Of a stretch of 64,000 nucleotides of DNA, positions 1 through 64,000 are shown in pieces. The stretch is taken from positions 52,462 through 116,461 of IMG/VR virus record IMGVR_UViG_3300012984_000014; one strand, written 5' to 3'. Made by a program: the position numbers and the translations under genes. The notes beneath the pieces are model-generated. The model was given only the letters and a program-made list of their open reading frames with translations. It made no database searches and had not been told where the DNA came from. Each line of letters opens with the position of its first letter. Within the stretch, counting starts at the first letter, position 1. The DNA comes from a virus.

Positions 1-2
1 GC

Positions 3-116
3 GGCATCGACCTCGGGGTGCCGATGCAATCCGAGATGCGCAAGCGCGCTGAAGATTACCGCAGTTTTTGGGGTCGTGACCCGTACTCGGGCAAACGGCT
101 GCGCGTGCTCCGATGA
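3..116 (+). CDS. 3' end of an upstream CDS (partial, unknown function)
   Basis: Open frame GIDLGVPMQSEMRKRAEDYRSFWGRDPYSGKRLRVLR* ends in TGA overlapping the next ATG (ATGA). Confidence 0.5.
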   Translation, partial: GIDLGVPMQSEMRKRAEDYRSFWGRDPYSGKRLRVLR

Positions 117-334
117 CGCCAGTGCTGCTTTGCGAGTACATCGTGGCCGGCGCGCTCGGGCTCGCCGGAGCCGTCTTCATTCTGGCTTGCCTCGCGGCGC
201 TCATCAAGTGGCTCTTCATCAAGCCGGATCCTGACGACGATGGCGACGAGGACGACGACGGCGAGGAGCGGCCCGCCGACTTCAAGGCGACGTCGAAGGC
301 AGCGGCCATGGCAGCATCGAAGGACACCAATTGA
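113..334 (+). CDS. small membrane protein with acidic tail
   Basis: Hydrophobic N-terminal segment, then DDDGDEDDDGEE; coupled overlaps on both sides. Confidence 0.6.
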   Translation: MTPVLLCEYIVAGALGLAGAVFILACLAALIKWLFIKPDPDDDGDEDDDGEERPADFKATSKAAAMAASKDTN

Positions 335-912
335 TCATCGTCCTCGAAGGCGTCAACGGAACGGGCAAGAGCACGTACGCGGAGAAGCTCTCCAAGGGCC
401 TCAACGCGCCCGTGCTCCGCCCGTTCCGGCAGGGTCCCGATCACCACTTCACCGGCACCACGAGCATCGAGCGCGAGCTGAAGGCGCTCGCCGTCCCGTA
501 CAACACGCACGTGGACGACATCTACACGGCGGACATCCTCGCGCGGCTGCTCAAGTTCAACAAGCACATCCCGGTCATCCTGGACCGCTCGGTGGGCAGC
601 GCGATAGCGCACGGGGAACGCCCGCTAAGGGACGCCGGGCGCCTGCTTGGGCTCTGGCAACAGCTGCTAGGTCCGGACACGCACGTGGTGTACGTTTGGC
701 TCACGGCGCCGTGGTCTGTAGCCAACCCTCGGTTGGCTCTCGATCGGCGCGGGCGCTTCACCGAGGAAGAGCACAAGCGGCTTCACGGGCTGTTTCGCTA
801 CGTGTTCGAGATGGTGCGATACACCAAGTTGGAGATCGACACCGCGAACGTCGATGCGAACGATGGCGTGAAGCAGATCGTCGAGTTGATGGGAATTGTC
901 CAAACTCGATGA
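331..912 (+). CDS. tmk: thymidylate/dNMP kinase-like P-loop kinase
   Basis: IIVLEGVNGTGKST P-loop and ILDRS motif typical of dTMP kinases; TTG start. Confidence 0.75.
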   Translation: MIIVLEGVNGTGKSTYAEKLSKGLNAPVLRPFRQGPDHHFTGTTSIERELKALAVPYNTHVDDIYTADILARLLKFNKHIPVILDRSVGSAIAHGERPLRDAGRLLGLWQQLLGPDTHVVYVWLTAPWSVANPRLALDRRGRFTEEEHKRLHGLFRYVFEMVRYTKLEIDTANVDANDGVKQIVELMGIVQTR

Positions 913-1219
913 ACTCAGAGCGAAACTCCGAACCGGCGAATTGGAAGCCGAGTTGGAGGCAAGGCGCGAGCAGTCCAACAGGATTTACAAGATAAATCCA
1001 TCGGGATCGGATGCGCTGATCAAGTTCGGGCGCCACCGCGGTCTTACCCTCCTCCAGATCAAGCAGAAAGAACCGGGCTATCTGGACTTCATTCGCAACT
1101 CGGACTTCCCCGAGGAGCTGAAGGACGTCGTGCGGTACATACAGACGATCACCGCGGCCAAGGAGATCTCCCTGGCGGCCGACTCGTTGACCGACTGGCT
1201 CAAAGGCGACAAGAAATGA
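896..1219 (+). CDS. hypothetical protein with ExoX C-terminal/DUF3820-like motif
   Basis: IKFGRHRGLTLLQI..EPGYLDFI resembles the FGK(H/Y)KG..I..DP.YL.W motif. Confidence 0.55.
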   Translation: MSKLDELRAKLRTGELEAELEARREQSNRIYKINPSGSDALIKFGRHRGLTLLQIKQKEPGYLDFIRNSDFPEELKDVVRYIQTITAAKEISLAADSLTDWLKGDKK

Positions 1220-4200
1220 CCGATACAACCGACGACTTCGTGCACCTCCACACGCACAGCGACATGAGCCAGCTGGACGGGTGCGGGAAGATCAGCGAGT
1301 ACGTCAAGACAGCGAAACTCCGCGGGCATAAGGCGCTCGCCTTCACGGACCACGGCACGATGCGCGGCGTGATGACGCACTACGAGCAGTGCAAGGAGGT
1401 AGGCATCAAGCCCATCTTCGGCACCGAGTTCTACGTGTCGAAGAACATGTTCAGGAAGGGCCTGACGGCGGAGGAGAAAGCCGAGCTGACCAAAGGCGCG
1501 AAGAAGGCGGACCACAAGGAGATCCTCCGCGCGTATGAGGACCACGAGGGCATCCGCGACCGTTGGCACATCACGTGCTGGGCGCAGACGAACGAGGGCC
1601 TGAAGAACCTGTACAAGCTCTCCAGCATGAGCTTCATTGATGGGTTCTACTACAAGCCGCGCATCGACCTCGCGACCCTGATCAAGCACGGTGCGGGCAT
1701 CCACGTCGCCTCTGGTTGCCTGTCGAGTCCGATCAACGACTCGTGGAACGAGGGTCGGAAGCGGGACGCGCTGAACTACGCCGATCAGCTTCAGGAGGCG
1801 TTCGGCGAGCGTTTCTGGTTGGAGGTTCAGCCACACGCCATCGATATTCAGTGCGAAGCAAACCGCCTGATGATGAAGCTCCACGATCGCTACGGCGGCA
1901 AGTCGCGCTACCTCGCGACGCAGGACGCCCACTATGTGGATCAGGCGGACGCGGAGCACCACGAAGTGCTGCTGTGCATCGGGACGGGCTCGAACCTGAG
2001 CGACCCGAAGCGCTTCAAGTTTGACGGCGATGAGTTCCACTTCCGGACGCGAAAGGAGATGTGGAACGCCTTCAAGCGCCACCACGACTTCTTGCCCGGT
2101 CGCTGCGTTAAAGAGGCATTAAATTCCACCATAGAACTAGCTGAATCTTGCACAGCGAAGATGGAGGTGGACTATCACAAGGTGTTGCTTCCAGACCCCG
2201 GCATCCCGGCAAAATATGCCGGTGACCCCTTTGCCTATCTGAAGGACGAGTGCGTGATGGGATGGGCTTGGCGGGACATCCCGACGCGCGCCCGGGCGTA
2301 CGCAAAGCGCGAAGGAATCACGCCTGTGGACGCCATCGAGCTGTACCGCGCGCGCCTGAAGATGGAGTTGAAGGCGCTGAAGGTGCAGCGGTTCGTCCCA
2401 TACTTCTTGATCATCCGTGACATCTACCGCTTCGCCCGGGAAGCCTCCATCATGGTCGGCCCAGGTCGTGGCTCCGTCGGTGGATCACTGATCGCCTACT
2501 TGTTGGGAATCGCGGCGACGGACCCGATTGAGCACGGCCTGATCTTCGAGCGCTTCATCAGCCCAACTCGTATCGACATGCCCGACGTGGACATGGACTT
2601 CGAGGACCGGCGACGCGGCGAGATCATCCAGTACATCAGGACCAAGTATGGCGACGACAAGGTGTGCCAGATAGCCACCATCGGCAAACTCTCCGGCAAG
2701 GAGTGCATCCGGTCCGTCTCGCGCGTCCTGGAGATCCCCCTGAACGAGGTCAATCAGGTCACGAACAGCATCATTGAACGGTCGTCCGGCGACGAACGCG
2801 CCAGCCAGACGATCGCCGACAGCTTCCGTGACTTCGAGATCTGCCGCGCCTTCAACAAGAAGTATCCCGAGGTGCTCCGTCACGCCCAAAAGCTCGAAGG
2901 CATGGCCAAGAACCTCGGAATCCACGCCGCTGGTGTCGTCGCCAGCCCTATCCCGCTCGTGGAGGCGATACCGCTGGAGGTCCGCAAGCACGCAGGCGGC
3001 GACATCGTCGTATCAGCATTCGACATGTATGGCGTGGCGGCCGCGGGGCTCGTAAAAATGGACGTGCTCGGCCTCCGAACGCTTTCTGTCGTCAAGGAGG
3101 CTTTGGAAGCCATCGAGGCTCGGCACGGCATACACATTGACCCCGAGCGACTGGATCTGAACGACCCTAAGGTGCTCGCTGGCTTCACGGCGCACGACTA
3201 CGGCGGCGTGTTTCAGTACGACACCCCGAGCGCGGACAAGGTTTGCATCGGCGTCAACTTCACGAGCTTTGAAGACGTCGCCGCGATGACGGCGCTCAAC
3301 CGGCCGGGCACGAGCCGCTCCGGCCTCGCAACCAAGTACGTGGAGCGCAAGAAGAACCCAAAATTGGTGGAAAAGATCGACTTCCACCCTGCCGTCTCCG
3401 CTATCACAAAGGACACACTGGGAATCATCGTCTACCAGGAGCACGTTCTGCGCATCTTCACCGACATCGCGGGTTTCGCTCCGGCGACTGCAGACAAGCT
3501 GCGCAAGACCATTGCCAAGAAGATCGGCGACGAGACGCTGGGAAAGGAGCGCGAGAACTTCGTGGAGGGCGCGATGAAGACCACGCCCGGGATGACGGAG
3601 GCGGTCGCCAACAAAATCATGGACGCGATCACGTTCTTCGGGTCGTACGGTTTCAATAAGAGCCACGCAACGGCCTACGGGATGATCGCCTATTGGTGCA
3701 TGTGGATCAAGGTCTACTACCCTGTGGAGTTTTACTGGGCGCTTCTCAAGAACGAGCCCGAGCGAATCCGAATCCAACAGATTGCCAAGGACGCGAAGAA
3801 ACACGGCATTGTGCTGTCTCCACCCCACGTTTCCTCGTCGTCTACCAACTTCAGCATCGACGGCGCGCTGGCCATTCGTGGCTCGCTCGTGGACATAAAG
3901 GGCGTGGGAGAGAAGGCCGCGCAAGCCATCATGGAGGCGCAGCCTTTCAAAGACATCATGGACTTCATCGCGCGCGTCGACCGTCGGCGCTGCAATCGCG
4001 GGGCTGTCGTGGCGCTCGCGAAAGCCGGCGCGCTCGACGGCCTGATGCCGAACATCAAGTGGTTCATCGAGAATGCAGACACGGTTTGGGACAAGCTCAC
4101 ATCGAAGCGGAAGCGGGACACAGGCGCGGCCGCGCTCGCGCTTCTGGAGGAGTCGAAGCTGACGGAGGACTACAACGAGGAGGACAAGCTGCTGGTAAGT

Positions 4201-5067
4201 TCGAAGGTTTCGCCGCTCGCATTCGGGCGTCACCCAATCGACGCCTATGCCTCTTTCATGGAGTCAGACATGAAGGTGGAGCTGGCGGAGATGGGCGCCG
4301 ACGACTACTTCAAGGAGTACAACAACCGCGGCCACTTCATCGCGGGCGTGATCGTGGAGGTCAAGTACAACCAGATCGGCGACTTCCACACCGGTCCCAT
4401 GCCGACCGAGCTGGAGCGCAAGCAGCAGTTCTGGGGCGCGCGCTACGCGAACGTCAACATTGAGGAGCGCTCCGGTAAGCAGAACCGGGTGAAGTTCGAT
4501 CACGACATCTTCGACGCGAACCGCCACATCATTGACAAGGGCGTCGGAACAGCAGTGATGGCCCATGTGACGGCGAGCGAATTCACGCAGACCCTCCGGG
4601 CCCAGTTCGCTATCGATGTGGATGACTTCCGGAAGCGTGCGCGCGCCTTCGAGCCGCTGACCATGTGGGAGACGATCGTCAAGGGTAAGCACCCCGCGAA
4701 GTTCTACCCGTGGCGTGACATCAAGCTCCGGAAGGCGCGCCTGCGCAATACTCTCTTCTGGGATCGGGACGCCGGCCCGTTCTGCGGTGTGGTCACGAAT
4801 GTTCGCCTGAAGTACGACAAGAAGGGCAATTGCATGGCCTACTTCGGGTTGATCGGCGGTGACCTCCGATACACAGACGTGATGTGCTTCGCGTCGTTGT
4901 GGGACGAGATCAGGCGTGTCGTGAAGGTCGGCCGGCTGATCAAGATCGATCTGGTGCGGAAAAAGGACGACTTCCGTGGCGGAAAAAGCGCCATGTTCGA
5001 AGGCGGCCGCGTGACGCATTTGAAGCGCGCACCATCATATTCAGCCGCGCTCGGCACGTCTGAGTAA
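1216..5067 (+). CDS. dnaE: DNA polymerase III alpha subunit (DnaE-type, family C)
   Basis: PHP motifs HLHTHS..S.LDG, TDHG, QDAHY; GPGRGSVGGSL; FERFISPTRIDMPDVDMDF; GIHAAGVV; YGFNKSHA. Confidence 0.97.
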   Translation: MTDTTDDFVHLHTHSDMSQLDGCGKISEYVKTAKLRGHKALAFTDHGTMRGVMTHYEQCKEVGIKPIFGTEFYVSKNMFRKGLTAEEKAELTKGAKKADHKEILRAYEDHEGIRDRWHITCWAQTNEGLKNLYKLSSMSFIDGFYYKPRIDLATLIKHGAGIHVASGCLSSPINDSWNEGRKRDALNYADQLQEAFGERFWLEVQPHAIDIQCEANRLMMKLHDRYGGKSRYLATQDAHYVDQADAEHHEVLLCIGTGSNLSDPKRFKFDGDEFHFRTRKEMWNAFKRHHDFLPGRCVKEALNSTIELAESCTAKMEVDYHKVLLPDPGIPAKYAGDPFAYLKDECVMGWAWRDIPTRARAYAKREGITPVDAIELYRARLKMELKALKVQRFVPYFLIIRDIYRFAREASIMVGPGRGSVGGSLIAYLLGIAATDPIEHGLIFERFISPTRIDMPDVDMDFEDRRRGEIIQYIRTKYGDDKVCQIATIGKLSGKECIRSVSRVLEIPLNEVNQVTNSIIERSSGDERASQTIADSFRDFEICRAFNKKYPEVLRHAQKLEGMAKNLGIHAAGVVASPIPLVEAIPLEVRKHAGGDIVVSAFDMYGVAAAGLVKMDVLGLRTLSVVKEALEAIEARHGIHIDPERLDLNDPKVLAGFTAHDYGGVFQYDTPSADKVCIGVNFTSFEDVAAMTALNRPGTSRSGLATKYVERKKNPKLVEKIDFHPAVSAITKDTLGIIVYQEHVLRIFTDIAGFAPATADKLRKTIAKKIGDETLGKERENFVEGAMKTTPGMTEAVANKIMDAITFFGSYGFNKSHATAYGMIAYWCMWIKVYYPVEFYWALLKNEPERIRIQQIAKDAKKHGIVLSPPHVSSSSTNFSIDGALAIRGSLVDIKGVGEKAAQAIMEAQPFKDIMDFIARVDRRRCNRGAVVALAKAGALDGLMPNIKWFIENADTVWDKLTSKRKRDTGAAALALLEESKLTEDYNEEDKLLVSSKVSPLAFGRHPIDAYASFMESDMKVELAEMGADDYFKEYNNRGHFIAGVIVEVKYNQIGDFHTGPMPTELERKQQFWGARYANVNIEERSGKQNRVKFDHDIFDANRHIIDKGVGTAVMAHVTASEFTQTLRAQFAIDVDDFRKRARAFEPLTMWETIVKGKHPAKFYPWRDIKLRKARLRNTLFWDRDAGPFCGVVTNVRLKYDKKGNCMAYFGLIGGDLRYTDVMCFASLWDEIRRVVKVGRLIKIDLVRKKDDFRGGKSAMFEGGRVTHLKRAPSYSAALGTSE

Positions 5068-5100
5068 AGAGAAGTCACCCCAATCAGGAGTCAATAGAAC

Positions 5101-5541
5101 ATGAGCGGAATCCAAGATGTGGCACGCGAGGCCGGGCTGAAGTCCGAGATCGTGGCCAACCTATTTGAAGCCATCCTGGCAGCAGTCTCGCGCGGCGAGA
5201 AGGTCCGGATCAAGGGCATCGGAACCTTCGAGCGCAAGCTGTACAAGGGGCGAACGCTCGTGACTCCTGCCGTGAACGACGGCGACCCGATCAAGTACCC
5301 CGACAGCTACGTGTTGAAGTTCCACCAGAGCCAACTGGCCAAGCGTCGCATCAATATCGTGGCCAAGAAGCAGCAAGCGTCGGAGGAGCCGAAGCCTTCC
5401 AAGAAGGAGAAGAAGGCAGCTGCGACCGCCGAATCTTCAAAGCCGGCGAAGAAGAACAAGACCACTCCGCCACCCGCGGCGGAGACCCCGAAGAAGAAAA
5501 ACAAGCCAAAGCGGGTGCCCGAGCCCGGCGAAGAGGAGTGA
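5101..5541 (+). CDS. HU/IHF-like DNA-binding protein with Lys/Pro-rich tail
   Basis: GEKVRIKGIGTFERK and VLKFHQSQ match the HU fold; C-terminal PAKK-rich extension. Confidence 0.8.
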   Translation: MSGIQDVAREAGLKSEIVANLFEAILAAVSRGEKVRIKGIGTFERKLYKGRTLVTPAVNDGDPIKYPDSYVLKFHQSQLAKRRINIVAKKQQASEEPKPSKKEKKAAATAESSKPAKKNKTTPPPAAETPKKKNKPKRVPEPGEEE

Positions 5542-5542
5542 A

Positions 5543-6145
5543 ATGCCTAAAGTGGACTTTTCAAAGAGGACGATCACGGTTCAAGGCACTGAGGTCGTTT
5601 TCGACACGCAGACGCACTTCCCGGTTCTGCCCGACCTGAGCGCGGAGATGGGCGGGATCGCGTCCGCGATGGCTTGGTGGGCGTCGGTATGGGCGGCCGC
5701 ATCAGCGGAGCAAATCGACGCCGATAGCTTCTATCGCCATTGGCGCGCGAAGAAGGCGGAAGAGTTCCGCGGCGCCGATCCGAAGCTCTCCGACGAGAAG
5801 CTGAAGGCCAAAATCGAGGCTCATCCGGAATTCCCCAAGATGAAGAAGGCCCTGGCGCTCGCTGAAGAGAATGTGGTCTTGGCCAAGGGTTGTTTCGTTT
5901 CCCTGGAGAAAAAGGGGAACATGCTTCAATCTCTCGGGGCCAACATCCGTAGCGAGTTGAGCAAGACTGGTCTTAGCACGCCATCGGAGCCAAAATCAGC
6001 GCCGCGCCGCTCGGTTCGTGAAGAAGCCGAGGACGAAACCGAACAACCGTGGGCGGAGCCCGACCCTAGCAAGGTCGCTGCCGGCGAAGAAAAGATGAAG
6101 AACACGTTCAAGGGTAAGGGCGGAGCTGCCCGTTTCAAGGAGTGA
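5543..6145 (+). CDS. possible UvsY-like recombination mediator
   Basis: Helical protein (..LKAKIEAHPEF..SLEKKGNMLQSLGANIRSE) next to SSB and RecA; resemblance by eye only. Confidence 0.4.
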   Translation: MPKVDFSKRTITVQGTEVVFDTQTHFPVLPDLSAEMGGIASAMAWWASVWAAASAEQIDADSFYRHWRAKKAEEFRGADPKLSDEKLKAKIEAHPEFPKMKKALALAEENVVLAKGCFVSLEKKGNMLQSLGANIRSELSKTGLSTPSEPKSAPRRSVREEAEDETEQPWAEPDPSKVAAGEEKMKNTFKGKGGAARFKE

Positions 6146-6148
6146 ATC

Positions 6149-7480
<1,332 letters not shown>

Positions 7481-7484
7481 GAAG

Positions 7485-8588
7485 ATGGCGGCGGCAAAAA
7501 AGCCCGCCCCGAAGACTGCCGGACTCGCCAAGAAAGCGGCTCCGGCAGTTCCTTCTTCGGATGGGCGCATCGTGAAACCAAACATCCGTGAGCTGCTAGA
7601 GGGCATGCGGAAGTCCATCGGCGAGGAGAACGTGCTGCTGCTCGGCGGTGGCGCGGAGGCGCTCAAGATCAAGGGCGTGATCTCCACTCGTGCGCCCGAG
7701 GTGGACGAGGCCATTGGACGTGGCGGGATACCTCTTGGAAGGATCTCGATCATACACGGCGGCGAGGGCTCCGGGAAGACGACTCTGTGCTTGCAAACCG
7801 TTGCCGAGTGCCAATATCAGGGCGGAGCCGGCGCGTATTACGACACAGAACACAAGTTGGATCCGGACTACGCCCAAGCGCTCGGAGTGGATAGCGACAA
7901 CCTGATCATCGTGCGTCCGGAGACGTTGGAAGGGTTCTTTGACTCTTCGCATTCGTTCATGGATCTGGTGATTGCACAGCGAAAGGAGACGGGCATCTGG
8001 GCGCCATGCATCATGGTCCTGGATTCCATCAATTCAACGATGGCCAAGTGCGTGGTCGAAGGCGACGCGGGCGATCAGCAATACGCGCCGGAGGCGCGCA
8101 TCTGGTCCAAGCAACTCTCCGACCTGAACCGGCGGATCTCGCAAGAGTCCGTCGCGCTCGTCCTAATCAGTCAGGTCCGCAAGAAGATCGGCATTCAGTT
8201 CGGCGACCCGGACGAGATTGCCGGCGGACAAGGTCCGAGGTTCTACGCCTCCCTGATCATGAAGGTGACCAGGACGGGCTCGGAGGTAGTCGACGGCGAG
8301 AAGACGGCCAACAAGACGCAGGTGGAGTGCAAGAAGAACCAGATCAGCCCTCCGTTCAAGAAGGCCCAAGTGCTGATCAAGTATGGAAAGGGCGTGGACT
8401 TCGCGCGCTCTCTTCTGAAAGTCGCCACCACGGCCGGCATCGTCGTGAAGACTGGGAACACGTACACGCTCGACGGCGAGAACATTGGCGTTGGCGAGGG
8501 TGCAGCGACCAAGTGGTTGCGAAAAAACACAGAGGCGCGCGCGCGCCTCAACAAGCAATGGCGTGAGTCGAAGGGCTGGCCGGTATGA
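7485..8588 (+). CDS. recA: RecA/UvsX recombinase
   Basis: GGIPLGRISIIHGGEGSGKTTL Walker A, DTEH, VLDS Walker B, QVRKKIG..FGDP, RFYAS, PPFKKA. Confidence 0.95.
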   Translation: MAAAKKPAPKTAGLAKKAAPAVPSSDGRIVKPNIRELLEGMRKSIGEENVLLLGGGAEALKIKGVISTRAPEVDEAIGRGGIPLGRISIIHGGEGSGKTTLCLQTVAECQYQGGAGAYYDTEHKLDPDYAQALGVDSDNLIIVRPETLEGFFDSSHSFMDLVIAQRKETGIWAPCIMVLDSINSTMAKCVVEGDAGDQQYAPEARIWSKQLSDLNRRISQESVALVLISQVRKKIGIQFGDPDEIAGGQGPRFYASLIMKVTRTGSEVVDGEKTANKTQVECKKNQISPPFKKAQVLIKYGKGVDFARSLLKVATTAGIVVKTGNTYTLDGENIGVGEGAATKWLRKNTEARARLNKQWRESKGWPV

Positions 8589-8785
8589 AGGCCAAGCATT
8601 GGTACGCGCCTGCTGGCGATGCTTGGCGTAATGATGCAGGTGTCCTCGTGAGTGATCACGGAGGCAATCAGTGGCTAAGAGTACACAGTTTCCAGTTGGA
8701 AAGGGAGGCCACGCTTGGTGATGTAAGGAAGGCTGCGGCTGCTCTTGGATTCGAGTTGGTAAAAGTAGGGAAGAAACAGGCATGA
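8585..8785 (+). CDS. hypothetical protein
   Basis: 66 aa; ATGA overlaps with both neighbours. Confidence 0.6.
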   Translation: MKAKHWYAPAGDAWRNDAGVLVSDHGGNQWLRVHSFQLEREATLGDVRKAAAALGFELVKVGKKQA

Positions 8786-9915
8786 AGACGTTTCGCGGGA
8801 CGATGATCAGTGATATTCATATGAGTAATCGGCTCATGGGCGCGCGCCCCGGACCGAACGGCGTGACGGACCGACTCCAGGACCAAATCGGCCTCTGGAA
8901 GAGGGTCCAAGAGTCGGCCCGCGAACACGGCTCCAAGGACATCTTCATCCTTGGGGACCTATTTGACAAGTCGCTCGTGGACGCTATCACGCTGACGGCG
9001 ACCGTCCGCGCGTTAGCAGAAGCGAGCGACATCACGCACTGGATCCTCCCCGGGAATCACGACGCTGTGAACACCCGGGGAGGGCGCTTCACGGTCGAAG
9101 CCTTCGGCGAGATGGGCAACGACCGGATCCGCTACATGAAGACCGGCGAGCGCTACGGCTTCGGCGCGGGAGACTGGTGTGGATTCTGGCCATTGGAGTA
9201 TGGCGACCAGGATCGATCGCGGGAGGCGTTGGAAGAGATAAAGTTCAAGGCCAAATCCAAGAAGGAGCCTTGGGGGCAAGAGAACCTGCTGCTTCACCAC
9301 AGTATCGTCGGTTGCAAGTTCGCCGATTGGGTTTGTGACGACGGATTGGAAGCTGCCGAGGTATGCGATGGATTCGATTGGGTATACAGCGGCCACTTTC
9401 ATGACACCCAGGAATTCGGCCACCGTGGAATGTATCTCGGAGCTCCGATGCACCATCGCTTCGAGGATGCGGGGCGTCCGGCAGGTTTCTGGAACATGAC
9501 TTGGGACAGCAAGGGCGGCTGCTTGAAGGACTTCATGGACGGTGCTTGCCCGCGGTTCCACGAAACAGAAGGCATTCTGGAAGATGTTCCGACCGGAGCC
9601 AATCTGGGCGACTACATCCGGCTCAACGTGACAGCGACGACGGCCGGTTGGGAGGACGTCAAGGCGGACGTTCGGGCGCGTGTCGAGGCTTGGAATAAGG
9701 CCGGCTACCGCGCGAGCTTCAAGCACAAGCCGGTCTACCACCATTCACGTCGCATCTCGGCGACGGAAGCGAAGAAGACAGGCGGGATGAGCGTGGAAGC
9801 GATGATGTCGGCATACGTGGAGTCGCCAGACGTCGACACGACCGGGCTGGACCTCGCGCGGCTCCGTCGGATCGGGCGCGAAGCGCTCGAAGCCGCGAAA
9901 GCGAAGGTGCTGTGA
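8782..9915 (+). CDS. sbcD: SbcD/Mre11/gp47-like metallophosphoesterase nuclease
   Basis: SDIH, LGDLFD, PGNHD, LHH and SGHFH motifs; adjacent to SbcC-like gene. Confidence 0.9.
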   Translation: MKTFRGTMISDIHMSNRLMGARPGPNGVTDRLQDQIGLWKRVQESAREHGSKDIFILGDLFDKSLVDAITLTATVRALAEASDITHWILPGNHDAVNTRGGRFTVEAFGEMGNDRIRYMKTGERYGFGAGDWCGFWPLEYGDQDRSREALEEIKFKAKSKKEPWGQENLLLHHSIVGCKFADWVCDDGLEAAEVCDGFDWVYSGHFHDTQEFGHRGMYLGAPMHHRFEDAGRPAGFWNMTWDSKGGCLKDFMDGACPRFHETEGILEDVPTGANLGDYIRLNVTATTAGWEDVKADVRARVEAWNKAGYRASFKHKPVYHHSRRISATEAKKTGGMSVEAMMSAYVESPDVDTTGLDLARLRRIGREALEAAKAKVL

Positions 9916-11804
9916 TGGGGCTCATCAGCATTGAGGCCGAGGACTTCTGCAGCTATCAGACGCTGAAGCTCAAGCTTCGAAAACGTGGCCTCGTTTGGAT
10001 CGGCGGCGAGAACGAAGACACAGCGGCCGCCGCGTCGAACGGTTCCGGGAAGACCACGCTGTTCAAGGCTGTAAGTTGGGGAACGTACGGCAAGACCGTG
10101 GACGAGCGCGACGGCGATCAAGTGATCCGCTTCGGCCAGAAGTGCGCCAAAGTGACCTGTCGCTACACGGACGGTTACGTGTCTCTTCGCGAGCGTCGCA
10201 AGGGCAGCCCGAAGCTGTTTCTATGGAAGGGCGAGGAGGAGATCAAGGGCTCGAAGGAGGAGCTTCAGGCTCGCATCGACGCGCTGATGGGACAGGACTG
10301 GCAGACGTTCAGGAACGTCTCGCTGTATGGCCAGCGGGACAACAAGCGCTTCATCCACCCCGAGACGAGCGACAAGGAGCGCAAGGACGTCCTCCACCGC
10401 ATACTCCGGACGGGCATCTATTCGGTGGCGCACAAATGGGTCCAGGAGGAGGCGCTGAAGCTCAAGCGGGCCGCGGACGCGCTGCAGGTCGAAGTCGACA
10501 AGGCGATGGCGCGCCTGGAAGAGTACGACCTGGAAGACCTGGAGCGTCAGCGCGACGAATGGGAAGAGTCACGGAAGCGCCGCGTCAACGCGCAGAAGAC
10601 GACCGCGCGCGGCTTCGTCGATGCTGCCAAGGAAACGCTCAAGGAGGCAGGCGACCTCCCGGCGTTGGAGACTCGGCTGGCAGGATTGCTCGCCAAGCAG
10701 CCTGCTGTCAAAGCGTTGCAGGGCGAGCTGGAGGCGCTAGAGACGGCCGATGAGGAGATCGGCGACCGCCTCGCGGCCGCTCACACCAAGTCCGTAGCAG
10801 CGGCGGCGAGCCTCCAAGCCCTGGAGAAGCAGCGCGCCAAGCTCGAAACCGAGGACGGCACCTGCCCGCTCTGCTCGGGCGACATGACGGCGGGCTCCGC
10901 GGCGGAGCACGTGGCCGAGCTGGACGCACAGCTTGAAAAGGACCGGAAGGCCCTGAAGAAGCTTCAGGCCGCGGAGTCGATGATCGCGACCGAATCGAGG
11001 GCGCACGGCGACGCGATGACCACCAAGCGCGCCGCGCTGAAGCGCCTCCGCGCGGATTTGGAAGACCTCTCCGATGCCCAGGCGGCCGTCAACGACGCCA
11101 AGCGCGCGTCCGAGCGCGCTGCCGAACAGAAGGCCCAGGCGCGCGCCGCGCTCGACCTGGCAAAGGAGATCGCGGCCGAAGTCAATCCGCTCACGGAGCA
11201 GATGGAGCGCGCGCGGGAGCGCTCCAAGAAGGCGATCGAGGCGCGCGACGCGGCCAAGCTGTCGCTCGGAGTCACGGCGGAGGAGCGGGCGCACTACGAG
11301 TTCTGGACCAAGGGCTTCAGCCCCTCGGGCTGCCCGTCGTTCTCGCTTGACGCCGTGATGCCGTCGCTCACCGAGCGCACCAACTACTACCTCGAAACGC
11401 TCGCCGACGGGGACATCACGATGAACTTCAGCACCCAGCGCGAGCTGAAGAGCGCCAAGGGCGAATTCCGCGACGAGATTGGAATGGAATGGGAGATAGA
11501 GGGCGTTCCCGGACACGAGCCGAGCGGAGGCCAGTGGAAGAAGATGGAGATTGCCTGCAACTTCGCGCTCGTGGACCTCGTGGCGTCCCAAGAGGGCGCC
11601 CAATCAGACCTCCTCCTGCTGGACGAGGTGTTCGACGGCCTGGACCCGGAGGGCGTCGACCGCGTTGGGATCCTCCTGCAGAAGCTCCGTTCAGAGCGGA
11701 GCACGATCATGGTCGTCTCGCACGCGCAGAACATGCAGGAGTGGTTCGAGCGCGCGCTGATGGTGAAGAAGTTCGGCGGAATCAGCAGCTGCGACGTGGC
11801 GTGA
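9912..11804 (+). CDS. sbcC: SbcC/Rad50/gp46-like SMC ATPase
   Basis: NGSGKTT Walker A, coiled coil with CPLC zinc hook, SGGQ signature, LLLLDEVFDGLD, VVSH. Confidence 0.92.
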   Translation: MMGLISIEAEDFCSYQTLKLKLRKRGLVWIGGENEDTAAAASNGSGKTTLFKAVSWGTYGKTVDERDGDQVIRFGQKCAKVTCRYTDGYVSLRERRKGSPKLFLWKGEEEIKGSKEELQARIDALMGQDWQTFRNVSLYGQRDNKRFIHPETSDKERKDVLHRILRTGIYSVAHKWVQEEALKLKRAADALQVEVDKAMARLEEYDLEDLERQRDEWEESRKRRVNAQKTTARGFVDAAKETLKEAGDLPALETRLAGLLAKQPAVKALQGELEALETADEEIGDRLAAAHTKSVAAAASLQALEKQRAKLETEDGTCPLCSGDMTAGSAAEHVAELDAQLEKDRKALKKLQAAESMIATESRAHGDAMTTKRAALKRLRADLEDLSDAQAAVNDAKRASERAAEQKAQARAALDLAKEIAAEVNPLTEQMERARERSKKAIEARDAAKLSLGVTAEERAHYEFWTKGFSPSGCPSFSLDAVMPSLTERTNYYLETLADGDITMNFSTQRELKSAKGEFRDEIGMEWEIEGVPGHEPSGGQWKKMEIACNFALVDLVASQEGAQSDLLLLDEVFDGLDPEGVDRVGILLQKLRSERSTIMVVSHAQNMQEWFERALMVKKFGGISSCDVA

Positions 11805-11815
11805 TTCAGCGCCTA

Positions 11816-11851
11816 TTGGTCCGGGCCGCCTACTTCGGGCGGTCCAACCAA
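11816..11851 (+). other. intergenic stem-loop just upstream of an SD
   Basis: GGGCCGCC/GGCGGTCC 8-bp stem (one G-U) with flanking TTGGT/ACCAA; no U-tract. Confidence 0.4.
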
Positions 11852-11860
11852 GGAGACCAA

Positions 11861-12469
11861 ATGAGCATTCGTAGGAAGACCAAGACCAAGAAGAAGGCCG
11901 CGGAGAAGCCCAACAAGCTCGTGCGCGCGACGTTCGGCGACCTGTACATGTTCGGCTACCCGAAGCACCGGGCCGAGAAGCAGGTGCTGACCGTGTATGG
12001 GGCGATCGTGGGTGAGCACGCCTTCGTCTTCGCCAAGCACACCCGCTTCGGCAACACACCGTCGCTGGCCAAGATCCGACCGGCCAACCAGGTCTTCAAG
12101 ACGAAGGAGCAGTGCCTGCTCGCCCAAAAGCCGGTCAACGGTTGGGCGTGGGACAACAGCGATTCGGCCTTGGTCCCGGTCAAGCTCACGCTCAACTCGG
12201 ACAACACCTACACGGTCCACAACGTCGATGGGAATCGGCGCTACTGGAACCGAGGCTTCACGACCAAGCGCGCGGCCATCGCTCACGCGCTGAAGGACGC
12301 GAACGAGAACCTGGAGCGCGAGACCAAGGACTATGTCAAGATCCGCAACAAGGTGAAGGCGCTCAAGGCCGCGCTCCGCCGCGCGCCGAAGGAGCGCGCG
12401 CCGCGCAAGCCGAAGCGCAAGACGGTCGCAGACCAGATGGTGTCCTTCGGGCTCTTGCGTCGGAACTAG
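11861..12469 (+). CDS. hypothetical basic protein
   Basis: AAGGAG SD before ATG 11861; the upstream extension in the ORF track overlaps sbcC. Confidence 0.75.
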   Translation: MSIRRKTKTKKKAAEKPNKLVRATFGDLYMFGYPKHRAEKQVLTVYGAIVGEHAFVFAKHTRFGNTPSLAKIRPANQVFKTKEQCLLAQKPVNGWAWDNSDSALVPVKLTLNSDNTYTVHNVDGNRRYWNRGFTTKRAAIAHALKDANENLERETKDYVKIRNKVKALKAALRRAPKERAPRKPKRKTVADQMVSFGLLRRN

Positions 12470-12471
12470 CG

Positions 12472-12834
12472 ATGAGCGTTGAAGTCTCCGACGGCCCGAT
12501 GGACTGCCCCAATTGCGGGGCAGACATGGTTGAAGACGCCAGAGAACGAACGATTCGCATCGTGTTCTCCGGGCCCGAGGAGGCCGACGAAATGGAAGTG
12601 GACGCGGGCGAGTCGGATCTGATCCGCTGGGTCTGCGAAGGGTGCGGATACAAAGAGACGACCGAGCAACGTGGAGAATCCAATGACGAAGAAGACGAAG
12701 AAGACGACGAAGGTGGAGAAGCCAGTCGGAGTGACGCTGTACTTCGAGGACAAGGCTCTGGTGGCGAAGTTGGTCAAGCGCGTCCCGGGGAAGAATTACA
12801 AGCGCGCACAAGACGCCATCGAAGAGGTTTTTGA
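12472..12834 (+). CDS. Zn-ribbon protein with acidic stretch
   Basis: CPNC...CEGC pairs; overlaps the next gene by about 150 nt. Confidence 0.55.
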   Translation: MSVEVSDGPMDCPNCGADMVEDARERTIRIVFSGPEEADEMEVDAGESDLIRWVCEGCGYKETTEQRGESNDEEDEEDDEGGEASRSDAVLRGQGSGGEVGQARPGEELQARTRRHRRGF

Positions 12835-13198
12835 GCGAAGGTTTGGGAAAGCGCGTGTTGCCCACGTACGCGGATCGACGAAGACGCAGGCGCCAGATGC
12901 CACGGCTGCGGATGCTGAAATCATTGCTTCAAATCTTTTCCATGTGGACGTTATCAGCCTTTCCTACAAGCGGCCAGAGGAGGTCTCTGTGCCGACAAAG
13001 AACGTCGGGCACAAGTCTGCAATCGAATCTCTGGGGAGAGATGTCGAAAGCCTCGACAGAGACATCAAGTCCAACACGGAAGACATTGCGCGTTACGAGA
13101 AGATCATTGACGAAAAACGGCAATTCTTGGACGTGTACAAACAATCTCGTCTGGAATTGTTGGAAGCAATCAAGACGCTGAAGGCTCTGAAGGCGTGA
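12683..13198 (+). CDS. hypothetical protein with C-terminal coiled coil
   Basis: GGAG SD before ATG 12683; GTGA overlap with ruvC. Confidence 0.7.
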   Translation: MTKKTKKTTKVEKPVGVTLYFEDKALVAKLVKRVPGKNYKRAQDAIEEVFERRFGKARVAHVRGSTKTQAPDATAADAEIIASNLFHVDVISLSYKRPEEVSVPTKNVGHKSAIESLGRDVESLDRDIKSNTEDIARYEKIIDEKRQFLDVYKQSRLELLEAIKTLKALKA

Positions 13199-14010
13199 AG
13201 GCCATCGGCTTCGACATCTCGCTGAACCACGGCGCCGCGTACGAGCTGACCAACGGAAAACCCACGTGGTTCAGCTACTACACGGTGGCCGCGGGTGTCG
13301 CGGCCAACAGCCCGTTTGGGCACCGACTCCCCGCGCCTCCGACCAAGAAGAAGGGAGGCGATGAAGTCGACCTTCAACCATATCGTGTCCAGCGCCTGGC
13401 GTGGATCGAGAGTTGGATTGACAAGACGGTGCTCGTGGCGCGACGTCCAGACTTCGTGGGGATCGAGGACTACGCGCTGCGAGCGGAGCAGGGGGCGCAT
13501 CAACTGGGCGAGGTCGGCGGGATCGCCCGAATCCTGTTCTGGTTTCGGGGAGTCTACTTCCGAAAGCATGACCCAATCAGCGTGAAGCTGTTCGTGGCGC
13601 ACGACGGAACCGCCCAGAAAGACCTGATCGAGGAGTGTGCCCGGAAGCGCTGGGGGATCGATCACAGCGACGTCAACGCCGAGCCTCCGCCCGGGAAGAA
13701 GCAGAACAGGACCACATCCGAGGACTTGGCGGACGCCTTCGGAATTGCCAAACTCGTGGACGTGGAACACCGGATCCGCTCCGGCAAACTCCGCCTTCAG
13801 GATCTGGAGCACGACAAGGAGCGGCAGGTGTTCAATCGGGTGACGAAGACCTACCCGGTGAGCCTCATCGGGCGTGAGTGGATTCGGAATCCGGCGGGCT
13901 CGTACGGATCGCCCGACGCGGTGAAGATTCGGCTCCAGGCAGAGATCGCTCGCACTAGCAAACGCAACCCTAAACTAGCGGCCTACCTCGACAGAATTCT
14001 GAAGGGATAA
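13195..14010 (+). CDS. ruvC: RuvC-like Holliday junction resolvase
   Basis: IGFDISL, VGIEDY, LGEVGGIAR, VKLFV..DGTAQKD and EDLADAFGIA catalytic-acid pattern. Confidence 0.85.
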   Translation: MKAIGFDISLNHGAAYELTNGKPTWFSYYTVAAGVAANSPFGHRLPAPPTKKKGGDEVDLQPYRVQRLAWIESWIDKTVLVARRPDFVGIEDYALRAEQGAHQLGEVGGIARILFWFRGVYFRKHDPISVKLFVAHDGTAQKDLIEECARKRWGIDHSDVNAEPPPGKKQNRTTSEDLADAFGIAKLVDVEHRIRSGKLRLQDLEHDKERQVFNRVTKTYPVSLIGREWIRNPAGSYGSPDAVKIRLQAEIARTSKRNPKLAAYLDRILKG

Positions 14011-14013
14011 GCC

Positions 14014-14304
14014 ATGCCGAGCCAGTGGGGCAAAGACAAGAAATGCCCATCTTGTGGAGTTAGCTACAAGAAGTTCAGAACTGGTCTGCGTTTCTCTGAT
14101 ATTGTCCAATGGTTTTGGATAAATGACACTGATAGTTCGCTTTGGCGCTACAAGCGCCGTCGGACCATTCTCGGTGCCTGGCACGGTGCCAAGAAGGAAG
14201 GCTGGGAGCTCCACAAGCAAGAGTGCTACCTGCAGCGGCTCCACGACGACGCGCGCGAGCCCGAGCAACCCAACTTTGCTACCATCGAAGGCGTACCATT
14301 TTGA
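14014..14304 (+). CDS. hypothetical protein (CxxC)
   Basis: 96 aa ORF filling the gap; TTGA overlap downstream. Confidence 0.6.
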   Translation: MPSQWGKDKKCPSCGVSYKKFRTGLRFSDIVQWFWINDTDSSLWRYKRRRTILGAWHGAKKEGWELHKQECYLQRLHDDAREPEQPNFATIEGVPF

Positions 14305-15194
14305 AAGCTGACAACCTCATAATCGACGGGCGACACCTCCTGTTTCGTTGCTCCGATGCCTTCCGTGAGCTAGTGGCCGATGGCGTCGGGACGGGTGGCG
14401 TGTACGGCTTCTTGGCAGCGGCGATGCGCGTCCACTCGCGCTACGGCGGCAAGACCAGGGTGGCGTGGGAAGGCAAGGGCAACTTCCGCCTCAAGTTGTA
14501 CCCCCACTACAAGAAGAAGGACGAGGTGGACCCCGAGCGCGAGCGGATCCGGTCCGAGATGACACGCCAGCAGAAGGTACTGGAGAAGCTCCTGCAAGCA
14601 CTCGGAGTCGACCAGCACTGGGGCGTCGGATGCGAGGCTGACGACGTCATCGGACGGCTCGCGCATACCGCGTCCGGGACAGTCGTGATCTACACCGGTG
14701 ACTCCGACCTCCGACAACTCATCGACCCCGAGGGGCGCGTCACGGTCGTCTCGCCGGGCTTCAAGACCGACACGGCCTATGCCTGGGAGGACGTGATCAA
14801 GCGGCACGGCGTTCCGCCGAACCTCCTGGCGCAGCTCAAGGCCATCGCCGGTGACACGTCGGACGCCATCCCGGGCGCCCCTGGAGTTGGTGACAAGACG
14901 GCCGCAAAGCTCCTCAACCACTACGGATCGCTGGCGGCCGTGCTCCAAGCGGCGGAGGCCGAAGACGCGCTATGGCCCGAGACTCCGCGCCGCTGCAAGA
15001 TCATCAAGGCTGCTGCCAACGACATCCGTCTGTACTACCAGTTGACCAGGGTGCGACGGACAATGCCTTGCCGCAAGCTGGTGGGCGCGCGCAGCCAGAA
15101 GGCCGTGCTGGAGCAGTTCAAGGAGCTCAAATTCAGGTCGCTCAGCTACCCGGCGGAGTTGTCCGCGCTGCTGGCCATGGGAGGGCCAAAGTGA
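14301..15194 (+). CDS. 5'-3' exonuclease/flap endonuclease (PolI N-terminal-like)
   Basis: LIIDGRHLLFR, EADDVI, TGDSDLRQL, AGDTSDAIPG..GVGDKTA (H3TH); TTG start. Confidence 0.92.
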   Translation: MKADNLIIDGRHLLFRCSDAFRELVADGVGTGGVYGFLAAAMRVHSRYGGKTRVAWEGKGNFRLKLYPHYKKKDEVDPERERIRSEMTRQQKVLEKLLQALGVDQHWGVGCEADDVIGRLAHTASGTVVIYTGDSDLRQLIDPEGRVTVVSPGFKTDTAYAWEDVIKRHGVPPNLLAQLKAIAGDTSDAIPGAPGVGDKTAAKLLNHYGSLAAVLQAAEAEDALWPETPRRCKIIKAAANDIRLYYQLTRVRRTMPCRKLVGARSQKAVLEQFKELKFRSLSYPAELSALLAMGGPK

Positions 15195-15481
15195 GTGATG
15201 CGACTCACATAGCCGGCCTGGGGCTTGTGATTGGCGGTCGATTTGCTAGGCAGCGATGCGCGTGGTGCGGCGAGATTCTTGTGGATGAGGATGCGGAGTT
15301 GATGGCCACTACGGATCCGACTCCGCGCGACCCGTGTTGGCCGATCAATTCGCTCATTCGGGTCACAAAAGGAAAGGGCGTTACGGGCTACGAACAGTTG
15401 GGGCATGCGGATTCGCTTCCTGTGGATTGTTGCGCTTATTCTGGAACGCGAACCCCTCCAAAACTGGAACTTGTGAAATGA
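15191..15481 (+). CDS. hypothetical protein (CAWC)
   Basis: GTGA/ATGA overlaps on both sides. Confidence 0.6.
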   Translation: MSDATHIAGLGLVIGGRFARQRCAWCGEILVDEDAELMATTDPTPRDPCWPINSLIRVTKGKGVTGYEQLGHADSLPVDCCAYSGTRTPPKLELVK

Positions 15482-16071
15482 CCATTGCAGGCAGAAACTC
15501 ACTTCCCGGCGAAACGCCTGGCGACAAGATCATCAGAATCGTGAAGAGCTATGACGGCTGTTCGCTGAAGCATGAGGCCGACCGACTCGGGAAGCTCGTG
15601 GCGCGCGGCGTTGATTCGCCTTCGGACGTCGTTGGAATCCGAACCAACTGCGGAATGTTCGCGCTGGGAATCTGGGCGGAGGCCGGCGTGGACAGTCCGA
15701 TCCTGGACAGGAAGTACGTCAACGGCGCGGCCATCTCCTGGTGCGTTCAGATCGGCATCGACCGCGGCGCGCTCGTGAAGTACACCGACGGCGGTCTCAA
15801 GCCTCGGCGCGGCGCGCTTCTTCACTACAAGGCGCCGGGCGAGAACGATGACCACGTGGAATTCTTGCTGTCAGACATCGATGAGCACTGGAACGCTGTT
15901 CACGGCGGCGGCGGTCGAGCCGACAACGCCATCACAGTCTCGAAGGCTCCTGGCGTCGTGCTTTGGAACAATGGCAGGAAGCTGTTCCAATTCTGGAACC
16001 CCGACAAGTTGGGCATCGAGGTGGTGGGCGTCGGTAGCGACATCAACGATGCCTATCCGGACGACACTTGA
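15478..16071 (+). CDS. putative CHAP/NlpC-P60-like cysteine peptidase
   Basis: TNCGMFA (Cys) and DHVEFLL (His) spaced as in papain-like amidases; by eye only. Confidence 0.4.
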   Translation: MTIAGRNSLPGETPGDKIIRIVKSYDGCSLKHEADRLGKLVARGVDSPSDVVGIRTNCGMFALGIWAEAGVDSPILDRKYVNGAAISWCVQIGIDRGALVKYTDGGLKPRRGALLHYKAPGENDDHVEFLLSDIDEHWNAVHGGGGRADNAITVSKAPGVVLWNNGRKLFQFWNPDKLGIEVVGVGSDINDAYPDDT

Positions 16072-16664
16072 TCCGTTTGAAGTTGCTCGACAAGCTCGAA
16101 GAGCAGTGGAAAGGATGCCAAGCTTGCGGCCTCCATCGAGGCCGCGGGCGAATCGTTCACTGGCGAGGTAGTCCGAGCGCGCCGTTGTTCGTCATCGGCG
16201 AGGCACCAAGCGGTGACGACGATGCTGAAGGCCTGCCGTTCGTTGGCAGGTCTGGGCATATGGTCGACCTGATCCTAAAACAGGCAGGGCTTGGCAACGA
16301 TCACGTCTTCATGACTCATTCGGTCGGATGCCACCCGCCAGGCGGTCGGGCGCCGGACCAAGAAGAGATCCAGGCATGCTCGAACCGTCTTCAGATTCTT
16401 CTGCGGATAGTTCGGCCGCGAGCCGTCCTGCTGTTTGGATTCGTCGGTGCAAAGCTTGCGGGAATCCAATCTGTGGCAGCGAGCCGGGGCCAACAGTCCA
16501 GCCTGGATATGCCATGTTACGATGGGCGTATGCGCTCTTGGCCCGCGATCGTCACGTGGTCTCCAGGATTCCTAATCCGGTCCGGCGGCCAAGGCTCTCC
16601 TAGGTTTCAAGAGTCGTTGTCTGACGTTGTGACGGCGTGGAAGTTAGCAAATTCAGTCGAATGA
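16068..16664 (+). CDS. family-4 uracil-DNA glycosylase-like protein (degenerate active site)
   Basis: CxxC, GEAP, PFVGRSG, C.PP..R.P and fourth Fe-S Cys; canonical Asn and His replaced. Confidence 0.85.
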   Translation: MIRLKLLDKLEEQWKGCQACGLHRGRGRIVHWRGSPSAPLFVIGEAPSGDDDAEGLPFVGRSGHMVDLILKQAGLGNDHVFMTHSVGCHPPGGRAPDQEEIQACSNRLQILLRIVRPRAVLLFGFVGAKLAGIQSVAASRGQQSSLDMPCYDGRMRSWPAIVTWSPGFLIRSGGQGSPRFQESLSDVVTAWKLANSVE

Positions 16665-17131
16665 CTGGCGTTTACCAGATACGTTGCAAGGCCAACGGGC
16701 GCCGTTACGTCGGAAGCTCTCTGGATATCAAGCGCCGTTGGAAGGAGCACAGAAGCGACCTGAGGAAAAGAAGGCATTGCAACGCGCGCCTCCAAAACGC
16801 TTGGAACAAATACGGCGAAAGAGCTTTTGAGTTCAAGCTCATCCAACTTACGAGCGTGGCGGAGTTGATTCCCGCTGAGAAGCTCTGGTTTTGGCTGCTC
16901 CAACCAGAGATGAACATCCAGACGGACATTGGGCGCCCGCCGATGCTTGGGAAGACGCACACGGAAGAGACACGGGCCAAGCTCAGAGCCTGGGCCCACT
17001 CTCCGGAGGGACGCTTGGCGTGTTCTGGCGGAAAGGGCGTGGCCCAAAGCCTAGAACACAAACGGAATATGGGGCGCGCGTTGAAAAAGGCTTGGGAGCG
17101 GCGGAGAAGGAATTCAGCTGCGTTGGCCTAG
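16661..17131 (+). CDS. GIY-YIG homing endonuclease with NUMOD3-like motif
   Basis: GVYQI..YVGSS..RW.EH..L; LQNAWNKYG; GKTHTEETRAKL. Confidence 0.88.
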   Translation: MTGVYQIRCKANGRRYVGSSLDIKRRWKEHRSDLRKRRHCNARLQNAWNKYGERAFEFKLIQLTSVAELIPAEKLWFWLLQPEMNIQTDIGRPPMLGKTHTEETRAKLRAWAHSPEGRLACSGGKGVAQSLEHKRNMGRALKKAWERRRRNSAALA

Positions 17132-17155
17132 AACGGTTATTATCGTTCCCAACGC

Positions 17156-17737
17156 ATGATCCTCTCTGACAAACACCTGAAACGCGCACTAGCCAAAGGC
17201 GACCTGGTAGTTGAACCGCTGAAAAGCGCGGCCATTCAACCGGCGTCAATCGACCTGACGTTGGGCGATGAGTTCATGCATTGGCCCAGAGAGAGGACGT
17301 TCCGCGGCGCCATCGACATGGCGGACGCGGCGTTGAAATCGCCTCCGATGGAGCGCGTCATCGTCGGGAACGGAGCTCCGTTCGAGCTGTTCCCGGGCGC
17401 GTTCGCGCTTGCGACGACTGAAGAGAAGATCGGATTGGATCCGGGCCTCTGCGCGCGCGTCGAAGGCCGGAGCTCAATTGGCCGCTTTGGGTTGATGGTC
17501 CACGCGACCGCGGGTTTCATTGATCCGGGGTTCGCAGGCAAGATCACGCTCGAAATGTACAACTTGAGTCCGCATGTGATCCGTCTTTACCCGGGCCAAT
17601 CCATCTGCCAGATTGCGGTGTCCGCCATGAGCAGCCCTGCCGAGCGACCGTATGGCGCAGCGCGCGGTTCTAAGTATCAGGGCCAAGATGGCGTTGCGGC
17701 CAGCCGATGGAAGGGGATTGGTGATGGGAATCCTTGA
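17156..17737 (+). CDS. dcd: dCTP deaminase
   Basis: MILSD, IQPASIDL, EGRSSIGR, TAGFIDPGF.G.ITLE, ICQI, SKYQGQ. Confidence 0.95.
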   Translation: MILSDKHLKRALAKGDLVVEPLKSAAIQPASIDLTLGDEFMHWPRERTFRGAIDMADAALKSPPMERVIVGNGAPFELFPGAFALATTEEKIGLDPGLCARVEGRSSIGRFGLMVHATAGFIDPGFAGKITLEMYNLSPHVIRLYPGQSICQIAVSAMSSPAERPYGAARGSKYQGQDGVAASRWKGIGDGNP

Positions 17738-17924
17738 CGCCTTCATGATCAAGGGTGACAAGAAGCCGTACTGCACTGCGGCCCAGCTTGGGCTCTTTAA
17801 GAAGTCGCGCGCGGGCGGGTTGACCAGCTTCTTCCGGACCGCGAATTGTTGCATTTGTGGCACTGAGGTTCCGAAGTCAAAGACGTTCTGCAGCATGGAA
17901 TGCTGGGAAAAGAGAGCAAAGTAA
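17724..17924 (+). CDS. small Zn-finger protein
   Basis: CCICG..VP..KTFCSMEC. Confidence 0.6.
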   Translation: MGILDAFMIKGDKKPYCTAAQLGLFKKSRAGGLTSFFRTANCCICGTEVPKSKTFCSMECWEKRAK

Positions 17925-17926
17925 AG

Positions 17927-18172
17927 ATGGCATCAGCAAAGAAACGCCCCAAGGGTCAATGGATCGATGACCTCCACGGCGCCGTGGGCGACTTCATCAG
18001 GATCGAGACGGCCGTGGGTGTGAACAGAGGCGGGAAGCTCTCCGGAATTCGTACCCGTACCATCGAGTTCAACGGAGAAAAGCAGGACATTCCGACCGAG
18101 TTGGAGTTGAACGGCGACCCAACGGACACTGTTAATATCTCCAGCTTGGTAAAAATTTCCATAGGAACTTGA
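17927..18172 (+). CDS. hypothetical protein
   Basis: 81 aa, follows the previous stop directly. Confidence 0.6.
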   Translation: MASAKKRPKGQWIDDLHGAVGDFIRIETAVGVNRGGKLSGIRTRTIEFNGEKQDIPTELELNGDPTDTVNISSLVKISIGT

Positions 18173-18209
18173 AAAAGTTCTCGACTCTGTAACTGATTCA
18201 GGCTATGGT
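18171..18209 (+). promoter_or_regulatory. promoter-module copy 1 (degenerate)
   Basis: GAAAAAGTTC-TCGACT(18181)-17 nt-TATGGT(18204). Confidence 0.55.
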
Positions 18210-18219
18210 TGAGGCTTCT

Positions 18220-18705
18220 ATGAGCTGCGGAGTCTACAGAATCGTGTGCTTGGCGAACGGTCGATGCTACATCGGCTCAAGTCAGCGCATCGAGCTGCGC
18301 TGGGGCGAACACAAGAGCGAGCTTCGCTCCGGCGTCCATCACAGTCGACACCTGCAGCGCTGCTGGGCCAAGTACGGGGAAGACCGGTTCAAGTTCGAGG
18401 TCCTAGAGTTGGTCGACGGCGACCCGCTTGCGGCCGAGCAACGCTGGCTGGACCAGGAGCGGCCTGAGCTCAACGGAACGTTCAATGCGGTGGCTCCGTG
18501 GCGAGGAAAACGGCTTTCGGCGGAGCATCGCGCCAAGATCAGCGCCAGCCACAAGGGGCGAGTCGGGCCGTGGCTTGGGAAGAAGCGCCCCGACCTCGGG
18601 GCGAAAGTCGGCGCGGCGCTTCGCGGCCGAACGCTCCCGGAAACGACGCGCGCTAAGATGCGCGCTGCTTGGGCACGTAGGAAAGCACTTCAAAAGGAGA
18701 ATTAG
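18220..18705 (+). CDS. second GIY-YIG homing endonuclease with NUMOD3-like motifs
   Basis: GVYRI..YIGSS..RW.EH; LQRCWAKYG; LSAEHRAKISAS; LPETTRAKM. The track ATG 18205 lies inside the predicted -10. Confidence 0.88.
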   Translation: MSCGVYRIVCLANGRCYIGSSQRIELRWGEHKSELRSGVHHSRHLQRCWAKYGEDRFKFEVLELVDGDPLAAEQRWLDQERPELNGTFNAVAPWRGKRLSAEHRAKISASHKGRVGPWLGKKRPDLGAKVGAALRGRTLPETTRAKMRAAWARRKALQKEN

Positions 18706-19206
18706 ATGGAATTTATGGAAATGCAAGAACAGGTCCACACGTGGGCCGAAGAGAAGGGCTGGACCGACCCCGAGATCCTGAACCCTGACGCGGACCCGAC
18801 TCCGACCGAGGAGCGGCTGGCGCAAATCGCGCTCATTCACCTCCAACTCAGCAACGAGCTGGAGTTGATCAGGAAGGGCGAGCCGTCTAGCGGGTTTTTG
18901 GAAACCATCGCCGTCTCGCTTCCGCCGATCGCGCGCGTCGAAGGCGTGAACGCGATCAAGGTGCTGTCCAAGCTTGCGCTCGTGCACTCGGAGGTCTCCG
19001 AGGGCGTGGATGCCGTTCTGAAGGGCGTCATCAAGACTACCGTCGTGGACGGAAAGCCGGAGGGCCTCGGGAGCGAAACCGCTGACGTTCACATCCGGCT
19101 GCTTCAGCTCGCTGGAATGCTCAATCAGGATTCAACCAAAGACTTCGCGTTGAAGATGGAATACAACGCGCAACGAAGCTTCAAGCACGGCGGAAAGCTC
19201 GCCTGA
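18706..19206 (+). CDS. MazG-like NTP pyrophosphohydrolase
   Basis: LALVHSEVSE, ETADV.IR, KMEYN..R..KHGGK. Confidence 0.8.
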   Translation: MEFMEMQEQVHTWAEEKGWTDPEILNPDADPTPTEERLAQIALIHLQLSNELELIRKGEPSSGFLETIAVSLPPIARVEGVNAIKVLSKLALVHSEVSEGVDAVLKGVIKTTVVDGKPEGLGSETADVHIRLLQLAGMLNQDSTKDFALKMEYNAQRSFKHGGKLA

Positions 19207-19207
19207 G

Positions 19208-19861
19208 ATGTCACACCCCCAACATCCGAACTGCTCGGCCTGCCGAAAGGCGCTGTTCAAGAGTGCGGCTGCCGCGAAGGTCAAGCCGTCGGACCCGTAT
19301 GCGTTCTGCCGGAATCCAGCGTGCGCTGAATACACCTTCCGGAATGACCGCCCGACGGATCCCAAGAAGCCGACGCCGGAGCAACTGGCCAAGGCAGTTC
19401 GGATCTCGGGGAAGGCTAGCAATGGTCTGGATGGCAAGTCTGCCAAGACGGTTTCGACGCAGAAGCCGAAGCAGTCGGTGAAGGTCGATCATTCGGCGAG
19501 TTTGAAGGCTGTCAAGGAAGCAGACAAGATCATCGCGATCACGCCGGCTCCAGAACCGGCGTCGGAGCCCGCGCCGAAAACGGTAAGGATCAATCCCAAG
19601 CCCGTTTCGGCCCGCGGCGTTCCACGTCGGGCCGTTCCGATATCGGAGGCACCGGCCAAGCCGAAGGAGTCCGAGCCACTGGCAAAGGCGCGCACCCGTT
19701 TGCGCGCAATACTGGAAGCAGTTACGGTCGGACAACCAAAGGAATCCATAAGTTTGGTCCTGGCAATCCTGAATCAGGAGACAGGGAACCAGAAGGCCGC
19801 GGAAGCGCTGATCGACGAGTTCAAGCTGGATGAGAAGTACGGTCTGCTCAAGTTCACATGA
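19208..19861 (+). CDS. hypothetical protein with N-terminal Cys cluster and Pro/Lys linker
   Basis: CSAC..CRNPAC; 217 aa. Confidence 0.65.
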   Translation: MSHPQHPNCSACRKALFKSAAAAKVKPSDPYAFCRNPACAEYTFRNDRPTDPKKPTPEQLAKAVRISGKASNGLDGKSAKTVSTQKPKQSVKVDHSASLKAVKEADKIIAITPAPEPASEPAPKTVRINPKPVSARGVPRRAVPISEAPAKPKESEPLAKARTRLRAILEAVTVGQPKESISLVLAILNQETGNQKAAEALIDEFKLDEKYGLLKFT

Positions 19862-20034
19862 CCGCGGACGAATACGAGGAGCGCTTTGGCTCGAAGCCGC
19901 TGCTGGACGACCTTCAACGGGTGAACTGCTCTCGGCCGGGGACGATCGGTCATCTGCTTTGCGGAGTCTGCGAGGAGTGCAACCGACCTAAGTTCCAGTG
20001 CGATTGCCCCACTAAGTCTCCACAAACTGAATAA
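19858..20034 (+). CDS. small Cys-rich protein (58 aa, below the track cut-off)
   Basis: Translated by hand: MTADEYEERFGSKPLLDDLQRVNCSRPGTIGHLLCGVCEECNRPKFQCDC...; ATGA overlap. Confidence 0.6.
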   Translation: MTADEYEERFGSKPLLDDLQRVNCSRPGTIGHLLCGVCEECNRPKFQCDCPTKSPQTE

Positions 20035-20087
20035 TCGTTCGTGATTAGCAAAAAGTTCTCGACCGATGGAAGCATCGGCACTAGAAC
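20019..20087 (+). promoter_or_regulatory. promoter-module copy 2
   Basis: TCCACA(20019); CAAAAAGTTC-TCGACC(20059)-17-TAGAAC(20082); ATG 7 nt later. Confidence 0.65.
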
Positions 20088-20094
20088 TAGCTAC

Positions 20095-21222
20095 ATGGAA
20101 GCCACAACCGATACCGTCGAAGTCAAGAAGAAGAAGCCAGGCAAGAAGGGCGAGAAGATCCCGATGAAGGCGGGCCGACCGGTGGCGCCCCCGGCAGAGC
20201 CGGGAACGGGCCGGCGCCCCACGCCTCCGGAATTCGAGGAGACCGAAGTCAAGGGCATCACCTCCGCCTGGCTCATCTGGGTGGGCTCGGAATTCTACAA
20301 GGGCATCGCCGACTGGAGCGACGAGGCCATCGCGCTCGGCATCTCCAAGCGCCTCCCGAATGCCTCGATGGCGCGCCAACTCGCGGCCCCGGGCACGGTC
20401 GTTTTCGTTGCCCACGATGAAGGTGAAAGCCACAGCTGCACCAAGTGCGTCGGAGCGTGTGAGTGTCCGAGTTGCCGCAAGCGCATCAGCGAAATGACCG
20501 CGCTGCGAAACGTGATCGCTTCGATGAAGGCCGCGTTCAAGGGGGACTTCGTGACCGAGGCGCCGCGCGGACTGAAGCGCTTCGAGGAAGTCCGCCTGCG
20601 AACCATCGCAGAGCTCGAAGCCGAGATGAAGGCTTGCGAGGAGTGCAAGGGGAAGGGTTCCATCAAGGCGGGCACCGGCGGAGAGGTGGCGCTCAAGGAC
20701 GGCCGCGTGTGGGATTATCGCACCTACAACTACTGGCTCCACCAGCCCAAGAAGTTCGATCCGGAGACGATGGTGGCCGAGGTCGAAATGTGCGAGACTT
20801 GCGGCGGGAAGGGCGACCTTCCCAATGCTCAAATCTTCGGCGTTTTCGCTCCGGAGCGCGTCGAATACATCGCCCGCGGCGACGAGACGAAGGAGGAGCT
20901 AGAAGCCCTCAAGGGCTTCAGGATCGTGGAGAAGGACGTGCTCAAGACGGAGGCCAAACGCAAGTGCGGTGTCCGGAAGGCCGGCGGCGTGTACGCGGTT
21001 ACTTCTGCCGAGGGCGCGGACGGCGACAAGCTGCTGCAGGATGCCATCAAGGCGGGCCTCGTCAAGCCGGATGGCGCCGAGGTCCACGGCTCGTTCATCC
21101 GCTTTGGGCGCCCTGTCCCGGTGGCAGAGAAGCGCTTCCGTGGATTGAAGAAGATCAACTTGGGAACGGTGCGTGAAGCTGTCGACCAAGCCGAGATGAT
21201 CGCAGAGGCGAGCGAAGCCTGA
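20095..21222 (+). CDS. multi-CxxC hypothetical protein
   Basis: Four CxxC pairs, including CEECKGKG and CETCGGKG; the track start 20041 lies inside the promoter module. Confidence 0.75.
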   Translation: MEATTDTVEVKKKKPGKKGEKIPMKAGRPVAPPAEPGTGRRPTPPEFEETEVKGITSAWLIWVGSEFYKGIADWSDEAIALGISKRLPNASMARQLAAPGTVVFVAHDEGESHSCTKCVGACECPSCRKRISEMTALRNVIASMKAAFKGDFVTEAPRGLKRFEEVRLRTIAELEAEMKACEECKGKGSIKAGTGGEVALKDGRVWDYRTYNYWLHQPKKFDPETMVAEVEMCETCGGKGDLPNAQIFGVFAPERVEYIARGDETKEELEALKGFRIVEKDVLKTEAKRKCGVRKAGGVYAVTSAEGADGDKLLQDAIKAGLVKPDGAEVHGSFIRFGRPVPVAEKRFRGLKKINLGTVREAVDQAEMIAEASEA

Positions 21223-21585
21223 TCAAGCTATGGAGGCGAGTTCAGTCAGAATTCGCCTTCGCAACTGCAGGTTGTTGAAAGGCTTCAAGAACGTCCGAAG
21301 CTCTTCACCCGGCGGAACGTCCCCGCCAGTGGTGAAGAGCGTTCGGATCTGCGGCCGTAGCGCGCGCGCTTCTTTTTCCAGTTCCAACCCGTTGCCGTCC
21401 TTCAGATAGATGTCTGTGATCAGGACGACCTTGACGTGTGGGCAGATCGTTCGCAGGATCAGGCGCGCGTTGGCAACGGTGTAGGCGGAGATGACGTCAT
21501 AGGCATCGCTTGCCAGGGAGCGAAGCAGCGCGCGAACCACCAGCGCGTCATCGTCTACAAGTAGCACAATCGCTGGCCTGTCCAT
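21223..21585 (-). CDS. single-domain (CheY-like) response regulator
   Basis: LLVDDD, LITDIYL.DGNGLEL, FTTG and LKPF: acidic pocket, phospho-Asp, Thr and Lys all present. Confidence 0.88.
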   Translation of the reverse strand: MDRPAIVLLVDDDALVVRALLRSLASDAYDVISAYTVANARLILRTICPHVKVVLITDIYLKDGNGLELEKEARALRPQIRTLFTTGGDVPPGEELRTFLKPFNNLQLRRRILTELASIA

Positions 21586-21607
21586 GGCCTCGATTATGCC
21601 CGAGCGA

Positions 21608-22150
21608 TCACAGGTGGCCTAGGACCTGATTGAACGTCGAAACGCGCAAAGCCTCACGCGGGACGGTCGCGGTGACACGTCGTCCGCCGTAGGCTCGGAA
21701 CATTCCTTCAGGGAAGGGTGCGTGGGCGTTTTTTGCAGTGTAGAAGGCGCTTCGCATCTTGCGGGCGGCCGCGATGCTTTGGACATCGACGTCGGGCGAC
21801 CCCCAGACCTCGGACGTGTAGCCGTCCTTGTGGATCTGGTACAGGCCCCAAGCGCGGCCGCGGTCGCACTCCTTCGGCCGGCAGTCGTTCCGGCGGAGGC
21901 GATCGGAGAGGGCCGTTTCAACGTAGGCGGTCGCCAGCATCGCTGCTGCCAGGATCCGGTCACCCTTCGAGGCGCTGGCGATGGCGCGCGCGAGCGCTTC
22001 CGGGTCCGTCTTCTCCTCGCGCGGCGCTAGCAGGCTTCGCTGTGCCAAGACGAGGCGATCCACCATGTTGTAGGGCTCCTTGCTGGCAGCCGGGAGCGCG
22101 ATGGCTAGGCCGGCAAGGAGGAGCAGGGAGAGGGCGAAGCGTTTGATCAT
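21608..22150 (-). CDS. secreted lytic transglycosylase/lysozyme-like protein
   Basis: AGGAG SD; signal peptide MIKRFALSLLLLAGLAIALPAA; TAYVET (catalytic Glu) and GLYQIH. Confidence 0.65.
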   Translation of the reverse strand: MIKRFALSLLLLAGLAIALPAASKEPYNMVDRLVLAQRSLLAPREEKTDPEALARAIASASKGDRILAAAMLATAYVETALSDRLRRNDCRPKECDRGRAWGLYQIHKDGYTSEVWGSPDVDVQSIAAARKMRSAFYTAKNAHAPFPEGMFRAYGGRRVTATVPREALRVSTFNQVLGHL

Positions 22151-22231
22151 GGGAGTCTCCTGAAAGCGGGGATGGTACGCTAGGTAGCGCGCGCCAACAT
22201 CTTTCCGCTGAATCGCGAACTGGCTCAATAT

Positions 22232-22302
22232 TCCACAAATGCAAAAAAAGATTGGTGAAAGGCAAAAAAGTTATCGACGTGTGGAAGCAAAAGCCGTACT
22301 AC
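22232..22302 (+). promoter_or_regulatory. promoter-module copy 3
   Basis: TCCACA(22232)..42..TGTGGA(22280); TCGACG(22274)-17-TACTAC(22297). Confidence 0.75.
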
Positions 22303-22308
22303 TTAGGC

Positions 22309-22608
22309 ATGGCAAGCAGCAAAGCAGTGAAGTTCGGCCCAGTGTTCGCTCGCGCGTCTTATACGGTGAAGGTGCGCGGGGAGCATGGGTGCGCCGTGTA
22401 TGGCAATTCAGACGTGAGTGCTCAAGTCGAGTGTTACCTTTCCACTCGACCACACGGCGTCGTGGATGTGTTCTACAGCGAGTCGTGTGGCCACTGCAGT
22501 GGCTCGGGCCGCGTCTGTACGAACCGCCGCATGATGCGCTGGGCGCCGTGCCCGGCGTGCAAGGGCAACCCCGAGATCCAGGCCGACACGCTGATCGCAA
22601 CGTTCTAA
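22309..22608 (+). CDS. small DnaJ-type Zn-finger protein (probably leaderless)
   Basis: CGHCSGSG..CPACKG; ATG 6 nt after the predicted -10. Confidence 0.65.
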   Translation: MASSKAVKFGPVFARASYTVKVRGEHGCAVYGNSDVSAQVECYLSTRPHGVVDVFYSESCGHCSGSGRVCTNRRMMRWAPCPACKGNPEIQADTLIATF

Positions 22609-22636
22609 AAAACAGAACCTGGAAGGAATCAGAAAA

Positions 22637-23173
22637 ATGTCTAAGTTCAAGCAAGTTGCTCCCGCCTCCGAACCGAAACCCCAGCCCGCTCCCGAGGCTC
22701 CTCCGATCACCAAGTACGAGATGATTGCCAAAGTCTACTCCCGCAAGAAGGAGGTGATGGAGGATTCCATCGCGGCGTTCAAGGCGAGCGTCGAGAAGGA
22801 CGGCTGCAGCTACGCCATGATCTGGAAGGGCGAGGCGGCGATGTTCGCTGAGGCGTTCCTTCGGGAGACGCACGGGATGGAGTCCTTCATCGCGCCGCGC
22901 CGGCCTCCGTACGACGCGCCAGCCAACCAGGCGGAGGAGGACGAGAACACCAAGGCGGAGGCGGCCGACATCCTCCGGATCCGGGAGGGATTCGAGCGCA
23001 TGCTGGCCAAGCACGTGAGCGACCTCCTGGGTGGCGAGTACGCGCCTGCCGACGGACCGTGGGTCGCCAACTCGACGTCTCAGATGGCCAACCTGGACAC
23101 TGTCCAGAAGGCGAACGTCAAGCGCGCGCTGTACTCGATGTACACGCAGCTCCTCGCCTGCATCGACGAATGA
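22637..23173 (+). CDS. hypothetical protein
   Basis: GGAAGG SD; phage-like codon usage. Confidence 0.75.
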   Translation: MSKFKQVAPASEPKPQPAPEAPPITKYEMIAKVYSRKKEVMEDSIAAFKASVEKDGCSYAMIWKGEAAMFAEAFLRETHGMESFIAPRRPPYDAPANQAEEDENTKAEAADILRIREGFERMLAKHVSDLLGGEYAPADGPWVANSTSQMANLDTVQKANVKRALYSMYTQLLACIDE

Positions 23174-23182
23174 TGTCATAGT

Positions 23183-23253
23183 TCCACAAGCAGAGAAAAT
23201 ATTGGAGTCTGGCAAAAAAAGTTCTCGACGTGTGGAAGCACTTAGGCTAAGGT
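23183..23253 (+). promoter_or_regulatory. promoter-module copy 4
   Basis: TCCACA(23183)..42..TGTGGA(23231); TCGACG(23225)-17-TAAGGT(23248); followed by 10-bp hairpin 23263-23285 and GAAGGAG SD. Confidence 0.78.
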
Positions 23254-23299
23254 TCTTCTTGTAGGGCGGCCGTGGCGGCCGCCCTCGGAAGGAGAGAAA

Positions 23300-23494
23300 A
23301 TGAAAATAGTGTGCATCACGTTGGACGACGAAACGGCCGAGAAGCTCGGAGAGATCTTGGCAAGTTCCCAGTTCAACGTGAACGAGCAAATCGCGTCGAT
23401 GATCCAAATCGACTACGAGGAGTGGCAATACTCAAGCCACGACTCGCCGCGCTCGGCACGATGGATTCGATTCCTGAAATCAGAACAGAACTGA
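23300..23494 (+). CDS. small acidic protein
   Basis: Strong SD; 64 aa. Confidence 0.7.
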   Translation: MKIVCITLDDETAEKLGEILASSQFNVNEQIASMIQIDYEEWQYSSHDSPRSARWIRFLKSEQN

Positions 23495-23500
23495 GGCCAC

Positions 23501-23529
23501 GCGCTCCGGTTCATCGCGAGCCGGGGCGC
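23501..23529 (+). other. 12-bp intergenic stem-loop (no U-tract)
   Basis: GCGCTCCGGTTC-ATCGC-GAGCCGGGGCGC with two G-U pairs. Confidence 0.5.
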
Positions 23530-23546
23530 GCCCCTACTAAGCCCGA

Positions 23547-23891
23547 ATGGCCGAGCCAATCAAACTCAAGCCGGTGGACGAGATGATCCAAGTCTGGGAC
23601 GGCTACCGAGGAAACAACCGAATTGGTTGGAAGATGGTTGGAAGCGGCAAGCGCCTCGTGGAGGTATTCGGGACTTGGTGCGTGCATTGCCTAACGAATT
23701 GGGGATGGACTCCGCAACCAGATCACGCCGATCGGATTCACCAAGCGATGAAGCTGAAAGGGTGCCCGCGTTGCAAGCGCGCAGATGACGGCACGCCCAT
23801 CCCACGAAAGCCACTCACGACGCCTCGCGCGTCTTCTCTGGAAGGCGTCAGAGAGCGCCTCCGAAACCCAAATGCGAAGAAGCCCAAATGA
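23547..23891 (+). CDS. hypothetical protein (two CxxC)
   Basis: CVHC, CPRC; ATGA overlap. Confidence 0.6.
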   Translation: MAEPIKLKPVDEMIQVWDGYRGNNRIGWKMVGSGKRLVEVFGTWCVHCLTNWGWTPQPDHADRIHQAMKLKGCPRCKRADDGTPIPRKPLTTPRASSLEGVRERLRNPNAKKPK

Positions 23892-24172
23892 CCAATAGAC
23901 ACCAGATCCCATCAATCCTGCCAGCGCCGACACCAGCCGCCCAAGCTTTTTCCAACGCTAGCTCCATCCTTTCCGAGCCATCGCCGCTTCCGCTCCGCCG
24001 GACCTTCGTTGCCAAGGCGCGCGAGATCCGGGCGCTCTCGGAGCGTCTCACGGCGCTGATGGACGTGGGGACGCCTTTGGACGAGATTGACCGGCTCGCC
24101 CGCGATCTGGCGATGAAGTGCTTGCAGGCTCAACAGGAGACTCTCAGGGCGCGCGCGGACGGAGCGCGCTGA
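23888..24172 (+). CDS. hypothetical protein
   Basis: Coupled overlap; helical C-terminal half. Confidence 0.55.
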   Translation: MTNRHQIPSILPAPTPAAQAFSNASSILSEPSPLPLRRTFVAKAREIRALSERLTALMDVGTPLDEIDRLARDLAMKCLQAQQETLRARADGAR

Positions 24173-24178
24173 ACAGCG

Positions 24179-24421
24179 ATGGCAAAAGTTCGAAGCCACG
24201 CCGGCCTTGAGGTCGTTGTCTTCCTCGGTGAATTCAGAATCCAGGGACGGGCCGGCGCCATCCTCGGCTCCGGCGCCGACGACAACGCGCACTTCAGGGC
24301 GGCCGAGCGCTTCCTGCTAGAAGGCAACCAACCGCACAAAGATAGCATCGGCTACGTCTGGCCCGACCGGAAGGCCGCGGAATCAGCACTCCAGGCGATT
24401 GCCCAAAGGAACCTGAGATGA
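24179..24421 (+). CDS. hypothetical protein
   Basis: Tandem packing; ATGA overlap. Confidence 0.6.
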   Translation: MAKVRSHAGLEVVVFLGEFRIQGRAGAILGSGADDNAHFRAAERFLLEGNQPHKDSIGYVWPDRKAAESALQAIAQRNLR

Positions 24422-24678
24422 TGACTGAAAGCGAGAAGAAGTTGATGGATCTGGTCTTGTCCGGCCAGAGCATTTCCGACTACACGACGCGCTTCAACGA
24501 ACTGCGGAACGCTGTGCTTTTTGAGCGTCTTCCGCCGGAAAAGAAGGCCGTTTGGCAGGAGGCATACCGCCAATTGCGGTTGGCCCGAATCAATTTGGAC
24601 CAGGTGTCGGTCGACCTCGGCGTGTCGAATCTGACGCTAACTCCTTGGAAAAAAGAAGTCGACGAGGAAGTCCCATGA
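24418..24678 (+). CDS. hypothetical protein
   Basis: ATGA overlaps on both sides. Confidence 0.6.
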   Translation: MMTESEKKLMDLVLSGQSISDYTTRFNELRNAVLFERLPPEKKAVWQEAYRQLRLARINLDQVSVDLGVSNLTLTPWKKEVDEEVP

Positions 24679-25340
24679 TAGACGCGAAGGAATACAAGCA
24701 CGAGTCATACGGGATGGTGTCGTTTTCACACAGGAGCGGCAATCCAAAGTTGTTCCATAGCGCGCTTGAAAACCACTACAACTACATCACGCTCAGCGTG
24801 AAAACTTGCACGCTACTTCGGGGCGAGGATGGAGATCGGCTCTTTGGGCCGATGCACGGCGACATTGTCGAAGTCGACCTGTCTGCTAGCCAATTTGCTG
24901 AACTGCTGACGACGATGAATGTCGGCATGGGCGCCGCGTGCACCATACGTAGCATTGGGAACAAGACGTTGGAGCGTCCGCCAGACATCGATTCCACTCC
25001 GGAGAACATGAGGATCGAATTCAAGGCACGCGCCAAGTCTTTCTCCAAGAAGATTCTGGAACGGGCGAACGGCGTGGCAGAATTGCTCAAAAAGCCGACG
25101 CTCAACAAGGCCGACCGCGCTAGCATCGGCGACATCATCCGGACAGTGGCCCAGGAGTTGGAGAAAAACATCCCTTTCTTCGTGGAGATGTACCAGGAGG
25201 CGACCGGGAAGGTGGTTGACGCGGCCAAGGCCGAGATCGAAGGCTTTATGGTCTCGGCCGTTCGCCAAGCCGGCCTCGCCGCGCTAGCGGCCGGAAAGGT
25301 CCAGATCACTCCGCCCGCACTCCCGCCGATTAAGTCATGA
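24675..25340 (+). CDS. conserved-looking phage hypothetical protein
   Basis: HESYGMVSFS...EVDLSASQFAELLTTMNVGMG..CTIR; SD GAGGA; ATGA overlap. Confidence 0.7.
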   Translation: MIDAKEYKHESYGMVSFSHRSGNPKLFHSALENHYNYITLSVKTCTLLRGEDGDRLFGPMHGDIVEVDLSASQFAELLTTMNVGMGAACTIRSIGNKTLERPPDIDSTPENMRIEFKARAKSFSKKILERANGVAELLKKPTLNKADRASIGDIIRTVAQELEKNIPFFVEMYQEATGKVVDAAKAEIEGFMVSAVRQAGLAALAAGKVQITPPALPPIKS

Positions 25341-25681
25341 GCATCGGGATCAGCCGCACGCCGTCCTTCCGGGATCATCACGAGTCCGTCAGCGTGACAG
25401 CATACGGCACTCGGGACGACCCGCCTGGACCAGAGGACATCGGACGGGCCGCTGGCATGCTATTCGCAGCAGGAGAGGCAGCGCTGGCGGTCGACCCGTA
25501 CGGCTCGCCGGAGGTCTCGCACAGCAAGAGCGGCGGCGTGAGCCTAGGTTGCAAGCGGCTGACGTTCCGCATCCAGTTCGCCGTCTCCTCGGACGACGTG
25601 CTGGCAGGCGGCCCGATCCACCGCGAGCGTGCCACAGAGGTGGGCAGGACGATGTACCGCGCGCTGGAGGCACGTTTCTGA
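25337..25681 (+). CDS. hypothetical protein
   Basis: ATGA overlap; converges on the minus-strand gene. Confidence 0.6.
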   Translation: MSIGISRTPSFRDHHESVSVTAYGTRDDPPGPEDIGRAAGMLFAAGEAALAVDPYGSPEVSHSKSGGVSLGCKRLTFRIQFAVSSDDVLAGGPIHRERATEVGRTMYRALEARF

Positions 25682-25682
25682 A

Positions 25683-26366
25683 TCAGTGACCGGCTGACGG
25701 CGTTGGAGCCGGAGTCTCGGACGTTGGAGCGGGCGCCGTCAGTGATGGCATAGGGGGCGGTGGTTTGCCTGAGGCCGCGTTGATGATCGTCGTGATGAGC
25801 CAGATCAGGAAGGCGAAGACGATCGGACCGCTCGTGCCAGTCAGCAAGCCCCACCAGCGGCCCGACTTCGCTCCTGCAGCCTTTCCGCTTTCGCGACCTT
25901 GCTCGTTGGCAAGCGCTTCGACGCGGATGACGAGCGCGTTGTGATCACGCTCGCGCCGCGCGTCTTCGGTGAGGTTCGCCGTCACGGCACTGGTTAGGCT
26001 GGAGATGTCGCCGCGGAGGCCGGATATGTCACCGCGCAATCCTTTAAGCTCGCCAACATCCTCCTGGATGCTGTTGATCTTGGCATCGTAGTCACTGAAG
26101 CGCGACACCATCTTGCCTTCGAGTGTCGCGCGCTCGCGCGCTTCGGCCTCAATGGCTCTCTGCATCTGCTCGCGGTCCGTCTTCGAGCCCTCGATGGCCT
26201 GCTTGGCAGTCGTCAGAACGCGGTTGAGCAGCGCGCGGTCGTTGTCGTCCAGCGCACCGATTGAGTCACGGCGCTCTTGGCGAGGGTCGACGGCCTTCAT
26301 TGATGCCAACGTCTCGACAGCAGGCAGCGCGCCCGGCCGCGGGAACTTAGGGGGCGGATCGGCCAT
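25683..26366 (-). CDS. coiled-coil membrane protein (holin/XhlA-like topology)
   Basis: Heptad repeat LRGDISG-LRGDISS; C-terminal TM IVFAFLIWLITTII; Pro-rich tail. Confidence 0.6.
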   Translation of the reverse strand: MADPPPKFPRPGALPAVETLASMKAVDPRQERRDSIGALDDNDRALLNRVLTTAKQAIEGSKTDREQMQRAIEAEARERATLEGKMVSRFSDYDAKINSIQEDVGELKGLRGDISGLRGDISSLTSAVTANLTEDARRERDHNALVIRVEALANEQGRESGKAAGAKSGRWWGLLTGTSGPIVFAFLIWLITTIINAASGKPPPPMPSLTAPAPTSETPAPTPSAGH

Positions 26367-26709
26367 TGGGCAACATCACCATGTGTTCGCGAATTTCGCG
26401 AATCTCATTGGACATGCGCTCCGTGGCTCGGGCCGTTCCGACGAGAGACAGCACGCTGAAGAAGGCAGCCACGATGGCGACGCTGACGGCAACGTAGGGC
26501 AGGTCAGACTTGTTCCGCTTCAGGTCGCGCAGAGCGTCACGCACCTCTTGCCTGAATTCAGCTTCTTCCTGGACGCGCCTTGCGTCTTCGGCCTTGAAGG
26601 CCACCATCTGATTTGCCAAATCGGCATCAGTTCGGTCCTTGATGCCAAGTTTGACCGCCAATGAACGGGCGAGGGCTTCAACGGCCTGAGGGCTGAGTGA
26701 CGTCTCCAT
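26347..26709 (-). CDS. coiled-coil membrane protein
   Basis: Coiled coil followed by TM YVAVSVAIVAAFFSVLSLV. Confidence 0.6.
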   Translation of the reverse strand: METSLSPQAVEALARSLAVKLGIKDRTDADLANQMVAFKAEDARRVQEEAEFRQEVRDALRDLKRNKSDLPYVAVSVAIVAAFFSVLSLVGTARATERMSNEIREIREHMVMLPNGRSAP

Positions 26710-26807
26710 CTTTTCGCTAGCCTAACGTTTCGTGAGATCATGCGGTAGCGGATTGGCCCGTTTAGACGTTTCAGCGGCGACGAAAGGGCGCCTTTAATTT
26801 AGCCAAG

Positions 26808-27479
26808 ATGAAACTAAGCGAATGGAAGACCGCCGTGCGCTCGTTGAGCAAAGTCGGTGGGGAGTCGCCGCTTGTCTTGGAACGCTTTGGCACAACGTCG
26901 TCGAGCGAGCCCAGCGCGCGCGTCCTCTGCTTCAACGTGAAAGACTTGTTGTCACGCCCGCGCCTCGCAGTCGAAGCGACCGACGCCATGCGCGCGCTTG
27001 GCCATCCCGGAAACCTACTGATCGATCGCACCAATGCCAAGATGAATGATTCCATTAGTCTGATGTTCTATGGCGCGAGCGGCCCATCAGACCGCGTGAA
27101 GCAGATCTTTGAAGCGCGCCGCGTTGGAGGGGCCATTGAAGTGATCATCACGCAGTTCCGTCCGTCGGAAGTATGCAGCCTGGTGCCCGGGAATGCTGAG
27201 TCACCAGACTTCTTGGATCGTATTTACGATGCTTGCAAGAACGACCTCCGGATGCTCCGCGGTTGGCCGGCTGAAACCGAATTCGAGGCTAAGCGTCCCT
27301 TTGGTCCGATGATGCATGGCGTGGAAGGGCGCGTGGTCTTCCAGGGCGGATCCGGACGAGCACGCGCGGAAACCATGTTCAACGCCTCGCTCAACCAGGA
27401 AGGGAAGATTTCAGCGGTCCTGCCGATTTTCCCGCATATCCGACTGGAGATCGCGATGAGCACGATTGAGGACCTATGA
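26808..27479 (+). CDS. hypothetical protein
   Basis: 223 aa, divergent from the minus-strand cassette. Confidence 0.65.
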   Translation: MKLSEWKTAVRSLSKVGGESPLVLERFGTTSSSEPSARVLCFNVKDLLSRPRLAVEATDAMRALGHPGNLLIDRTNAKMNDSISLMFYGASGPSDRVKQIFEARRVGGAIEVIITQFRPSEVCSLVPGNAESPDFLDRIYDACKNDLRMLRGWPAETEFEAKRPFGPMMHGVEGRVVFQGGSGRARAETMFNASLNQEGKISAVLPIFPHIRLEIAMSTIEDL

Positions 27480-28096
27480 ATCTGGAAGAGATCAGAGAAG
27501 CCGCGCGTGAATGCGGCTATGAGCGCGACGAAGCCAAGCCGCTGATCATCTTGGACTCGCCGAAGCCGGTCGCGTTCGATTTGCGTGGGCTTTCCAAAGC
27601 GATGGCGCCCAAGCTCGAAGCGCTCGCCAAGCATCTCGCCGTTTCTACAGAGAAGCTCGCTGATGCCTTGGACAAGGCGTGGATCGACATCGTGGCCGCG
27701 TCCGAGACGGTTCCGGCAACGGGCCTCCGCGGCGAGGGCGCGAGCCTCCTGCTGGAGGGCATGATCAAGGTGGTCGACGGCGCGGACGAGGCGAGTCGGG
27801 ACGATTCCGTTGACGTCTTCGCGCGCGCCAAGGAGATTCTCAGGGTAGGCGGGTTTGCGGGCTCGATTCCGGGCGCCGCGTCAGAGGCGATGGAGATTGA
27901 GAAGAAGCTGGCGGAGGTCGCGGCGCTCACAGGCTCCACAGTCGAGTCCATCAAGGACTCTGTGAGCGCCCTCGCGCGCACCTCGTCCAAGTCGCGGTCC
28001 GAGGCATTGGCGGACGCCCTCGCTGCCGCCGGCAGATCTCGACACGGCGACCTCGTGGCCAAGCTATTGGGCTTTGACGTTGGGAGCTTCGAGTGA
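27476..28096 (+). CDS. helical hypothetical protein
   Basis: Coupled overlaps; Ala-rich. Confidence 0.65.
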   Translation: MNLEEIREAARECGYERDEAKPLIILDSPKPVAFDLRGLSKAMAPKLEALAKHLAVSTEKLADALDKAWIDIVAASETVPATGLRGEGASLLLEGMIKVVDGADEASRDDSVDVFARAKEILRVGGFAGSIPGAASEAMEIEKKLAEVAALTGSTVESIKDSVSALARTSSKSRSEALADALAAAGRSRHGDLVAKLLGFDVGSFE

Positions 28097-28809
28097 AGCT
28101 AGGCGACTTCAAGAAGCGCCTCCGGAGCGCGCCCAAGGAAGAGCCAAAGGAGTGGAAGAAGCCTCTGCCCGTTGAGAGCATGAACTGCCCCGAGTGCCTC
28201 GGGACGGGGAAGGCGGACGCCAAGGTGGGCGAAGGTCCGCCGCTGAGGACGTGCGAGACGTGCGGCGGCTCGGGTCTTCAGCTCTCCGGCGTGCCGAAGC
28301 GCAAGCAGACCAAGAGCGACCGTGCCAAAGAGGTCGCCAAGGCGCTCGACCGCGGCGTGATCAAGGTGCCGGCCGGCACGCGCGTCGAAGCGCTTGGCCC
28401 AATCAAGGGGCGCCGCGCTGACCTCCTGATCATCGACGATCCGATCAAGGAGCGCGGCGAGGTCGATGACGCCGTGGATGCACTCGCACGCTTCCGGGAA
28501 GGCGGAGTGGTCGGCGCAGTCTCTCGCTCGCGCGGCAAGACCACAACGGACTTCATAGAGGACCTCCTGGACACTCTGGGCACAGAGGACAAAGAGCCGG
28601 CGACTACCACGTGCCTGGAGTGCGGCATCTTCGTTCGCCCCCATCATCCGGAGGATCACTGCAACGATTGCTCGCTGGTCACGATGAAAAAGTGCAGGGT
28701 TTGTGCCAAGGAAATGGGACTTTGTTTCAAACACAAGTTCAATCCAGCCTGGATCTGCAAGCCGTGCGCTCGTAAGAAGTTCGCAGAGCGCGGGAAAATG
28801 CCTCTATGA
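28093..28809 (+). CDS. Zn-finger protein with terminase-like motif fragments
   Basis: CPECLGTG, CETCGGSG; GRRADLLIIDDPIK, DDAVDAL, SRSRGKTT; C-terminal Cys cluster. Confidence 0.7.
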   Translation: MKLGDFKKRLRSAPKEEPKEWKKPLPVESMNCPECLGTGKADAKVGEGPPLRTCETCGGSGLQLSGVPKRKQTKSDRAKEVAKALDRGVIKVPAGTRVEALGPIKGRRADLLIIDDPIKERGEVDDAVDALARFREGGVVGAVSRSRGKTTTDFIEDLLDTLGTEDKEPATTTCLECGIFVRPHHPEDHCNDCSLVTMKKCRVCAKEMGLCFKHKFNPAWICKPCARKKFAERGKMPL

Positions 28810-29000
28810 GCATATGGAAGCGCGCGTTCAACTACGTTGCGGACCTATTCGGGGCGCCTCACGTCTTCACCAACTGCCCTCGTTGTGGGAAGCGACACGT
28901 TGACTTCGGTGAATGGGCGTCTCGTCCGCATAGGACGCATCTCTGCGCGGATTGCGGTGCCAAATGGGCCCCGTCCCAACGTCCTACGGTGGGAATTTGA
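28806..29000 (+). CDS. small Zn-ribbon protein
   Basis: CPRCG..H.D..EW..RPHRTHLC..CG. Confidence 0.65.
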   Translation: MSIWKRAFNYVADLFGAPHVFTNCPRCGKRHVDFGEWASRPHRTHLCADCGAKWAPSQRPTVGI

Positions 29001-29806
29001 ATCCAAAACACCCAACGTATGCTCGAATGATCGAGATCGTCCAGAAGAACGAGATCTACAGCTATCAGACGCTGGCCAAGGCCGTCGGAGTTACGATCCA
29101 GAATGCTATGTCTCGCGCCATCGATCTGGAGGTGCGCGGGCGCCTGACTCGCACGCAAAGCGGCGCCTTCGTCGCGCTCTCCTTCCCAGAAGAGCCCAAA
29201 AGCGGCTTGTTTCTGAAGCCGTTGCCGCCTTTGACGAAAGAGAAGCGGACAGAGATGGCCCGACGGTCCTTGTCGAAGATGCAAAAGGAACGGCGCGAAC
29301 AGAAGGAGGCCGCTGCGCGCCCAACGATCCTTCGCGCGGTCATCGAGCAGTCGGAGCTCGTGCTCAGAGGCGCGCCTCCGGACAACCCGGAATTGGGGCG
29401 TTTGATCATCGAGGCCAAGGCGCAGTCGCCGGCCAAACGTCGGACGGCCAAACGCGCTGCCGAGGTTGCCGCAGGACGCGCTCGGTTCGAGGCGTTGGAG
29501 CAAGCGCGTGCAGAGAAGAAAGAAGCTGCGCGCCGTGCCAAAGAGGCAGCAAAGATCGAACGCGCCAAGGCGGCAGAAGAACGGCGCGCCGCGCGTGATG
29601 CTATCGAACGTTTCGAGCGCCAGGAGCGGCGGATCGCTCGCGGAATGAAGTCAGGACGGAGCAAATACTGCCGTGTCTGCGAAGGATTGGGCGAGCGTCG
29701 GCCGAAAGACGCGCCGTGCCCAGGATGTGGTGAAGCGTACGAGCGCGAAGTGATTGAAATCAGCGTCTCGGGGTTCTCGTCGCTAGCTACGTTCGATGCC
29801 CACTGA
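28997..29806 (+). CDS. winged-HTH, coiled-coil and Zn-finger protein
   Basis: TLAKAVGVTIQNAMSRAIDLEVRGRL HTH-like; CRVC..CPGC; TTG start in a TTGA overlap. Confidence 0.6.
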   Translation: MNPKHPTYARMIEIVQKNEIYSYQTLAKAVGVTIQNAMSRAIDLEVRGRLTRTQSGAFVALSFPEEPKSGLFLKPLPPLTKEKRTEMARRSLSKMQKERREQKEAAARPTILRAVIEQSELVLRGAPPDNPELGRLIIEAKAQSPAKRRTAKRAAEVAAGRARFEALEQARAEKKEAARRAKEAAKIERAKAAEERRAARDAIERFERQERRIARGMKSGRSKYCRVCEGLGERRPKDAPCPGCGEAYEREVIEISVSGFSSLATFDAH

Positions 29807-30137
29807 AGAGCACGACTACAACTGCGCGCGCTGCCATCGTCCCGTCAGCTTCCACCCGTTCGCTGATTGCCCAACGCCGGACGTCCTCGCGCGCAGACCA
29901 CGGCCAACGCCGGCCGCGTCGTTCCTTCAGCTGATGGCGCTGACCGCCATCGCCAGCTCGCGCCTCGCCGGCCCGGTCCGCCCCGACTTTGCTCCGACCA
30001 TCGTGTTGGCCTCGTACCGTGGACCGCAGCCCGAGCCCAAGCCGGTCGTTCCGCGCTCGAAGATGCGAACGCCCGAAGAGAACGAGCGGCGCAAGAAGCG
30101 CAAGGCCCAACGCCGCTCCCGGAAAGGACGCCGATGA
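29796..30137 (+). CDS. hypothetical basic protein
   Basis: N-terminal Cys/His, Arg-rich C-terminus; ATGA overlap. Confidence 0.55.
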   Translation: MPTEEHDYNCARCHRPVSFHPFADCPTPDVLARRPRPTPAASFLQLMALTAIASSRLAGPVRPDFAPTIVLASYRGPQPEPKPVVPRSKMRTPEENERRKKRKAQRRSRKGRR

Positions 30138-30406
30138 CACTCGACCATATCAACGCCGTGTTCGAGGGCGGGAGCGCGCTCTTCATTGCCTCGAACGTCC
30201 GCCGGCTGCACCTCGACAAGAAGCTGTCGGGCGTCAACATCCTGCCCACAATCTGGTTCAGCATTTGGGGCTTCTGGAATCTGTTCTACTATTTCGGGCT
30301 GTCGCAGTGGTACAGCTGGTCAATGGGAGCGCTGGTGTTCTGGGCGAACACCACATGGGTCGTGCTCGCGTTGGTCTATCGTCGGCGTGCCAAGGTGCAA
30401 TCGTGA
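30134..30406 (+). CDS. SemiSWEET/PQ-loop-like three-TM membrane protein
   Basis: 90 aa, three hydrophobic helices, NVRRL..DK...GV, WG.WNL.YY. Confidence 0.55.
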   Translation: MTLDHINAVFEGGSALFIASNVRRLHLDKKLSGVNILPTIWFSIWGFWNLFYYFGLSQWYSWSMGALVFWANTTWVVLALVYRRRAKVQS

Positions 30407-30642
30407 GAGGCGAAGCGCTCGGGAAGGCGCTCGCCAACGACACGTTCGTGGACTTGCTAACGCTGGCCATCGACGACAAGGACCTGATCGCTGAATTCGA
30501 TCGGCTCAAGGGTCACAATCTGAGTCGCGTCGGAACACCACTAGATCTGATGATCGACGATTCGACAGGCAGAACCGAGCAGGCCCTGGACGACTTCACC
30601 GACTTCGTTTGGGACCTATCGCAGCGCATTCCGCCGCCATGA
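30403..30642 (+). CDS. small acidic protein
   Basis: GTGA/ATGA overlaps. Confidence 0.6.
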   Translation: MRGEALGKALANDTFVDLLTLAIDDKDLIAEFDRLKGHNLSRVGTPLDLMIDDSTGRTEQALDDFTDFVWDLSQRIPPP

Positions 30643-31457
30643 AGTTGGACGAACTTCGGCGCCAGTTCCGGAAGCGGACGCAGGAGGAGATCTGCGCCGA
30701 GGTGGAGAACTTCATCGCGCGCAAGCGGACCAAGATCCTGGAGCGCTGCGACTGCGGCCACCTGGTAGAGGAGCATTCCGGCCCGGACGAGCGCGCGACG
30801 TTACGCGGCACGAAGCCTGAGCTGCCGATCGGCTATTGCTACCACTGCCCTTGCACGCGGCATAATCCGATGCCGGAGCGAACCGAAGAGCTGCCCGTGA
30901 CGCTCGACCTGGACAAGGCGCGGGCCGACGCAGCCGAGACGCTACCGCTGCCAAAGGGCACGGAAGGCGCTTTTCCGGACACGACGGCTGACAAGCGCTT
31001 CGCTGAAGAATACCTGGGCGAGTTCCCCGCCGCAGAGCCTTGGGAATCGCTTCGGATCCCGTTCCCAACGCTTGTTGACGCTACGCGCGGCGACAGCAAA
31101 GTCGCCAAGACGCTTCTTGGCACGCACGCCTTGTGGGTTCCAGCAGGCGCCGAATACAAAGCGTCGGAAGCCGATCTGGTCCAGCTGAAGGGATTCTTCC
31201 ACGGCGGCGAGGTGGGCGATCTACACTTCACCGTTTGGGACGGCCGGCGTGACAGGTCTGGTCAACCAGTGCTGGTGGATGTTGGCGCGAAGCACCTTTA
31301 CATCGTCGAGCACGAGCGGTGCCCATACGAATACGTTGGCGACCGCTCCGGATCACACGCCTCTTTTCGTCGCGGTATTGATTGCCGCTTCTGCAAGAAT
31401 TTGGGGCGTGTGATCAGCTTGAAGTCGGCTCGTCTTCTACCTAGCAAAAAAGCATGA
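30639..31457 (+). CDS. hypothetical protein with Cys/His clusters
   Basis: C.CGH..EEH...C..CPC and C-terminal CRFC; overlaps. Confidence 0.65.
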   Translation: MKLDELRRQFRKRTQEEICAEVENFIARKRTKILERCDCGHLVEEHSGPDERATLRGTKPELPIGYCYHCPCTRHNPMPERTEELPVTLDLDKARADAAETLPLPKGTEGAFPDTTADKRFAEEYLGEFPAAEPWESLRIPFPTLVDATRGDSKVAKTLLGTHALWVPAGAEYKASEADLVQLKGFFHGGEVGDLHFTVWDGRRDRSGQPVLVDVGAKHLYIVEHERCPYEYVGDRSGSHASFRRGIDCRFCKNLGRVISLKSARLLPSKKA

Positions 31458-31984
31458 AGATCAGTGAATTCAAGGATCGAGCGCGCGGCGGCGAATTGAA
31501 CTCACCGCTCGTTTCCAGGCGCAAAGTACGCTGGAAAGGGCTTCATATTGGGGTCGATCCTGCTTCTGGCCCGAGTGAAAAAGTTGCTTTCGCCATCGAC
31601 GATCCGCTGGACCGATTGTTCGACCCCGACTTGCCACTTACCGGCGGACCAAAAAAGGGGCGCATTCTCTCTCCAGAGACGCCCACGATGAATGTCAAAA
31701 AACTTCCAAGGCCAGAGGTCGATGCGAGCAAGCTAGACCGCGCGCGCTCCAAGATTGATGATTGGGAGTCTATGGAAGACGACTTGCCATATGTGGCAAT
31801 CGACAAAGGCGGACGCGCGATGACCTGTAGTACTTGCGAGGGTTCGCTCGGCGATCTCGACGTCTTCTGCCCGCGTTGCATGGTGCGCGTAACGCCAGTC
31901 CGTTGTGGCTGCGATTCTACGTGGGACGGGCCGCGCGCCGATTGCGAGCGTTGCGGCGGAACGGGAGTTTGCAAATCAAAATGA
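31454..31984 (+). CDS. Zn-finger protein with terminase-like motif fragments
   Basis: HIGVDPASG and AIDDPLD; C-terminal multi-CxxC ending CERCGGTG. Confidence 0.65.
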   Translation: MKISEFKDRARGGELNSPLVSRRKVRWKGLHIGVDPASGPSEKVAFAIDDPLDRLFDPDLPLTGGPKKGRILSPETPTMNVKKLPRPEVDASKLDRARSKIDDWESMEDDLPYVAIDKGGRAMTCSTCEGSLGDLDVFCPRCMVRVTPVRCGCDSTWDGPRADCERCGGTGVCKSK

Positions 31985-31988
31985 CCAA

Positions 31989-32059
31989 AAAAATCCACAA
32001 AATGGTTTTGAAAAGCGTTGCATACATGATATTTGAAGTTTGAAATTTTGTGGATTTTT
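31989..32059. repeat. 15-bp perfect inverted repeat AAAAATCCACAAAAT/ATTTTGTGGATTTTT
   Basis: Arms 31989-32003 and 32045-32059; 41-nt AT-rich loop. Confidence 0.85.
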
Positions 32060-32326
32060 GTCTGGATTTCAACTTGGAATTTGGTTGCAAAATGGCTCGA
32101 AAAATGGCCTGGAAATCAGTCTGAATTTGGTCCCAAAATGGCGCTGAAAATGGCCTGAAATTGCCGCCGAGTTTGGGTTGGAAATGCAGCCGAAAAAGCC
32201 TCGGAATTGCCAGCGAAAAGCCCTCCCGAATTTGGAGCGAAAAGACCTCGGAATTCCGTCCGAAAACGCCTGCAGAATCAGGCGCGGATTCCAACGAAAA
32301 ACCAGGCCTAAATGCATCGCGAATTA
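32043..32326. repeat. phased A/T-tract array (about 11.6-bp period; degenerate 23-24-bp tandem unit)
   Basis: 25 GA(A/T)n-type tracts counted by eye from 32043 to 32322. Confidence 0.8.
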
Positions 32327-32735
32327 GCCCTAGGCGCGCTCGGAGTTGGAAGCCTATATATAGCGCTCCGCGCCCGCGTTGCCCTGTGAATGTGTGCACA
32401 GAAAACGGCTCGAATTTAACGCACACACTTGTGAATAGGCAGAATTTGTGCCTTTGAAAGTCAGAATCGCTCGGATTCGCCGCGCAACCACCACACACAC
32501 AAAAGCGGCCGACCGACCTGATTTTTGCAGATTCCTGGCTAATTTTCCAAATTTGCCGTTGCTGAGCCAGAATTTGGCAGAATTCGGCAGCGACGCGACG
32601 GAACGTCCCTCTGCATGGGACCGCTCCGACTCGGCCACGAGTCCGCCCGGCTAGCTTCCGCGGATTGCCCGTAAGAGGCGGAACGGGCCGCGACTCCGAG
32701 CGCTACCGCCCACGGCAGGCGGATCCAGCCTAATA

Positions 32736-32806
32736 TCCACAAAGTTGAGAAAAAGAACGGCGCTACCAAAAAAGTTCTCGACTTGTGGAAGCAGAAGCCT
32801 TATGGT
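32736..32806 (+). promoter_or_regulatory. promoter-module copy 5
   Basis: TCCACA(32736)..42..TGTGGA(32784); TCGACT(32778)-17-TATGGT(32801). Confidence 0.8.
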
Positions 32807-32859
32807 CTCTCCTGTCGCCGAACGAACCGGCGGGAAGCCGCCCCGAAGGAGAGAAGACG

Positions 32860-33201
32860 ATGGAAAAAGCCGAAAAAGTGGTAGAAGCCGTGAAGTTTGC
32901 CCCGTTCCAGTCGACCGATTGGATGGGTTACGCCGGGTGCGAGGCGTTTCCGGACGGCTCCGAGCCGATTATTGGCTACCTCGAAGTGGACGGGAACCTC
33001 GCGGTGGCGATTCTCGACGGAATCGGCCTCGGGGTCCACGTGGAAGTTCCGACGGGTGACGACGAAGAGATGCACGAGGAGACGGAAACGGAGGAGTATT
33101 ACTGGGACGGGCCCGCGGCCGGAGGGCGCGCCCTCGCGTTCCTTCGCCCGGAGATGGCCTCCGGAGATCTACTCGCCCTAAACCCCACGGTGAAGCCGTG
33201 A
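32860..33201 (+). CDS. small highly acidic protein
   Basis: GAAGGAG SD; 23 D/E vs 6 K/R in 113 aa. Confidence 0.75.
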   Translation: MEKAEKVVEAVKFAPFQSTDWMGYAGCEAFPDGSEPIIGYLEVDGNLAVAILDGIGLGVHVEVPTGDDEEMHEETETEEYYWDGPAAGGRALAFLRPEMASGDLLALNPTVKP

Positions 33202-33572
33202 GCGCGAAGAAAGCGGTTTCCCATTCGTGGGAGGATTCGCGAACGGTCGTTTTCTCGGCGCGCGCTACCACCCACAGCCGGGCGTTCTCCGGCTCCGCTC
33301 GCCTAGTCGCCTACACGGGAAGCGACCCCAAGATCGGAGGGGCCGCGCTCGTTTCGTTCGTCGAGCCGGAGGCCAAATCGGCCGTCCAGCTGATGTGCTC
33401 CTACTCGGGAGGGGTCGCGGAAGCGGTCCTAGTCGCGGCCGGCCTCCGGAAGACGCTGAAGCTCGCCCCGATCTCGGCCGCGTACGCGGACCTAGGCGGG
33501 CCGGTCGGAATCGCAGAGGATTCGCTACGGGACGGGACGGGAGTCTTCAAGATCGTCTTCTATCGGCGCTAG
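33198..33572 (+). CDS. hypothetical protein
   Basis: GTGA overlap; ends just before promoter copy 6. Confidence 0.65.
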   Translation: MSAKKAVSHSWEDSRTVVFSARATTHSRAFSGSARLVAYTGSDPKIGGAALVSFVEPEAKSAVQLMCSYSGGVAEAVLVAAGLRKTLKLAPISAAYADLGGPVGIAEDSLRDGTGVFKIVFYRR

Positions 33573-33581
33573 CCACAATCT

Positions 33582-33652
33582 TCCACCAACTACAAAAAAG
33601 ATTGGTGGAAGGCAAAAAAGTTCTCGATTTGTGGAAGCAGAAGCCGTACTTA
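33582..33652 (+). promoter_or_regulatory. promoter-module copy 6
   Basis: TCCACC(33582)..42..TGTGGA(33630); TCGATT(33624)-17-TACTTA(33647). Confidence 0.75.
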
Positions 33653-33658
33653 TAGGGC

Positions 33659-33817
33659 ATGGACGCCGAAACCCGCCGAGCCCCCGAAGAAACCGGAACC
33701 GACTCCACGCCCGTCGCGATGGGAACGATCGGCTTCGATTGGTACCTAGCGGCCATCGGCTTCTCGCCCGAGGCGCTTCGCGCGGCTCGCGTCCCCTCCT
33801 TCCAAGAAAGCCTCTGA
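33659..33817 (+). CDS. 52-aa protein (probably leaderless)
   Basis: Hand-translated MDAETRRAPEETGTDSTPVAMGTIGFDWYLAAIGFSPEALRAARVPSFQESL*. Confidence 0.55.
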   Translation: MDAETRRAPEETGTDSTPVAMGTIGFDWYLAAIGFSPEALRAARVPSFQESL

Positions 33818-33818
33818 A

Positions 33819-34034
33819 ATGACCACCGACACCCTCCTAGTCCAAGCGATCAAGGACTCTCTCCACCTCCGCGTTCGGAAGCACCTAGAGATCTGGAAAA
33901 CGGTCAGCGCGCGCTACCCGGATGTGGCCTATGAGCGCTTCGACCGGATGATGGGGAAGCTCGAAATGGACGAAGTCATCACTTTGACCGGTTCGCGCGG
34001 CCCGAACGCCTACAAACTCCAAGGAGAAGCGTGA
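33819..34034 (+). CDS. small protein, possible winged helix
   Basis: 71 aa; GTGA overlap. Confidence 0.6.
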   Translation: MTTDTLLVQAIKDSLHLRVRKHLEIWKTVSARYPDVAYERFDRMMGKLEMDEVITLTGSRGPNAYKLQGEA

Positions 34035-34360
34035 AAATGGCCTCTATTAGCGATCTAGCTAGCTCGGAAGTCACTCGGCTCGTGGCCGATAACTTCAAAA
34101 AGACCCAGCGCGGCCCTCGCCCTGCCGGCGCTCCCTTCGTGGACGTCGCCTTCATCCCCGGGCGAAAGAAGGCCGTCCTAGTCCTCGTCAACGGAGAGGG
34201 CGCGGACGAGTACAGGCGCGGGAAGACTTTCGCCGCGACCCTAACCACGAAAGGCTGGAAGCCGCTCCCGGCGATGAACGCGCTTTCCGGAAAGAAGATC
34301 TACACGGACGCGGAAGCGGCCGAGGCCGTTCGCGCCCTCTTCGCGGCGGTCGAACGATGA
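34031..34360 (+). CDS. hypothetical protein
   Basis: AAGGAG SD; overlaps. Confidence 0.65.
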   Translation: MKMASISDLASSEVTRLVADNFKKTQRGPRPAGAPFVDVAFIPGRKKAVLVLVNGEGADEYRRGKTFAATLTTKGWKPLPAMNALSGKKIYTDAEAAEAVRALFAAVER

Positions 34361-34566
34361 GCGCGCGGTTCGTAGGCGTTAAGCGCACGAGAAGCCACGT
34401 AGGCGCGCCGCTACCGCCCCACATGGCCCACGCTCCGACGCTCTCCAAGGGCGCGCGGAAGGGCGCTCCGGAGCCGGCTAGCGCGCTCCTTCCGGACGGA
34501 ACGGAAGGCCCGAAGGAGGGCGAAGACTTCGTGGAATGGTTCCTCCGGCGCGAAGGCGCCAAATAA
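34357..34566 (+). CDS. hypothetical protein
   Basis: ATGA overlap; stop abuts promoter copy 7. Confidence 0.55.
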   Translation: MSARFVGVKRTRSHVGAPLPPHMAHAPTLSKGARKGAPEPASALLPDGTEGPKEGEDFVEWFLRREGAK

Positions 34567-34637
34567 TCCACAGTTTCCAAAAAAGATTGGGACGCTACAA
34601 AAAAGTTCTCGACTTGTGGAAGCATCGGGCCTATACC
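34567..34637 (+). promoter_or_regulatory. promoter-module copy 7
   Basis: TCCACA(34567)..42..TGTGGA(34615); TCGACT(34609)-17-TATACC(34632). Confidence 0.8.
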
Positions 34638-34645
34638 TACTTTCG

Positions 34646-34780
34646 ATGAAGAACACGACCAACCCGAAGCTAACCGCCCTCCGAATCCAAGCGCGCACCG
34701 CCCTCCGATTGGCCCAAAAGGCCCAAATGGCCGAACTCAATGCGAAAGCCGCCAAAAACGAGAAAGGTTCCAGCAAATGA
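34646..34780 (+). CDS. 44-aa basic helical peptide (probably leaderless)
   Basis: Hand-translated MKNTTNPKLTALRIQARTALRLAQKAQMAELNAKAAKNEKGSSK*; ATGA overlap. Confidence 0.55.
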   Translation: MKNTTNPKLTALRIQARTALRLAQKAQMAELNAKAAKNEKGSSK

Positions 34781-35226
34781 CCCTCCCGATCCAGACCCTA
34801 AACGCCATCGACTCCATCGCCTCTAGCGCTATCGCCACCGAAGTCCTCATCAAGCGCGCGCGCCAAGGGCGCTTCCGCTTCTATGGGTGGGAATACGCCA
34901 CCGCGAAGGTCACCCGCGTCACTAAAGCTCGCATTTTCGTCAAGGGAACGTGGGAAGGGGCAAGCGAGCGCGAGTTCAACCGCTCGGACCTCATCGAACG
35001 ATCCGGAGAAAAGTTCAACCGCGCAGAGCTCATCGTCGACCCCGAGCTCATCGCGAAAGCGCGCGCCGAAGAGGCGGCCGAGAAGGCCCGTCGAGCCCTC
35101 GAACAAAATGGTCTAGTCGCCCTCCTAGGCATCCGGAAGCTCTTCGACGAAGACGCCATCAAGGGCCGCTCGGACGGAGAGATACAGGCCCTTATCGCGG
35201 CCGCGGCCGACCTAGGTGTCCTGTGA
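34777..35226 (+). CDS. hypothetical protein
   Basis: 149 aa; overlaps on both sides. Confidence 0.7.
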   Translation: MTLPIQTLNAIDSIASSAIATEVLIKRARQGRFRFYGWEYATAKVTRVTKARIFVKGTWEGASEREFNRSDLIERSGEKFNRAELIVDPELIAKARAEEAAEKARRALEQNGLVALLGIRKLFDEDAIKGRSDGEIQALIAAAADLGVL

Positions 35227-35450
35227 AGCTCATCCCGGTCGGGAACGTCCGGAAGGGCGACCGCCTACGCGCCTCCGACGAGTCGAAAGAGCTTAAAACC
35301 GTGGCATACGTCGCCAACGCGCGCGTATCCGGCTACAAAGTGGCGGTATTCGAGGACGGCTCCCAGCGGGCGCTCGGGCACCGGACGGGGTTTGCCACAG
35401 TCTACCCGGCCGAGCCCGTCGCGGAATCTCCACAAAACCTACACAAGTAG
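35223..35450 (+). CDS. small beta-rich protein
   Basis: GTG start in a GTGA overlap; V.NVRKGDRL. Confidence 0.55.
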   Translation: MKLIPVGNVRKGDRLRASDESKELKTVAYVANARVSGYKVAVFEDGSQRALGHRTGFATVYPAEPVAESPQNLHK

Positions 35451-35510
35451 GTATAAAAGTTCCACACCTCCAAAAAAGTTCTCGACTTGTGGAAGCAGCG
35501 GACGTATACC
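35440..35510 (+). promoter_or_regulatory. promoter-module copy 8
   Basis: TACACA(35440)..42 and TCCACA(35461)..21..TGTGGA(35488); TCGACT(35482)-17-TATACC(35505). Confidence 0.8.
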
Positions 35511-35517
35511 TATCTAC

Positions 35518-35736
35518 ATGGACAACACCACCGCCACCGAGTCGACCGAAACCGCCACCGCTCGCGCCCAAGGCATCGCCATCGCCAACGACCGTTGCTG
35601 GACGAAAGACCAGCTAATCGCGATGGCCACCTACGGATTCAAGGGCTCGACGGGCTACCCGGAGGGCTCCGACCTCCACTTTGTGGTCCTCTGCGCCGCG
35701 AACGACGAAGCCAAGCGCCTTACGGCCGGTTTCTGA
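35518..35736 (+). CDS. 72-aa protein (probably leaderless)
   Basis: ATG 7 nt after the -10; MDNTTATESTETAT... Confidence 0.65.
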   Translation: MDNTTATESTETATARAQGIAIANDRCWTKDQLIAMATYGFKGSTGYPEGSDLHFVVLCAANDEAKRLTAGF

Positions 35737-35800
35737 AAGCCGCCTGCCGCGCCGATTCGCCTCCGCGCCTCCCGGCCCGGGGGCTTTCGGCGTTAGGAGA
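35735..35800 (+). other. conserved intergenic structured element, copy A
   Basis: TCGCCTCCGCGCC...GGCTTTCGGCGTTAG shared with 36756-36796. Confidence 0.55.
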
Positions 35801-35808
35801 CCACATAA

Positions 35809-36237
35809 ATGTCCAAATATAGCGTCCGCTACGTCCACAAGATCGCGCCCTCCACGAACGACACAGGCCCGGACGTCGAGATCCCCAACGGGGCGTTCTC
35901 GGACTCGAAGACCCTAGCGTCCGTCCTACGCGCGGCCGGCGTACTCGCCTCTGGCGCGCGGGTGGCTACGTTCCGCGTAGAGGGCGATAAAACCATCGTC
36001 TTCCCGTTCCTTCCCGGTTCCACCACCTATTGGCACGCGGTGATTCTAGGCCCAGTAGCGGTCCAGGAATCGCCCAAGGCCTCGATCACTCCAGAATTCG
36101 AGAATCAGTGCCTTTCGATCGGTCGGGAGTTCCTTCCCGCGGTCGCCATCCAGGTATTGGAAAACGGCGGCACGAATTCGCCCGAGGAACAGGCCGAATA
36201 CGAGGCTTGGCTCCGCTCCCAATTGGAGGCGTCGTGA
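35809..36237 (+). CDS. hypothetical protein
   Basis: AGGAG SD; 142 aa. Confidence 0.7.
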   Translation: MSKYSVRYVHKIAPSTNDTGPDVEIPNGAFSDSKTLASVLRAAGVLASGARVATFRVEGDKTIVFPFLPGSTTYWHAVILGPVAVQESPKASITPEFENQCLSIGREFLPAVAIQVLENGGTNSPEEQAEYEAWLRSQLEAS

Positions 36238-36419
36238 AACGCCTCCTGGGCATTACGGTCGCCCGGGCCATCGTCTCGGGCGACGTCGATCGGGCGAGGC
36301 GGGAAGCGGGCGGAAGGCGCTCGTGGACCGTTCCCGAGGCGCGCGCGATTGTCGGCGCGTGTCGAGCGGCTCGCGCTCGCTTCCCGGGGTGCGCCGTCGA
36401 TTCACGCGAGTTCTTTTAG
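36234..36419 (+). CDS. small Arg-rich protein
   Basis: GGAGG SD; GTGA overlap. Confidence 0.5.
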   Translation: MKRLLGITVARAIVSGDVDRARREAGGRRSWTVPEARAIVGACRAARARFPGCAVDSREFF

Positions 36420-36428
36420 AGCCTACTT

Positions 36429-36499
36429 TCCACAAAGTAGATATAATCGACCGCGCCTACAAAAAAAGTCTCGACTTGTGGAAGCAACGGCCGTATACC
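36429..36499 (+). promoter_or_regulatory. promoter-module copy 9
   Basis: TCCACA(36429)..42..TGTGGA(36477); TCGACT(36471)-17-TATACC(36494). Confidence 0.8.
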
Positions 36500-36506
36500 T
36501 ATCTAC

Positions 36507-36740
36507 ATGGACATCACGACCCACACCGACGCAAACGAGAACCGCAAGATCGTCATCGACCTCGCGGATGGCATCCACCTCGAATACAGCCCGGAGACGG
36601 AACCGCGCTGCGTCGAGGTCATCGACGGGAAGATCTTCACGACGACTCAAGAGGCCGCAGAGGAGCTAGCCTCCGAGATGCGCGCCTGGGGCGTAAAGCC
36701 GGCGCGCCCCCTCGGCTTCGCGGTCGTCTTCTGGGGCTAA
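36507..36740 (+). CDS. 77-aa acidic protein (probably leaderless)
   Basis: ATG 7 nt after the -10. Confidence 0.65.
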   Translation: MDITTHTDANENRKIVIDLADGIHLEYSPETEPRCVEVIDGKIFTTTQEAAEELASEMRAWGVKPARPLGFAVVFWG

Positions 36741-36796
36741 CGCGCTCCGCTCCCGCTCGCCTCCGCGCCCTAGGGTCTGGAGGCTTTCGGCGTTAG
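36737..36796 (+). other. conserved intergenic structured element, copy B
   Basis: CTAACGC/GCGTTAG and GCCTCC/GGAGGC pairings; shared motifs with copy A. Confidence 0.55.
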
Positions 36797-36800
36797 AACC

Positions 36801-37160
36801 ATGAAAAACCTCATCCTCGCCATCCTCGCCATCCTCGCCCTCGTCATCCTCGTTTCGGCCAGCCCGGCCCAGGCACGAGCGACTAGCTACGAAAGCGCCA
36901 TCGCTTCCGCCCACGCCTCCGGCGCGTGCTACGTCGTCCAGACCTCTTTCGGCTGGGTCGTCGTCCAGGAATGCGACGACGAACGCGAGCAATCGCTCCC
37001 GGATAGCCATATTCTGATGTCTTGGGCCGATTCCCCGTGCGCGTTAGCCGGTGAAGAGGCGCTCGCCTCCGAGGTCGATGGCGAGGAATTCGACTTTGAC
37101 TCCACCTATGAATGGGCTTTCGACGCTTGCGAGCGCGATACGGCCTTGGATTGCCAGTAA
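36801..37160 (+). CDS. secreted acidic Cys-containing protein
   Basis: Signal peptide MKNLILAILAILALVILVSASPAQA; acidic mature part with 5 Cys. Confidence 0.7.
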   Translation: MKNLILAILAILALVILVSASPAQARATSYESAIASAHASGACYVVQTSFGWVVVQECDDEREQSLPDSHILMSWADSPCALAGEEALASEVDGEEFDFDSTYEWAFDACERDTALDCQ

Positions 37161-37175
37161 TTGGAAGGCAGACAG

Positions 37176-37400
37176 ATGAATAAGCCAAGAATGACCAAGA
37201 AGACGCGCCATTTCCTCGAATTCGTCCGGGAGAACCCGGGCCTCAACGCGCTCCGGATCCACCGCGCGATTGGCCACCTCTACACGCGGAACGGTCACCA
37301 GTTCACCTACGCAACGCTCAAGCGAATGGTAAAAAACGGCCTCGCTACGCGCGGCCCGTCGGCGAACGGCCGCGGATTCGGCATCCACCCCGTCGGCTAG
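37176..37400 (+). CDS. small winged-helix-like protein
   Basis: FLEFVRENPG....IHRAI...TYATLKRMVKNGL. Confidence 0.55.
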   Translation: MNKPRMTKKTRHFLEFVRENPGLNALRIHRAIGHLYTRNGHQFTYATLKRMVKNGLATRGPSANGRGFGIHPVG

Positions 37401-37407
37401 AGCCTAA

Positions 37408-37480
37408 TCTACAAAGTTCGTCAAAAAGATTGGTCGAGAGCAAAAAAGTTCTCGACGTGTGGAAGCAGAAGGATTAGGTT
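37408..37480 (+). promoter_or_regulatory. promoter-module copy 10
   Basis: TCTACA(37408)..44..TGTGGA(37458); TCGACG(37452)-17-TAGGTT(37475); 5' hairpin 37488-37506. Confidence 0.75.
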
Positions 37481-37527
37481 TCTCTTCGAGGCCGGCGGAC
37501 GGCCTCCGAAAGCCCAAGGACAAGAAA

Positions 37528-37953
37528 ATGGAAAAGCTCGAAACCAAAAAAGCCCTCCTCCTCGCCCTCGCCTCCGCCCTTACCGCGCTCGGATGGAGCG
37601 CGACGATTGAACCGCTTCTTCAAATCCTCCGCGTTCCCGGCTTCCCGGCGCTCCGGACCCCGGAAGTCCGTTTCTCCGGCGCGCCGTCGAGTCCAGACGT
37701 GCGCTTCGTTTGGCACGGATACACCGCCAAGAAGCCGGAAACGATGGCCGCGCGCATCGCGGAAGTCCTAAAAAAGGAGGCGGACGCGCAGAAGGAAGCC
37801 GAGGCCAAGCGGACCACGCCGATCCACCTAACGGCCGCGGAACGCGAGGCTTTGGAAGCGCTCGTACAGACGCGGATCGCCTCGCTTCCCGCTTCTTGGC
37901 CCGCTCGGGCCGCGTTGGAGAACGTTCTAGCCAAGCTCGGGGTGGCGTCGTGA
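37528..37953 (+). CDS. hypothetical protein
   Basis: AAGGA SD; the track extension to 37459 runs through the promoter. Confidence 0.65.
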   Translation: MEKLETKKALLLALASALTALGWSATIEPLLQILRVPGFPALRTPEVRFSGAPSSPDVRFVWHGYTAKKPETMAARIAEVLKKEADAQKEAEAKRTTPIHLTAAEREALEALVQTRIASLPASWPARAALENVLAKLGVAS

Positions 37954-38219
37954 GCGATTCCAACAAACTCCCAAGGAATAAGCGCCTTCAGGAGATTCAC
38001 CGCCTCAATCCCCCGAATCCCGTGGCAGAATTCGACAAGAATAAGGCGCGCGCGCTCTCGAAAGTGGCGCACGAGCAGGTATCGGGCCCGCTCCTTTGGG
38101 CTTCCGAGGCAAATTCCAAGAAGGAGCTCCTAGACCAGCTAGAAGCGGCTGAAACGGCGCTAGAGCTCCTCTACGAGTCTGTAAAAAGCTTTCGGCGCGA
38201 CGTCCGGAGGGGCGAATGA
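37950..38219 (+). CDS. hypothetical protein
   Basis: GTGA/ATGA overlaps. Confidence 0.55.
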   Translation: MSDSNKLPRNKRLQEIHRLNPPNPVAEFDKNKARALSKVAHEQVSGPLLWASEANSKKELLDQLEAAETALELLYESVKSFRRDVRRGE

Positions 38220-38365
38220 GCCCCGTAAAGGCAGCGCTAGCGGCGCTCCGCCAGCACGATGGCGACGTCGACAAGGCGACCGCGGAAACCGGCCTCCTTC
38301 GCTCCTTCGTGGCCGACATCGCCCGGCAATTCGCGGACTACCTCCGCCCTCGGACGGCAAAATGA
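38216..38365 (+). CDS. 49-aa protein, HTH-like
   Basis: Hand-translated MSPVKAALAALRQHDGDVDKATAETGLLRSFVADIARQF...; coupled overlaps. Confidence 0.5.
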   Translation: MSPVKAALAALRQHDGDVDKATAETGLLRSFVADIARQFADYLRPRTAK

Positions 38366-38502
38366 GCGCGCGTATCGTTTCCGCGGCGGACGATTGGCAC
38401 ACCGCCTACATCGGCGCGCGCCGAATCGGCGACTATTCCACTTGGGAGCGCGCTCGCGAGGCGCTCCGCCGACAAGGGTGGTTCGTGGAGGACGGAAAGT
38501 GA
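38362..38502 (+). CDS. 46-aa protein
   Basis: Hand-translated MSARIVSAADDWHTAYIGARRIGDYSTWERAREALRRQGWFVEDGK*. Confidence 0.5.
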   Translation: MSARIVSAADDWHTAYIGARRIGDYSTWERAREALRRQGWFVEDGK

Positions 38503-38783
38503 AGCCGATTCTCCTTCGGCTCGCCTACCTCCTTGGGAGAAAGGTCGGGAAACTCTCCCGGAAGCGCCAGGAGCGCGCTCGCCGGAGACTCGAAGCGGGC
38601 AGAAACACGAACGGCGCGCTGCCCGCCTTCGTCTTCTCTGGGTGCGTAACGGCCCGAGAACGCCACGAGCCAATATCTATTGCATTCGACTCCCAAGAGG
38701 CGACGATCGCTGACGTAATCGACATCCTAGAGCGAGGAACGCCCAAGGTTAAGCCGCGAAGACGCAGGAGGACCGCGCAATGA
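38499..38783 (+). CDS. basic hypothetical protein
   Basis: GTGA/ATGA overlaps. Confidence 0.5.
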   Translation: MKPILLRLAYLLGRKVGKLSRKRQERARRRLEAGRNTNGALPAFVFSGCVTARERHEPISIAFDSQEATIADVIDILERGTPKVKPRRRRRTAQ

Positions 38784-38947
38784 GCCGAGCAAAGGCCGTG
38801 GAGACGCTCCGGAAGAGGCGCGACCGAGCGCTAAGGGCGCTGAAGTCCCAACGACGGACGGCGAAACCGAGCGAACTAGCCGCCATCGCCGAGAAAGAAG
38901 CGACGATCCAGCGCGCTTACGAGTCCGAGCGCTGGATCTTAGGGTGA
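38780..38947 (+). CDS. 55-aa basic helical protein
   Basis: AGGAGG SD; hand-translated MSRAKAVETLRKRRDRALRALK... Confidence 0.55.
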   Translation: MSRAKAVETLRKRRDRALRALKSQRRTAKPSELAAIAEKEATIQRAYESERWILG

Positions 38948-38959
38948 AAAGAGGGCAAA

Positions 38960-39229
38960 ATGTCCAACAATTGGTGCAAAGAGTGTGAGCATTTAGCCAT
39001 CCCGTGCGCGGCCTGCGAGGAGAAGGCCTCCAAAGAGCGGCTCGAACGTCTCGAACGGATCAAAACGCCCATAGCCGCCAGCCTTCCAGGCCGCGCCACC
39101 CATTTCGAGCACACCCCAGGGAAGCTCGCTTGTGGCCTCGTAAGCTCCTCCGCGCTCCGAACGTCCGAGTTTCCAAGAGTTGATTGCAATAGCTGCCGAA
39201 GACGCGCCCTAGCGCGCCGTTTCGTCTAG
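38960..39229 (+). CDS. small Cys-rich protein
   Basis: CKEC..PCAAC; LACG..VDC.SC. Confidence 0.6.
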   Translation: MSNNWCKECEHLAIPCAACEEKASKERLERLERIKTPIAASLPGRATHFEHTPGKLACGLVSSSALRTSEFPRVDCNSCRRRALARRFV

Positions 39230-40122
39230 GGTAATTGGGTTAGACGTCGCTCGCCCTCCCCTTGGATGGAGTAGCCGAGCCCCCGAAAGCGGAAAAGAGA
39301 AACGACCCGAAGCCGGAAGGAGCCTAACCCGCCCTTTCCGGCTTTCCTGCGTTCCGCTGTGCCCTTCTGCGCGCTTTCGCGCTTCCCGCAGCCCGTCCTC
39401 CACGCCGCCCTCCGGAAGCGCGTTTAAGCGCCTCCTAGCGTCTCCGCGCTCCAACGGCCGATGAGAATCGACCGAGCGCTTGAGCGCTCGCCTCCAGAAA
39501 GCCAACGCCTTGTGCCTAAACGGCCCGTTACGGCGTTTTCGCATCGTCTCATGGACGAGAGTGTGCGGAGCCCGCCGAGACGATTCTTGCCATCGTTCTG
39601 TGCCAAAACGCCCTAAGCGCCCAAATTCGCCCTTTCGCCGATTCCCATCGTTCCGCCGCTCCGCGCCTCCTCGTCCACCCAACCCCTTGGAAGAATCACC
39701 ACCAGAACCGAACGAACCGAGATAGCCTCCGCCGTTCTACGCTGCCCGCCGTTTGCGCGTACGTGTGTTCTTTTACGCTCTCGAACGCCTCCGGAGCGCT
39801 TCGTTGTTCCGCTTTCGAAGGCTCGGAATTGACCAAATCTCGGCTCCGGAAACCCCGTGGATTGTCCGGCACACACATCCTGCAGGCACGCCTTGGCCAT
39901 CCCGGTCCATGGTGCATCCACCTGCCAAACGCCACCATTTTGTGGGTAAGCGGAGGTCGCCTGGATGGAGAATTTGTGGCGTTTCTCGGCTCCCGAGGGT
40001 AAGTCAAGTTACACAGAGAGGGTAATTGGGGTGGAATTGCCGATTGTGTACGTATCGTGGACAACGGTCACGTACGGACCTGAAATGGCCCTGGGAAAAC
40101 TTCTGGCTCCCCAGCGCGTACG

Positions 40123-40397
40123 TAACTCTATTACCCTATTAGGAGGATTGCAATAGTAATATCCATAAGATAATGCATATATCGAGTAACCCTATTACCC
40201 TATGTAACTCTATTACCCTATTAGAGTAGGGCCGACAGCACCTCGGCAAGAAGAGCCTATTAGGGTAATTGGGTTACAGTGGAATGGTAAGAGCGTTACA
40301 TCGAGTCGGCCGCTCGTCTAACCCAATTACCCTAGGGTAAGAGCGTTACGCCTAACCCTATTACCCTATAGCTATACAGTGTAACCCTATTACCCTA
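40123..40397. repeat. array of about 9 iteron-like 16-bp repeats (TAACYCWATTACCCTA) in both orientations; candidate origin or terminal signal
   Basis: + copies at 40123, 40187, 40205, 40319, 40353, 40382; - copies at 40261, 40286 (degenerate), 40333 (degenerate); AT-rich 40150-40185. Confidence 0.85.
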
Positions 40398-40629
40398 GCG
40401 CCTAGCGTACGCTATCGTGGATGGTCTATGGTGTCGTGCCTACCTACCTACCACCCACACACCACGTATATAGCTATATAGTGTCCAAATTGCCTACGAA
40501 ACTGGACAACATGGCTTGATTAGCCACGCCTACCCACCCCACTGTGGATGTTTTCTGGAAAAACCCCCGTGCGGCGCCCATGTCTGGGCGGCTCGGAATG
40601 CACACGCCGCTCGGACACCCCAATGCACA

Positions 40630-40699
40630 TCCACAAAACGAACTTTCTTTCCATAGCGTTGACTTTTCGCTCGACGCCCTCCCGCGCATCCACTATACC
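40630..40699 (+). promoter_or_regulatory. promoter-module copy 11 (divergent)
   Basis: TCCACA(40630); TCGACG(40671)-17-TATACC(40694). Confidence 0.6.
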
Positions 40700-40710
40700 T
40701 ACCGACACAC

Positions 40711-40908
40711 ATGACAACCGAACAACTCGAAGAACGCCAAGCACTCGCGGACGACATCGCGACCTCCTCCAAAGCAATCACCATCGCTCTGGAGTGCGCG
40801 GTTTCGTGCGAGACGGAAACCGACTTCATCGCCAACCTCGAAGACGCCGAGGCCCAGCTGGTGGACATGCTCCGTGAAGTCCGCGAGCTGAAGGCCACCC
40901 GTGGCTGA
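40711..40908 (+). CDS. small acidic helical protein
   Basis: First gene after the promoter; 65 aa. Confidence 0.65.
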   Translation: MTTEQLEERQALADDIATSSKAITIALECAVSCETETDFIANLEDAEAQLVDMLREVRELKATRG

Positions 40909-41137
40909 CGCAAAAAAGTACTGGAACGACAGTGCGCAACTCGCAAACTTCGCCGCTCGCATCCGACGCGAGTGGGGGCCGTGTTGGCACATAATGGTGC
41001 CCGCAATACGCGCGGCTGTCGTGGACCAATTCACTCTTGGCGTAATCCGTAGCCAAGAGCGAGAGAGCGTGCCCATGGCCGCAATCGACGAATTGGCACA
41101 GGCGATGCACGCCGCTATGGGAACAGAAAACGCCTGA
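40901..41137 (+). CDS. hypothetical protein
   Basis: Overlaps the previous stop. Confidence 0.55.
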   Translation: MADAKKYWNDSAQLANFAARIRREWGPCWHIMVPAIRAAVVDQFTLGVIRSQERESVPMAAIDELAQAMHAAMGTENA

Positions 41138-41252
41138 TCAGCCAAGAAGGCGCAAACCCAGTAAACACATTTCACCAGACAGTCGTCCTATCGCGCCCCG
41201 GCGACGCGCACCACGCCCGGGACGCTCCACTCATTCGAGGAACAGCAACAAC

Positions 41253-41489
41253 ATGCCAGCCCGGAAAGCAACGCAACCACGGGACGCACCCCAGTTCGCA
41301 AAACAGCAACAACGACTAAATGCCGCCGTTCTCGAACGGGCACGCGGAAACGAGCAGGTGGCTCGCATCGAGTTGGCAGGCGCAAAGCGTCGCCTCCTCC
41401 TGGCGGCCGACGAATACGCGCGGAAGCAAGACCAAGCCGACCGATGCACCGCTGAACTTCGAATGCTCGAAGCCAGATACAAGAAGTGA
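41253..41489 (+). CDS. small coiled-coil protein
   Basis: GAGGA SD. Confidence 0.6.
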   Translation: MPARKATQPRDAPQFAKQQQRLNAAVLERARGNEQVARIELAGAKRRLLLAADEYARKQDQADRCTAELRMLEARYKK

Positions 41490-41520
41490 ACGACCGACCA
41501 TTTGCAGCCTGGAGAGCAAC

Positions 41521-41733
41521 GTGGAACCAAAACCAGCAATGAACCCGAAAGTAAAGAGCAAACCGACGCCCGCGCCGAAGCCGCCGCCGCCGGACCCGCA
41601 CGAGGTGGCCGCCAAGGCGCTGACCGACGTCATCGGCATCCTCGGGCAACTCAACGATGACGACCGCGAGCGCGTTCTGAAGAGCGCGCAGGCCTACTTC
41701 TCTCCCCTCGCGAAAAAGGAATGGGAACGGTGA
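41521..41733 (+). CDS. hypothetical protein, Pro-rich N-terminus
   Basis: GGAG SD before GTG 41521. Confidence 0.55.
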   Translation: MEPKPAMNPKVKSKPTPAPKPPPPDPHEVAAKALTDVIGILGQLNDDDRERVLKSAQAYFSPLAKKEWER

Positions 41734-41984
41734 GACACAGCGGCGCCATCCTCAAGAAGAACGTTCGGAGCATCACGCTTCGGTACGTCACGAAGCCCGG
41801 CAGCGCGGGCACGACACTTCACTACACGACGCTTCCACGAGCCCAGAAGGCGGCGAAGAGCAAGGTCGGATCTCGGCCGCGTCAGGACCCGGACGGGTAC
41901 TTGGTCGGGCCGGACGGCTGCTGCTTGTTCTTCAAAGGCGCGACGCTCGAAGAGCTCTTTCCAACCAAACAGGAAAACCAATGA
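41721..41984 (+). CDS. hypothetical protein
   Basis: AAGGA SD; overlaps. Confidence 0.55.
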   Translation: MGTVRHSGAILKKNVRSITLRYVTKPGSAGTTLHYTTLPRAQKAAKSKVGSRPRQDPDGYLVGPDGCCLFFKGATLEELFPTKQENQ

Positions 41985-42430
41985 CCAAGCCAACTCATAA
42001 GCCACCGCCAGCACAGAAGTTCTCCAAGCCCCGTACGCCCATCACGCAATCCGGCGTCGATGCACTCCTGGACCAAGCCGTGGAGAATGGCTACCAAGAC
42101 GAGATCACACGCCAGGACCCCCGCTCGGTGGCTTGGGACATGCAGCGCTATTCGCCAGAGTGCGAGAACGAACCGACGGCGCGCCTGGTTCTCTTCATCG
42201 AAGACTGGCAGAAGCGCCATGTGCCCGCTTCTGAGACGCCCATCGCCGACGCTCTGCGATACTTGTCGGCGCTCGCCCTTGAGAAGGACCAAGGCCTAAA
42301 AACCAGCCAAGCCATCCACGTTTTGGAAGTGGCTCTGGAAGGCGAGCTTGGCGCTGAAGAACGCGCGGCGCACCCAATGCTCGACGTCTCCGTGGCCAAG
42401 GAACTTCGCAAGCACGTGAAGGAGTTCTGA
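41981..42430 (+). CDS. hypothetical protein
   Basis: AGGA SD; ATGA overlap. Confidence 0.65.
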   Translation: MTKPTHKPPPAQKFSKPRTPITQSGVDALLDQAVENGYQDEITRQDPRSVAWDMQRYSPECENEPTARLVLFIEDWQKRHVPASETPIADALRYLSALALEKDQGLKTSQAIHVLEVALEGELGAEERAAHPMLDVSVAKELRKHVKEF

Positions 42431-42433
42431 GCC

Positions 42434-42685
42434 GTGCACCAGTTCACCGGAAAGTACACGGTCAAGTTCGAATTCCGCGTGCCGGGCGAGCCAACGTTCA
42501 AGCGTTGGATGGGTGACTTTGCCAGCGCGGATCCGAAGCACGCACGCAATTTAGTGACGGGGCAACTCAACATGCTGGGCTACGAAGTTGGAGCGCTCGC
42601 CGTGTACGACGGCGAATGGCTCGTGCTCGGCAACATCCTCCCGTTCGTGCCGGGCGAGCTTGTCCGGCTTCCGACCATCCACTGA
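42434..42685 (+). CDS. hypothetical protein
   Basis: GTG start after AGGAG. Confidence 0.6.
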   Translation: MHQFTGKYTVKFEFRVPGEPTFKRWMGDFASADPKHARNLVTGQLNMLGYEVGALAVYDGEWLVLGNILPFVPGELVRLPTIH

Positions 42686-42692
42686 GGCAAAT

Positions 42693-42953
42693 ATGGCAAT
42701 CACAGTCGACAAGGACGGCATCCCGACGAATCGACCACAGGTCACGTTCGTCGGAATTCGTGCGACCAACGTGTTCTTCATCCTCGGCGCGTGCCGGCGC
42801 GCCGCAATGAAAGAGGGCTGGACGACGGCACAATGGGCGCTACTCCGGGAGAAGTTCTTGGAGTTGGATCGAAGTGACGACCAAGGCGAGGCCGCGATGG
42901 CGTTGGCAACCCGATACTTCACCGTTCAAATCAACAACGCGGAGATAGGCTGA
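42693..42953 (+). CDS. small helical protein, paralog of 45237-45593
   Basis: GIRATNVFFILGACRRAAMKEGW.....FLE. Confidence 0.65.
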   Translation: MAITVDKDGIPTNRPQVTFVGIRATNVFFILGACRRAAMKEGWTTAQWALLREKFLELDRSDDQGEAAMALATRYFTVQINNAEIG

Positions 42954-43246
42954 TGGACCGGCTCACGCCGTTCGATCTCTACTCGACCGCCGAATTTGTG
43001 GCCGATAGCATCAAGCGCAAATTCGCAGGCAGCGCATCCCGGCGCTTGCAGGTGCAAATCTGCGAGAAGATCATCCTGCCGCTCGCGACCGACGAGGAGC
43101 TGCGGCGCGGGCTCGCCGCCGTCATCGGGCACGCGCGCGACGGGATCGAAACCATGCACACCGTCAACCACACGGAGCCAGGGAGCTCGCCGGAAGAGAA
43201 GGCGTTGATCTGGCTCCAAAAGCTGATTGGGGCGGCTCCGCTATGA
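42953..43246 (+). CDS. hypothetical protein
   Basis: GGAG SD; TGATG overlap. Confidence 0.6.
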   Translation: MDRLTPFDLYSTAEFVADSIKRKFAGSASRRLQVQICEKIILPLATDEELRRGLAAVIGHARDGIETMHTVNHTEPGSSPEEKALIWLQKLIGAAPL

Positions 43247-43428
43247 ACGAGGAACAGAAGGCGCGCCTCCAGGAAGTCCGTGATGACGCGGAACGTGCTT
43301 ACAGGCGCGAGGACGACGAAGACGAACGGCGCGCACTTCGAATCAAGGTGGAAACGCTCGAAGCAGTCGCCTTTATCTTCGGCGTGGAACTGGACCACTT
43401 TGATCCGTACCCGACGAGGCGCGGGTGA
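43243..43428 (+). CDS. hypothetical protein
   Basis: ATGA/GTGA overlaps. Confidence 0.55.
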   Translation: MNEEQKARLQEVRDDAERAYRREDDEDERRALRIKVETLEAVAFIFGVELDHFDPYPTRRG

Positions 43429-43592
43429 AACTCTCGCTCGCCTTCCGGCAAGCCGCGTGGTTGTGGTACGCCAAGGCCCAGATTCGACGCGACGGCGTTT
43501 GGATTTCACGGCCACCGGTGTTCGAAGAAGGCGAGTGGCAATCCATTCAGCTCAAGCAAGGCATCCAACCTAGTTACCCTGAGGCAAGATGA
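43425..43592 (+). CDS. 55-aa protein
   Basis: Hand-translated; coupled overlaps on both sides. Confidence 0.45.
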   Translation: MKLSLAFRQAAWLWYAKAQIRRDGVWISRPPVFEEGEWQSIQLKQGIQPSYPEAR

Positions 43593-43720
43593 ATTTTGAA
43601 AAGGCATCGCGAATTGTGGGGCTGATCGCATACATGCTCGCTGGAATGTTTGTAGCGCGCATGTATGACGATTGTCGCCGTTCGCGCCAATGTCCGCATC
43701 CAATCACGGTTTGCAAATGA
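43589..43720 (+). CDS. 43-aa membrane peptide
   Basis: Hand-translated MNFEKASRIVGLIAYMLAGMFVARMYDDC...; coupled overlaps. Confidence 0.45.
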   Translation: MNFEKASRIVGLIAYMLAGMFVARMYDDCRRSRQCPHPITVCK

Positions 43721-44070
43721 AAGACACGCTGATCGTCACCCAGCGCATGGGAGACACGAGCCGTTTTCGAATCCAGTGGGCTTTCTCGGACGGCGAGCTT
43801 GGTGGATATCTTGGACAGGACAAGAACGACGGAGGAGAAGAGCCGCCCGAAGACAGAGACGCTTGGGAGCATTGGGCGGCCAGCAAGGCGGTGATGGGCC
43901 TTCCGGGCTCCGACCGGGATGACACGAGCACGTTTTGGGAGACAGAGGCCGGGGCGCGCGTCGCGCTCCGTCTCGCGAAGGCAGCTCTGAAACAAGCGAA
44001 GCCGTTGCCCGATTGGGCGAAGACGGCGTTGGCGGAGGGCTGGAAGCCTCCGAAGGGATGGAAGGCGTGA
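43717..44070 (+). CDS. hypothetical Trp-rich protein
   Basis: ATGA/GTGA overlaps; ends AEGWKPPKGWKA. Confidence 0.6.
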   Translation: MKDTLIVTQRMGDTSRFRIQWAFSDGELGGYLGQDKNDGGEEPPEDRDAWEHWAASKAVMGLPGSDRDDTSTFWETEAGARVALRLAKAALKQAKPLPDWAKTALAEGWKPPKGWKA

Positions 44071-44441
44071 CTGAAAAACTTCGTTTGGCGCGGTCCATGC
44101 GGGTGAACGGCTTGAATTTCACTTGGACCAAAGAGGACTACTCCAACGACTTTTGGCAGTTGAAAGCCACGATGGGCTTGGCTGTTATAACTATCTGGCC
44201 AGATGCGAATGTTGGTTTTGACGCCGATGATGGAGCTTGGATCGCAAGCCGATGGTGCGCCAGCTATTCGCCGCTCAGCCCTGGGTGCGAAGTAACTGTG
44301 CATGGAAGGACACCTGAAACAGCGGTTGCCAACCTGATCAAGCAACTCCGAAAACTCGCGCACGACATAAACGAATCCACAGGGAGGCTGATCGCTCGTA
44401 TCAAGAGCGAAAAAGCGTCCAAGAAAGCGAAGGCATCTTGA
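44067..44441 (+). CDS. hypothetical protein
   Basis: GTG start; TTGA overlap. Confidence 0.55.
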   Translation: MTEKLRLARSMRVNGLNFTWTKEDYSNDFWQLKATMGLAVITIWPDANVGFDADDGAWIASRWCASYSPLSPGCEVTVHGRTPETAVANLIKQLRKLAHDINESTGRLIARIKSEKASKKAKAS

Positions 44442-44923
44442 CTGGCAAACGCAACGTCCGCCCGCGCTACGCGCCGCTGAAGGTCGGCACGGAGATCCGC
44501 CTGGTGAAGGAGGAGAAGTCGAAGGTGCGCGACCTCGATGGCGGCGTGGCTGAATACATCCGCTTTCGTGCGGGGACGACCGGCCGCATCACCGTACCGA
44601 AGCTGCCCAACGGCAACGTCGTGGTTGATATCTTCTTGGTCGACAAGGGCACGAAGGGCTACGAGATCACGCGCTCGAACGTCCGAGCCCTCCCCAGGCA
44701 GAAGAAGCCGTTGGGCAACTGCGTTCCCAAGGGCTTCGACCTCCTCAGCCCGGCCGAACGACTCTCCATGAAGCCGATGGCGGCCAAGAGTCTCGCAACG
44801 TCACTCGCCAACCAACGGCGAGCGAAGCGGGCGATGTTGGCGGCAATCCAGCACTACGCCGATTGCACGGCGAACGTCTCGCACAACCGTCGGCTTGCCA
44901 ACATCGAGTCGGGCCTGACGTGA
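44438..44923 (+). CDS. hypothetical protein (SH3-like N-terminal half)
   Basis: LKVGTEIRLV...AGTTGRIT. Confidence 0.55.
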   Translation: MTGKRNVRPRYAPLKVGTEIRLVKEEKSKVRDLDGGVAEYIRFRAGTTGRITVPKLPNGNVVVDIFLVDKGTKGYEITRSNVRALPRQKKPLGNCVPKGFDLLSPAERLSMKPMAAKSLATSLANQRRAKRAMLAAIQHYADCTANVSHNRRLANIESGLT

Positions 44924-45237
44924 TCAACCCCAGCGGCCCTCCAAGCCAATCGTTGCCTCCGCACATCGCGCTCGGGACCCTTCTCCTGGAGGTGAAGATG
45001 GTGTCGTTGACGTTCAATGGGATTGTCGTCACGGCGGACGTCGCCGACCGTGACAACCAGTATTGCACGACGACCATCACGGCCAACTTCGCGCGCTTAC
45101 CTATGGAAGATGACGCGGACCTTCTTCGGCGCGGGTTGAAGATCTTGGTCTGTCACGAGGTGGACGAGCAGATCAAGTGCAACGGCTTTCGGGTCTTCGA
45201 CCCGCACAACCCGGCCAACGTGGAAAGGCACTACTGA
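44920..45237 (+). CDS. hypothetical protein
   Basis: LVCHEVDEQI...RVFDPH; GTGA overlap. Confidence 0.6.
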   Translation: MINPSGPPSQSLPPHIALGTLLLEVKMVSLTFNGIVVTADVADRDNQYCTTTITANFARLPMEDDADLLRRGLKILVCHEVDEQIKCNGFRVFDPHNPANVERHY

Positions 45238-45593
45238 TGAAGATGATGCCGGGCCAGACGCCCTACACGCCGGAGGAGCTGAATCGCCTCCAGGCGCTCG
45301 TTGGCTCGGCCATCGTGGCCGTGGAAGAGTTTGGCGAAGACGAGTTGGAATATTACACAGAAAGGAAGAAGAGATTGGAAGCAGCAAAGAGCAACTTGCC
45401 CCCGGTCGACCTCGTGGGGTGCGAAAAGAGCGTGTATGCCGTGATGGCTCGCGTCCGCGCGGCCGCTACGCGCGCGGGGTGGAACGCGCAACGCATCGGA
45501 GACTTCCGCGGGAAGCTCTTCACGGCCAACAATAACGAGGGCTACGAGGCCGCGATGAAGCTGGTGGCGACCGAATTCCAGGTGAAGTCGTGA
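45237..45593 (+). CDS. helical protein, paralog of 42693-42953
   Basis: VGCEKSVYAVMARVRAAATRAGW.....F.......YEAAMKLVATEFQV. Confidence 0.6.
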   Translation: MKMMPGQTPYTPEELNRLQALVGSAIVAVEEFGEDELEYYTERKKRLEAAKSNLPPVDLVGCEKSVYAVMARVRAAATRAGWNAQRIGDFRGKLFTANNNEGYEAAMKLVATEFQVKS

Positions 45594-45808
45594 GCCAGGA
45601 GGCGCAAGCCTTCCCCGGCGAGCCGACCCCGAGCGAGCGGATCGCCATCGCGACGGCGCGCGTTGCACGAAGGAAGCAGGAGCTGGACAATGCCGTGGCC
45701 GAGTACGCCCTGGCCTGCCAAACGCTCGCCGTTGCCATCGAGCGCGCAGATCGCTTCCACGAGGCTCAGACCAACCCGGCGAACGAGAAGCCCGACGATC
45801 CAGCCTAA
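45590..45808 (+). CDS. small coiled-coil protein
   Basis: GTGA overlap; stop abuts promoter copy 12. Confidence 0.6.
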   Translation: MSQEAQAFPGEPTPSERIAIATARVARRKQELDNAVAEYALACQTLAVAIERADRFHEAQTNPANEKPDDPA

Positions 45809-45810
45809 TA

Positions 45811-45879
45811 TCCACAGACTCAAAAAAAGATTCCACAGGTCAAAAAAGTTCTCGACGCCTGGAAGGGAAAGGTTATGCT
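45811..45879 (+). promoter_or_regulatory. promoter-module copy 12
   Basis: TCCACA at 45811 and 45832; CAAAAAAGTTC-TCGACG(45852)-16-TATGCT(45874). Confidence 0.7.
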
Positions 45880-45886
45880 TAGGAAC

Positions 45887-46525
45887 ATGAACAAGCTCAT
45901 CCCCATCATCACAATCGCGTTCCTAGTCTTTGGCTGCAGCATGCCGGTCGAACAACCGCCCGCGGGAACGCCCGCGGAGCCGTGTCCGGTCGTGGAACCG
46001 CCGGTCCAGCAGGGCCCCGGCGTCAACCTCCCCACCGAGATTCAGATCTCTCCCGACTTCTCGGCGGAGCAGTTGGCGGGCATCCTTGAGGCTATTCACG
46101 ACTGGAGTGATCGCACGTACGGGGTCGCCAAGCTCAACCCGGTCATCGGTACGAATCCGGACGCGCCCTGCCAGCTCAATCCCGTTGACCACTTCGAGCC
46201 GGAGGAGGTCCACCGTGGCGGGCTCGCGAGCGGAAGCGGCATCCACTGTTCCATCCAGCTGGCGACCTCGGTCATCAAGCTGATCGACGCGCGGAAGACC
46301 TGGAACCAGGACACGGAGATGCTCGAAAAGAGCGACAACGACGTCACCGGCGTCACACGCATCTTCGCCCTGAAGCAGTTCGGGGCCATCTTTGGGATTC
46401 CACAGCTCGAAACGGGTCTGATGAGCGAGAACTACGACAAGAGCGACGACTTGGACGACCCGGCGCTGGCAGCCTTCTGCGGCCTCCACGAGTGCCCGAA
46501 CGGCTTCAAGGCTGGTGCACAGTGA
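45887..46525 (+). CDS. lipoprotein with matrixin/metzincin-like fold lacking Zn ligands
   Basis: Lipobox LVFGC; ALKQFGAIFGIPQ aligns with ALHEFGHALGLxH; Met-turn GLM. Confidence 0.6.
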   Translation: MNKLIPIITIAFLVFGCSMPVEQPPAGTPAEPCPVVEPPVQQGPGVNLPTEIQISPDFSAEQLAGILEAIHDWSDRTYGVAKLNPVIGTNPDAPCQLNPVDHFEPEEVHRGGLASGSGIHCSIQLATSVIKLIDARKTWNQDTEMLEKSDNDVTGVTRIFALKQFGAIFGIPQLETGLMSENYDKSDDLDDPALAAFCGLHECPNGFKAGAQ

Positions 46526-47649
46526 TGGCCATTGAAGACGGCGAGCGCCTTCTGATTAAGGCCTGGCGTGACACGCTCCGGAAGGGCGACCAAGTTGAGG
46601 TCCGCGACCGCAAGTCACCACGCCCGCGCCTCGGAAAGATCCTGAACACGACGGCGCGCGGTTGCGGCGTCCTGTACGAGAGCAACCACGACGGCTTCGC
46701 CTACTGGAACGACATCTACCCGCGCGCGGACCGGATGGAAAGCCTTCTGAAGAACTTCGACAAAACGGTGAGGCGCGCCACGCAGGGCGGAGCAACGATC
46801 GCCGACGTCGTGAAGATCAAGGGAGGCATCAGCCTAAAAGTCGTCCCTCCGCCGAAGCCGGAGCCCGTGGAAACAGAGCTCCCGCCCGCGCGTACGGCGC
46901 TCCCTTCGATGATTCGCATGACGCCTTCGGATCAGATGCCGACCGGCGCCCATTCGCACGGCCAAATAGTCGGAATGACGACGCCCGAGCCGGCTCCGAC
47001 AGAACCGCCTTCGCATCCCAAGCAGATGCAACCGGCCAAGGTCATCGTCGTGAAGCAGCCCAAGGTGGAACCTCCGCCCGTCAAGGCGTCCGACGTCATC
47101 GATTCGACCAAATTGAATCGCGAACAGATTGCTCAGGTCGAAGCTTCGTTGAAGACGCCCACGCGAACGTTTAAGCGCGGCGACGGGCGCGCCGCTCACG
47201 CGCTGACAGACATCGCCATCGCGCTCCGGACCGAACGGATCCGACGCGGCGAAACGCAGCGCGAGGCGTCCGTCACGTTGCGGATCTCCGCGCCCGTCCT
47301 CTCCCGGCTTGAGCTAGGCGTCGACCATCCGACGGATGACCAGCTGCTTTGCTACGTGGAACATTACAAGATGGACTTGAACACGCTCCTCCGCGCACGC
47401 GACGGACAAGAGGAGAACGTGCCCGAGGAGCCTCCGGCGAAGGTCGATCACATCGCGCCCGTCGGGCCTCCGCTCGCGCTTGTGATTCCGGAGCCCGAAC
47501 CGCCGAATGAGCGGCTGGACTGGCTCATGGACGTCATCGACTTCACCGAGCGTCTCAAGATCGCCATCCCGTTCCCGTCGGACGCCGAGAAGCGCCGTGC
47601 TTGGTACAAGGCAGCGCTGATGATGTTCGAGGTCCAAAATGGAAAGTAA
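46525..47649 (+). CDS. multidomain protein with XRE/Cro-type HTH
   Basis: LRTERIRRGETQREAS..LRISAPVLSRLELG..HP; N-terminal SH3-like part; Pro-rich linkers. Confidence 0.7.
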   Translation: MAIEDGERLLIKAWRDTLRKGDQVEVRDRKSPRPRLGKILNTTARGCGVLYESNHDGFAYWNDIYPRADRMESLLKNFDKTVRRATQGGATIADVVKIKGGISLKVVPPPKPEPVETELPPARTALPSMIRMTPSDQMPTGAHSHGQIVGMTTPEPAPTEPPSHPKQMQPAKVIVVKQPKVEPPPVKASDVIDSTKLNREQIAQVEASLKTPTRTFKRGDGRAAHALTDIAIALRTERIRRGETQREASVTLRISAPVLSRLELGVDHPTDDQLLCYVEHYKMDLNTLLRARDGQEENVPEEPPAKVDHIAPVGPPLALVIPEPEPPNERLDWLMDVIDFTERLKIAIPFPSDAEKRRAWYKAALMMFEVQNGK

Positions 47650-48337
47650 ACGCGAGGTCTTCGTGCTGGAGGAGAATGGCGTTCCCGTTCGTTGCAACAC
47701 TGCGCAGATCGAAGCGTCCGACAGCGCCGACCGTCTCGTGCTCGCCGTCGAAGCCGGCGTGAGGATGGGTCGGCCCATCGGCGAAGAGCGCGTGGTGCGT
47801 TACGTCCCCGAGCACGCCAATCTCTGGTTGTTCCAGGCGAACGAGAACTGGACAGAGACGCAGCTGACCAACACCGGCCCGATTCAACCAATCCTTCAGC
47901 AAGACGTTGATGGAGGGCCGTGGACGTTCTCCCTGTACTTCATCGCGCCCGACTGGGACGCGGCGAAGCGCCTGATGGACGAGATGCAAGGCCACCGCGT
48001 CGGGTCTTACGTCGAGCACACCGTGCCCGAGCCCAAAACGCTGAAGGAGCGGACTCGACGATCCAAACACAGGCCGCATCGCTGGGTTTACAAGAATCTT
48101 TCGGGAGTCGACAGCGACTTGTTGAAGGCGGAGGGCGCAGAAGTGGCGAGCATCCGTGTGTGCAAGCGTTGCGGCCAAGTCAGGCGCTCCGTCCGCTTCC
48201 CACCGAAGAAGGGGGGGCTGTACCACGAAGTCAAGTCAGAGTGGCTCGCCGTCGTCGAAGATGGCGTGGCTAAAGTGGTTTCGTCGATGGTGCACGGCGC
48301 CGATTGGTTCCGTGGAGACAAGGCGTGCACCCAGTGA
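47639..48337 (+). CDS. hypothetical protein
   Basis: 232 aa; H.W....C.RCG near the C-terminus. Confidence 0.6.
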   Translation: MESKREVFVLEENGVPVRCNTAQIEASDSADRLVLAVEAGVRMGRPIGEERVVRYVPEHANLWLFQANENWTETQLTNTGPIQPILQQDVDGGPWTFSLYFIAPDWDAAKRLMDEMQGHRVGSYVEHTVPEPKTLKERTRRSKHRPHRWVYKNLSGVDSDLLKAEGAEVASIRVCKRCGQVRRSVRFPPKKGGLYHEVKSEWLAVVEDGVAKVVSSMVHGADWFRGDKACTQ

Positions 48338-49011
48338 AAGACGTACACACCGAGCACTGCTGCCGCTTCCACGGCTGCAAGTACGGCCTTGCAGGCAGGC
48401 AAGACTGCACAGTGGTGAACAAGGGCGCCCTCCAGAGCTACCCGTGCGAGGACTGCACCGAGGAGCAGGGGCGCCAGATCCAAGAGGAGCGTTTCCCGCG
48501 CTGCGGCGCGCTCCCGCGCGACCGGAAGGACGATCACCCGTGCTTCCTTCGACAGGGCCACACGGGCGCGATCCACCGCAGCTTGAGCGGAGCCTTCCTG
48601 ATGACGCGCCCCGCGCCTCCGGCTCCGCGGCCGCACGAAGTCGCGCGCACGGAGGTCGACGGCGTGACGTACGCGCTGCACACGGACGACCCGAACGAGC
48701 CCGACAGCGAGCCCTCCGTGACACGTAGCGTGCCACCGGTGATCGACCCGCAGCAGAGGTCAGTCGACCGGGCCCGACAGCATTCTGCCATGCTCTTGTT
48801 GCAGGAGGCCATCGAGAAGGCGCACGGTCTCGGGAAGGGCGCGGCCTGGGATGCGCTTCACCTGATCCAAGCCGTCCTGAACAGGCAAGAAGCGACCATA
48901 AAACGCATACAGCGCGACTATCTCGCCTTGGTCGAGCAGCGGATTGCCCCAATTGCAAACAGGGAAACCAAATACAGGTTGATGGAACTGCACGAGGAGT
49001 TGGAGAAATGA
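48334..49011 (+). CDS. Cys/His-rich hypothetical protein
   Basis: HTEHCC..HGCKYG...C; GGAG SD; GTGA overlap. Confidence 0.6.
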   Translation: MKDVHTEHCCRFHGCKYGLAGRQDCTVVNKGALQSYPCEDCTEEQGRQIQEERFPRCGALPRDRKDDHPCFLRQGHTGAIHRSLSGAFLMTRPAPPAPRPHEVARTEVDGVTYALHTDDPNEPDSEPSVTRSVPPVIDPQQRSVDRARQHSAMLLLQEAIEKAHGLGKGAAWDALHLIQAVLNRQEATIKRIQRDYLALVEQRIAPIANRETKYRLMELHEELEK

Positions 49012-49205
49012 AACGATCCGCTTACGCACTCGTCGGATGCGCAGCCGGTCTGATCATCGGCCTCGGGCTCGCCGGCTGTGTCGTGATCGCGCGCGCGGAC
49101 GGCTTCGAGGTCGAGATCAGCCACCGGCAGATCCTCGACAAGACCTGCTTCTGGACGACCAACGCCCAAGGCGAAGCAACGACGCTCTCCTGCGTCAAGG
49201 ACTGA
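49008..49205 (+). CDS. small membrane/exported protein
   Basis: N-terminal hydrophobic helix; two C-terminal Cys. Confidence 0.55.
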   Translation: MKRSAYALVGCAAGLIIGLGLAGCVVIARADGFEVEISHRQILDKTCFWTTNAQGEATTLSCVKD

Positions 49206-49364
49206 ATGGACCCGCAAATCATCGAGGCGCTCCGGAGCATCGCCAGTGACCTCGCCTTCCTAGGCTTCGTCGGCTCATGCGCGGTCGTGGGCGTGATCGT
49301 CATGGCCGAAATGGGCGTGTGGATGGGCGTCGTGAAGCGCCGAGGAGACGACGAGGACGAATGA
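49206..49364 (+). CDS. 52-aa membrane peptide
   Basis: Hand-translated; TM LAFLGFVGSCAVVGVIVMA; AAGGA SD. Confidence 0.5.
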   Translation: MDPQIIEALRSIASDLAFLGFVGSCAVVGVIVMAEMGVWMGVVKRRGDDEDE

Positions 49365-49603
49365 ACTTGCACTTCATCCGCGTGAAGACGCTCACGAACA
49401 AGCTGCTCATCGCGGACGGCTGGCAGCTGGGCATGTTCGTCATCGACGGCGATACGCCCTATGGGCCATCGTTCGAGACCCAAGCGGGCGTCATCAGCGG
49501 CTACGCCTCCCGGGCGGACGCTGACCGCCTCGTTTCCACAATCGGAAAAAGCTACGTTGGCGTGACGTTCGAGGTCATCGAGTACGTTCCGAGAAGCACG
49601 TGA
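49361..49603 (+). CDS. hypothetical protein
   Basis: GAGG SD; ATGA/GTGA overlaps. Confidence 0.55.
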   Translation: MNLHFIRVKTLTNKLLIADGWQLGMFVIDGDTPYGPSFETQAGVISGYASRADADRLVSTIGKSYVGVTFEVIEYVPRST

Positions 49604-49983
49604 AGCGCTTCCGGCTCATCGTGGCCGGGATGCGTTTCTGGACCGATCGGCGCGCGGTCTACTCACGCTTGGACGCCATCCTCAAGCTGCGACCCAACCT
49701 GATCCTCGTGCACGGCGCCTGTCCGACGGGCGCTGACGCGATAGCCGACAGGTGGGCTCGCCGGAGGGGCGTCAAGATAGAACGTCACCCCGCCAACTGG
49801 CGCGTGTACGGCAAGCGCGCGGGCCCGAGACGCAACGAGAAAATGGCGGCGCTCGGGGCCAACTACTGCCTCGTGTTTTGGGACGGCAAGAGCCGCGGGA
49901 CGGGCTCGATGTATCGCGCCGCGCGCCGCGCCGGCATCCCAACTCGCCAAGTCAGACCGCGTTCGCCGATTCAGCGCGGGTAA
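49600..49983 (+). CDS. YspA/DUF2493-like SLOG-family protein
   Basis: LIVAG.R...D, LVHGAC.TGAD..A..WA, W..YGKRAGP.RN..M, VFWDGKSRGT. Confidence 0.85.
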   Translation: MKRFRLIVAGMRFWTDRRAVYSRLDAILKLRPNLILVHGACPTGADAIADRWARRRGVKIERHPANWRVYGKRAGPRRNEKMAALGANYCLVFWDGKSRGTGSMYRAARRAGIPTRQVRPRSPIQRG

Positions 49984-50014
49984 GAAGGTTCAGGGTAATT
50001 AGGTTCACCACCCA

Positions 50015-50098
50015 ATGACGAACCTGCGCTGGTCTCTCTTCGCGTCGCTCGCCGTCGCGTTTGTGATCACGGCTGCTGTGCTCGTCCTAGACCCGTGA
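50015..50098 (+). CDS. 27-aa hydrophobic peptide (uncertain)
   Basis: MTNLRWSLFASLAVAFVITAAVLVLDP*; GTGA overlap with the next frame. Confidence 0.3.
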   Translation: MTNLRWSLFASLAVAFVITAAVLVLDP

Positions 50099-50106
50099 GG
50101 CGCAGC

Positions 50107-50361
50107 ATGGCACAGAGCGACTTCTTGAAATGGTTCGTAGCTCACCACGGCAAGCCCGTGTTCAAGGATCCGAGCGAGGCGCAGGCGGCCCGGGACAACT
50201 TGAACTCCGCGCGCAACATGCTCACGGCGCTCGAACGCGAGATGCGACGCCACGACGAGTACGAGGCGCGCAAGCAGTCGGCCTGTTACGCCTGGAACGC
50301 GAAGCCATCCCGGTCTATGGCGAAACCGCTGGCCAAGTGCCGCGCTCGTCGCCCACGATAG
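50107..50361 (+). CDS. hypothetical protein
   Basis: GAGG SD; helical. Confidence 0.55.
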   Translation: MAQSDFLKWFVAHHGKPVFKDPSEAQAARDNLNSARNMLTALEREMRRHDEYEARKQSACYAWNAKPSRSMAKPLAKCRARRPR

Positions 50362-50531
50362 TTCCAAGAGCCTACTTACCCACCCAAAAAACCGCACTTA
50401 CCCGAGCAGGGTAATTGGGTTTGTTGAATGAAGCGACATAATTCATCGCAAACGACAAGCGCGGGTAAGTAAGTTAGGCGCATCCAAACTGCATCGTTCT
50501 CGCAAGTGAGCAAAACAGGAGAAAAAACGAG

Positions 50532-51077
50532 ATGAAACAAGAGCAGATCGAGCGCATCTGGAATGACTCGTTCTTATCGATGGGCAAGACGTTCGGCGAC
50601 TTGGGCCCGGAGTCCCAGACGAACATCCGTGTCTTCGTCCAAGCCATCGAGGTGCAACTGAAGGACGACTTCGACAAGGCGCAACTCGCGCTCCGGGCCT
50701 CGCATGAGGGCGCGACGAAGGCGCTGGACATCATGATGCGCGCGTACGGCGCGGCGGTCGCCTGGCGCGACAAGTACAAGGTCGCCAAGCGTACCGAGGT
50801 CTATGCCGTGATGCTCGTGGAGCTGACGAACAACGTCATGGACGCCGTTGGCTGGCACCCCACGGGCCCGTCCGACGAGGAACCGGGCACGGTCAAGCTA
50901 GTCGCTGCCAACAGCTGCGTCCACTGCGGAGCACCGGCGGCCGGAGACAACCTCTGCGATCAACATCGTGAAAAGATCGCGCGTGAGCGTGCGGAAGCGA
51001 AGCTGATTGGCCCAAGCGACGACGATCCCAACGCTGGCCATGGTGGCTACAACTGGGAAGGAGTCGGACGATCCTGA
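50532..51077 (+). CDS. hypothetical protein with C-terminal Zn finger
   Basis: AGGAG SD; CVHCG....NLCDQH. Confidence 0.65.
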   Translation: MKQEQIERIWNDSFLSMGKTFGDLGPESQTNIRVFVQAIEVQLKDDFDKAQLALRASHEGATKALDIMMRAYGAAVAWRDKYKVAKRTEVYAVMLVELTNNVMDAVGWHPTGPSDEEPGTVKLVAANSCVHCGAPAAGDNLCDQHREKIARERAEAKLIGPSDDDPNAGHGGYNWEGVGRS

Positions 51078-51215
51078 GCACCTGCGCATCGTCTTCCTGG
51101 ACATGAAGAATAACCACGCCTCTTCGCTCCGGATTGCGTACGTGCTCCGAGGTTCCTCCGTCGTAAATCCTCCTCTGAATCGGTAATTGGGTCTGTTTAT
51201 ATCAGGGAAATAAGC

Positions 51216-51800
51216 ATGAAAATATCCAACGAAACGCTAGAAAAGTTGCTCAACGGAAATGAGCTATGTGATCTTGAAATCACAGCGCAAGATCTCGCTA
51301 GAGACTTGCAAGAGGCGCGTGCCGTCAAGCGAGCCGTCGTTCGCTTCCCAATGCTGGTCGTCAGGGTCCCTGTCGAGAATGTGATGAAAGTCGGTTCCTC
51401 GCGAGCGCTCGCTGCGCTTGTCGGCGAGCGCGCCGCAGTCATCGAGGTCAATCTGGAACACCTCGCCAAGGAGGCCAACACGGAGCCGTTCCCGGCCCTC
51501 CTAGTTCCAGAGCAACCACTCTGGATCTTGCAGCTGATTGACAAGCGCCGCCGCCATCCAGGCGCGAAAGAGGTCGCTGTTTGTAAGGCGCGGACAAAGG
51601 CGGAGTTGATTGCCTTGGTGGAGCGGGAGAAGTGCGAGCCGTACGTGGACGGCAACGAGGGAAAGATCTTCAAGAAGAACGGCCCATTGGAGTGGTTCTT
51701 TGAGCCGTCGTCGGACGATGCCTACATCAACGTCATCGAAAACATTACGCAATATGTGGCAGCAGCCCGCCAAACCATTCCGGACGTGAGCGCGCTTTGA
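51216..51800 (+). CDS. hypothetical protein
   Basis: 194 aa; CEPY.DG..GK.FKK.GPLEWF. Confidence 0.65.
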   Translation: MKISNETLEKLLNGNELCDLEITAQDLARDLQEARAVKRAVVRFPMLVVRVPVENVMKVGSSRALAALVGERAAVIEVNLEHLAKEANTEPFPALLVPEQPLWILQLIDKRRRHPGAKEVAVCKARTKAELIALVEREKCEPYVDGNEGKIFKKNGPLEWFFEPSSDDAYINVIENITQYVAAARQTIPDVSAL

Positions 51801-52159
51801 TCGACATCAACTATTACACGAAGCGCTATCAATTCTTGGACCAGCCCGTGGTCGGCATCACGCCGTCGGAGGGCCAGTCATTGGTCCTCGTCGCGCGCAA
51901 GGGCCCGTACATGGCCATGGTGGAGCGCGCCGAAGGCGCGACCAATTGGAGCGGCCGCCTGTTCTTCGGGATGCCCGACAAGGGCGGGCTCGCCGGATCT
52001 CCGACGCTGATTGGCATCGTCGAAGACCACCACCACCTCAACGTCGTGCTGATGCGCCTCGCGTCGCGAGCCCACGAGGTGAACCGCGCGTCCATCGAGG
52101 CTTGCACCAGGAAGAAAAGGAAGAAGTATGACTACAGAACGCAGAAAAAACGAGCGTAA
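51797..52159 (+). CDS. hypothetical protein
   Basis: TTGA overlap. Confidence 0.55.
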   Translation: MIDINYYTKRYQFLDQPVVGITPSEGQSLVLVARKGPYMAMVERAEGATNWSGRLFFGMPDKGGLAGSPTLIGIVEDHHHLNVVLMRLASRAHEVNRASIEACTRKKRKKYDYRTQKKRA

Positions 52160-52451
52160 TATGCACTTTTTTAAGCACCCTCTGAGTCGTCTGGACACAT
52201 ACTATGTGTTGCTTCTCAACAAAGACGCCATGGTTACATGCTGGGAGGACGCAGAAGGACGTTGGCGCGCCGGCCTTTCCGGGGCGCGAAGTGATGGACA
52301 GATCGTCACAGCGACGGGGAGAACGCCGCGCGAAGCTCTGCGCGTCCTGGAAAAGAAGACGCTAAAGGCCATAGGCGCGTTCGTTTCCACATTTTCATCC
52401 ATACTGCGCGCAGCAGGAATCTACTGGCGCACCTCGATCCTGGGCAAATGA
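52128..52451 (+). CDS. hypothetical protein
   Basis: AGGAAG SD; ATGA overlap. Confidence 0.5.
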   Translation: MTTERRKNERNMHFFKHPLSRLDTYYVLLLNKDAMVTCWEDAEGRWRAGLSGARSDGQIVTATGRTPREALRVLEKKTLKAIGAFVSTFSSILRAAGIYWRTSILGK

Positions 52452-52900
52452 CACACGCCGGCCTGGTCATCCTTGCGGAGCGCTATCTGCTCCGCCAAGG
52501 CTGCCGCGTCGTCCTGACGGAGCGCGGACGCGCGGGCGAGGAGTTCCCGGACGCCATCGGCTGGATGCCGGACGGAACCTCCATCCTCATCGAGGCCAAG
52601 CGGACCCGCAAAGACTTCCTGGCGGAGTGGTCGCGGGCCGACCGGAAGCAGCACCGGCGGAATCACCAGGCTGGAATGGGTGAGCGCCGCTACTACCTCG
52701 GGCCCGCCGGCATCATTCGGCCTGACGATCTGGAGGGGAACGGCTGGGGATTGATTGAAGCGTGGCCAAGAAGACTGTTCAAACGTGTGGATTCCGTCCA
52801 CTTTCAACCCGACCGATACGCAGAATTGCGACTAATTGTGGCCTCTTTTTCCAAGGTGGAACGTGACAAAAACAACAGACAGCAGCAGTTCGCCTTCTAG
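52448..52900 (+). CDS. PD-(D/E)XK nuclease-fold protein (MmcB-like)
   Basis: EFPDAIGW...LIEAK.TR.DF...GMG..RYY...WGLI. Confidence 0.65.
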   Translation: MTHAGLVILAERYLLRQGCRVVLTERGRAGEEFPDAIGWMPDGTSILIEAKRTRKDFLAEWSRADRKQHRRNHQAGMGERRYYLGPAGIIRPDDLEGNGWGLIEAWPRRLFKRVDSVHFQPDRYAELRLIVASFSKVERDKNNRQQQFAF

Positions 52901-53369
52901 CGGCGAGGCGCGGCTGGACAAAAAGACAGCCAATTTGGTTGTAAAAATGCTGGAAAGTGGCGACAATCCAGCAAAAGTGGCCAAAGATCTGGACATCGGC
53001 TACATGTCCGTGTACAAGATCGCCATTGGCAAGACGTGGAAGGGCATCACCGGAGGCCGGCGCCTCATCGGCGAGCGGACCACGCGCATGGGGCCGAAGC
53101 ATCGCGAATTCGTACGCAAGGCGAAGGCGCTCAACAAGACCAACGCCTTCATCGCGCGCAAGCTCCGCGTCAGCGAGACGACCGTGGCGCGTCTCGTTCG
53201 GGACAATGAATTGATCGACGCCCACCGGCTACGCGCGGCCGTGCTCTCTTCCGGCGATCAGGACTCGGCGGCGCGAGCCGTCGGAATCAAACCAAAGAAG
53301 GCGGACGCGCTCTTGCTGTTCGCCGTCAACAACCCGCTCCCAAAGCGGCTTCAGGAGTACGTGGAATGA
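52863..53369 (+). CDS. double-HTH DNA-binding protein
   Basis: KVAKDLDIGYMSVYKI..GKTW and FIARKLRVSETTVARL. Confidence 0.65.
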   Translation: MTKTTDSSSSPSSGEARLDKKTANLVVKMLESGDNPAKVAKDLDIGYMSVYKIAIGKTWKGITGGRRLIGERTTRMGPKHREFVRKAKALNKTNAFIARKLRVSETTVARLVRDNELIDAHRLRAAVLSSGDQDSAARAVGIKPKKADALLLFAVNNPLPKRLQEYVE

Positions 53370-53560
53370 TAACCATGGAGGTGTATCAGGATCGAAACGG
53401 CCATTGGCGGGTTCGTGTGACGGTCCGATCGCCCGATTGGGAAGGAATTCCGTATGCGGCTGTGCCGTATCTGATTGGGACTACGAAACCGGCCGTTCAA
53501 AGGCTCCAAGCGCTTCTGAACGCAGACGAATTGGCAACAAAAATGACTCGGAAGGCATAG
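53366..53560 (+). CDS. hypothetical protein
   Basis: ATGA overlap. Confidence 0.55.
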   Translation: MITMEVYQDRNGHWRVRVTVRSPDWEGIPYAAVPYLIGTTKPAVQRLQALLNADELATKMTRKA

Positions 53561-53564
53561 AAAA

Positions 53565-54056
53565 ATGGCTGAAAGCGAAGCGAACGAAGAGAAGAACATG
53601 GAGTTTTCCACCGAGGAGTTCAAGCAATTCCTCGATCAACTCAAGCTAGTCCTGACGGACACGTGCAGCGAGGCGCTTCAGTTCGTGTTCAATCAGACGT
53701 TCCCGCCGCTCGCGGAACGGATGGAGATGATTGCCCAAACGCAGCTCGTCCTCGTCCGGGCCCTCCGGACCAATCGCAGGGATGCCAACGCGCTCGAATT
53801 CGCCAAGTTGTTCATCAGTCGTGAGCTGGACAAGGAGGGCGGCGGCGTGCCTAGCCCGCCACACATTTCCGCCATGGCGTACGCGATGGCAACAGAGATG
53901 GAGGTTCACGCGCAGGTCAATGACATGCAGTCCGAGGCCAAGCAAAAGAACCTGGAGCAGCACGTGGAGGCCGCCCCGCCCAAAACGGACACTTCGACCC
54001 TCGTCAACAGCTTCTTTGGACGCGACAAGGAGTCCAATAAGGGCAAAAAGCACTAA
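53565..54056 (+). CDS. hypothetical helical protein
   Basis: 163 aa; tandem packing. Confidence 0.6.
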   Translation: MAESEANEEKNMEFSTEEFKQFLDQLKLVLTDTCSEALQFVFNQTFPPLAERMEMIAQTQLVLVRALRTNRRDANALEFAKLFISRELDKEGGGVPSPPHISAMAYAMATEMEVHAQVNDMQSEAKQKNLEQHVEAAPPKTDTSTLVNSFFGRDKESNKGKKH

Positions 54057-54065
54057 GATAGCAGG

Positions 54066-54743
54066 ATGGCGTTGTTGAAGCGACGAGAAGCACTGGAAGC
54101 GGCGGCATTCATTTACGAGTGCCGCATCCGCGGCAAGCGCGACAAATACATCCAGGAAGAGCTTGGGTTCAACGCAGAGCAGTACAACGAGGCCTGCAAA
54201 TTCTTGTTAGAACATCGCTCGGAACAAATCCGGGAGATGCCGCGCGAACACGTTTATGTCGAATACGTGATCGATCAGAAGAAGAACATCAAGGACCTCG
54301 ACAGCCTGATCAAGAACCTGGACGCCAACAGCCAATACAACGCGCTCATCGGCGCCATTCGCCTCCGCTCTGACATCCAGAACAAGATCTTGGACCGTGC
54401 CCAAGAGTTTGGCTTGGTGAAGAAGGAGGCGGAGAAGCGCGAGCTCATCGGTGGAATCGCCATCTTTGAACTCGGCGCGGACGACCTCCGGAAGAAGATC
54501 GTTTCTCATACCAAGAGCCTCGCCGACGTCATGCGAGACTATGGCGAGAAGGACTTTTTGCGTCTTCCCGCGCCGGAGCTGCACTATGGAGAGTCGGCTT
54601 TCGATACGACCGGGGAAGCCGTCGATTCAGCTGAAACTGATGACGAGGCCGAACTAGAGATGCCATCACGTCGCGAATTTGCCAAGGCTGCCGCGCGCGA
54701 CGCAATCAAGAAGACAGCCAAAGTAACGGCCAAAGCAAGGTAA
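54066..54743 (+). CDS. probable terminase small subunit
   Basis: N-terminal HTH-like segment, helical oligomerisation-type middle; lies upstream of TerL. Confidence 0.45.
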   Translation: MALLKRREALEAAAFIYECRIRGKRDKYIQEELGFNAEQYNEACKFLLEHRSEQIREMPREHVYVEYVIDQKKNIKDLDSLIKNLDANSQYNALIGAIRLRSDIQNKILDRAQEFGLVKKEAEKRELIGGIAIFELGADDLRKKIVSHTKSLADVMRDYGEKDFLRLPAPELHYGESAFDTTGEAVDSAETDDEAELEMPSRREFAKAAARDAIKKTAKVTAKAR

Positions 54744-54745
54744 AG

Positions 54746-55825
54746 ATGCACCCGAAAGACCGAGCCAAGCGCGCAATGCGCGAGAAATGCACAGATTGCA
54801 ACGGGCTCGGTCACGGCCAAGAGTTTTCGCTCAAGCCTTGCGAGAAGTGCGAAGGGACCGGCTGGCAACGCATCCGCTGCGGCCAATGCTGGACCTGGAG
54901 GGCGCCCGGATTCTTTAAGGGTAAGAAGAACAACCTTACGCAGCGCTGCCACATCTGCACGAAGAAGTACGCCAACTGGGGATCGAAGTCTCTGGAGGAG
55001 CGCGAGCGCGCGACCTCCCCGCGCTCGGGAATCAGCTCCTCGGGGCCGCTGCGGGTCCTGTTCGTGCGCGAATCGGGGAACCGAAAGACAGGTCCGATAC
55101 CCGTCACAATGACCGCCGCGTCGACCTGCCCGCCGTCGTGCCCGCTGATGAATCGCGGCTGCTACGCTGAGCAGCACATGGTTGCCATCCATTGGCGACG
55201 CCTGAGCGCAGGCGGTGGCATCTCGTGGCAGGAATTCCTGAAGGAGGTCCGAGCGCTTCCTAAGGGCCAAATCTGGCGCCATAACGAAGCCGGTGACCTC
55301 CCAGGAGACGGCGAGGAACTTGACAAGCCCAAGTTATTGGAGCTGATCAAGGCGAATCGGGGCCGGCGCGGCTTCACCTACACTCACAAGTCACTGAAGC
55401 ACGCAAACACATACAAGGCCGCAACCATGCTAGGTTTCACGGTCAACATCTCGACCGACACCCTGAAGCAGGCCGATGAAGCGGCCGCGCTCGGGCTCCC
55501 GGTCACGACGGTCCTGCCACACAACGCTCCCAACAAGGGGAATCGGACGCCCGCGGGCCGCCACATCGTCGTCTGCCCGGCGGAGCTTCGGGACGAGGTG
55601 ACGTGCGAGCGCTGCAAGCTTTGCGCCGTCGGATCTCGCAAGTCAATCGTTGGCTTCAGAGCTCGGCGACCGAAAGAAGCAGATCACCGAGCGCCATCGC
55701 CAACTGCCGTTGATCACCTAGCGCGTACGCGCGGGCGCGCTCCGGGCGTACTCTCGGACTTCACACAACGGAAACTGTCTCGAAGCCTCACAAGGGCGGG
55801 TCGCCGGGTTGAACGGTTCGGATGA
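54746..55825 (+). CDS. Zn-finger-fused Gp88/DUF7227-like Fe-S protein with probable 3' frameshift
   Basis: SGNRKTGPIPVT, TCPPSCPL...GCYA, WRHNEAGDL, GFTYTH, VVCPA, TCERCKLC; frameshift suspected near 55664 (alternative stop 55721). Confidence 0.6.
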   Translation: MHPKDRAKRAMREKCTDCNGLGHGQEFSLKPCEKCEGTGWQRIRCGQCWTWRAPGFFKGKKNNLTQRCHICTKKYANWGSKSLEERERATSPRSGISSSGPLRVLFVRESGNRKTGPIPVTMTAASTCPPSCPLMNRGCYAEQHMVAIHWRRLSAGGGISWQEFLKEVRALPKGQIWRHNEAGDLPGDGEELDKPKLLELIKANRGRRGFTYTHKSLKHANTYKAATMLGFTVNISTDTLKQADEAAALGLPVTTVLPHNAPNKGNRTPAGRHIVVCPAELRDEVTCERCKLCAVGSRKSIVGFRARRPKEADHRAPSPTAVDHLARTRGRAPGVLSDFTQRKLSRSLTRAGRRVERFG

Positions 55826-55858
55826 CCTCCAAGAGACATTCTTCCACAGGAGGAAGTC

Positions 55859-56164
55859 ATGAGTTCAGGCGCGCGCAAAAAGTATCGTGGGAGTTTCATT
55901 GGCACCGGTGCCCAGCTGGACATCACCGTGATCGGTTTCCGTCCCAAGGAAGTCTATCTGGAGAACGTCGGCGCAGGCTTGTCGGTCGCCCATTGGCAAG
56001 AAGCCTTTCCGGATGGCTCGATGACCAAGGAAGTTACGGCCGGCACGATGTCGTACGTGACTGGTGGCAACGGCATCACGCCGTTGTTCAATGGTTTCCG
56101 CCTCGGCGCGGACGCCAACTTGAACATCGCCGGACAGCAGGTCTTCTTCACCGCGGAAGAGTAA
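55859..56164 (+). CDS. probable virion structural protein
   Basis: AGGAGG SD; Gly/Thr/Asn-rich beta pattern (G.F.GTG..GF.P...NGIT...GF.LG.D..LN). Confidence 0.5.
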   Translation: MSSGARKKYRGSFIGTGAQLDITVIGFRPKEVYLENVGAGLSVAHWQEAFPDGSMTKEVTAGTMSYVTGGNGITPLFNGFRLGADANLNIAGQQVFFTAEE

Positions 56165-56255
56165 GCGGCTACGATAGGGGCGAAGGCGACCTTGTTGCGC
56201 CGCTGGTGCCTCCGGGCCCATCAAGGTCGTCTTCCAACCCCAAGGTGATAGCCCA

Positions 56256-56687
56256 ATGCGAACCCAACAATCTCCGAAGCGCTCCCCCGAATACAACCTG
56301 GTTCGCATCGTCACCGCATCAGACAGTGCGACCGACTACACGAAGAAGTCGAACGGCTGCAACTTCGGCAGTTACTTGAAGGGGTGCTTCCAAATCATCC
56401 CCATCAATACGAACGCCCCGGGCGAGGTCGATGGCTCTGTGGACCTCGTTGCGGGCGCGACGAGCAACCCGACGATCGTTCTGCGATTCTGGAACGACGT
56501 TTTGGGCCGTTTCGTTCTTCACAATCCAACCATCGCGCCTGCCGCGATGGGAGCCGGGATTGGATTCGAAATGGACTTTGACGCGATTGGACGAATCGTA
56601 ATGCCCGAAGTCACGGGCGGCGTCAGCGGCGGCCAAGGCGTTCTGATCTTTGCTTCAGGGATCGGTCACAACGAGTCGACCGGATGA
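56256..56687 (+). CDS. probable virion structural protein
   Basis: Beta-rich Gly/Asn/Thr composition; near the packaging genes. Confidence 0.45.
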   Translation: MRTQQSPKRSPEYNLVRIVTASDSATDYTKKSNGCNFGSYLKGCFQIIPINTNAPGEVDGSVDLVAGATSNPTIVLRFWNDVLGRFVLHNPTIAPAAMGAGIGFEMDFDAIGRIVMPEVTGGVSGGQGVLIFASGIGHNESTG

Positions 56688-57172
56688 TCTTTCCGGAGAA
56701 GCCCACGTGCCACGACGGCGCGCGTCGCTGGGGGCCAGACCCTATCGTCTGGAGTCCGCCGCGAGTGGACAAGGAGTACGGCGTCAGCGAGCCGTTCCGG
56801 CGTTGCTCATACTGTGGTAGCATCCACCCCCAGGACTTGATAAAGCTCCTGGGCGAGGGCGCGGAACTTCATGGTGCTGACTGGAAGTACGGTTGGCCTC
56901 ACAAGTTCTACGTGGAAGGCATCCCGAACAAGACCGTGGAGTTGGTCGCCAAGGTCGGTTCCACGACCAAGGACGGCGTGACGACTCCGATGCTCGGCAA
57001 GCCTCCGCGCGAGTGCCATGTGAAGTGGTACAACAAACACATCATTGACGCAGGTTTCGACGACGAGGCGCGAAGCGCGCTCTTGTCCGTATTGGAAAGC
57101 AGTGGCATCGTCTTCTCCATGAAGGATGGAGAGCTGGTCTACCGCTCTCCGGGCCACGGATACCAAAAGTGA
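56684..57172 (+). CDS. hypothetical protein
   Basis: CSYCGSIHP...ADWKYGWPHKFY; ATGA/GTGA overlaps. Confidence 0.65.
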   Translation: MIFPEKPTCHDGARRWGPDPIVWSPPRVDKEYGVSEPFRRCSYCGSIHPQDLIKLLGEGAELHGADWKYGWPHKFYVEGIPNKTVELVAKVGSTTKDGVTTPMLGKPPRECHVKWYNKHIIDAGFDDEARSALLSVLESSGIVFSMKDGELVYRSPGHGYQK

Positions 57173-58635
57173 CAGTGTCTTCGCTCACCACCGCCAAGGC
57201 GCTGAAGAGCGCCGACCGAACCGAGCTGATTGCGAACTTCAAACACGTTCGCAGCATGGGCAACGAGTGGATTCGACGCCAAGTAATCCAGAACAACAGG
57301 ATTGACATCCTTGGCGAAGTGGTCCTGGGCCTTAAATTCCAGCCATTCCATCGCAACCTCCTCCGGTATCAGTTCCAACACCCGGACAATCTTCAGCTTG
57401 CGTTCCGCGGCGCGGGCAAGTCGACCTCGTGCACGATCACGAAGTGCATCCATCTGCTTCTGAAGGACCCGAATCTGCGGATCCTGATCGCCTCGAAGAC
57501 GGCCCAAAACGCCTCCGGCTTCTTGAAGGAGATCAAGAACCACTTCGAGTCCAATCCGCTGCTCGCCGAGATCTTTGGCGAGTATTACGATCAGCGGAAG
57601 GTCACGAAGTGGAATGACACAGAGATCGAGGTGCTTCCGCGAACGAAGCCGAACAAGGAAGCATCGATCACCTGCGTTGGCGTCGAAGGCACCATTGTCT
57701 CGAAGCACTATGACGTCATCATCTCCGACGACTTGGTGGACGAGGAGAACAGTCGCACCAAGGGCCAGCGCGACAAGACGCGCACGTGGTACTACCAGAC
57801 CCTGGACCCGACTCTGGAACCGCCTGACGGCAGCGTTCCGCACAGAGGCGAGCACCACCGTTTGGGCACGCGCTACCACTATGACGACCTGTACGGCCAC
57901 TTCATCGCGAACGAGCTGAAGGAGCACCACAACATCGTCCCTGCCTTGGACGATCGCGGCCGCTCTCCTTGGCCGGAGAAGTACCCGCCACGCTGGTTCG
58001 TCGAGAAGAAGCAGAAGAGCGGCCTCATCATTTTCAACGCCCAATACCAGTGCGACACTGAGGCGATGAAGGGCGAGATCTTCCAGATTGACGACTGTCA
58101 GATCTGCAACGAAGACGATCTGCCGCACAAGAGCGAACTTCAGATTTTCATGGGCGTCGACCTCGCGATTGGCGAAAAAGAGGTCAACGACAAGTTTGCC
58201 ATCGTGGTGATTGGGGTCACGAAAGACCGCGCCGCGTTCTACGTTTTGGACTACTTCGAGGGCCAATTGCGTTTCACAGCGCAAACGGACAAGATCCTGG
58301 AGTACAACCGACGCTGGGACCCCATAAGGATCGCCATCGAAACCGTCGCCTATCAGGACGCCCAATACCAGCAATTGAAGGAGCGCAATCCTGATCTCCG
58401 CGCGCGGCCGGTCAAGACTCACAAGGACAAGGTCACGCGCGCTCAGAAGCTCTCTGCCGTCTTCGAAGACAAGAAGATGTGGTTCAGAAAGAATCATCAA
58501 CTGCTGATTGAAAGCTTGGTTCTGTTTCCCAATGCGCCTCACGACGACTTGTTTGACGCTCTTGATTTGGCCGTATTGGCCTCCAAGAAAGGCAAACGCC
58601 GCGGACGTCGCGAGAAAGAGCCTGGGCTGATCTAG
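57169..58635 (+). CDS. terL: terminase large subunit
   Basis: FRGAGKST Walker A, HYDVIISDDL Walker B, GTRYHYDDLYG, FNAQYQC, MGVDLA, FPNAPHDDLFDAL. Confidence 0.93.
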   Translation: MTVSSLTTAKALKSADRTELIANFKHVRSMGNEWIRRQVIQNNRIDILGEVVLGLKFQPFHRNLLRYQFQHPDNLQLAFRGAGKSTSCTITKCIHLLLKDPNLRILIASKTAQNASGFLKEIKNHFESNPLLAEIFGEYYDQRKVTKWNDTEIEVLPRTKPNKEASITCVGVEGTIVSKHYDVIISDDLVDEENSRTKGQRDKTRTWYYQTLDPTLEPPDGSVPHRGEHHRLGTRYHYDDLYGHFIANELKEHHNIVPALDDRGRSPWPEKYPPRWFVEKKQKSGLIIFNAQYQCDTEAMKGEIFQIDDCQICNEDDLPHKSELQIFMGVDLAIGEKEVNDKFAIVVIGVTKDRAAFYVLDYFEGQLRFTAQTDKILEYNRRWDPIRIAIETVAYQDAQYQQLKERNPDLRARPVKTHKDKVTRAQKLSAVFEDKKMWFRKNHQLLIESLVLFPNAPHDDLFDALDLAVLASKKGKRRGRREKEPGLI

Positions 58636-58650
58636 CGATAGACTCGCCGG

Positions 58651-60516
58651 ATGGTCGAAGCAATTGACATCCGAGCAGCCAACGCAAGCGGGAATCAGGC
58701 CAACAAGGGCGCCCTTGCCGAGGTGAAGAAGCGTTCAGTTGGCGCGAGGATCATCGAGGTCAACACGACCAAAGCGAACGGCGCCACCACGTCGACCGCA
58801 GACCCGAATCCCACAGCCACGAACAGCGAAGAGCCGTTCACGGCCTTGTCCGACGCGGGCCGAATCATCGAACCTCCGTTTGACCTATTGACACTCGCGA
58901 TGCTCAGCGAGAACAGCAGCGAATTGAACCAAGTCGTTGAGGCGATGGAAGTCAACATCGAGGCGTACGGGCACAGGTTCATCTCCCGCCTGCGGACAAG
59001 CGCCACGGACAAGAGCGACATCCCGGACAATGTGAAGCCAACGAACGGCGAAGTTGAGCCGAAAGAGCTCCCGCCCGAGGTAATGGCCGCCCAAGTCGAG
59101 AACGCAAGGCTGGTCAACTTCTTCAACTACTGCACTGACGAGTCCTTCGTTGCGTTCCGTCGGAAGCTCCGCCGCGACTTGGAAATGACAGGCAACGCCT
59201 ACTTTGAAATCATCAGGAACACGAACGGCGAGATCCAAGCATTCACGCACATGCCATCGTATCAGATGCGCCTTGGCAGGCTCGATGAAGACCCACGTCT
59301 AGTGGACCGAAAGATTGTCGAGCTTCAGCCGGACGGCTCCGTGATCGTGAAGGAGATCAAGGAGTGGAAGCGATTCCGAACGTTCGCTCAAAGCCGAGCC
59401 GTTTACGGTCGAACGCTCCACACGCTCGGGAGCAAGGTTCGCTGGTTCAAACAGTTCGGGGACGCCCGTGTCCTAAACAAGGAAACCGGAGAATTTGCGA
59501 CTGAGGAGCAGCCTGTTCCTTCCGGGAAGGAAGCCAACGAGGTCTACCACATCAAGATCTACAGCGCGCGCAGCCCGTACGGCATCCCTCGCTACATCGG
59601 CAACCTCCTGTCCATCTTCGGCGACCGGGCTGCGGAGGAGATCAACTACATCACCTTTCGCAACAACAACATCCCATCGATGGTCGTGGCCGTCTCGAAC
59701 GGCTCGCTGACCCAAGGCACCATCGATCGCATCGAGTCCTTCGTGCAAAGTCAGATCCAGGGCTCGGACAATTACAGCAAGTTCCTGATCATCGAGGGCG
59801 AGCCGTTCGGTGACGAGGGCGAGGACGGCGGCCAGGTAAAGATCGATGTGAAGCCGCTGACGGCAGCCCAACACAAAGATGCTTTGTTCCAGAATTACAG
59901 CGACAAGAACCAGGACAAGATCCGCCGTGCCTTCCGCCTGCCGCCAATCTTCGTCGGGCGCGCGGACGACTACAGCAAAGCAACGGCCGAGTCGTCGCGG
60001 CGCGTGGCTGACGAGCAGGTGTTCAGCCCGGAGCGTGACGAATTCGACAACACGATGAATAGGATCATCTTCCCAGAGATGGGCATCGTGTATCACAAGT
60101 TCAAGTCGAACAGCCCCAACACGACCGACAACAGCGAGTTGGTGAAGATCTTGGCGGGCGCCGAGAAGACCGGCGGCATGACGCCTCGAATCGCTCGTCA
60201 CGTCCTCCAAGAGGTTCTCGGCCAAGACCTGCCGGAGTTCCCGCCGGACTTCAACGCGGACGTCCCCTTCAGCCTCACGATGGCAGAGGCCGTCAAGAAC
60301 ATGGCGGACCCGGCCGAGCCAGGCCAACAGGTAACCGCCATCAAGAGCATCCTAAAGGGCTTCGGCCTCGGCCCGGACGCGACTGAAGAGCTGCAAGTCA
60401 ACGATGACGATTCCATCTTGGACGTCGTTCGGAAGGTCGCAACCGTCCAGAAGAGTGTGGAGCGTCTCTGGAAGAAACAAGCGGAGGTCGAGAATGAACA
60501 AGGAATCACTGGTTGA
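58651..60516 (+). CDS. portal protein (PBSX-type)
   Basis: TGNAYFEIIRN, YGIPRY, FRNNNIP, IRRAFRLPPIFVG..DYSKATA; follows TerL. Confidence 0.9.
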   Translation: MVEAIDIRAANASGNQANKGALAEVKKRSVGARIIEVNTTKANGATTSTADPNPTATNSEEPFTALSDAGRIIEPPFDLLTLAMLSENSSELNQVVEAMEVNIEAYGHRFISRLRTSATDKSDIPDNVKPTNGEVEPKELPPEVMAAQVENARLVNFFNYCTDESFVAFRRKLRRDLEMTGNAYFEIIRNTNGEIQAFTHMPSYQMRLGRLDEDPRLVDRKIVELQPDGSVIVKEIKEWKRFRTFAQSRAVYGRTLHTLGSKVRWFKQFGDARVLNKETGEFATEEQPVPSGKEANEVYHIKIYSARSPYGIPRYIGNLLSIFGDRAAEEINYITFRNNNIPSMVVAVSNGSLTQGTIDRIESFVQSQIQGSDNYSKFLIIEGEPFGDEGEDGGQVKIDVKPLTAAQHKDALFQNYSDKNQDKIRRAFRLPPIFVGRADDYSKATAESSRRVADEQVFSPERDEFDNTMNRIIFPEMGIVYHKFKSNSPNTTDNSELVKILAGAEKTGGMTPRIARHVLQEVLGQDLPEFPPDFNADVPFSLTMAEAVKNMADPAEPGQQVTAIKSILKGFGLGPDATEELQVNDDDSILDVVRKVATVQKSVERLWKKQAEVENEQGITG

Positions 60517-60658
60517 TTGGGCTTCGAGCTGGGTCCCGGACGTGCCGGAAGGCCAGCGGAAACGCTTCGCAGAGGCCCTAGCAAGCGAGCTAGAGAACTG
60601 GGAGCCTCCGGCCCCGGACACGCTCCCGAACACCTCTGAGTTCACGGACCGCACTTGA
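60494..60658 (+). CDS. 54-aa hypothetical protein
   Basis: GGAGG SD before ATG 60494; TTGA overlap. Confidence 0.5.
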   Translation: MNKESLVDWASSWVPDVPEGQRKRFAEALASELENWEPPAPDTLPNTSEFTDRT

Positions 60659-61734
60659 ACGATCGGCTTGTAATTCTTGCAGCGCGCGCCGATTGTTCGT
60701 GCCTGCGCTTCGACGTCTTGGACCACTATTTGAGAGAGTCCGACGCTCTCATTTCCAAGGCGGTTTCTGTGTCAGAGGTGGCACAGATCGCACGCATCGA
60801 AGTCCGCGCGCGCAAGGCGCTCTCCGTGAAGTGGAACGCGCGCGCGGCGGAGGCGAGCGCGAGCGCGGGCGCAATCTACAAGTCGGGCGGAACGCTCGCG
60901 GCCGCACTTTCGGCTTGCGACAAGGCGATGAACAAATGGGACGACGACGTGCGCGCCAACTACGCACAGAGCTTGGAAGACGTGTACAAGCTCGCGCGCC
61001 GAGCAGCCCACAACAAAGCAACGGGGAAGTCGAAGGCGTCCCTTCAGTACAGCGTTCCCAGCATCGTCGTGGCCAAGGCAGCCCCGAAGAGCGGCGCCGC
61101 AAAAGGCTCCCTTCGTTTTTCCTTCGACGTGGTAGACGAACGCGCGATTGAAAAGCTTCAGAAGCAAGAGCTGTGGTGGATTGGAGACACCTACAAGCAG
61201 GTTGGCCCGACGATTCGAACGGCCGTTGAGCCCAAGGTGCTTGCCGGGCTGAGTCGCAAGGCCGGCGGCGAGATGGTGGCCAAGGCCGTCCAAGAAAAAC
61301 TGTATGACTTCCGCATCCCGGACGGGTTTAAGGGACCTTCAGAGCGCTACTTCGAAGGGTTGGCGGCCAATTCCGTTACCGCTGCGCGCGTCGGCGGCCA
61401 ACTCGGAAGCTTCATGAAACTTGGCGTCACCAGCTATGAGTTGGTGAATCCGATGGATAGCCGAACGTCCGACATCTGCGCAGAGTTGAACGGAACAGTT
61501 TTTCAAGTAGCGGATGCCGGCGCCCAACTCGAAAAACTCGCGGCAGCCCAAACGCCAGAGCAATTCAAGGCCATAAAACCTTGGCTAAGTTGGGACAAGA
61601 TCTCATCCCTTGCGTCGCGCGGAGCGGGCGCCCTGACGAAGGCTGGGCAGATGTTCCCGCCGTTCCACTTCCGTTGCAGAACGACGGTCGATGTGTCGTC
61701 AGAGTCTTTGTCGTTCTCGGCCCTGGAGGATTAG
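60655..61734 (+). CDS. head morphogenesis protein (Mu gpF/SPP1 gp7-like)
   Basis: MDSRTSDIC..LNG and PPFHFRCRT motifs. Confidence 0.85.
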   Translation: MNDRLVILAARADCSCLRFDVLDHYLRESDALISKAVSVSEVAQIARIEVRARKALSVKWNARAAEASASAGAIYKSGGTLAAALSACDKAMNKWDDDVRANYAQSLEDVYKLARRAAHNKATGKSKASLQYSVPSIVVAKAAPKSGAAKGSLRFSFDVVDERAIEKLQKQELWWIGDTYKQVGPTIRTAVEPKVLAGLSRKAGGEMVAKAVQEKLYDFRIPDGFKGPSERYFEGLAANSVTAARVGGQLGSFMKLGVTSYELVNPMDSRTSDICAELNGTVFQVADAGAQLEKLAAAQTPEQFKAIKPWLSWDKISSLASRGAGALTKAGQMFPPFHFRCRTTVDVSSESLSFSALED

Positions 61735-61768
61735 GCAAGGCGCGGCGCGCGCCTCTAACCTCTTATCC

Positions 61769-62410
61769 GTGGCCGAGACAAGAGAGCACCTGATTGCCAT
61801 CGCCGAGCTGGTTCGCAAGGGCCGCGTCCGGAAAGACGTGATCACGGCGCCGACACTCGAAACCGGCGGCAAGCTTGGACCGGCGAAGCTCAAGCCAAAG
61901 GTGACTGAGAAATGCGCTTGCGGGAAGAGCGCTGATCAGATGGCCAAGTGCGAGAAGTCCGCGGCGGACTGCTCGATGAAGAAGGCCCAAAAAAGCGCGG
62001 ACGCCGGGGAGGGCGTGACCGCGTTCATCCCGATCGCCAAGGCAATCGAGGAAGAGCAGACCGTCTCCGGCGTCGTGTTGAAGCCAGAGTCGACTGACGC
62101 CCAAGGCGACATCTACAGCTCTGATGTGATACGCGCCGCGGCGTTTCAATTCCTCGCCAACTACAACAAGAGCACCAAACTCGGCCACCAGCACAAGGAC
62201 TTCAAGAACTGGCGTGATCGATTCGCGCTCGTCGAGTCTTACGTGGCACCGATGGACTTCGTTTTGGGCGACACGCTCGTGTCCGCGGGCTCTTGGGTTA
62301 TGACGGTGAAGGTGTTGGACAGTAAGATCTGGGCAATGGTCAAGGCAGGAAAGATCACCGGCTTCAGCATCGGCGGGAAAGCTCGCGTTCAGAAGCTCGT
62401 GGACGACTGA
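61769..62410 (+). CDS. XkdF-like prohead serine protease (start uncertain)
   Basis: EEQTVSGVVL.P...DAQGD, GHQH, VESYVAP, GSWVM, VK.GKITGFSIGG. Confidence 0.85.
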   Translation: MAETREHLIAIAELVRKGRVRKDVITAPTLETGGKLGPAKLKPKVTEKCACGKSADQMAKCEKSAADCSMKKAQKSADAGEGVTAFIPIAKAIEEEQTVSGVVLKPESTDAQGDIYSSDVIRAAAFQFLANYNKSTKLGHQHKDFKNWRDRFALVESYVAPMDFVLGDTLVSAGSWVMTVKVLDSKIWAMVKAGKITGFSIGGKARVQKLVDD

Positions 62411-62428
62411 CCGAGACTGGAGAAGATT

Positions 62429-63349
62429 TTGCCGAGCAAACCAAAACGACGATTCTTGGGACTCAACGTTGACGAAGTGAGCGTGGTCGACAGTCCCGCG
62501 AATGAAGTCGAATTTTTAGTCACGAAGAACCTGGAGGATAGTGATATGGCTGGAAAAGCATCCGATGACGCCGAGCGAGTGGCAGTGGAACAACCGGCGG
62601 CTGACGAAGCCGTTTCCAAAGCCCTGGAACACGTCTCCAACATCGTGGAGAACATCGCCAAGGCAGTAGGCCTTCCCGCCGCTGCTCCCGCGCCGGCCGC
62701 AGCACCCGCTGCCCCGGCCGCACCGGCAGCTGTCGCTGCCGAGGAAGGCGTGGAGAAGGCGATGACCATCAAGGACCTGATGAAGGCCGCTGGCATCGAA
62801 ATGAACGCGGAAACTGAAAAGAAGATGAAGGCTGCGGGCTTCGACCCCAGCCAGAAGTTCCCGACCGCGAAGCCTCCGGTGGAGAAGACGACCAAGGCTG
62901 CAGAGTCAACGGACGATGTCCCGGTCACTATGTCGGGCTTCTTCGACTTGATCACCAAGGCCAAGAAGTTCACTCCGGGTCGCGTCGAAGCCCTCAAGAG
63001 CGCCGTCGTAGCACTGAAGGCGCTCTTGGACGAGATCGAAGAGGTCCCGCAAGGAACCATGCCGGGTGTCTCGCCGGGCGGCTCCACTCAGTTCGGCGCT
63101 TCTGGCGTGAAGGGCCTGACGAATGGAACCGACGTTTCCAAAGCGGCAGAGCCGACCGAGATGACTCAAGTTCTCGCGGCGGTCACCAATCTGGCGAACG
63201 TCGTGAAGAGCCTGCAAGAAGGCCAGACCGCGCTGAATGGCAAGGTCGAAGCCGTTTCCAAGGCGCGCCCCGCGTCAGAGTCTCTCGAAGGCGCTGGCGG
63301 AACCGAAACCAAAGTCAGCAAGAGCGCTCTCTGGAGCGGGATTCTCTAA
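62429..63349 (+). CDS. scaffold-like protein with N-terminal EVSVVDSPAN segment
   Basis: GGAG SD plus TTG; LNVDEVSVVDSPAN; Ala/Pro-rich; C-terminal coiled coil; sits between protease and capsid. Confidence 0.7.
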   Translation: MPSKPKRRFLGLNVDEVSVVDSPANEVEFLVTKNLEDSDMAGKASDDAERVAVEQPAADEAVSKALEHVSNIVENIAKAVGLPAAAPAPAAAPAAPAAPAAVAAEEGVEKAMTIKDLMKAAGIEMNAETEKKMKAAGFDPSQKFPTAKPPVEKTTKAAESTDDVPVTMSGFFDLITKAKKFTPGRVEALKSAVVALKALLDEIEEVPQGTMPGVSPGGSTQFGASGVKGLTNGTDVSKAAEPTEMTQVLAAVTNLANVVKSLQEGQTALNGKVEAVSKARPASESLEGAGGTETKVSKSALWSGIL

Positions 63350-63411
63350 CAAGTTCTGGCCGGGTTAACCAGAAACCAGCCGTAGCAAAACACCAGCAGG
63401 AGCAGTTTCAA

Positions 63412-64000
63412 ATGGGCAACGTAAACAACGAAGAGCTGGTCAAGAAAGCCGTAATCACGGCTGATACCTTGGCCACGGGTGGCAAACTCAACCCGGCGCA
63501 GAGCGACAAGTTCATCGACTACGTGATCGATGAGACCGCGTTGAAGGACAACGCACGCATCGTGCGCTTCCGCAACGAAACCTTGGACATCGACAAGATC
63601 GGCGTTGGAAAGCGCGTCGCGGTCGCCAAGAGCGAAGCGAGCGATCCGGGCATCCGTCGCGGCGTCACCACCTCGAAGGTCTCTCTGCAGCCCGTCGAGA
63701 TCATGGTGCCGATCGAGATCGGTGACACCTTCCGTGAGATCAACATCGAAGGCGAGAACGTGGAGGACACGATCATCCGTCTGTTCGCCACCCAGCTCGC
63801 GAACGACATGGAGGATCTCTACATCAACGGCAACAAGCTCAAGCCGGCGCGCCTGCAGAGCGACTTGCTCGAAGGTGGCGACTCCACCCGCTACATCGCG
63901 GACACCTATCTGGGTCTCCAAGATGGTTGGTCGCTGCTCGCGGACGGCGCGAACGTGGTCAATGCCGGCGGCCAGAACATCGGCTTGTCCGTGTTCTCCA
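63412..64000 (+). CDS. major capsid protein (HK97 fold, P2/PBSX-like), 5' part, runs off the window
   Basis: AGGAG SD; GGKLNPAQSDKFID, DIDKIG, EDTI...ATQLANDMEDLYING; absent from the track because it is unterminated. Confidence 0.85.
   Translation, partial: MGNVNNEELVKKAVITADTLATGGKLNPAQSDKFIDYVIDETALKDNARIVRFRNETLDIDKIGVGKRVAVAKSEASDPGIRRGVTTSKVSLQPVEIMVPIEIGDTFREINIEGENVEDTIIRLFATQLANDMEDLYINGNKLKPARLQSDLLEGGDSTRYIADTYLGLQDGWSLLADGANVVNAGGQNIGLSVFS

Follow-up and report, generated by a model that had tools for sequence, protein, structure and literature searches.

A probable hyperplastic region of promoter-headed small-gene cassettes in a contractile-tailed soil phage

The DNA considered here is a window of 64,000 nt (52,462–116,461 of IMG/VR record IMGVR_UViG_3300012984_000014), and all coordinates are positions in that window. 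It belongs to a 116-kb soil phage genome of 60% G+C in which almost all genes share one strand. A contractile tail marks the phage as a myovirus, and its polymerase is DnaE-like (phrog_405). The large terminase falls in the T7 family (phrog_38, E 4e-86; nearest solved structure T7 gp19, 4bij, 2e-9), and the majority of its GenBank matches are from T7-like phages. GenBank yielded no close relative of the phage, and the large proteins that were scanned included no phage RNA polymerase. The record is circularly permuted: it opens within capsid gene phrog_1623, which is split across the two record ends. Depth was taken from unitigs and contigs of four soil runs (X1–X4), and the relatives compared are soil contigs L009, L012, L013, L014 and L015.

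Within the window, two large non-coding regions, 31985–32859 (875 nt) and 39230–40710 (1481 nt), enclose 21 ORFs (Table 1). All are on the plus strand and encode products of 44–149 aa (median ~75 aa). Neither Pfam nor PHROGs gave a match for any of the 21, and no paralogy was found among them or between the units in which they lie. The first-pass annotation had counted about 22 tiny orphan ORFs; the small size and lack of Pfam or PHROGs matches stand, but some of the ORFs have metagenome homologues. For example, the product of 34777–35226 has ~20 homologous clusters in metagenomes, so the ORFs of the block are not all true orphans. Other members of this family carry a domain resembling the C-terminal domain of phage ProQ, which may offer a lead.

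The block is also distinct in codon usage, with a Jensen-Shannon divergence of 0.039 from the rest of the genome, as compared to 0.0097 ± 0.0019 (maximum 0.015) for random small-gene sets of equal size. The shift is chiefly one of C over G at the second and third codon positions, while GC3 is unchanged and, like the coding score per codon, equals that of the genome. GC skew is negative in the block, unlike the rest of the genome.

Table 1. Features of the block and related promoter sites (window coordinates; "core" is the start of the 26-nt core).
Feature	Position	Strand	Details
Left non-coding border	31985..32726		inverted pair, phased A/T tracts, second conserved core
Promoter module 1	32727..32803	+	core 32768; 50–60-nt leader, hairpin, Shine-Dalgarno; ORFs 32860–33201, 33198–33572
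Promoter module 2	33573..33649	+	core 33614; predicted leaderless, ATG 6 nt past −10 hexamer
Module 2 ORFs	33659–33817, 33819–34034, 34031–34360, 34357–34566	+	
Module 2 hairpin, 13 bp	33579–33612, immediately upstream of A-tract		dG −20.8, z −4.6
Promoter module 3	34558..34634	+	core 34599; predicted leaderless; ORFs 34646–34780, 34777–35226, 35223–35450
Promoter module 4	35431..35507	+	core 35472; predicted leaderless; ORF 35518–35736, hairpin 35762–35796, ORF 35809–36237
Promoter module 5	36420..36496	+	core 36461; predicted leaderless; ORF 36507–36740, hairpin 36762–36796, then two ORFs
Module 5 distal ORFs	36801–37160, 37161–37400	+	first with signal-peptide-like N-terminus
Promoter module 6	37401..37477	+	core 37442; leader, hairpin, Shine-Dalgarno site
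Module 6 ORFs, part 1	37528–37953, 37950–38219, 38216–38365, 38362–38502	+	
Module 6 ORFs, part 2	38499–38783, 38780–38947, 38960–39229	+	first and last with weak coding score; last Cys-rich
Right non-coding border	39230..40710		16-mer array, AT-rich patch, variant promoter
Second module cluster	20001..23260	+	cores 20049, 22264, 23215; block-gene homologues here in relatives
Diverged module copy	45794..45887	+	core 45842; predicted leaderless, ATG 45887

The left border is among the three largest non-coding gaps of the genome. It contains a 17-nt inverted pair around TCCACAAAAT (31989–32060) and A/T tracts (32040–32330) phased at 11.6 bp with predicted curvature, in keeping with the bent DNA first described there. 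The phasing is unique in the window (spectral power 10.1 against a shuffle maximum of 1.04; TRF periods 12 and 23–24), and a second conserved core lies at ~32350–32470. Relative L009 matches 31990–32170 at 73–90% identity, which exceeds that of the neighbouring genes, and retains an 11.4-bp phasing where identity drops to 40–50%. The right border is the largest non-coding gap in the genome, lacking coding potential in all six frames. Its repeat array, likewise confirmed, comprises 9–10 copies of the 16-mer TAACCCTATTACCCTA and variants, in both orientations and with palindromes, at 39227–39242 and 40119–40401; the 16-mer is found nowhere else in the genome. The left part of this border (39230–39960) is C-rich, and an AT-rich patch occurs at 40143–40185. 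Depth is raised at 40185–40667 in run X2 and 40017–41214 in run X4, where strain SNPs cluster. Both borders, conserved and non-coding, are probably cis-acting sites. One may be a site of packaging or entry and the other an origin of replication, in either order, as suggested by the phased, curved DNA on the left side and by the iterons and AT-rich patch on the right.

The promoter module is the sole strongly repeated intergenic motif of the genome. It is ~77–95 nt long (77 nt in each block copy). An A6 tract stands where an UP element would lie, followed by CTCGAC at −35 without variation, then 17 nt of spacer and a −10 hexamer TAnnnn; two or three TTCCACA sites are also present, one of them within the spacer. 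The A6, CTCGAC, spacer and TAnnnn elements are kept in the ten strong copies of this phage, all intergenic and on the plus strand, and in 17 copies from relatives. The six block copies noted in the first-pass annotation are spaced 846–989 nt apart, with 0–2 mismatches in their 26-nt cores. The module is not peculiar to the block, since four or five further plus-strand sites occur at 20–46 kb of the window, including a weaker variant at 40655–40700 (TCGACG, 17 nt, TATACC) that is followed by an ATG at 40711. A sigma-70 consensus scan did not call the module sites because the −10 hexamer often lacks its final T and the −35 hexamer matches at four of six positions. No canonical terminators were found between the units.

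An ATG lies 6–8 nt past the −10 hexamer in seven of the ten copies (four of the six in the block), that is, at the predicted transcription start, so these transcripts would be leaderless. In the remaining three copies, the leader contains a hairpin and a Shine-Dalgarno site. Most copies in relatives keep the same fixed ATG distance, and there as in this phage the genes so placed are unrelated. A strong hairpin accompanies only some copies, such as that of module 2, and the orientation of the middle TTCCACA site differs from copy to copy, which points to protein binding rather than to a hairpin. The related heptamer TCCACAA occurs 21 times in the window (5.2 ± 2.2 expected), mainly in modules and borders. 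From its sequence, the module would be a strong promoter of early timing, read by the host RNA polymerase.

Comparison with relatives indicates that genes of the block change places. Homologues of seven block genes occur at other promoter sites in related soil contigs (L013, L014 and L015), with breakpoints within the module. In L013 and L014, these are the homologues of the ORFs starting at 35223, 33659, 34031, 36507, 33819, 32860 and 33198, and they stand in the promoter cluster equivalent to 22–24 kb of the window; amino acid identity is 91% for 36507 and 80% for 33819. L013 has two modules (9334 and 10038), with a 679-nt insert between them, in place of the one at 23215, and the 35223 family occupies three different promoter sites in three genomes. 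Within the block itself, the fourth and fifth slots have in common their promoter, first codons and a hairpin after the ORF, a feature of these two slots only, while their ORF bodies differ; the common flanks are exactly 1000 nt apart. The first-pass annotation had missed this movement of cassettes between promoter sites. Some indels between relatives lack a module boundary, as in L009, where the homologues of 33659 and 34777 are joined directly.

The block thus probably (roughly 0.62) represents the stretch of highest density in a hyperplastic region of early genes, made up of mobile promoter-ORF cassettes, in a novel contractile-tailed soil phage. The six transcription units would hold 21 small accessory genes together under one kind of promoter, and host RNA polymerase would transcribe all six soon after entry. 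One factor probably binds the TTCCACA sites and so switches the whole promoter set. In the comparison with relatives, the repeated modules act as recombination points, whereby cassettes are inserted, lost and moved from one promoter site to another. Shifted codon usage and negative GC skew in the block are left unexplained by the cassette reading.

The best-described counterparts are the PeSL (promoter-early stem-loop) cassettes in hyperplastic regions of T4-type phages, the definition of which includes a stable stem-loop that acts as attenuator (Arbiol et al. 2010, PMC2839356; Comeau et al. 2014, PMC4122927). As in those cassettes, small genes without known function are preceded by a repeated strong promoter of sigma-70 type that is A/T-rich in its upstream part; the copies cluster in variable regions and contain the breakpoints of insertions and replacements between relatives. 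In contrast, the present module is longer and far more uniform, with 26 nearly invariant nucleotides, and has two or three TTCCACA sites instead of a G/C stem-loop; most of its units are leaderless rather than Shine-Dalgarno-led, and six stand in tandem. The lineage is unrelated as well (DnaE-type polymerase, T7-family terminase, 60% G+C, soil). With such a polymerase and terminase, and no close GenBank relative, the block is best regarded as working like a PeSL region, not as a member by descent.

In a less probable alternative, the genome is linear with short direct repeats at its termini, and its left end lies inside the left border, making the block a leading-end entry module in the manner of the T7 left end. 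The latter combines a short terminal repeat, repeat arrays, tandem promoters A1–A3 and early genes. Here, the six inward promoters would enter first and might pull in the genome by transcription. Such an arrangement is compatible with the cassette reading and adds to it a claim as to where the ends lie. It accords with the shared terminase family, the one-directional gene order, the conserved 740-nt untranslated border of curved DNA directly upstream of tandem strong host-type promoters, and a global maximum of cumulative GC skew at ~32–33.5 kb. However, the terminase is only distantly T7-like (<30% identity), the phage is a myovirus in whose scanned large proteins no phage RNA polymerase turned up, and the gene order would run from early block through small and structural genes to replication, unlike that of T7. 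Early-type promoters would also stand 9–12 kb from the other end. Contigs from all four runs bridge both borders, a picture that a collapsed short repeat would equally give, and relatives L009 and L012 are continuous through the left one.

More doubtful is a single-copy entry unit formed by both borders and the six inward promoters, in which the leading end of the genome would lie in the left border. Further DNA entry would then be paused or gated, or replication started, at the right border, where iterons, palindromes and TCCACA sites occur, and a single TTCCACA-binding factor would switch all early promoters. This would amount to a programme akin to first-step transfer in a contractile-tailed phage that lacks a long terminal repeat.

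Taken literally, the first-pass annotation would make the block a terminal repeat with host-takeover genes, or a first-step-transfer segment of the T5 type whose end is an injection-stop signal. That interpretation is now highly improbable. Block and flank depths are 34.4 and 31.9 (X1), 16–17 and 19–20 (X2), 8.6–10.5 and 10.2–10.5 (X3), and 30–33 and 37–38 (X4), giving ratios of 0.85–1.08x, with the caveat that a repeat in replicating concatemer DNA would also read 1x. An internal 33-mer present in two copies, the control reported in runs X1–X3, reached depths of 80, 30.7 and 24.5, or about twofold (1.7–2.6x). These depths make a terminal redundancy of 8.7 kb very unlikely. The assembly circle closes elsewhere, block genes occupy other places in relatives, and T7-family terminases are associated with short repeats, not with repeats of 9–13 kb. 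The single copy number of a block so like a terminal repeat corrects a tempting mis-annotation.

The block does resemble known takeover regions. The SPO1 takeover module is described as ~20–26 small early genes in several short operons with their own strong promoters (PMC6873191). The present block (8.7 kb, 7.5% of the genome) is likewise a cluster of small, early-type genes in a large myovirus with a strong host-type promoter per operon, six modules falling within 4.7 kb, a likeness read from sequence. In contrast, it lies outside any terminal redundancy and has no sequence homology to SPO1 genes. The block is like the T5 pre-early segment in its share of the genome (~8%), its small genes and its large, repeat-rich untranslated end; the T5 injection-stop region is untranslated and rich in repeats, direct and inverted, and in palindromes (Davison 2020, bioRxiv 10.1101/866236). 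TCCACA, moreover, is the core of the DnaA box, but this core alone is enriched; the strict box TTWTNCACA has no match in the genome, whereas the T5 injection-stop region has paired consensus boxes. The block also differs from T5 in its contractile tail and its place outside a long terminal repeat, and no homologues of T5 dmp, A1 or A2, or of SPO1 gp37–60, were found among the 21 ORFs with Pfam and PHROGs. Of the host-takeover proposal, early-type promoters before small accessory genes remain, while no SPO1 or T5 homologues were detected in those searches.

Recent acquisition of the block as a foreign island, or amplification of genes in tandem, would fit the deviant codon usage and GC skew, the ~1-kb units and the 1000-nt interval between slots 4 and 5, but is scarcely credible given GC3 and coding scores that match the genome, units without protein paralogy, a promoter that is the phage's own and in use elsewhere, and a relative in which the left border and first units are the same and occupy the matching position.

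To our knowledge, only in T4-type phages of Gram-negative hosts has it been worked out how small early genes are shuffled by way of repeated promoter cassettes. The same cassette logic would here operate in a soil myovirus of high G+C content that is unrelated to those phages and has no cultured relative, by means of a module that is distinct in its great uniformity, its up to three copies of one flanking short site and its mostly leaderless set-up. If so, promoter-mediated cassette exchange would be a general route by which phages renew their early, host-directed genes, and the module could serve as a marker to fish such genes from soil metagenomes for anti-defence and toxicity screens.

The block at 31989–40700 appears to be a hyperplastic array of promoter-ORF cassettes, present in a single copy and probably expressed early. 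The window that holds it is the final 64 kb of a 116,461-bp soil virus record in IMG/VR. G+C content is ~60%, and the + strand carries almost all genes. Encoded functions include a DnaE-type polymerase, a UvsX-like recombinase, SbcCD and helicases, together with a tail sheath, tape measure, portal and T7-family large terminase; the virus is therefore a contractile-tailed phage. No near relative was found among GenBank phages, and a near-identity search with the block gave no match there. The ends of the record are not the ends of the genome: a single ORF continues in frame from the record end into the record start, and its halves match phrog_1623, a capsid-protein profile, at positions 3–179 and 218–303. 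This split capsid-like gene (window 63412–63999 plus genome 3–509) also seems to carry an Ig-like insertion, with a phrog_807 match in its second half. Rfam and tRNA scans across the window yielded no matches, and PHROGs provided no useful function for ten larger genes to the right of the block or for genes to its left.

The six promoter copies that the first-pass annotation had described at ~0.9–1 kb spacing are six copies of a 77-nt module, 846–989 nt apart. In an alignment of ten copies from this genome and 17 from relatives, the module reads TTCCACAA, ~20 nt, AAAAAGATT, a second TTCCACA-like site, forward or reversed, AAAAAAGTT CTCGAC nTGTGGAAGCA, 7 nt, and TAnnnn. An A6 tract occupies the UP-element position, CTCGAC lies at −35, and a TA-led hexamer follows a 17-nt spacing. 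The module is read as a predicted promoter, and the strongest argument is positional. Specifically, in seven of the ten copies the ATG of an unrelated gene lies 6–8 nt past the hexamer, which is the expected transcription start, and the same arrangement is seen in relatives. In the remaining three copies, a hairpin and a Shine-Dalgarno site lie within a leader of 50–60 nt. A consensus promoter and terminator scan returned matches at chance level only and did not call the modules. All copies outside the block fall where the genome carries its small genes.

Promoter modules named by core start, and modules or variants given as intervals (window coordinates)
Feature	Position	Strand	Remark
Promoter module outside block	20049	+	core start
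Promoter module outside block	22264	+	core start
Promoter module outside block	23215	+	core start
Promoter module outside block	45842	+	core start
Block promoter module 4	35431–35507		
Block promoter module 5	36420–36496		
Variant promoter	40655–40700	+	weaker variant

TCCACAA is 4× over-represented in the window, chiefly within modules and borders. Modules carry as many as three TTCCACA-like sites apiece, located at approximately −85, −55 and −30 (e.g., 33566–33659 and 45794–45887). Sites 1 and 2 of the module copy at 33614 form a 13-bp hairpin. Because the orientation of the middle site differs among copies, with both forward and reversed forms, these sites are more plausibly putative protein-binding sites than parts of a hairpin.

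Between the borders are 21 ORFs of 44–149 aa, all on the + strand, in good agreement with the ~22 tiny orphan ORFs counted initially. None matches Pfam or PHROGs, and no protein paralogy was detected among the block units. The different codon usage proposed for the block is also seen, with a Jensen-Shannon divergence of 0.039 compared with 0.0097 ± 0.0019 for randomly drawn small-gene sets; its source is an excess of C over G at the second and third codon positions, with GC3 unchanged. The 149-aa product of 34777–35226 belongs to a family of ~20 homologous metagenomic clusters at 50% identity. PF24203, a phage ProQ C-terminal-like domain, is matched by 11 of 18 aligned family members and is not matched by the product itself. 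A single-sequence AlphaFold model of this protein was poor (pLDDT 47); a confident alignment-based model (pLDDT 92.5) combines a long helical hairpin with a beta domain of small size, and Foldseek gave no PDB match for it. As a lead, the protein is a candidate for RNA binding. For the product of 35809–36237, nothing useful came from the ESM Atlas. Judged by eye, the N-termini encoded by 36801–37160 and 37528–37953 resemble signal peptides or membrane anchors.

Used as a query against JGI metagenomes, the promoter recovered nine soil contigs. Collinearity with the window extends through the left border into the block in two of these (L009 and L012), which lack 33819–34776 and carry later genes in a different order. 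Two others (L013 and L014) are collinear with the window at 13.7–24.4 kb, but the promoter cluster there is expanded and includes homologues of seven block genes, named here by ORF start: 35223, 33659, 34031, 36507 (91%), 33819 (80%), 32860 and 33198. The single window module 23215 corresponds to two modules in L013 (9334 and 10038) on either side of a 679-nt insert, and the 35223 family is found behind three different promoters across three genomes. Within the block, the units of modules 4 and 5 have a promoter, first codons and a post-ORF hairpin in common, exactly 1000 nt apart, while their ORFs are unrelated. By sequence comparison, these relatives show cassettes moving between promoter sites. 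When IMG/VR was scanned for the promoter (at two stringencies), the iteron and the flanking 272-aa protein, the outcome was nothing, or single chance matches without other similarity. The promoter was absent from 185,579 scanned prokaryote genomes and so gives no clue to the host.

Two large non-coding regions bound the block, as originally described, at 31985–32859 and 39230–40710. The left border is one of the three longest non-coding gaps in the genome and contains a perfect inverted pair of TCCACAA. The bent DNA reported there is borne out by A/T tracts phased at 11.6 bp across 290 bp (32040–32330), a signal ~10× stronger than in any shuffle and unique within the window. In L009 (3600–3950) a phasing of 11.4 bp is retained despite a sequence identity of 40–50%, which points to a shape-based function for these tracts; the 11.4–11.6-bp period is above the helical repeat. 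At 31990–32170, identity to the relatives that span this border is 73–90%, higher than in adjacent genes. The last ORF before this border (31454–31984) scores low for coding and contains four CxxC pairs, and its L009 homologue (1786–3501) has ~1.3 kb extra between matching N- and C-terminal parts.

The right border is the longest non-coding gap in the genome, with no coding potential in any frame. Its repeat array consists of a 16-mer in nine to ten copies and both orientations, absent from the rest of the genome, along with palindromes and an AT-rich patch. On the strength of these iterons and the AT-rich patch, it is a fair candidate for a replication origin. Separately, the 730-nt non-coding stretch at 39230–39960 has a strong C > G bias (GC skew ~−0.15), and no ORF within it scores as coding. 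A transcribed leader or non-coding RNA is one possibility for this stretch, for which Rfam has no match. GC skew was discarded as a guide to origin or ends, since its pattern is too complex.

With regard to genome ends, the layout is T7-like: a non-coding stretch, tandem promoters that face inward, genes ordered in one direction and a T7-family terminase. By this analogy the left border is a fair candidate for the leading end, though less likely than not.

The block had been likened to a terminal repeat. The stretch is present as Logan contigs in four soil runs, and in each of these the unitig depth of the block is 0.85–1.08× that of its flanks, to be read with the caveat that a terminal repeat is present once in intracellular concatemers. 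An internal control is provided by an exact 33-nt repeat at window 31032–31064 and genome 45903–45935 (~38 kb upstream, ~6.5 kb before the window start), within two different coding genes (the 272-aa ORF 30639–31457 and a 670-aa CobT/vWA-like gene). It forms a separate node at 1.7–2.6× flank depth in the three runs listing it and splits the assembly graph in all four, so that any sequence present twice should have shown up. A co-occurring relative, considered as the source of the branch at 31032–31064, was ruled out, since both copies of the repeat lie in this genome. T7-family terminases go with short terminal repeats. Given the depth and the terminase, an 8.7-kb terminal redundancy is highly improbable. 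Contigs span both borders; a collapsed short repeat or a concatemer would give the same picture, so the bridging is uninformative on ends.

Depth does rise 1.3–1.9× at 40017–41214 in two of the four runs: 31.7 versus 16–20 at 40185–40667 in one (X2), and 44–47 versus 33–38 at 40017–41214 in the other (X4). Graph branches occur at 40185–40214 and 40638–40667, and strain SNPs cluster at 39743–40350. This rise would fit a short terminal repeat or a tandem duplication, as well as an ultra-conserved core common to diverged strains, and the contigs have no power to separate the three.

All the features first observed in the block are confirmed, and the proposed host-takeover and terminal-repeat interpretation is supported in part: the 8.7-kb repeat is very unlikely with a depth equal to the flanks, and the likeness to T5 (bioRxiv 10.1101/866236) and SPO1 (PMC6873191) holds in layout only. 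The block's pattern matches that of the promoter-early stem-loop (PeSL) cassettes of T4-type phages, in which strong sigma-70-like promoters with A/T-rich upstream sequence precede ORFans in hyperplastic regions and act as exchange points (PMC2839356, PMC4122927). The block shares the combination of repeated promoters and exchanged small genes. In contrast, its lineage is unrelated and a strong stem-loop is seen in only some copies, so that it would work like a PeSL region without being one by descent.
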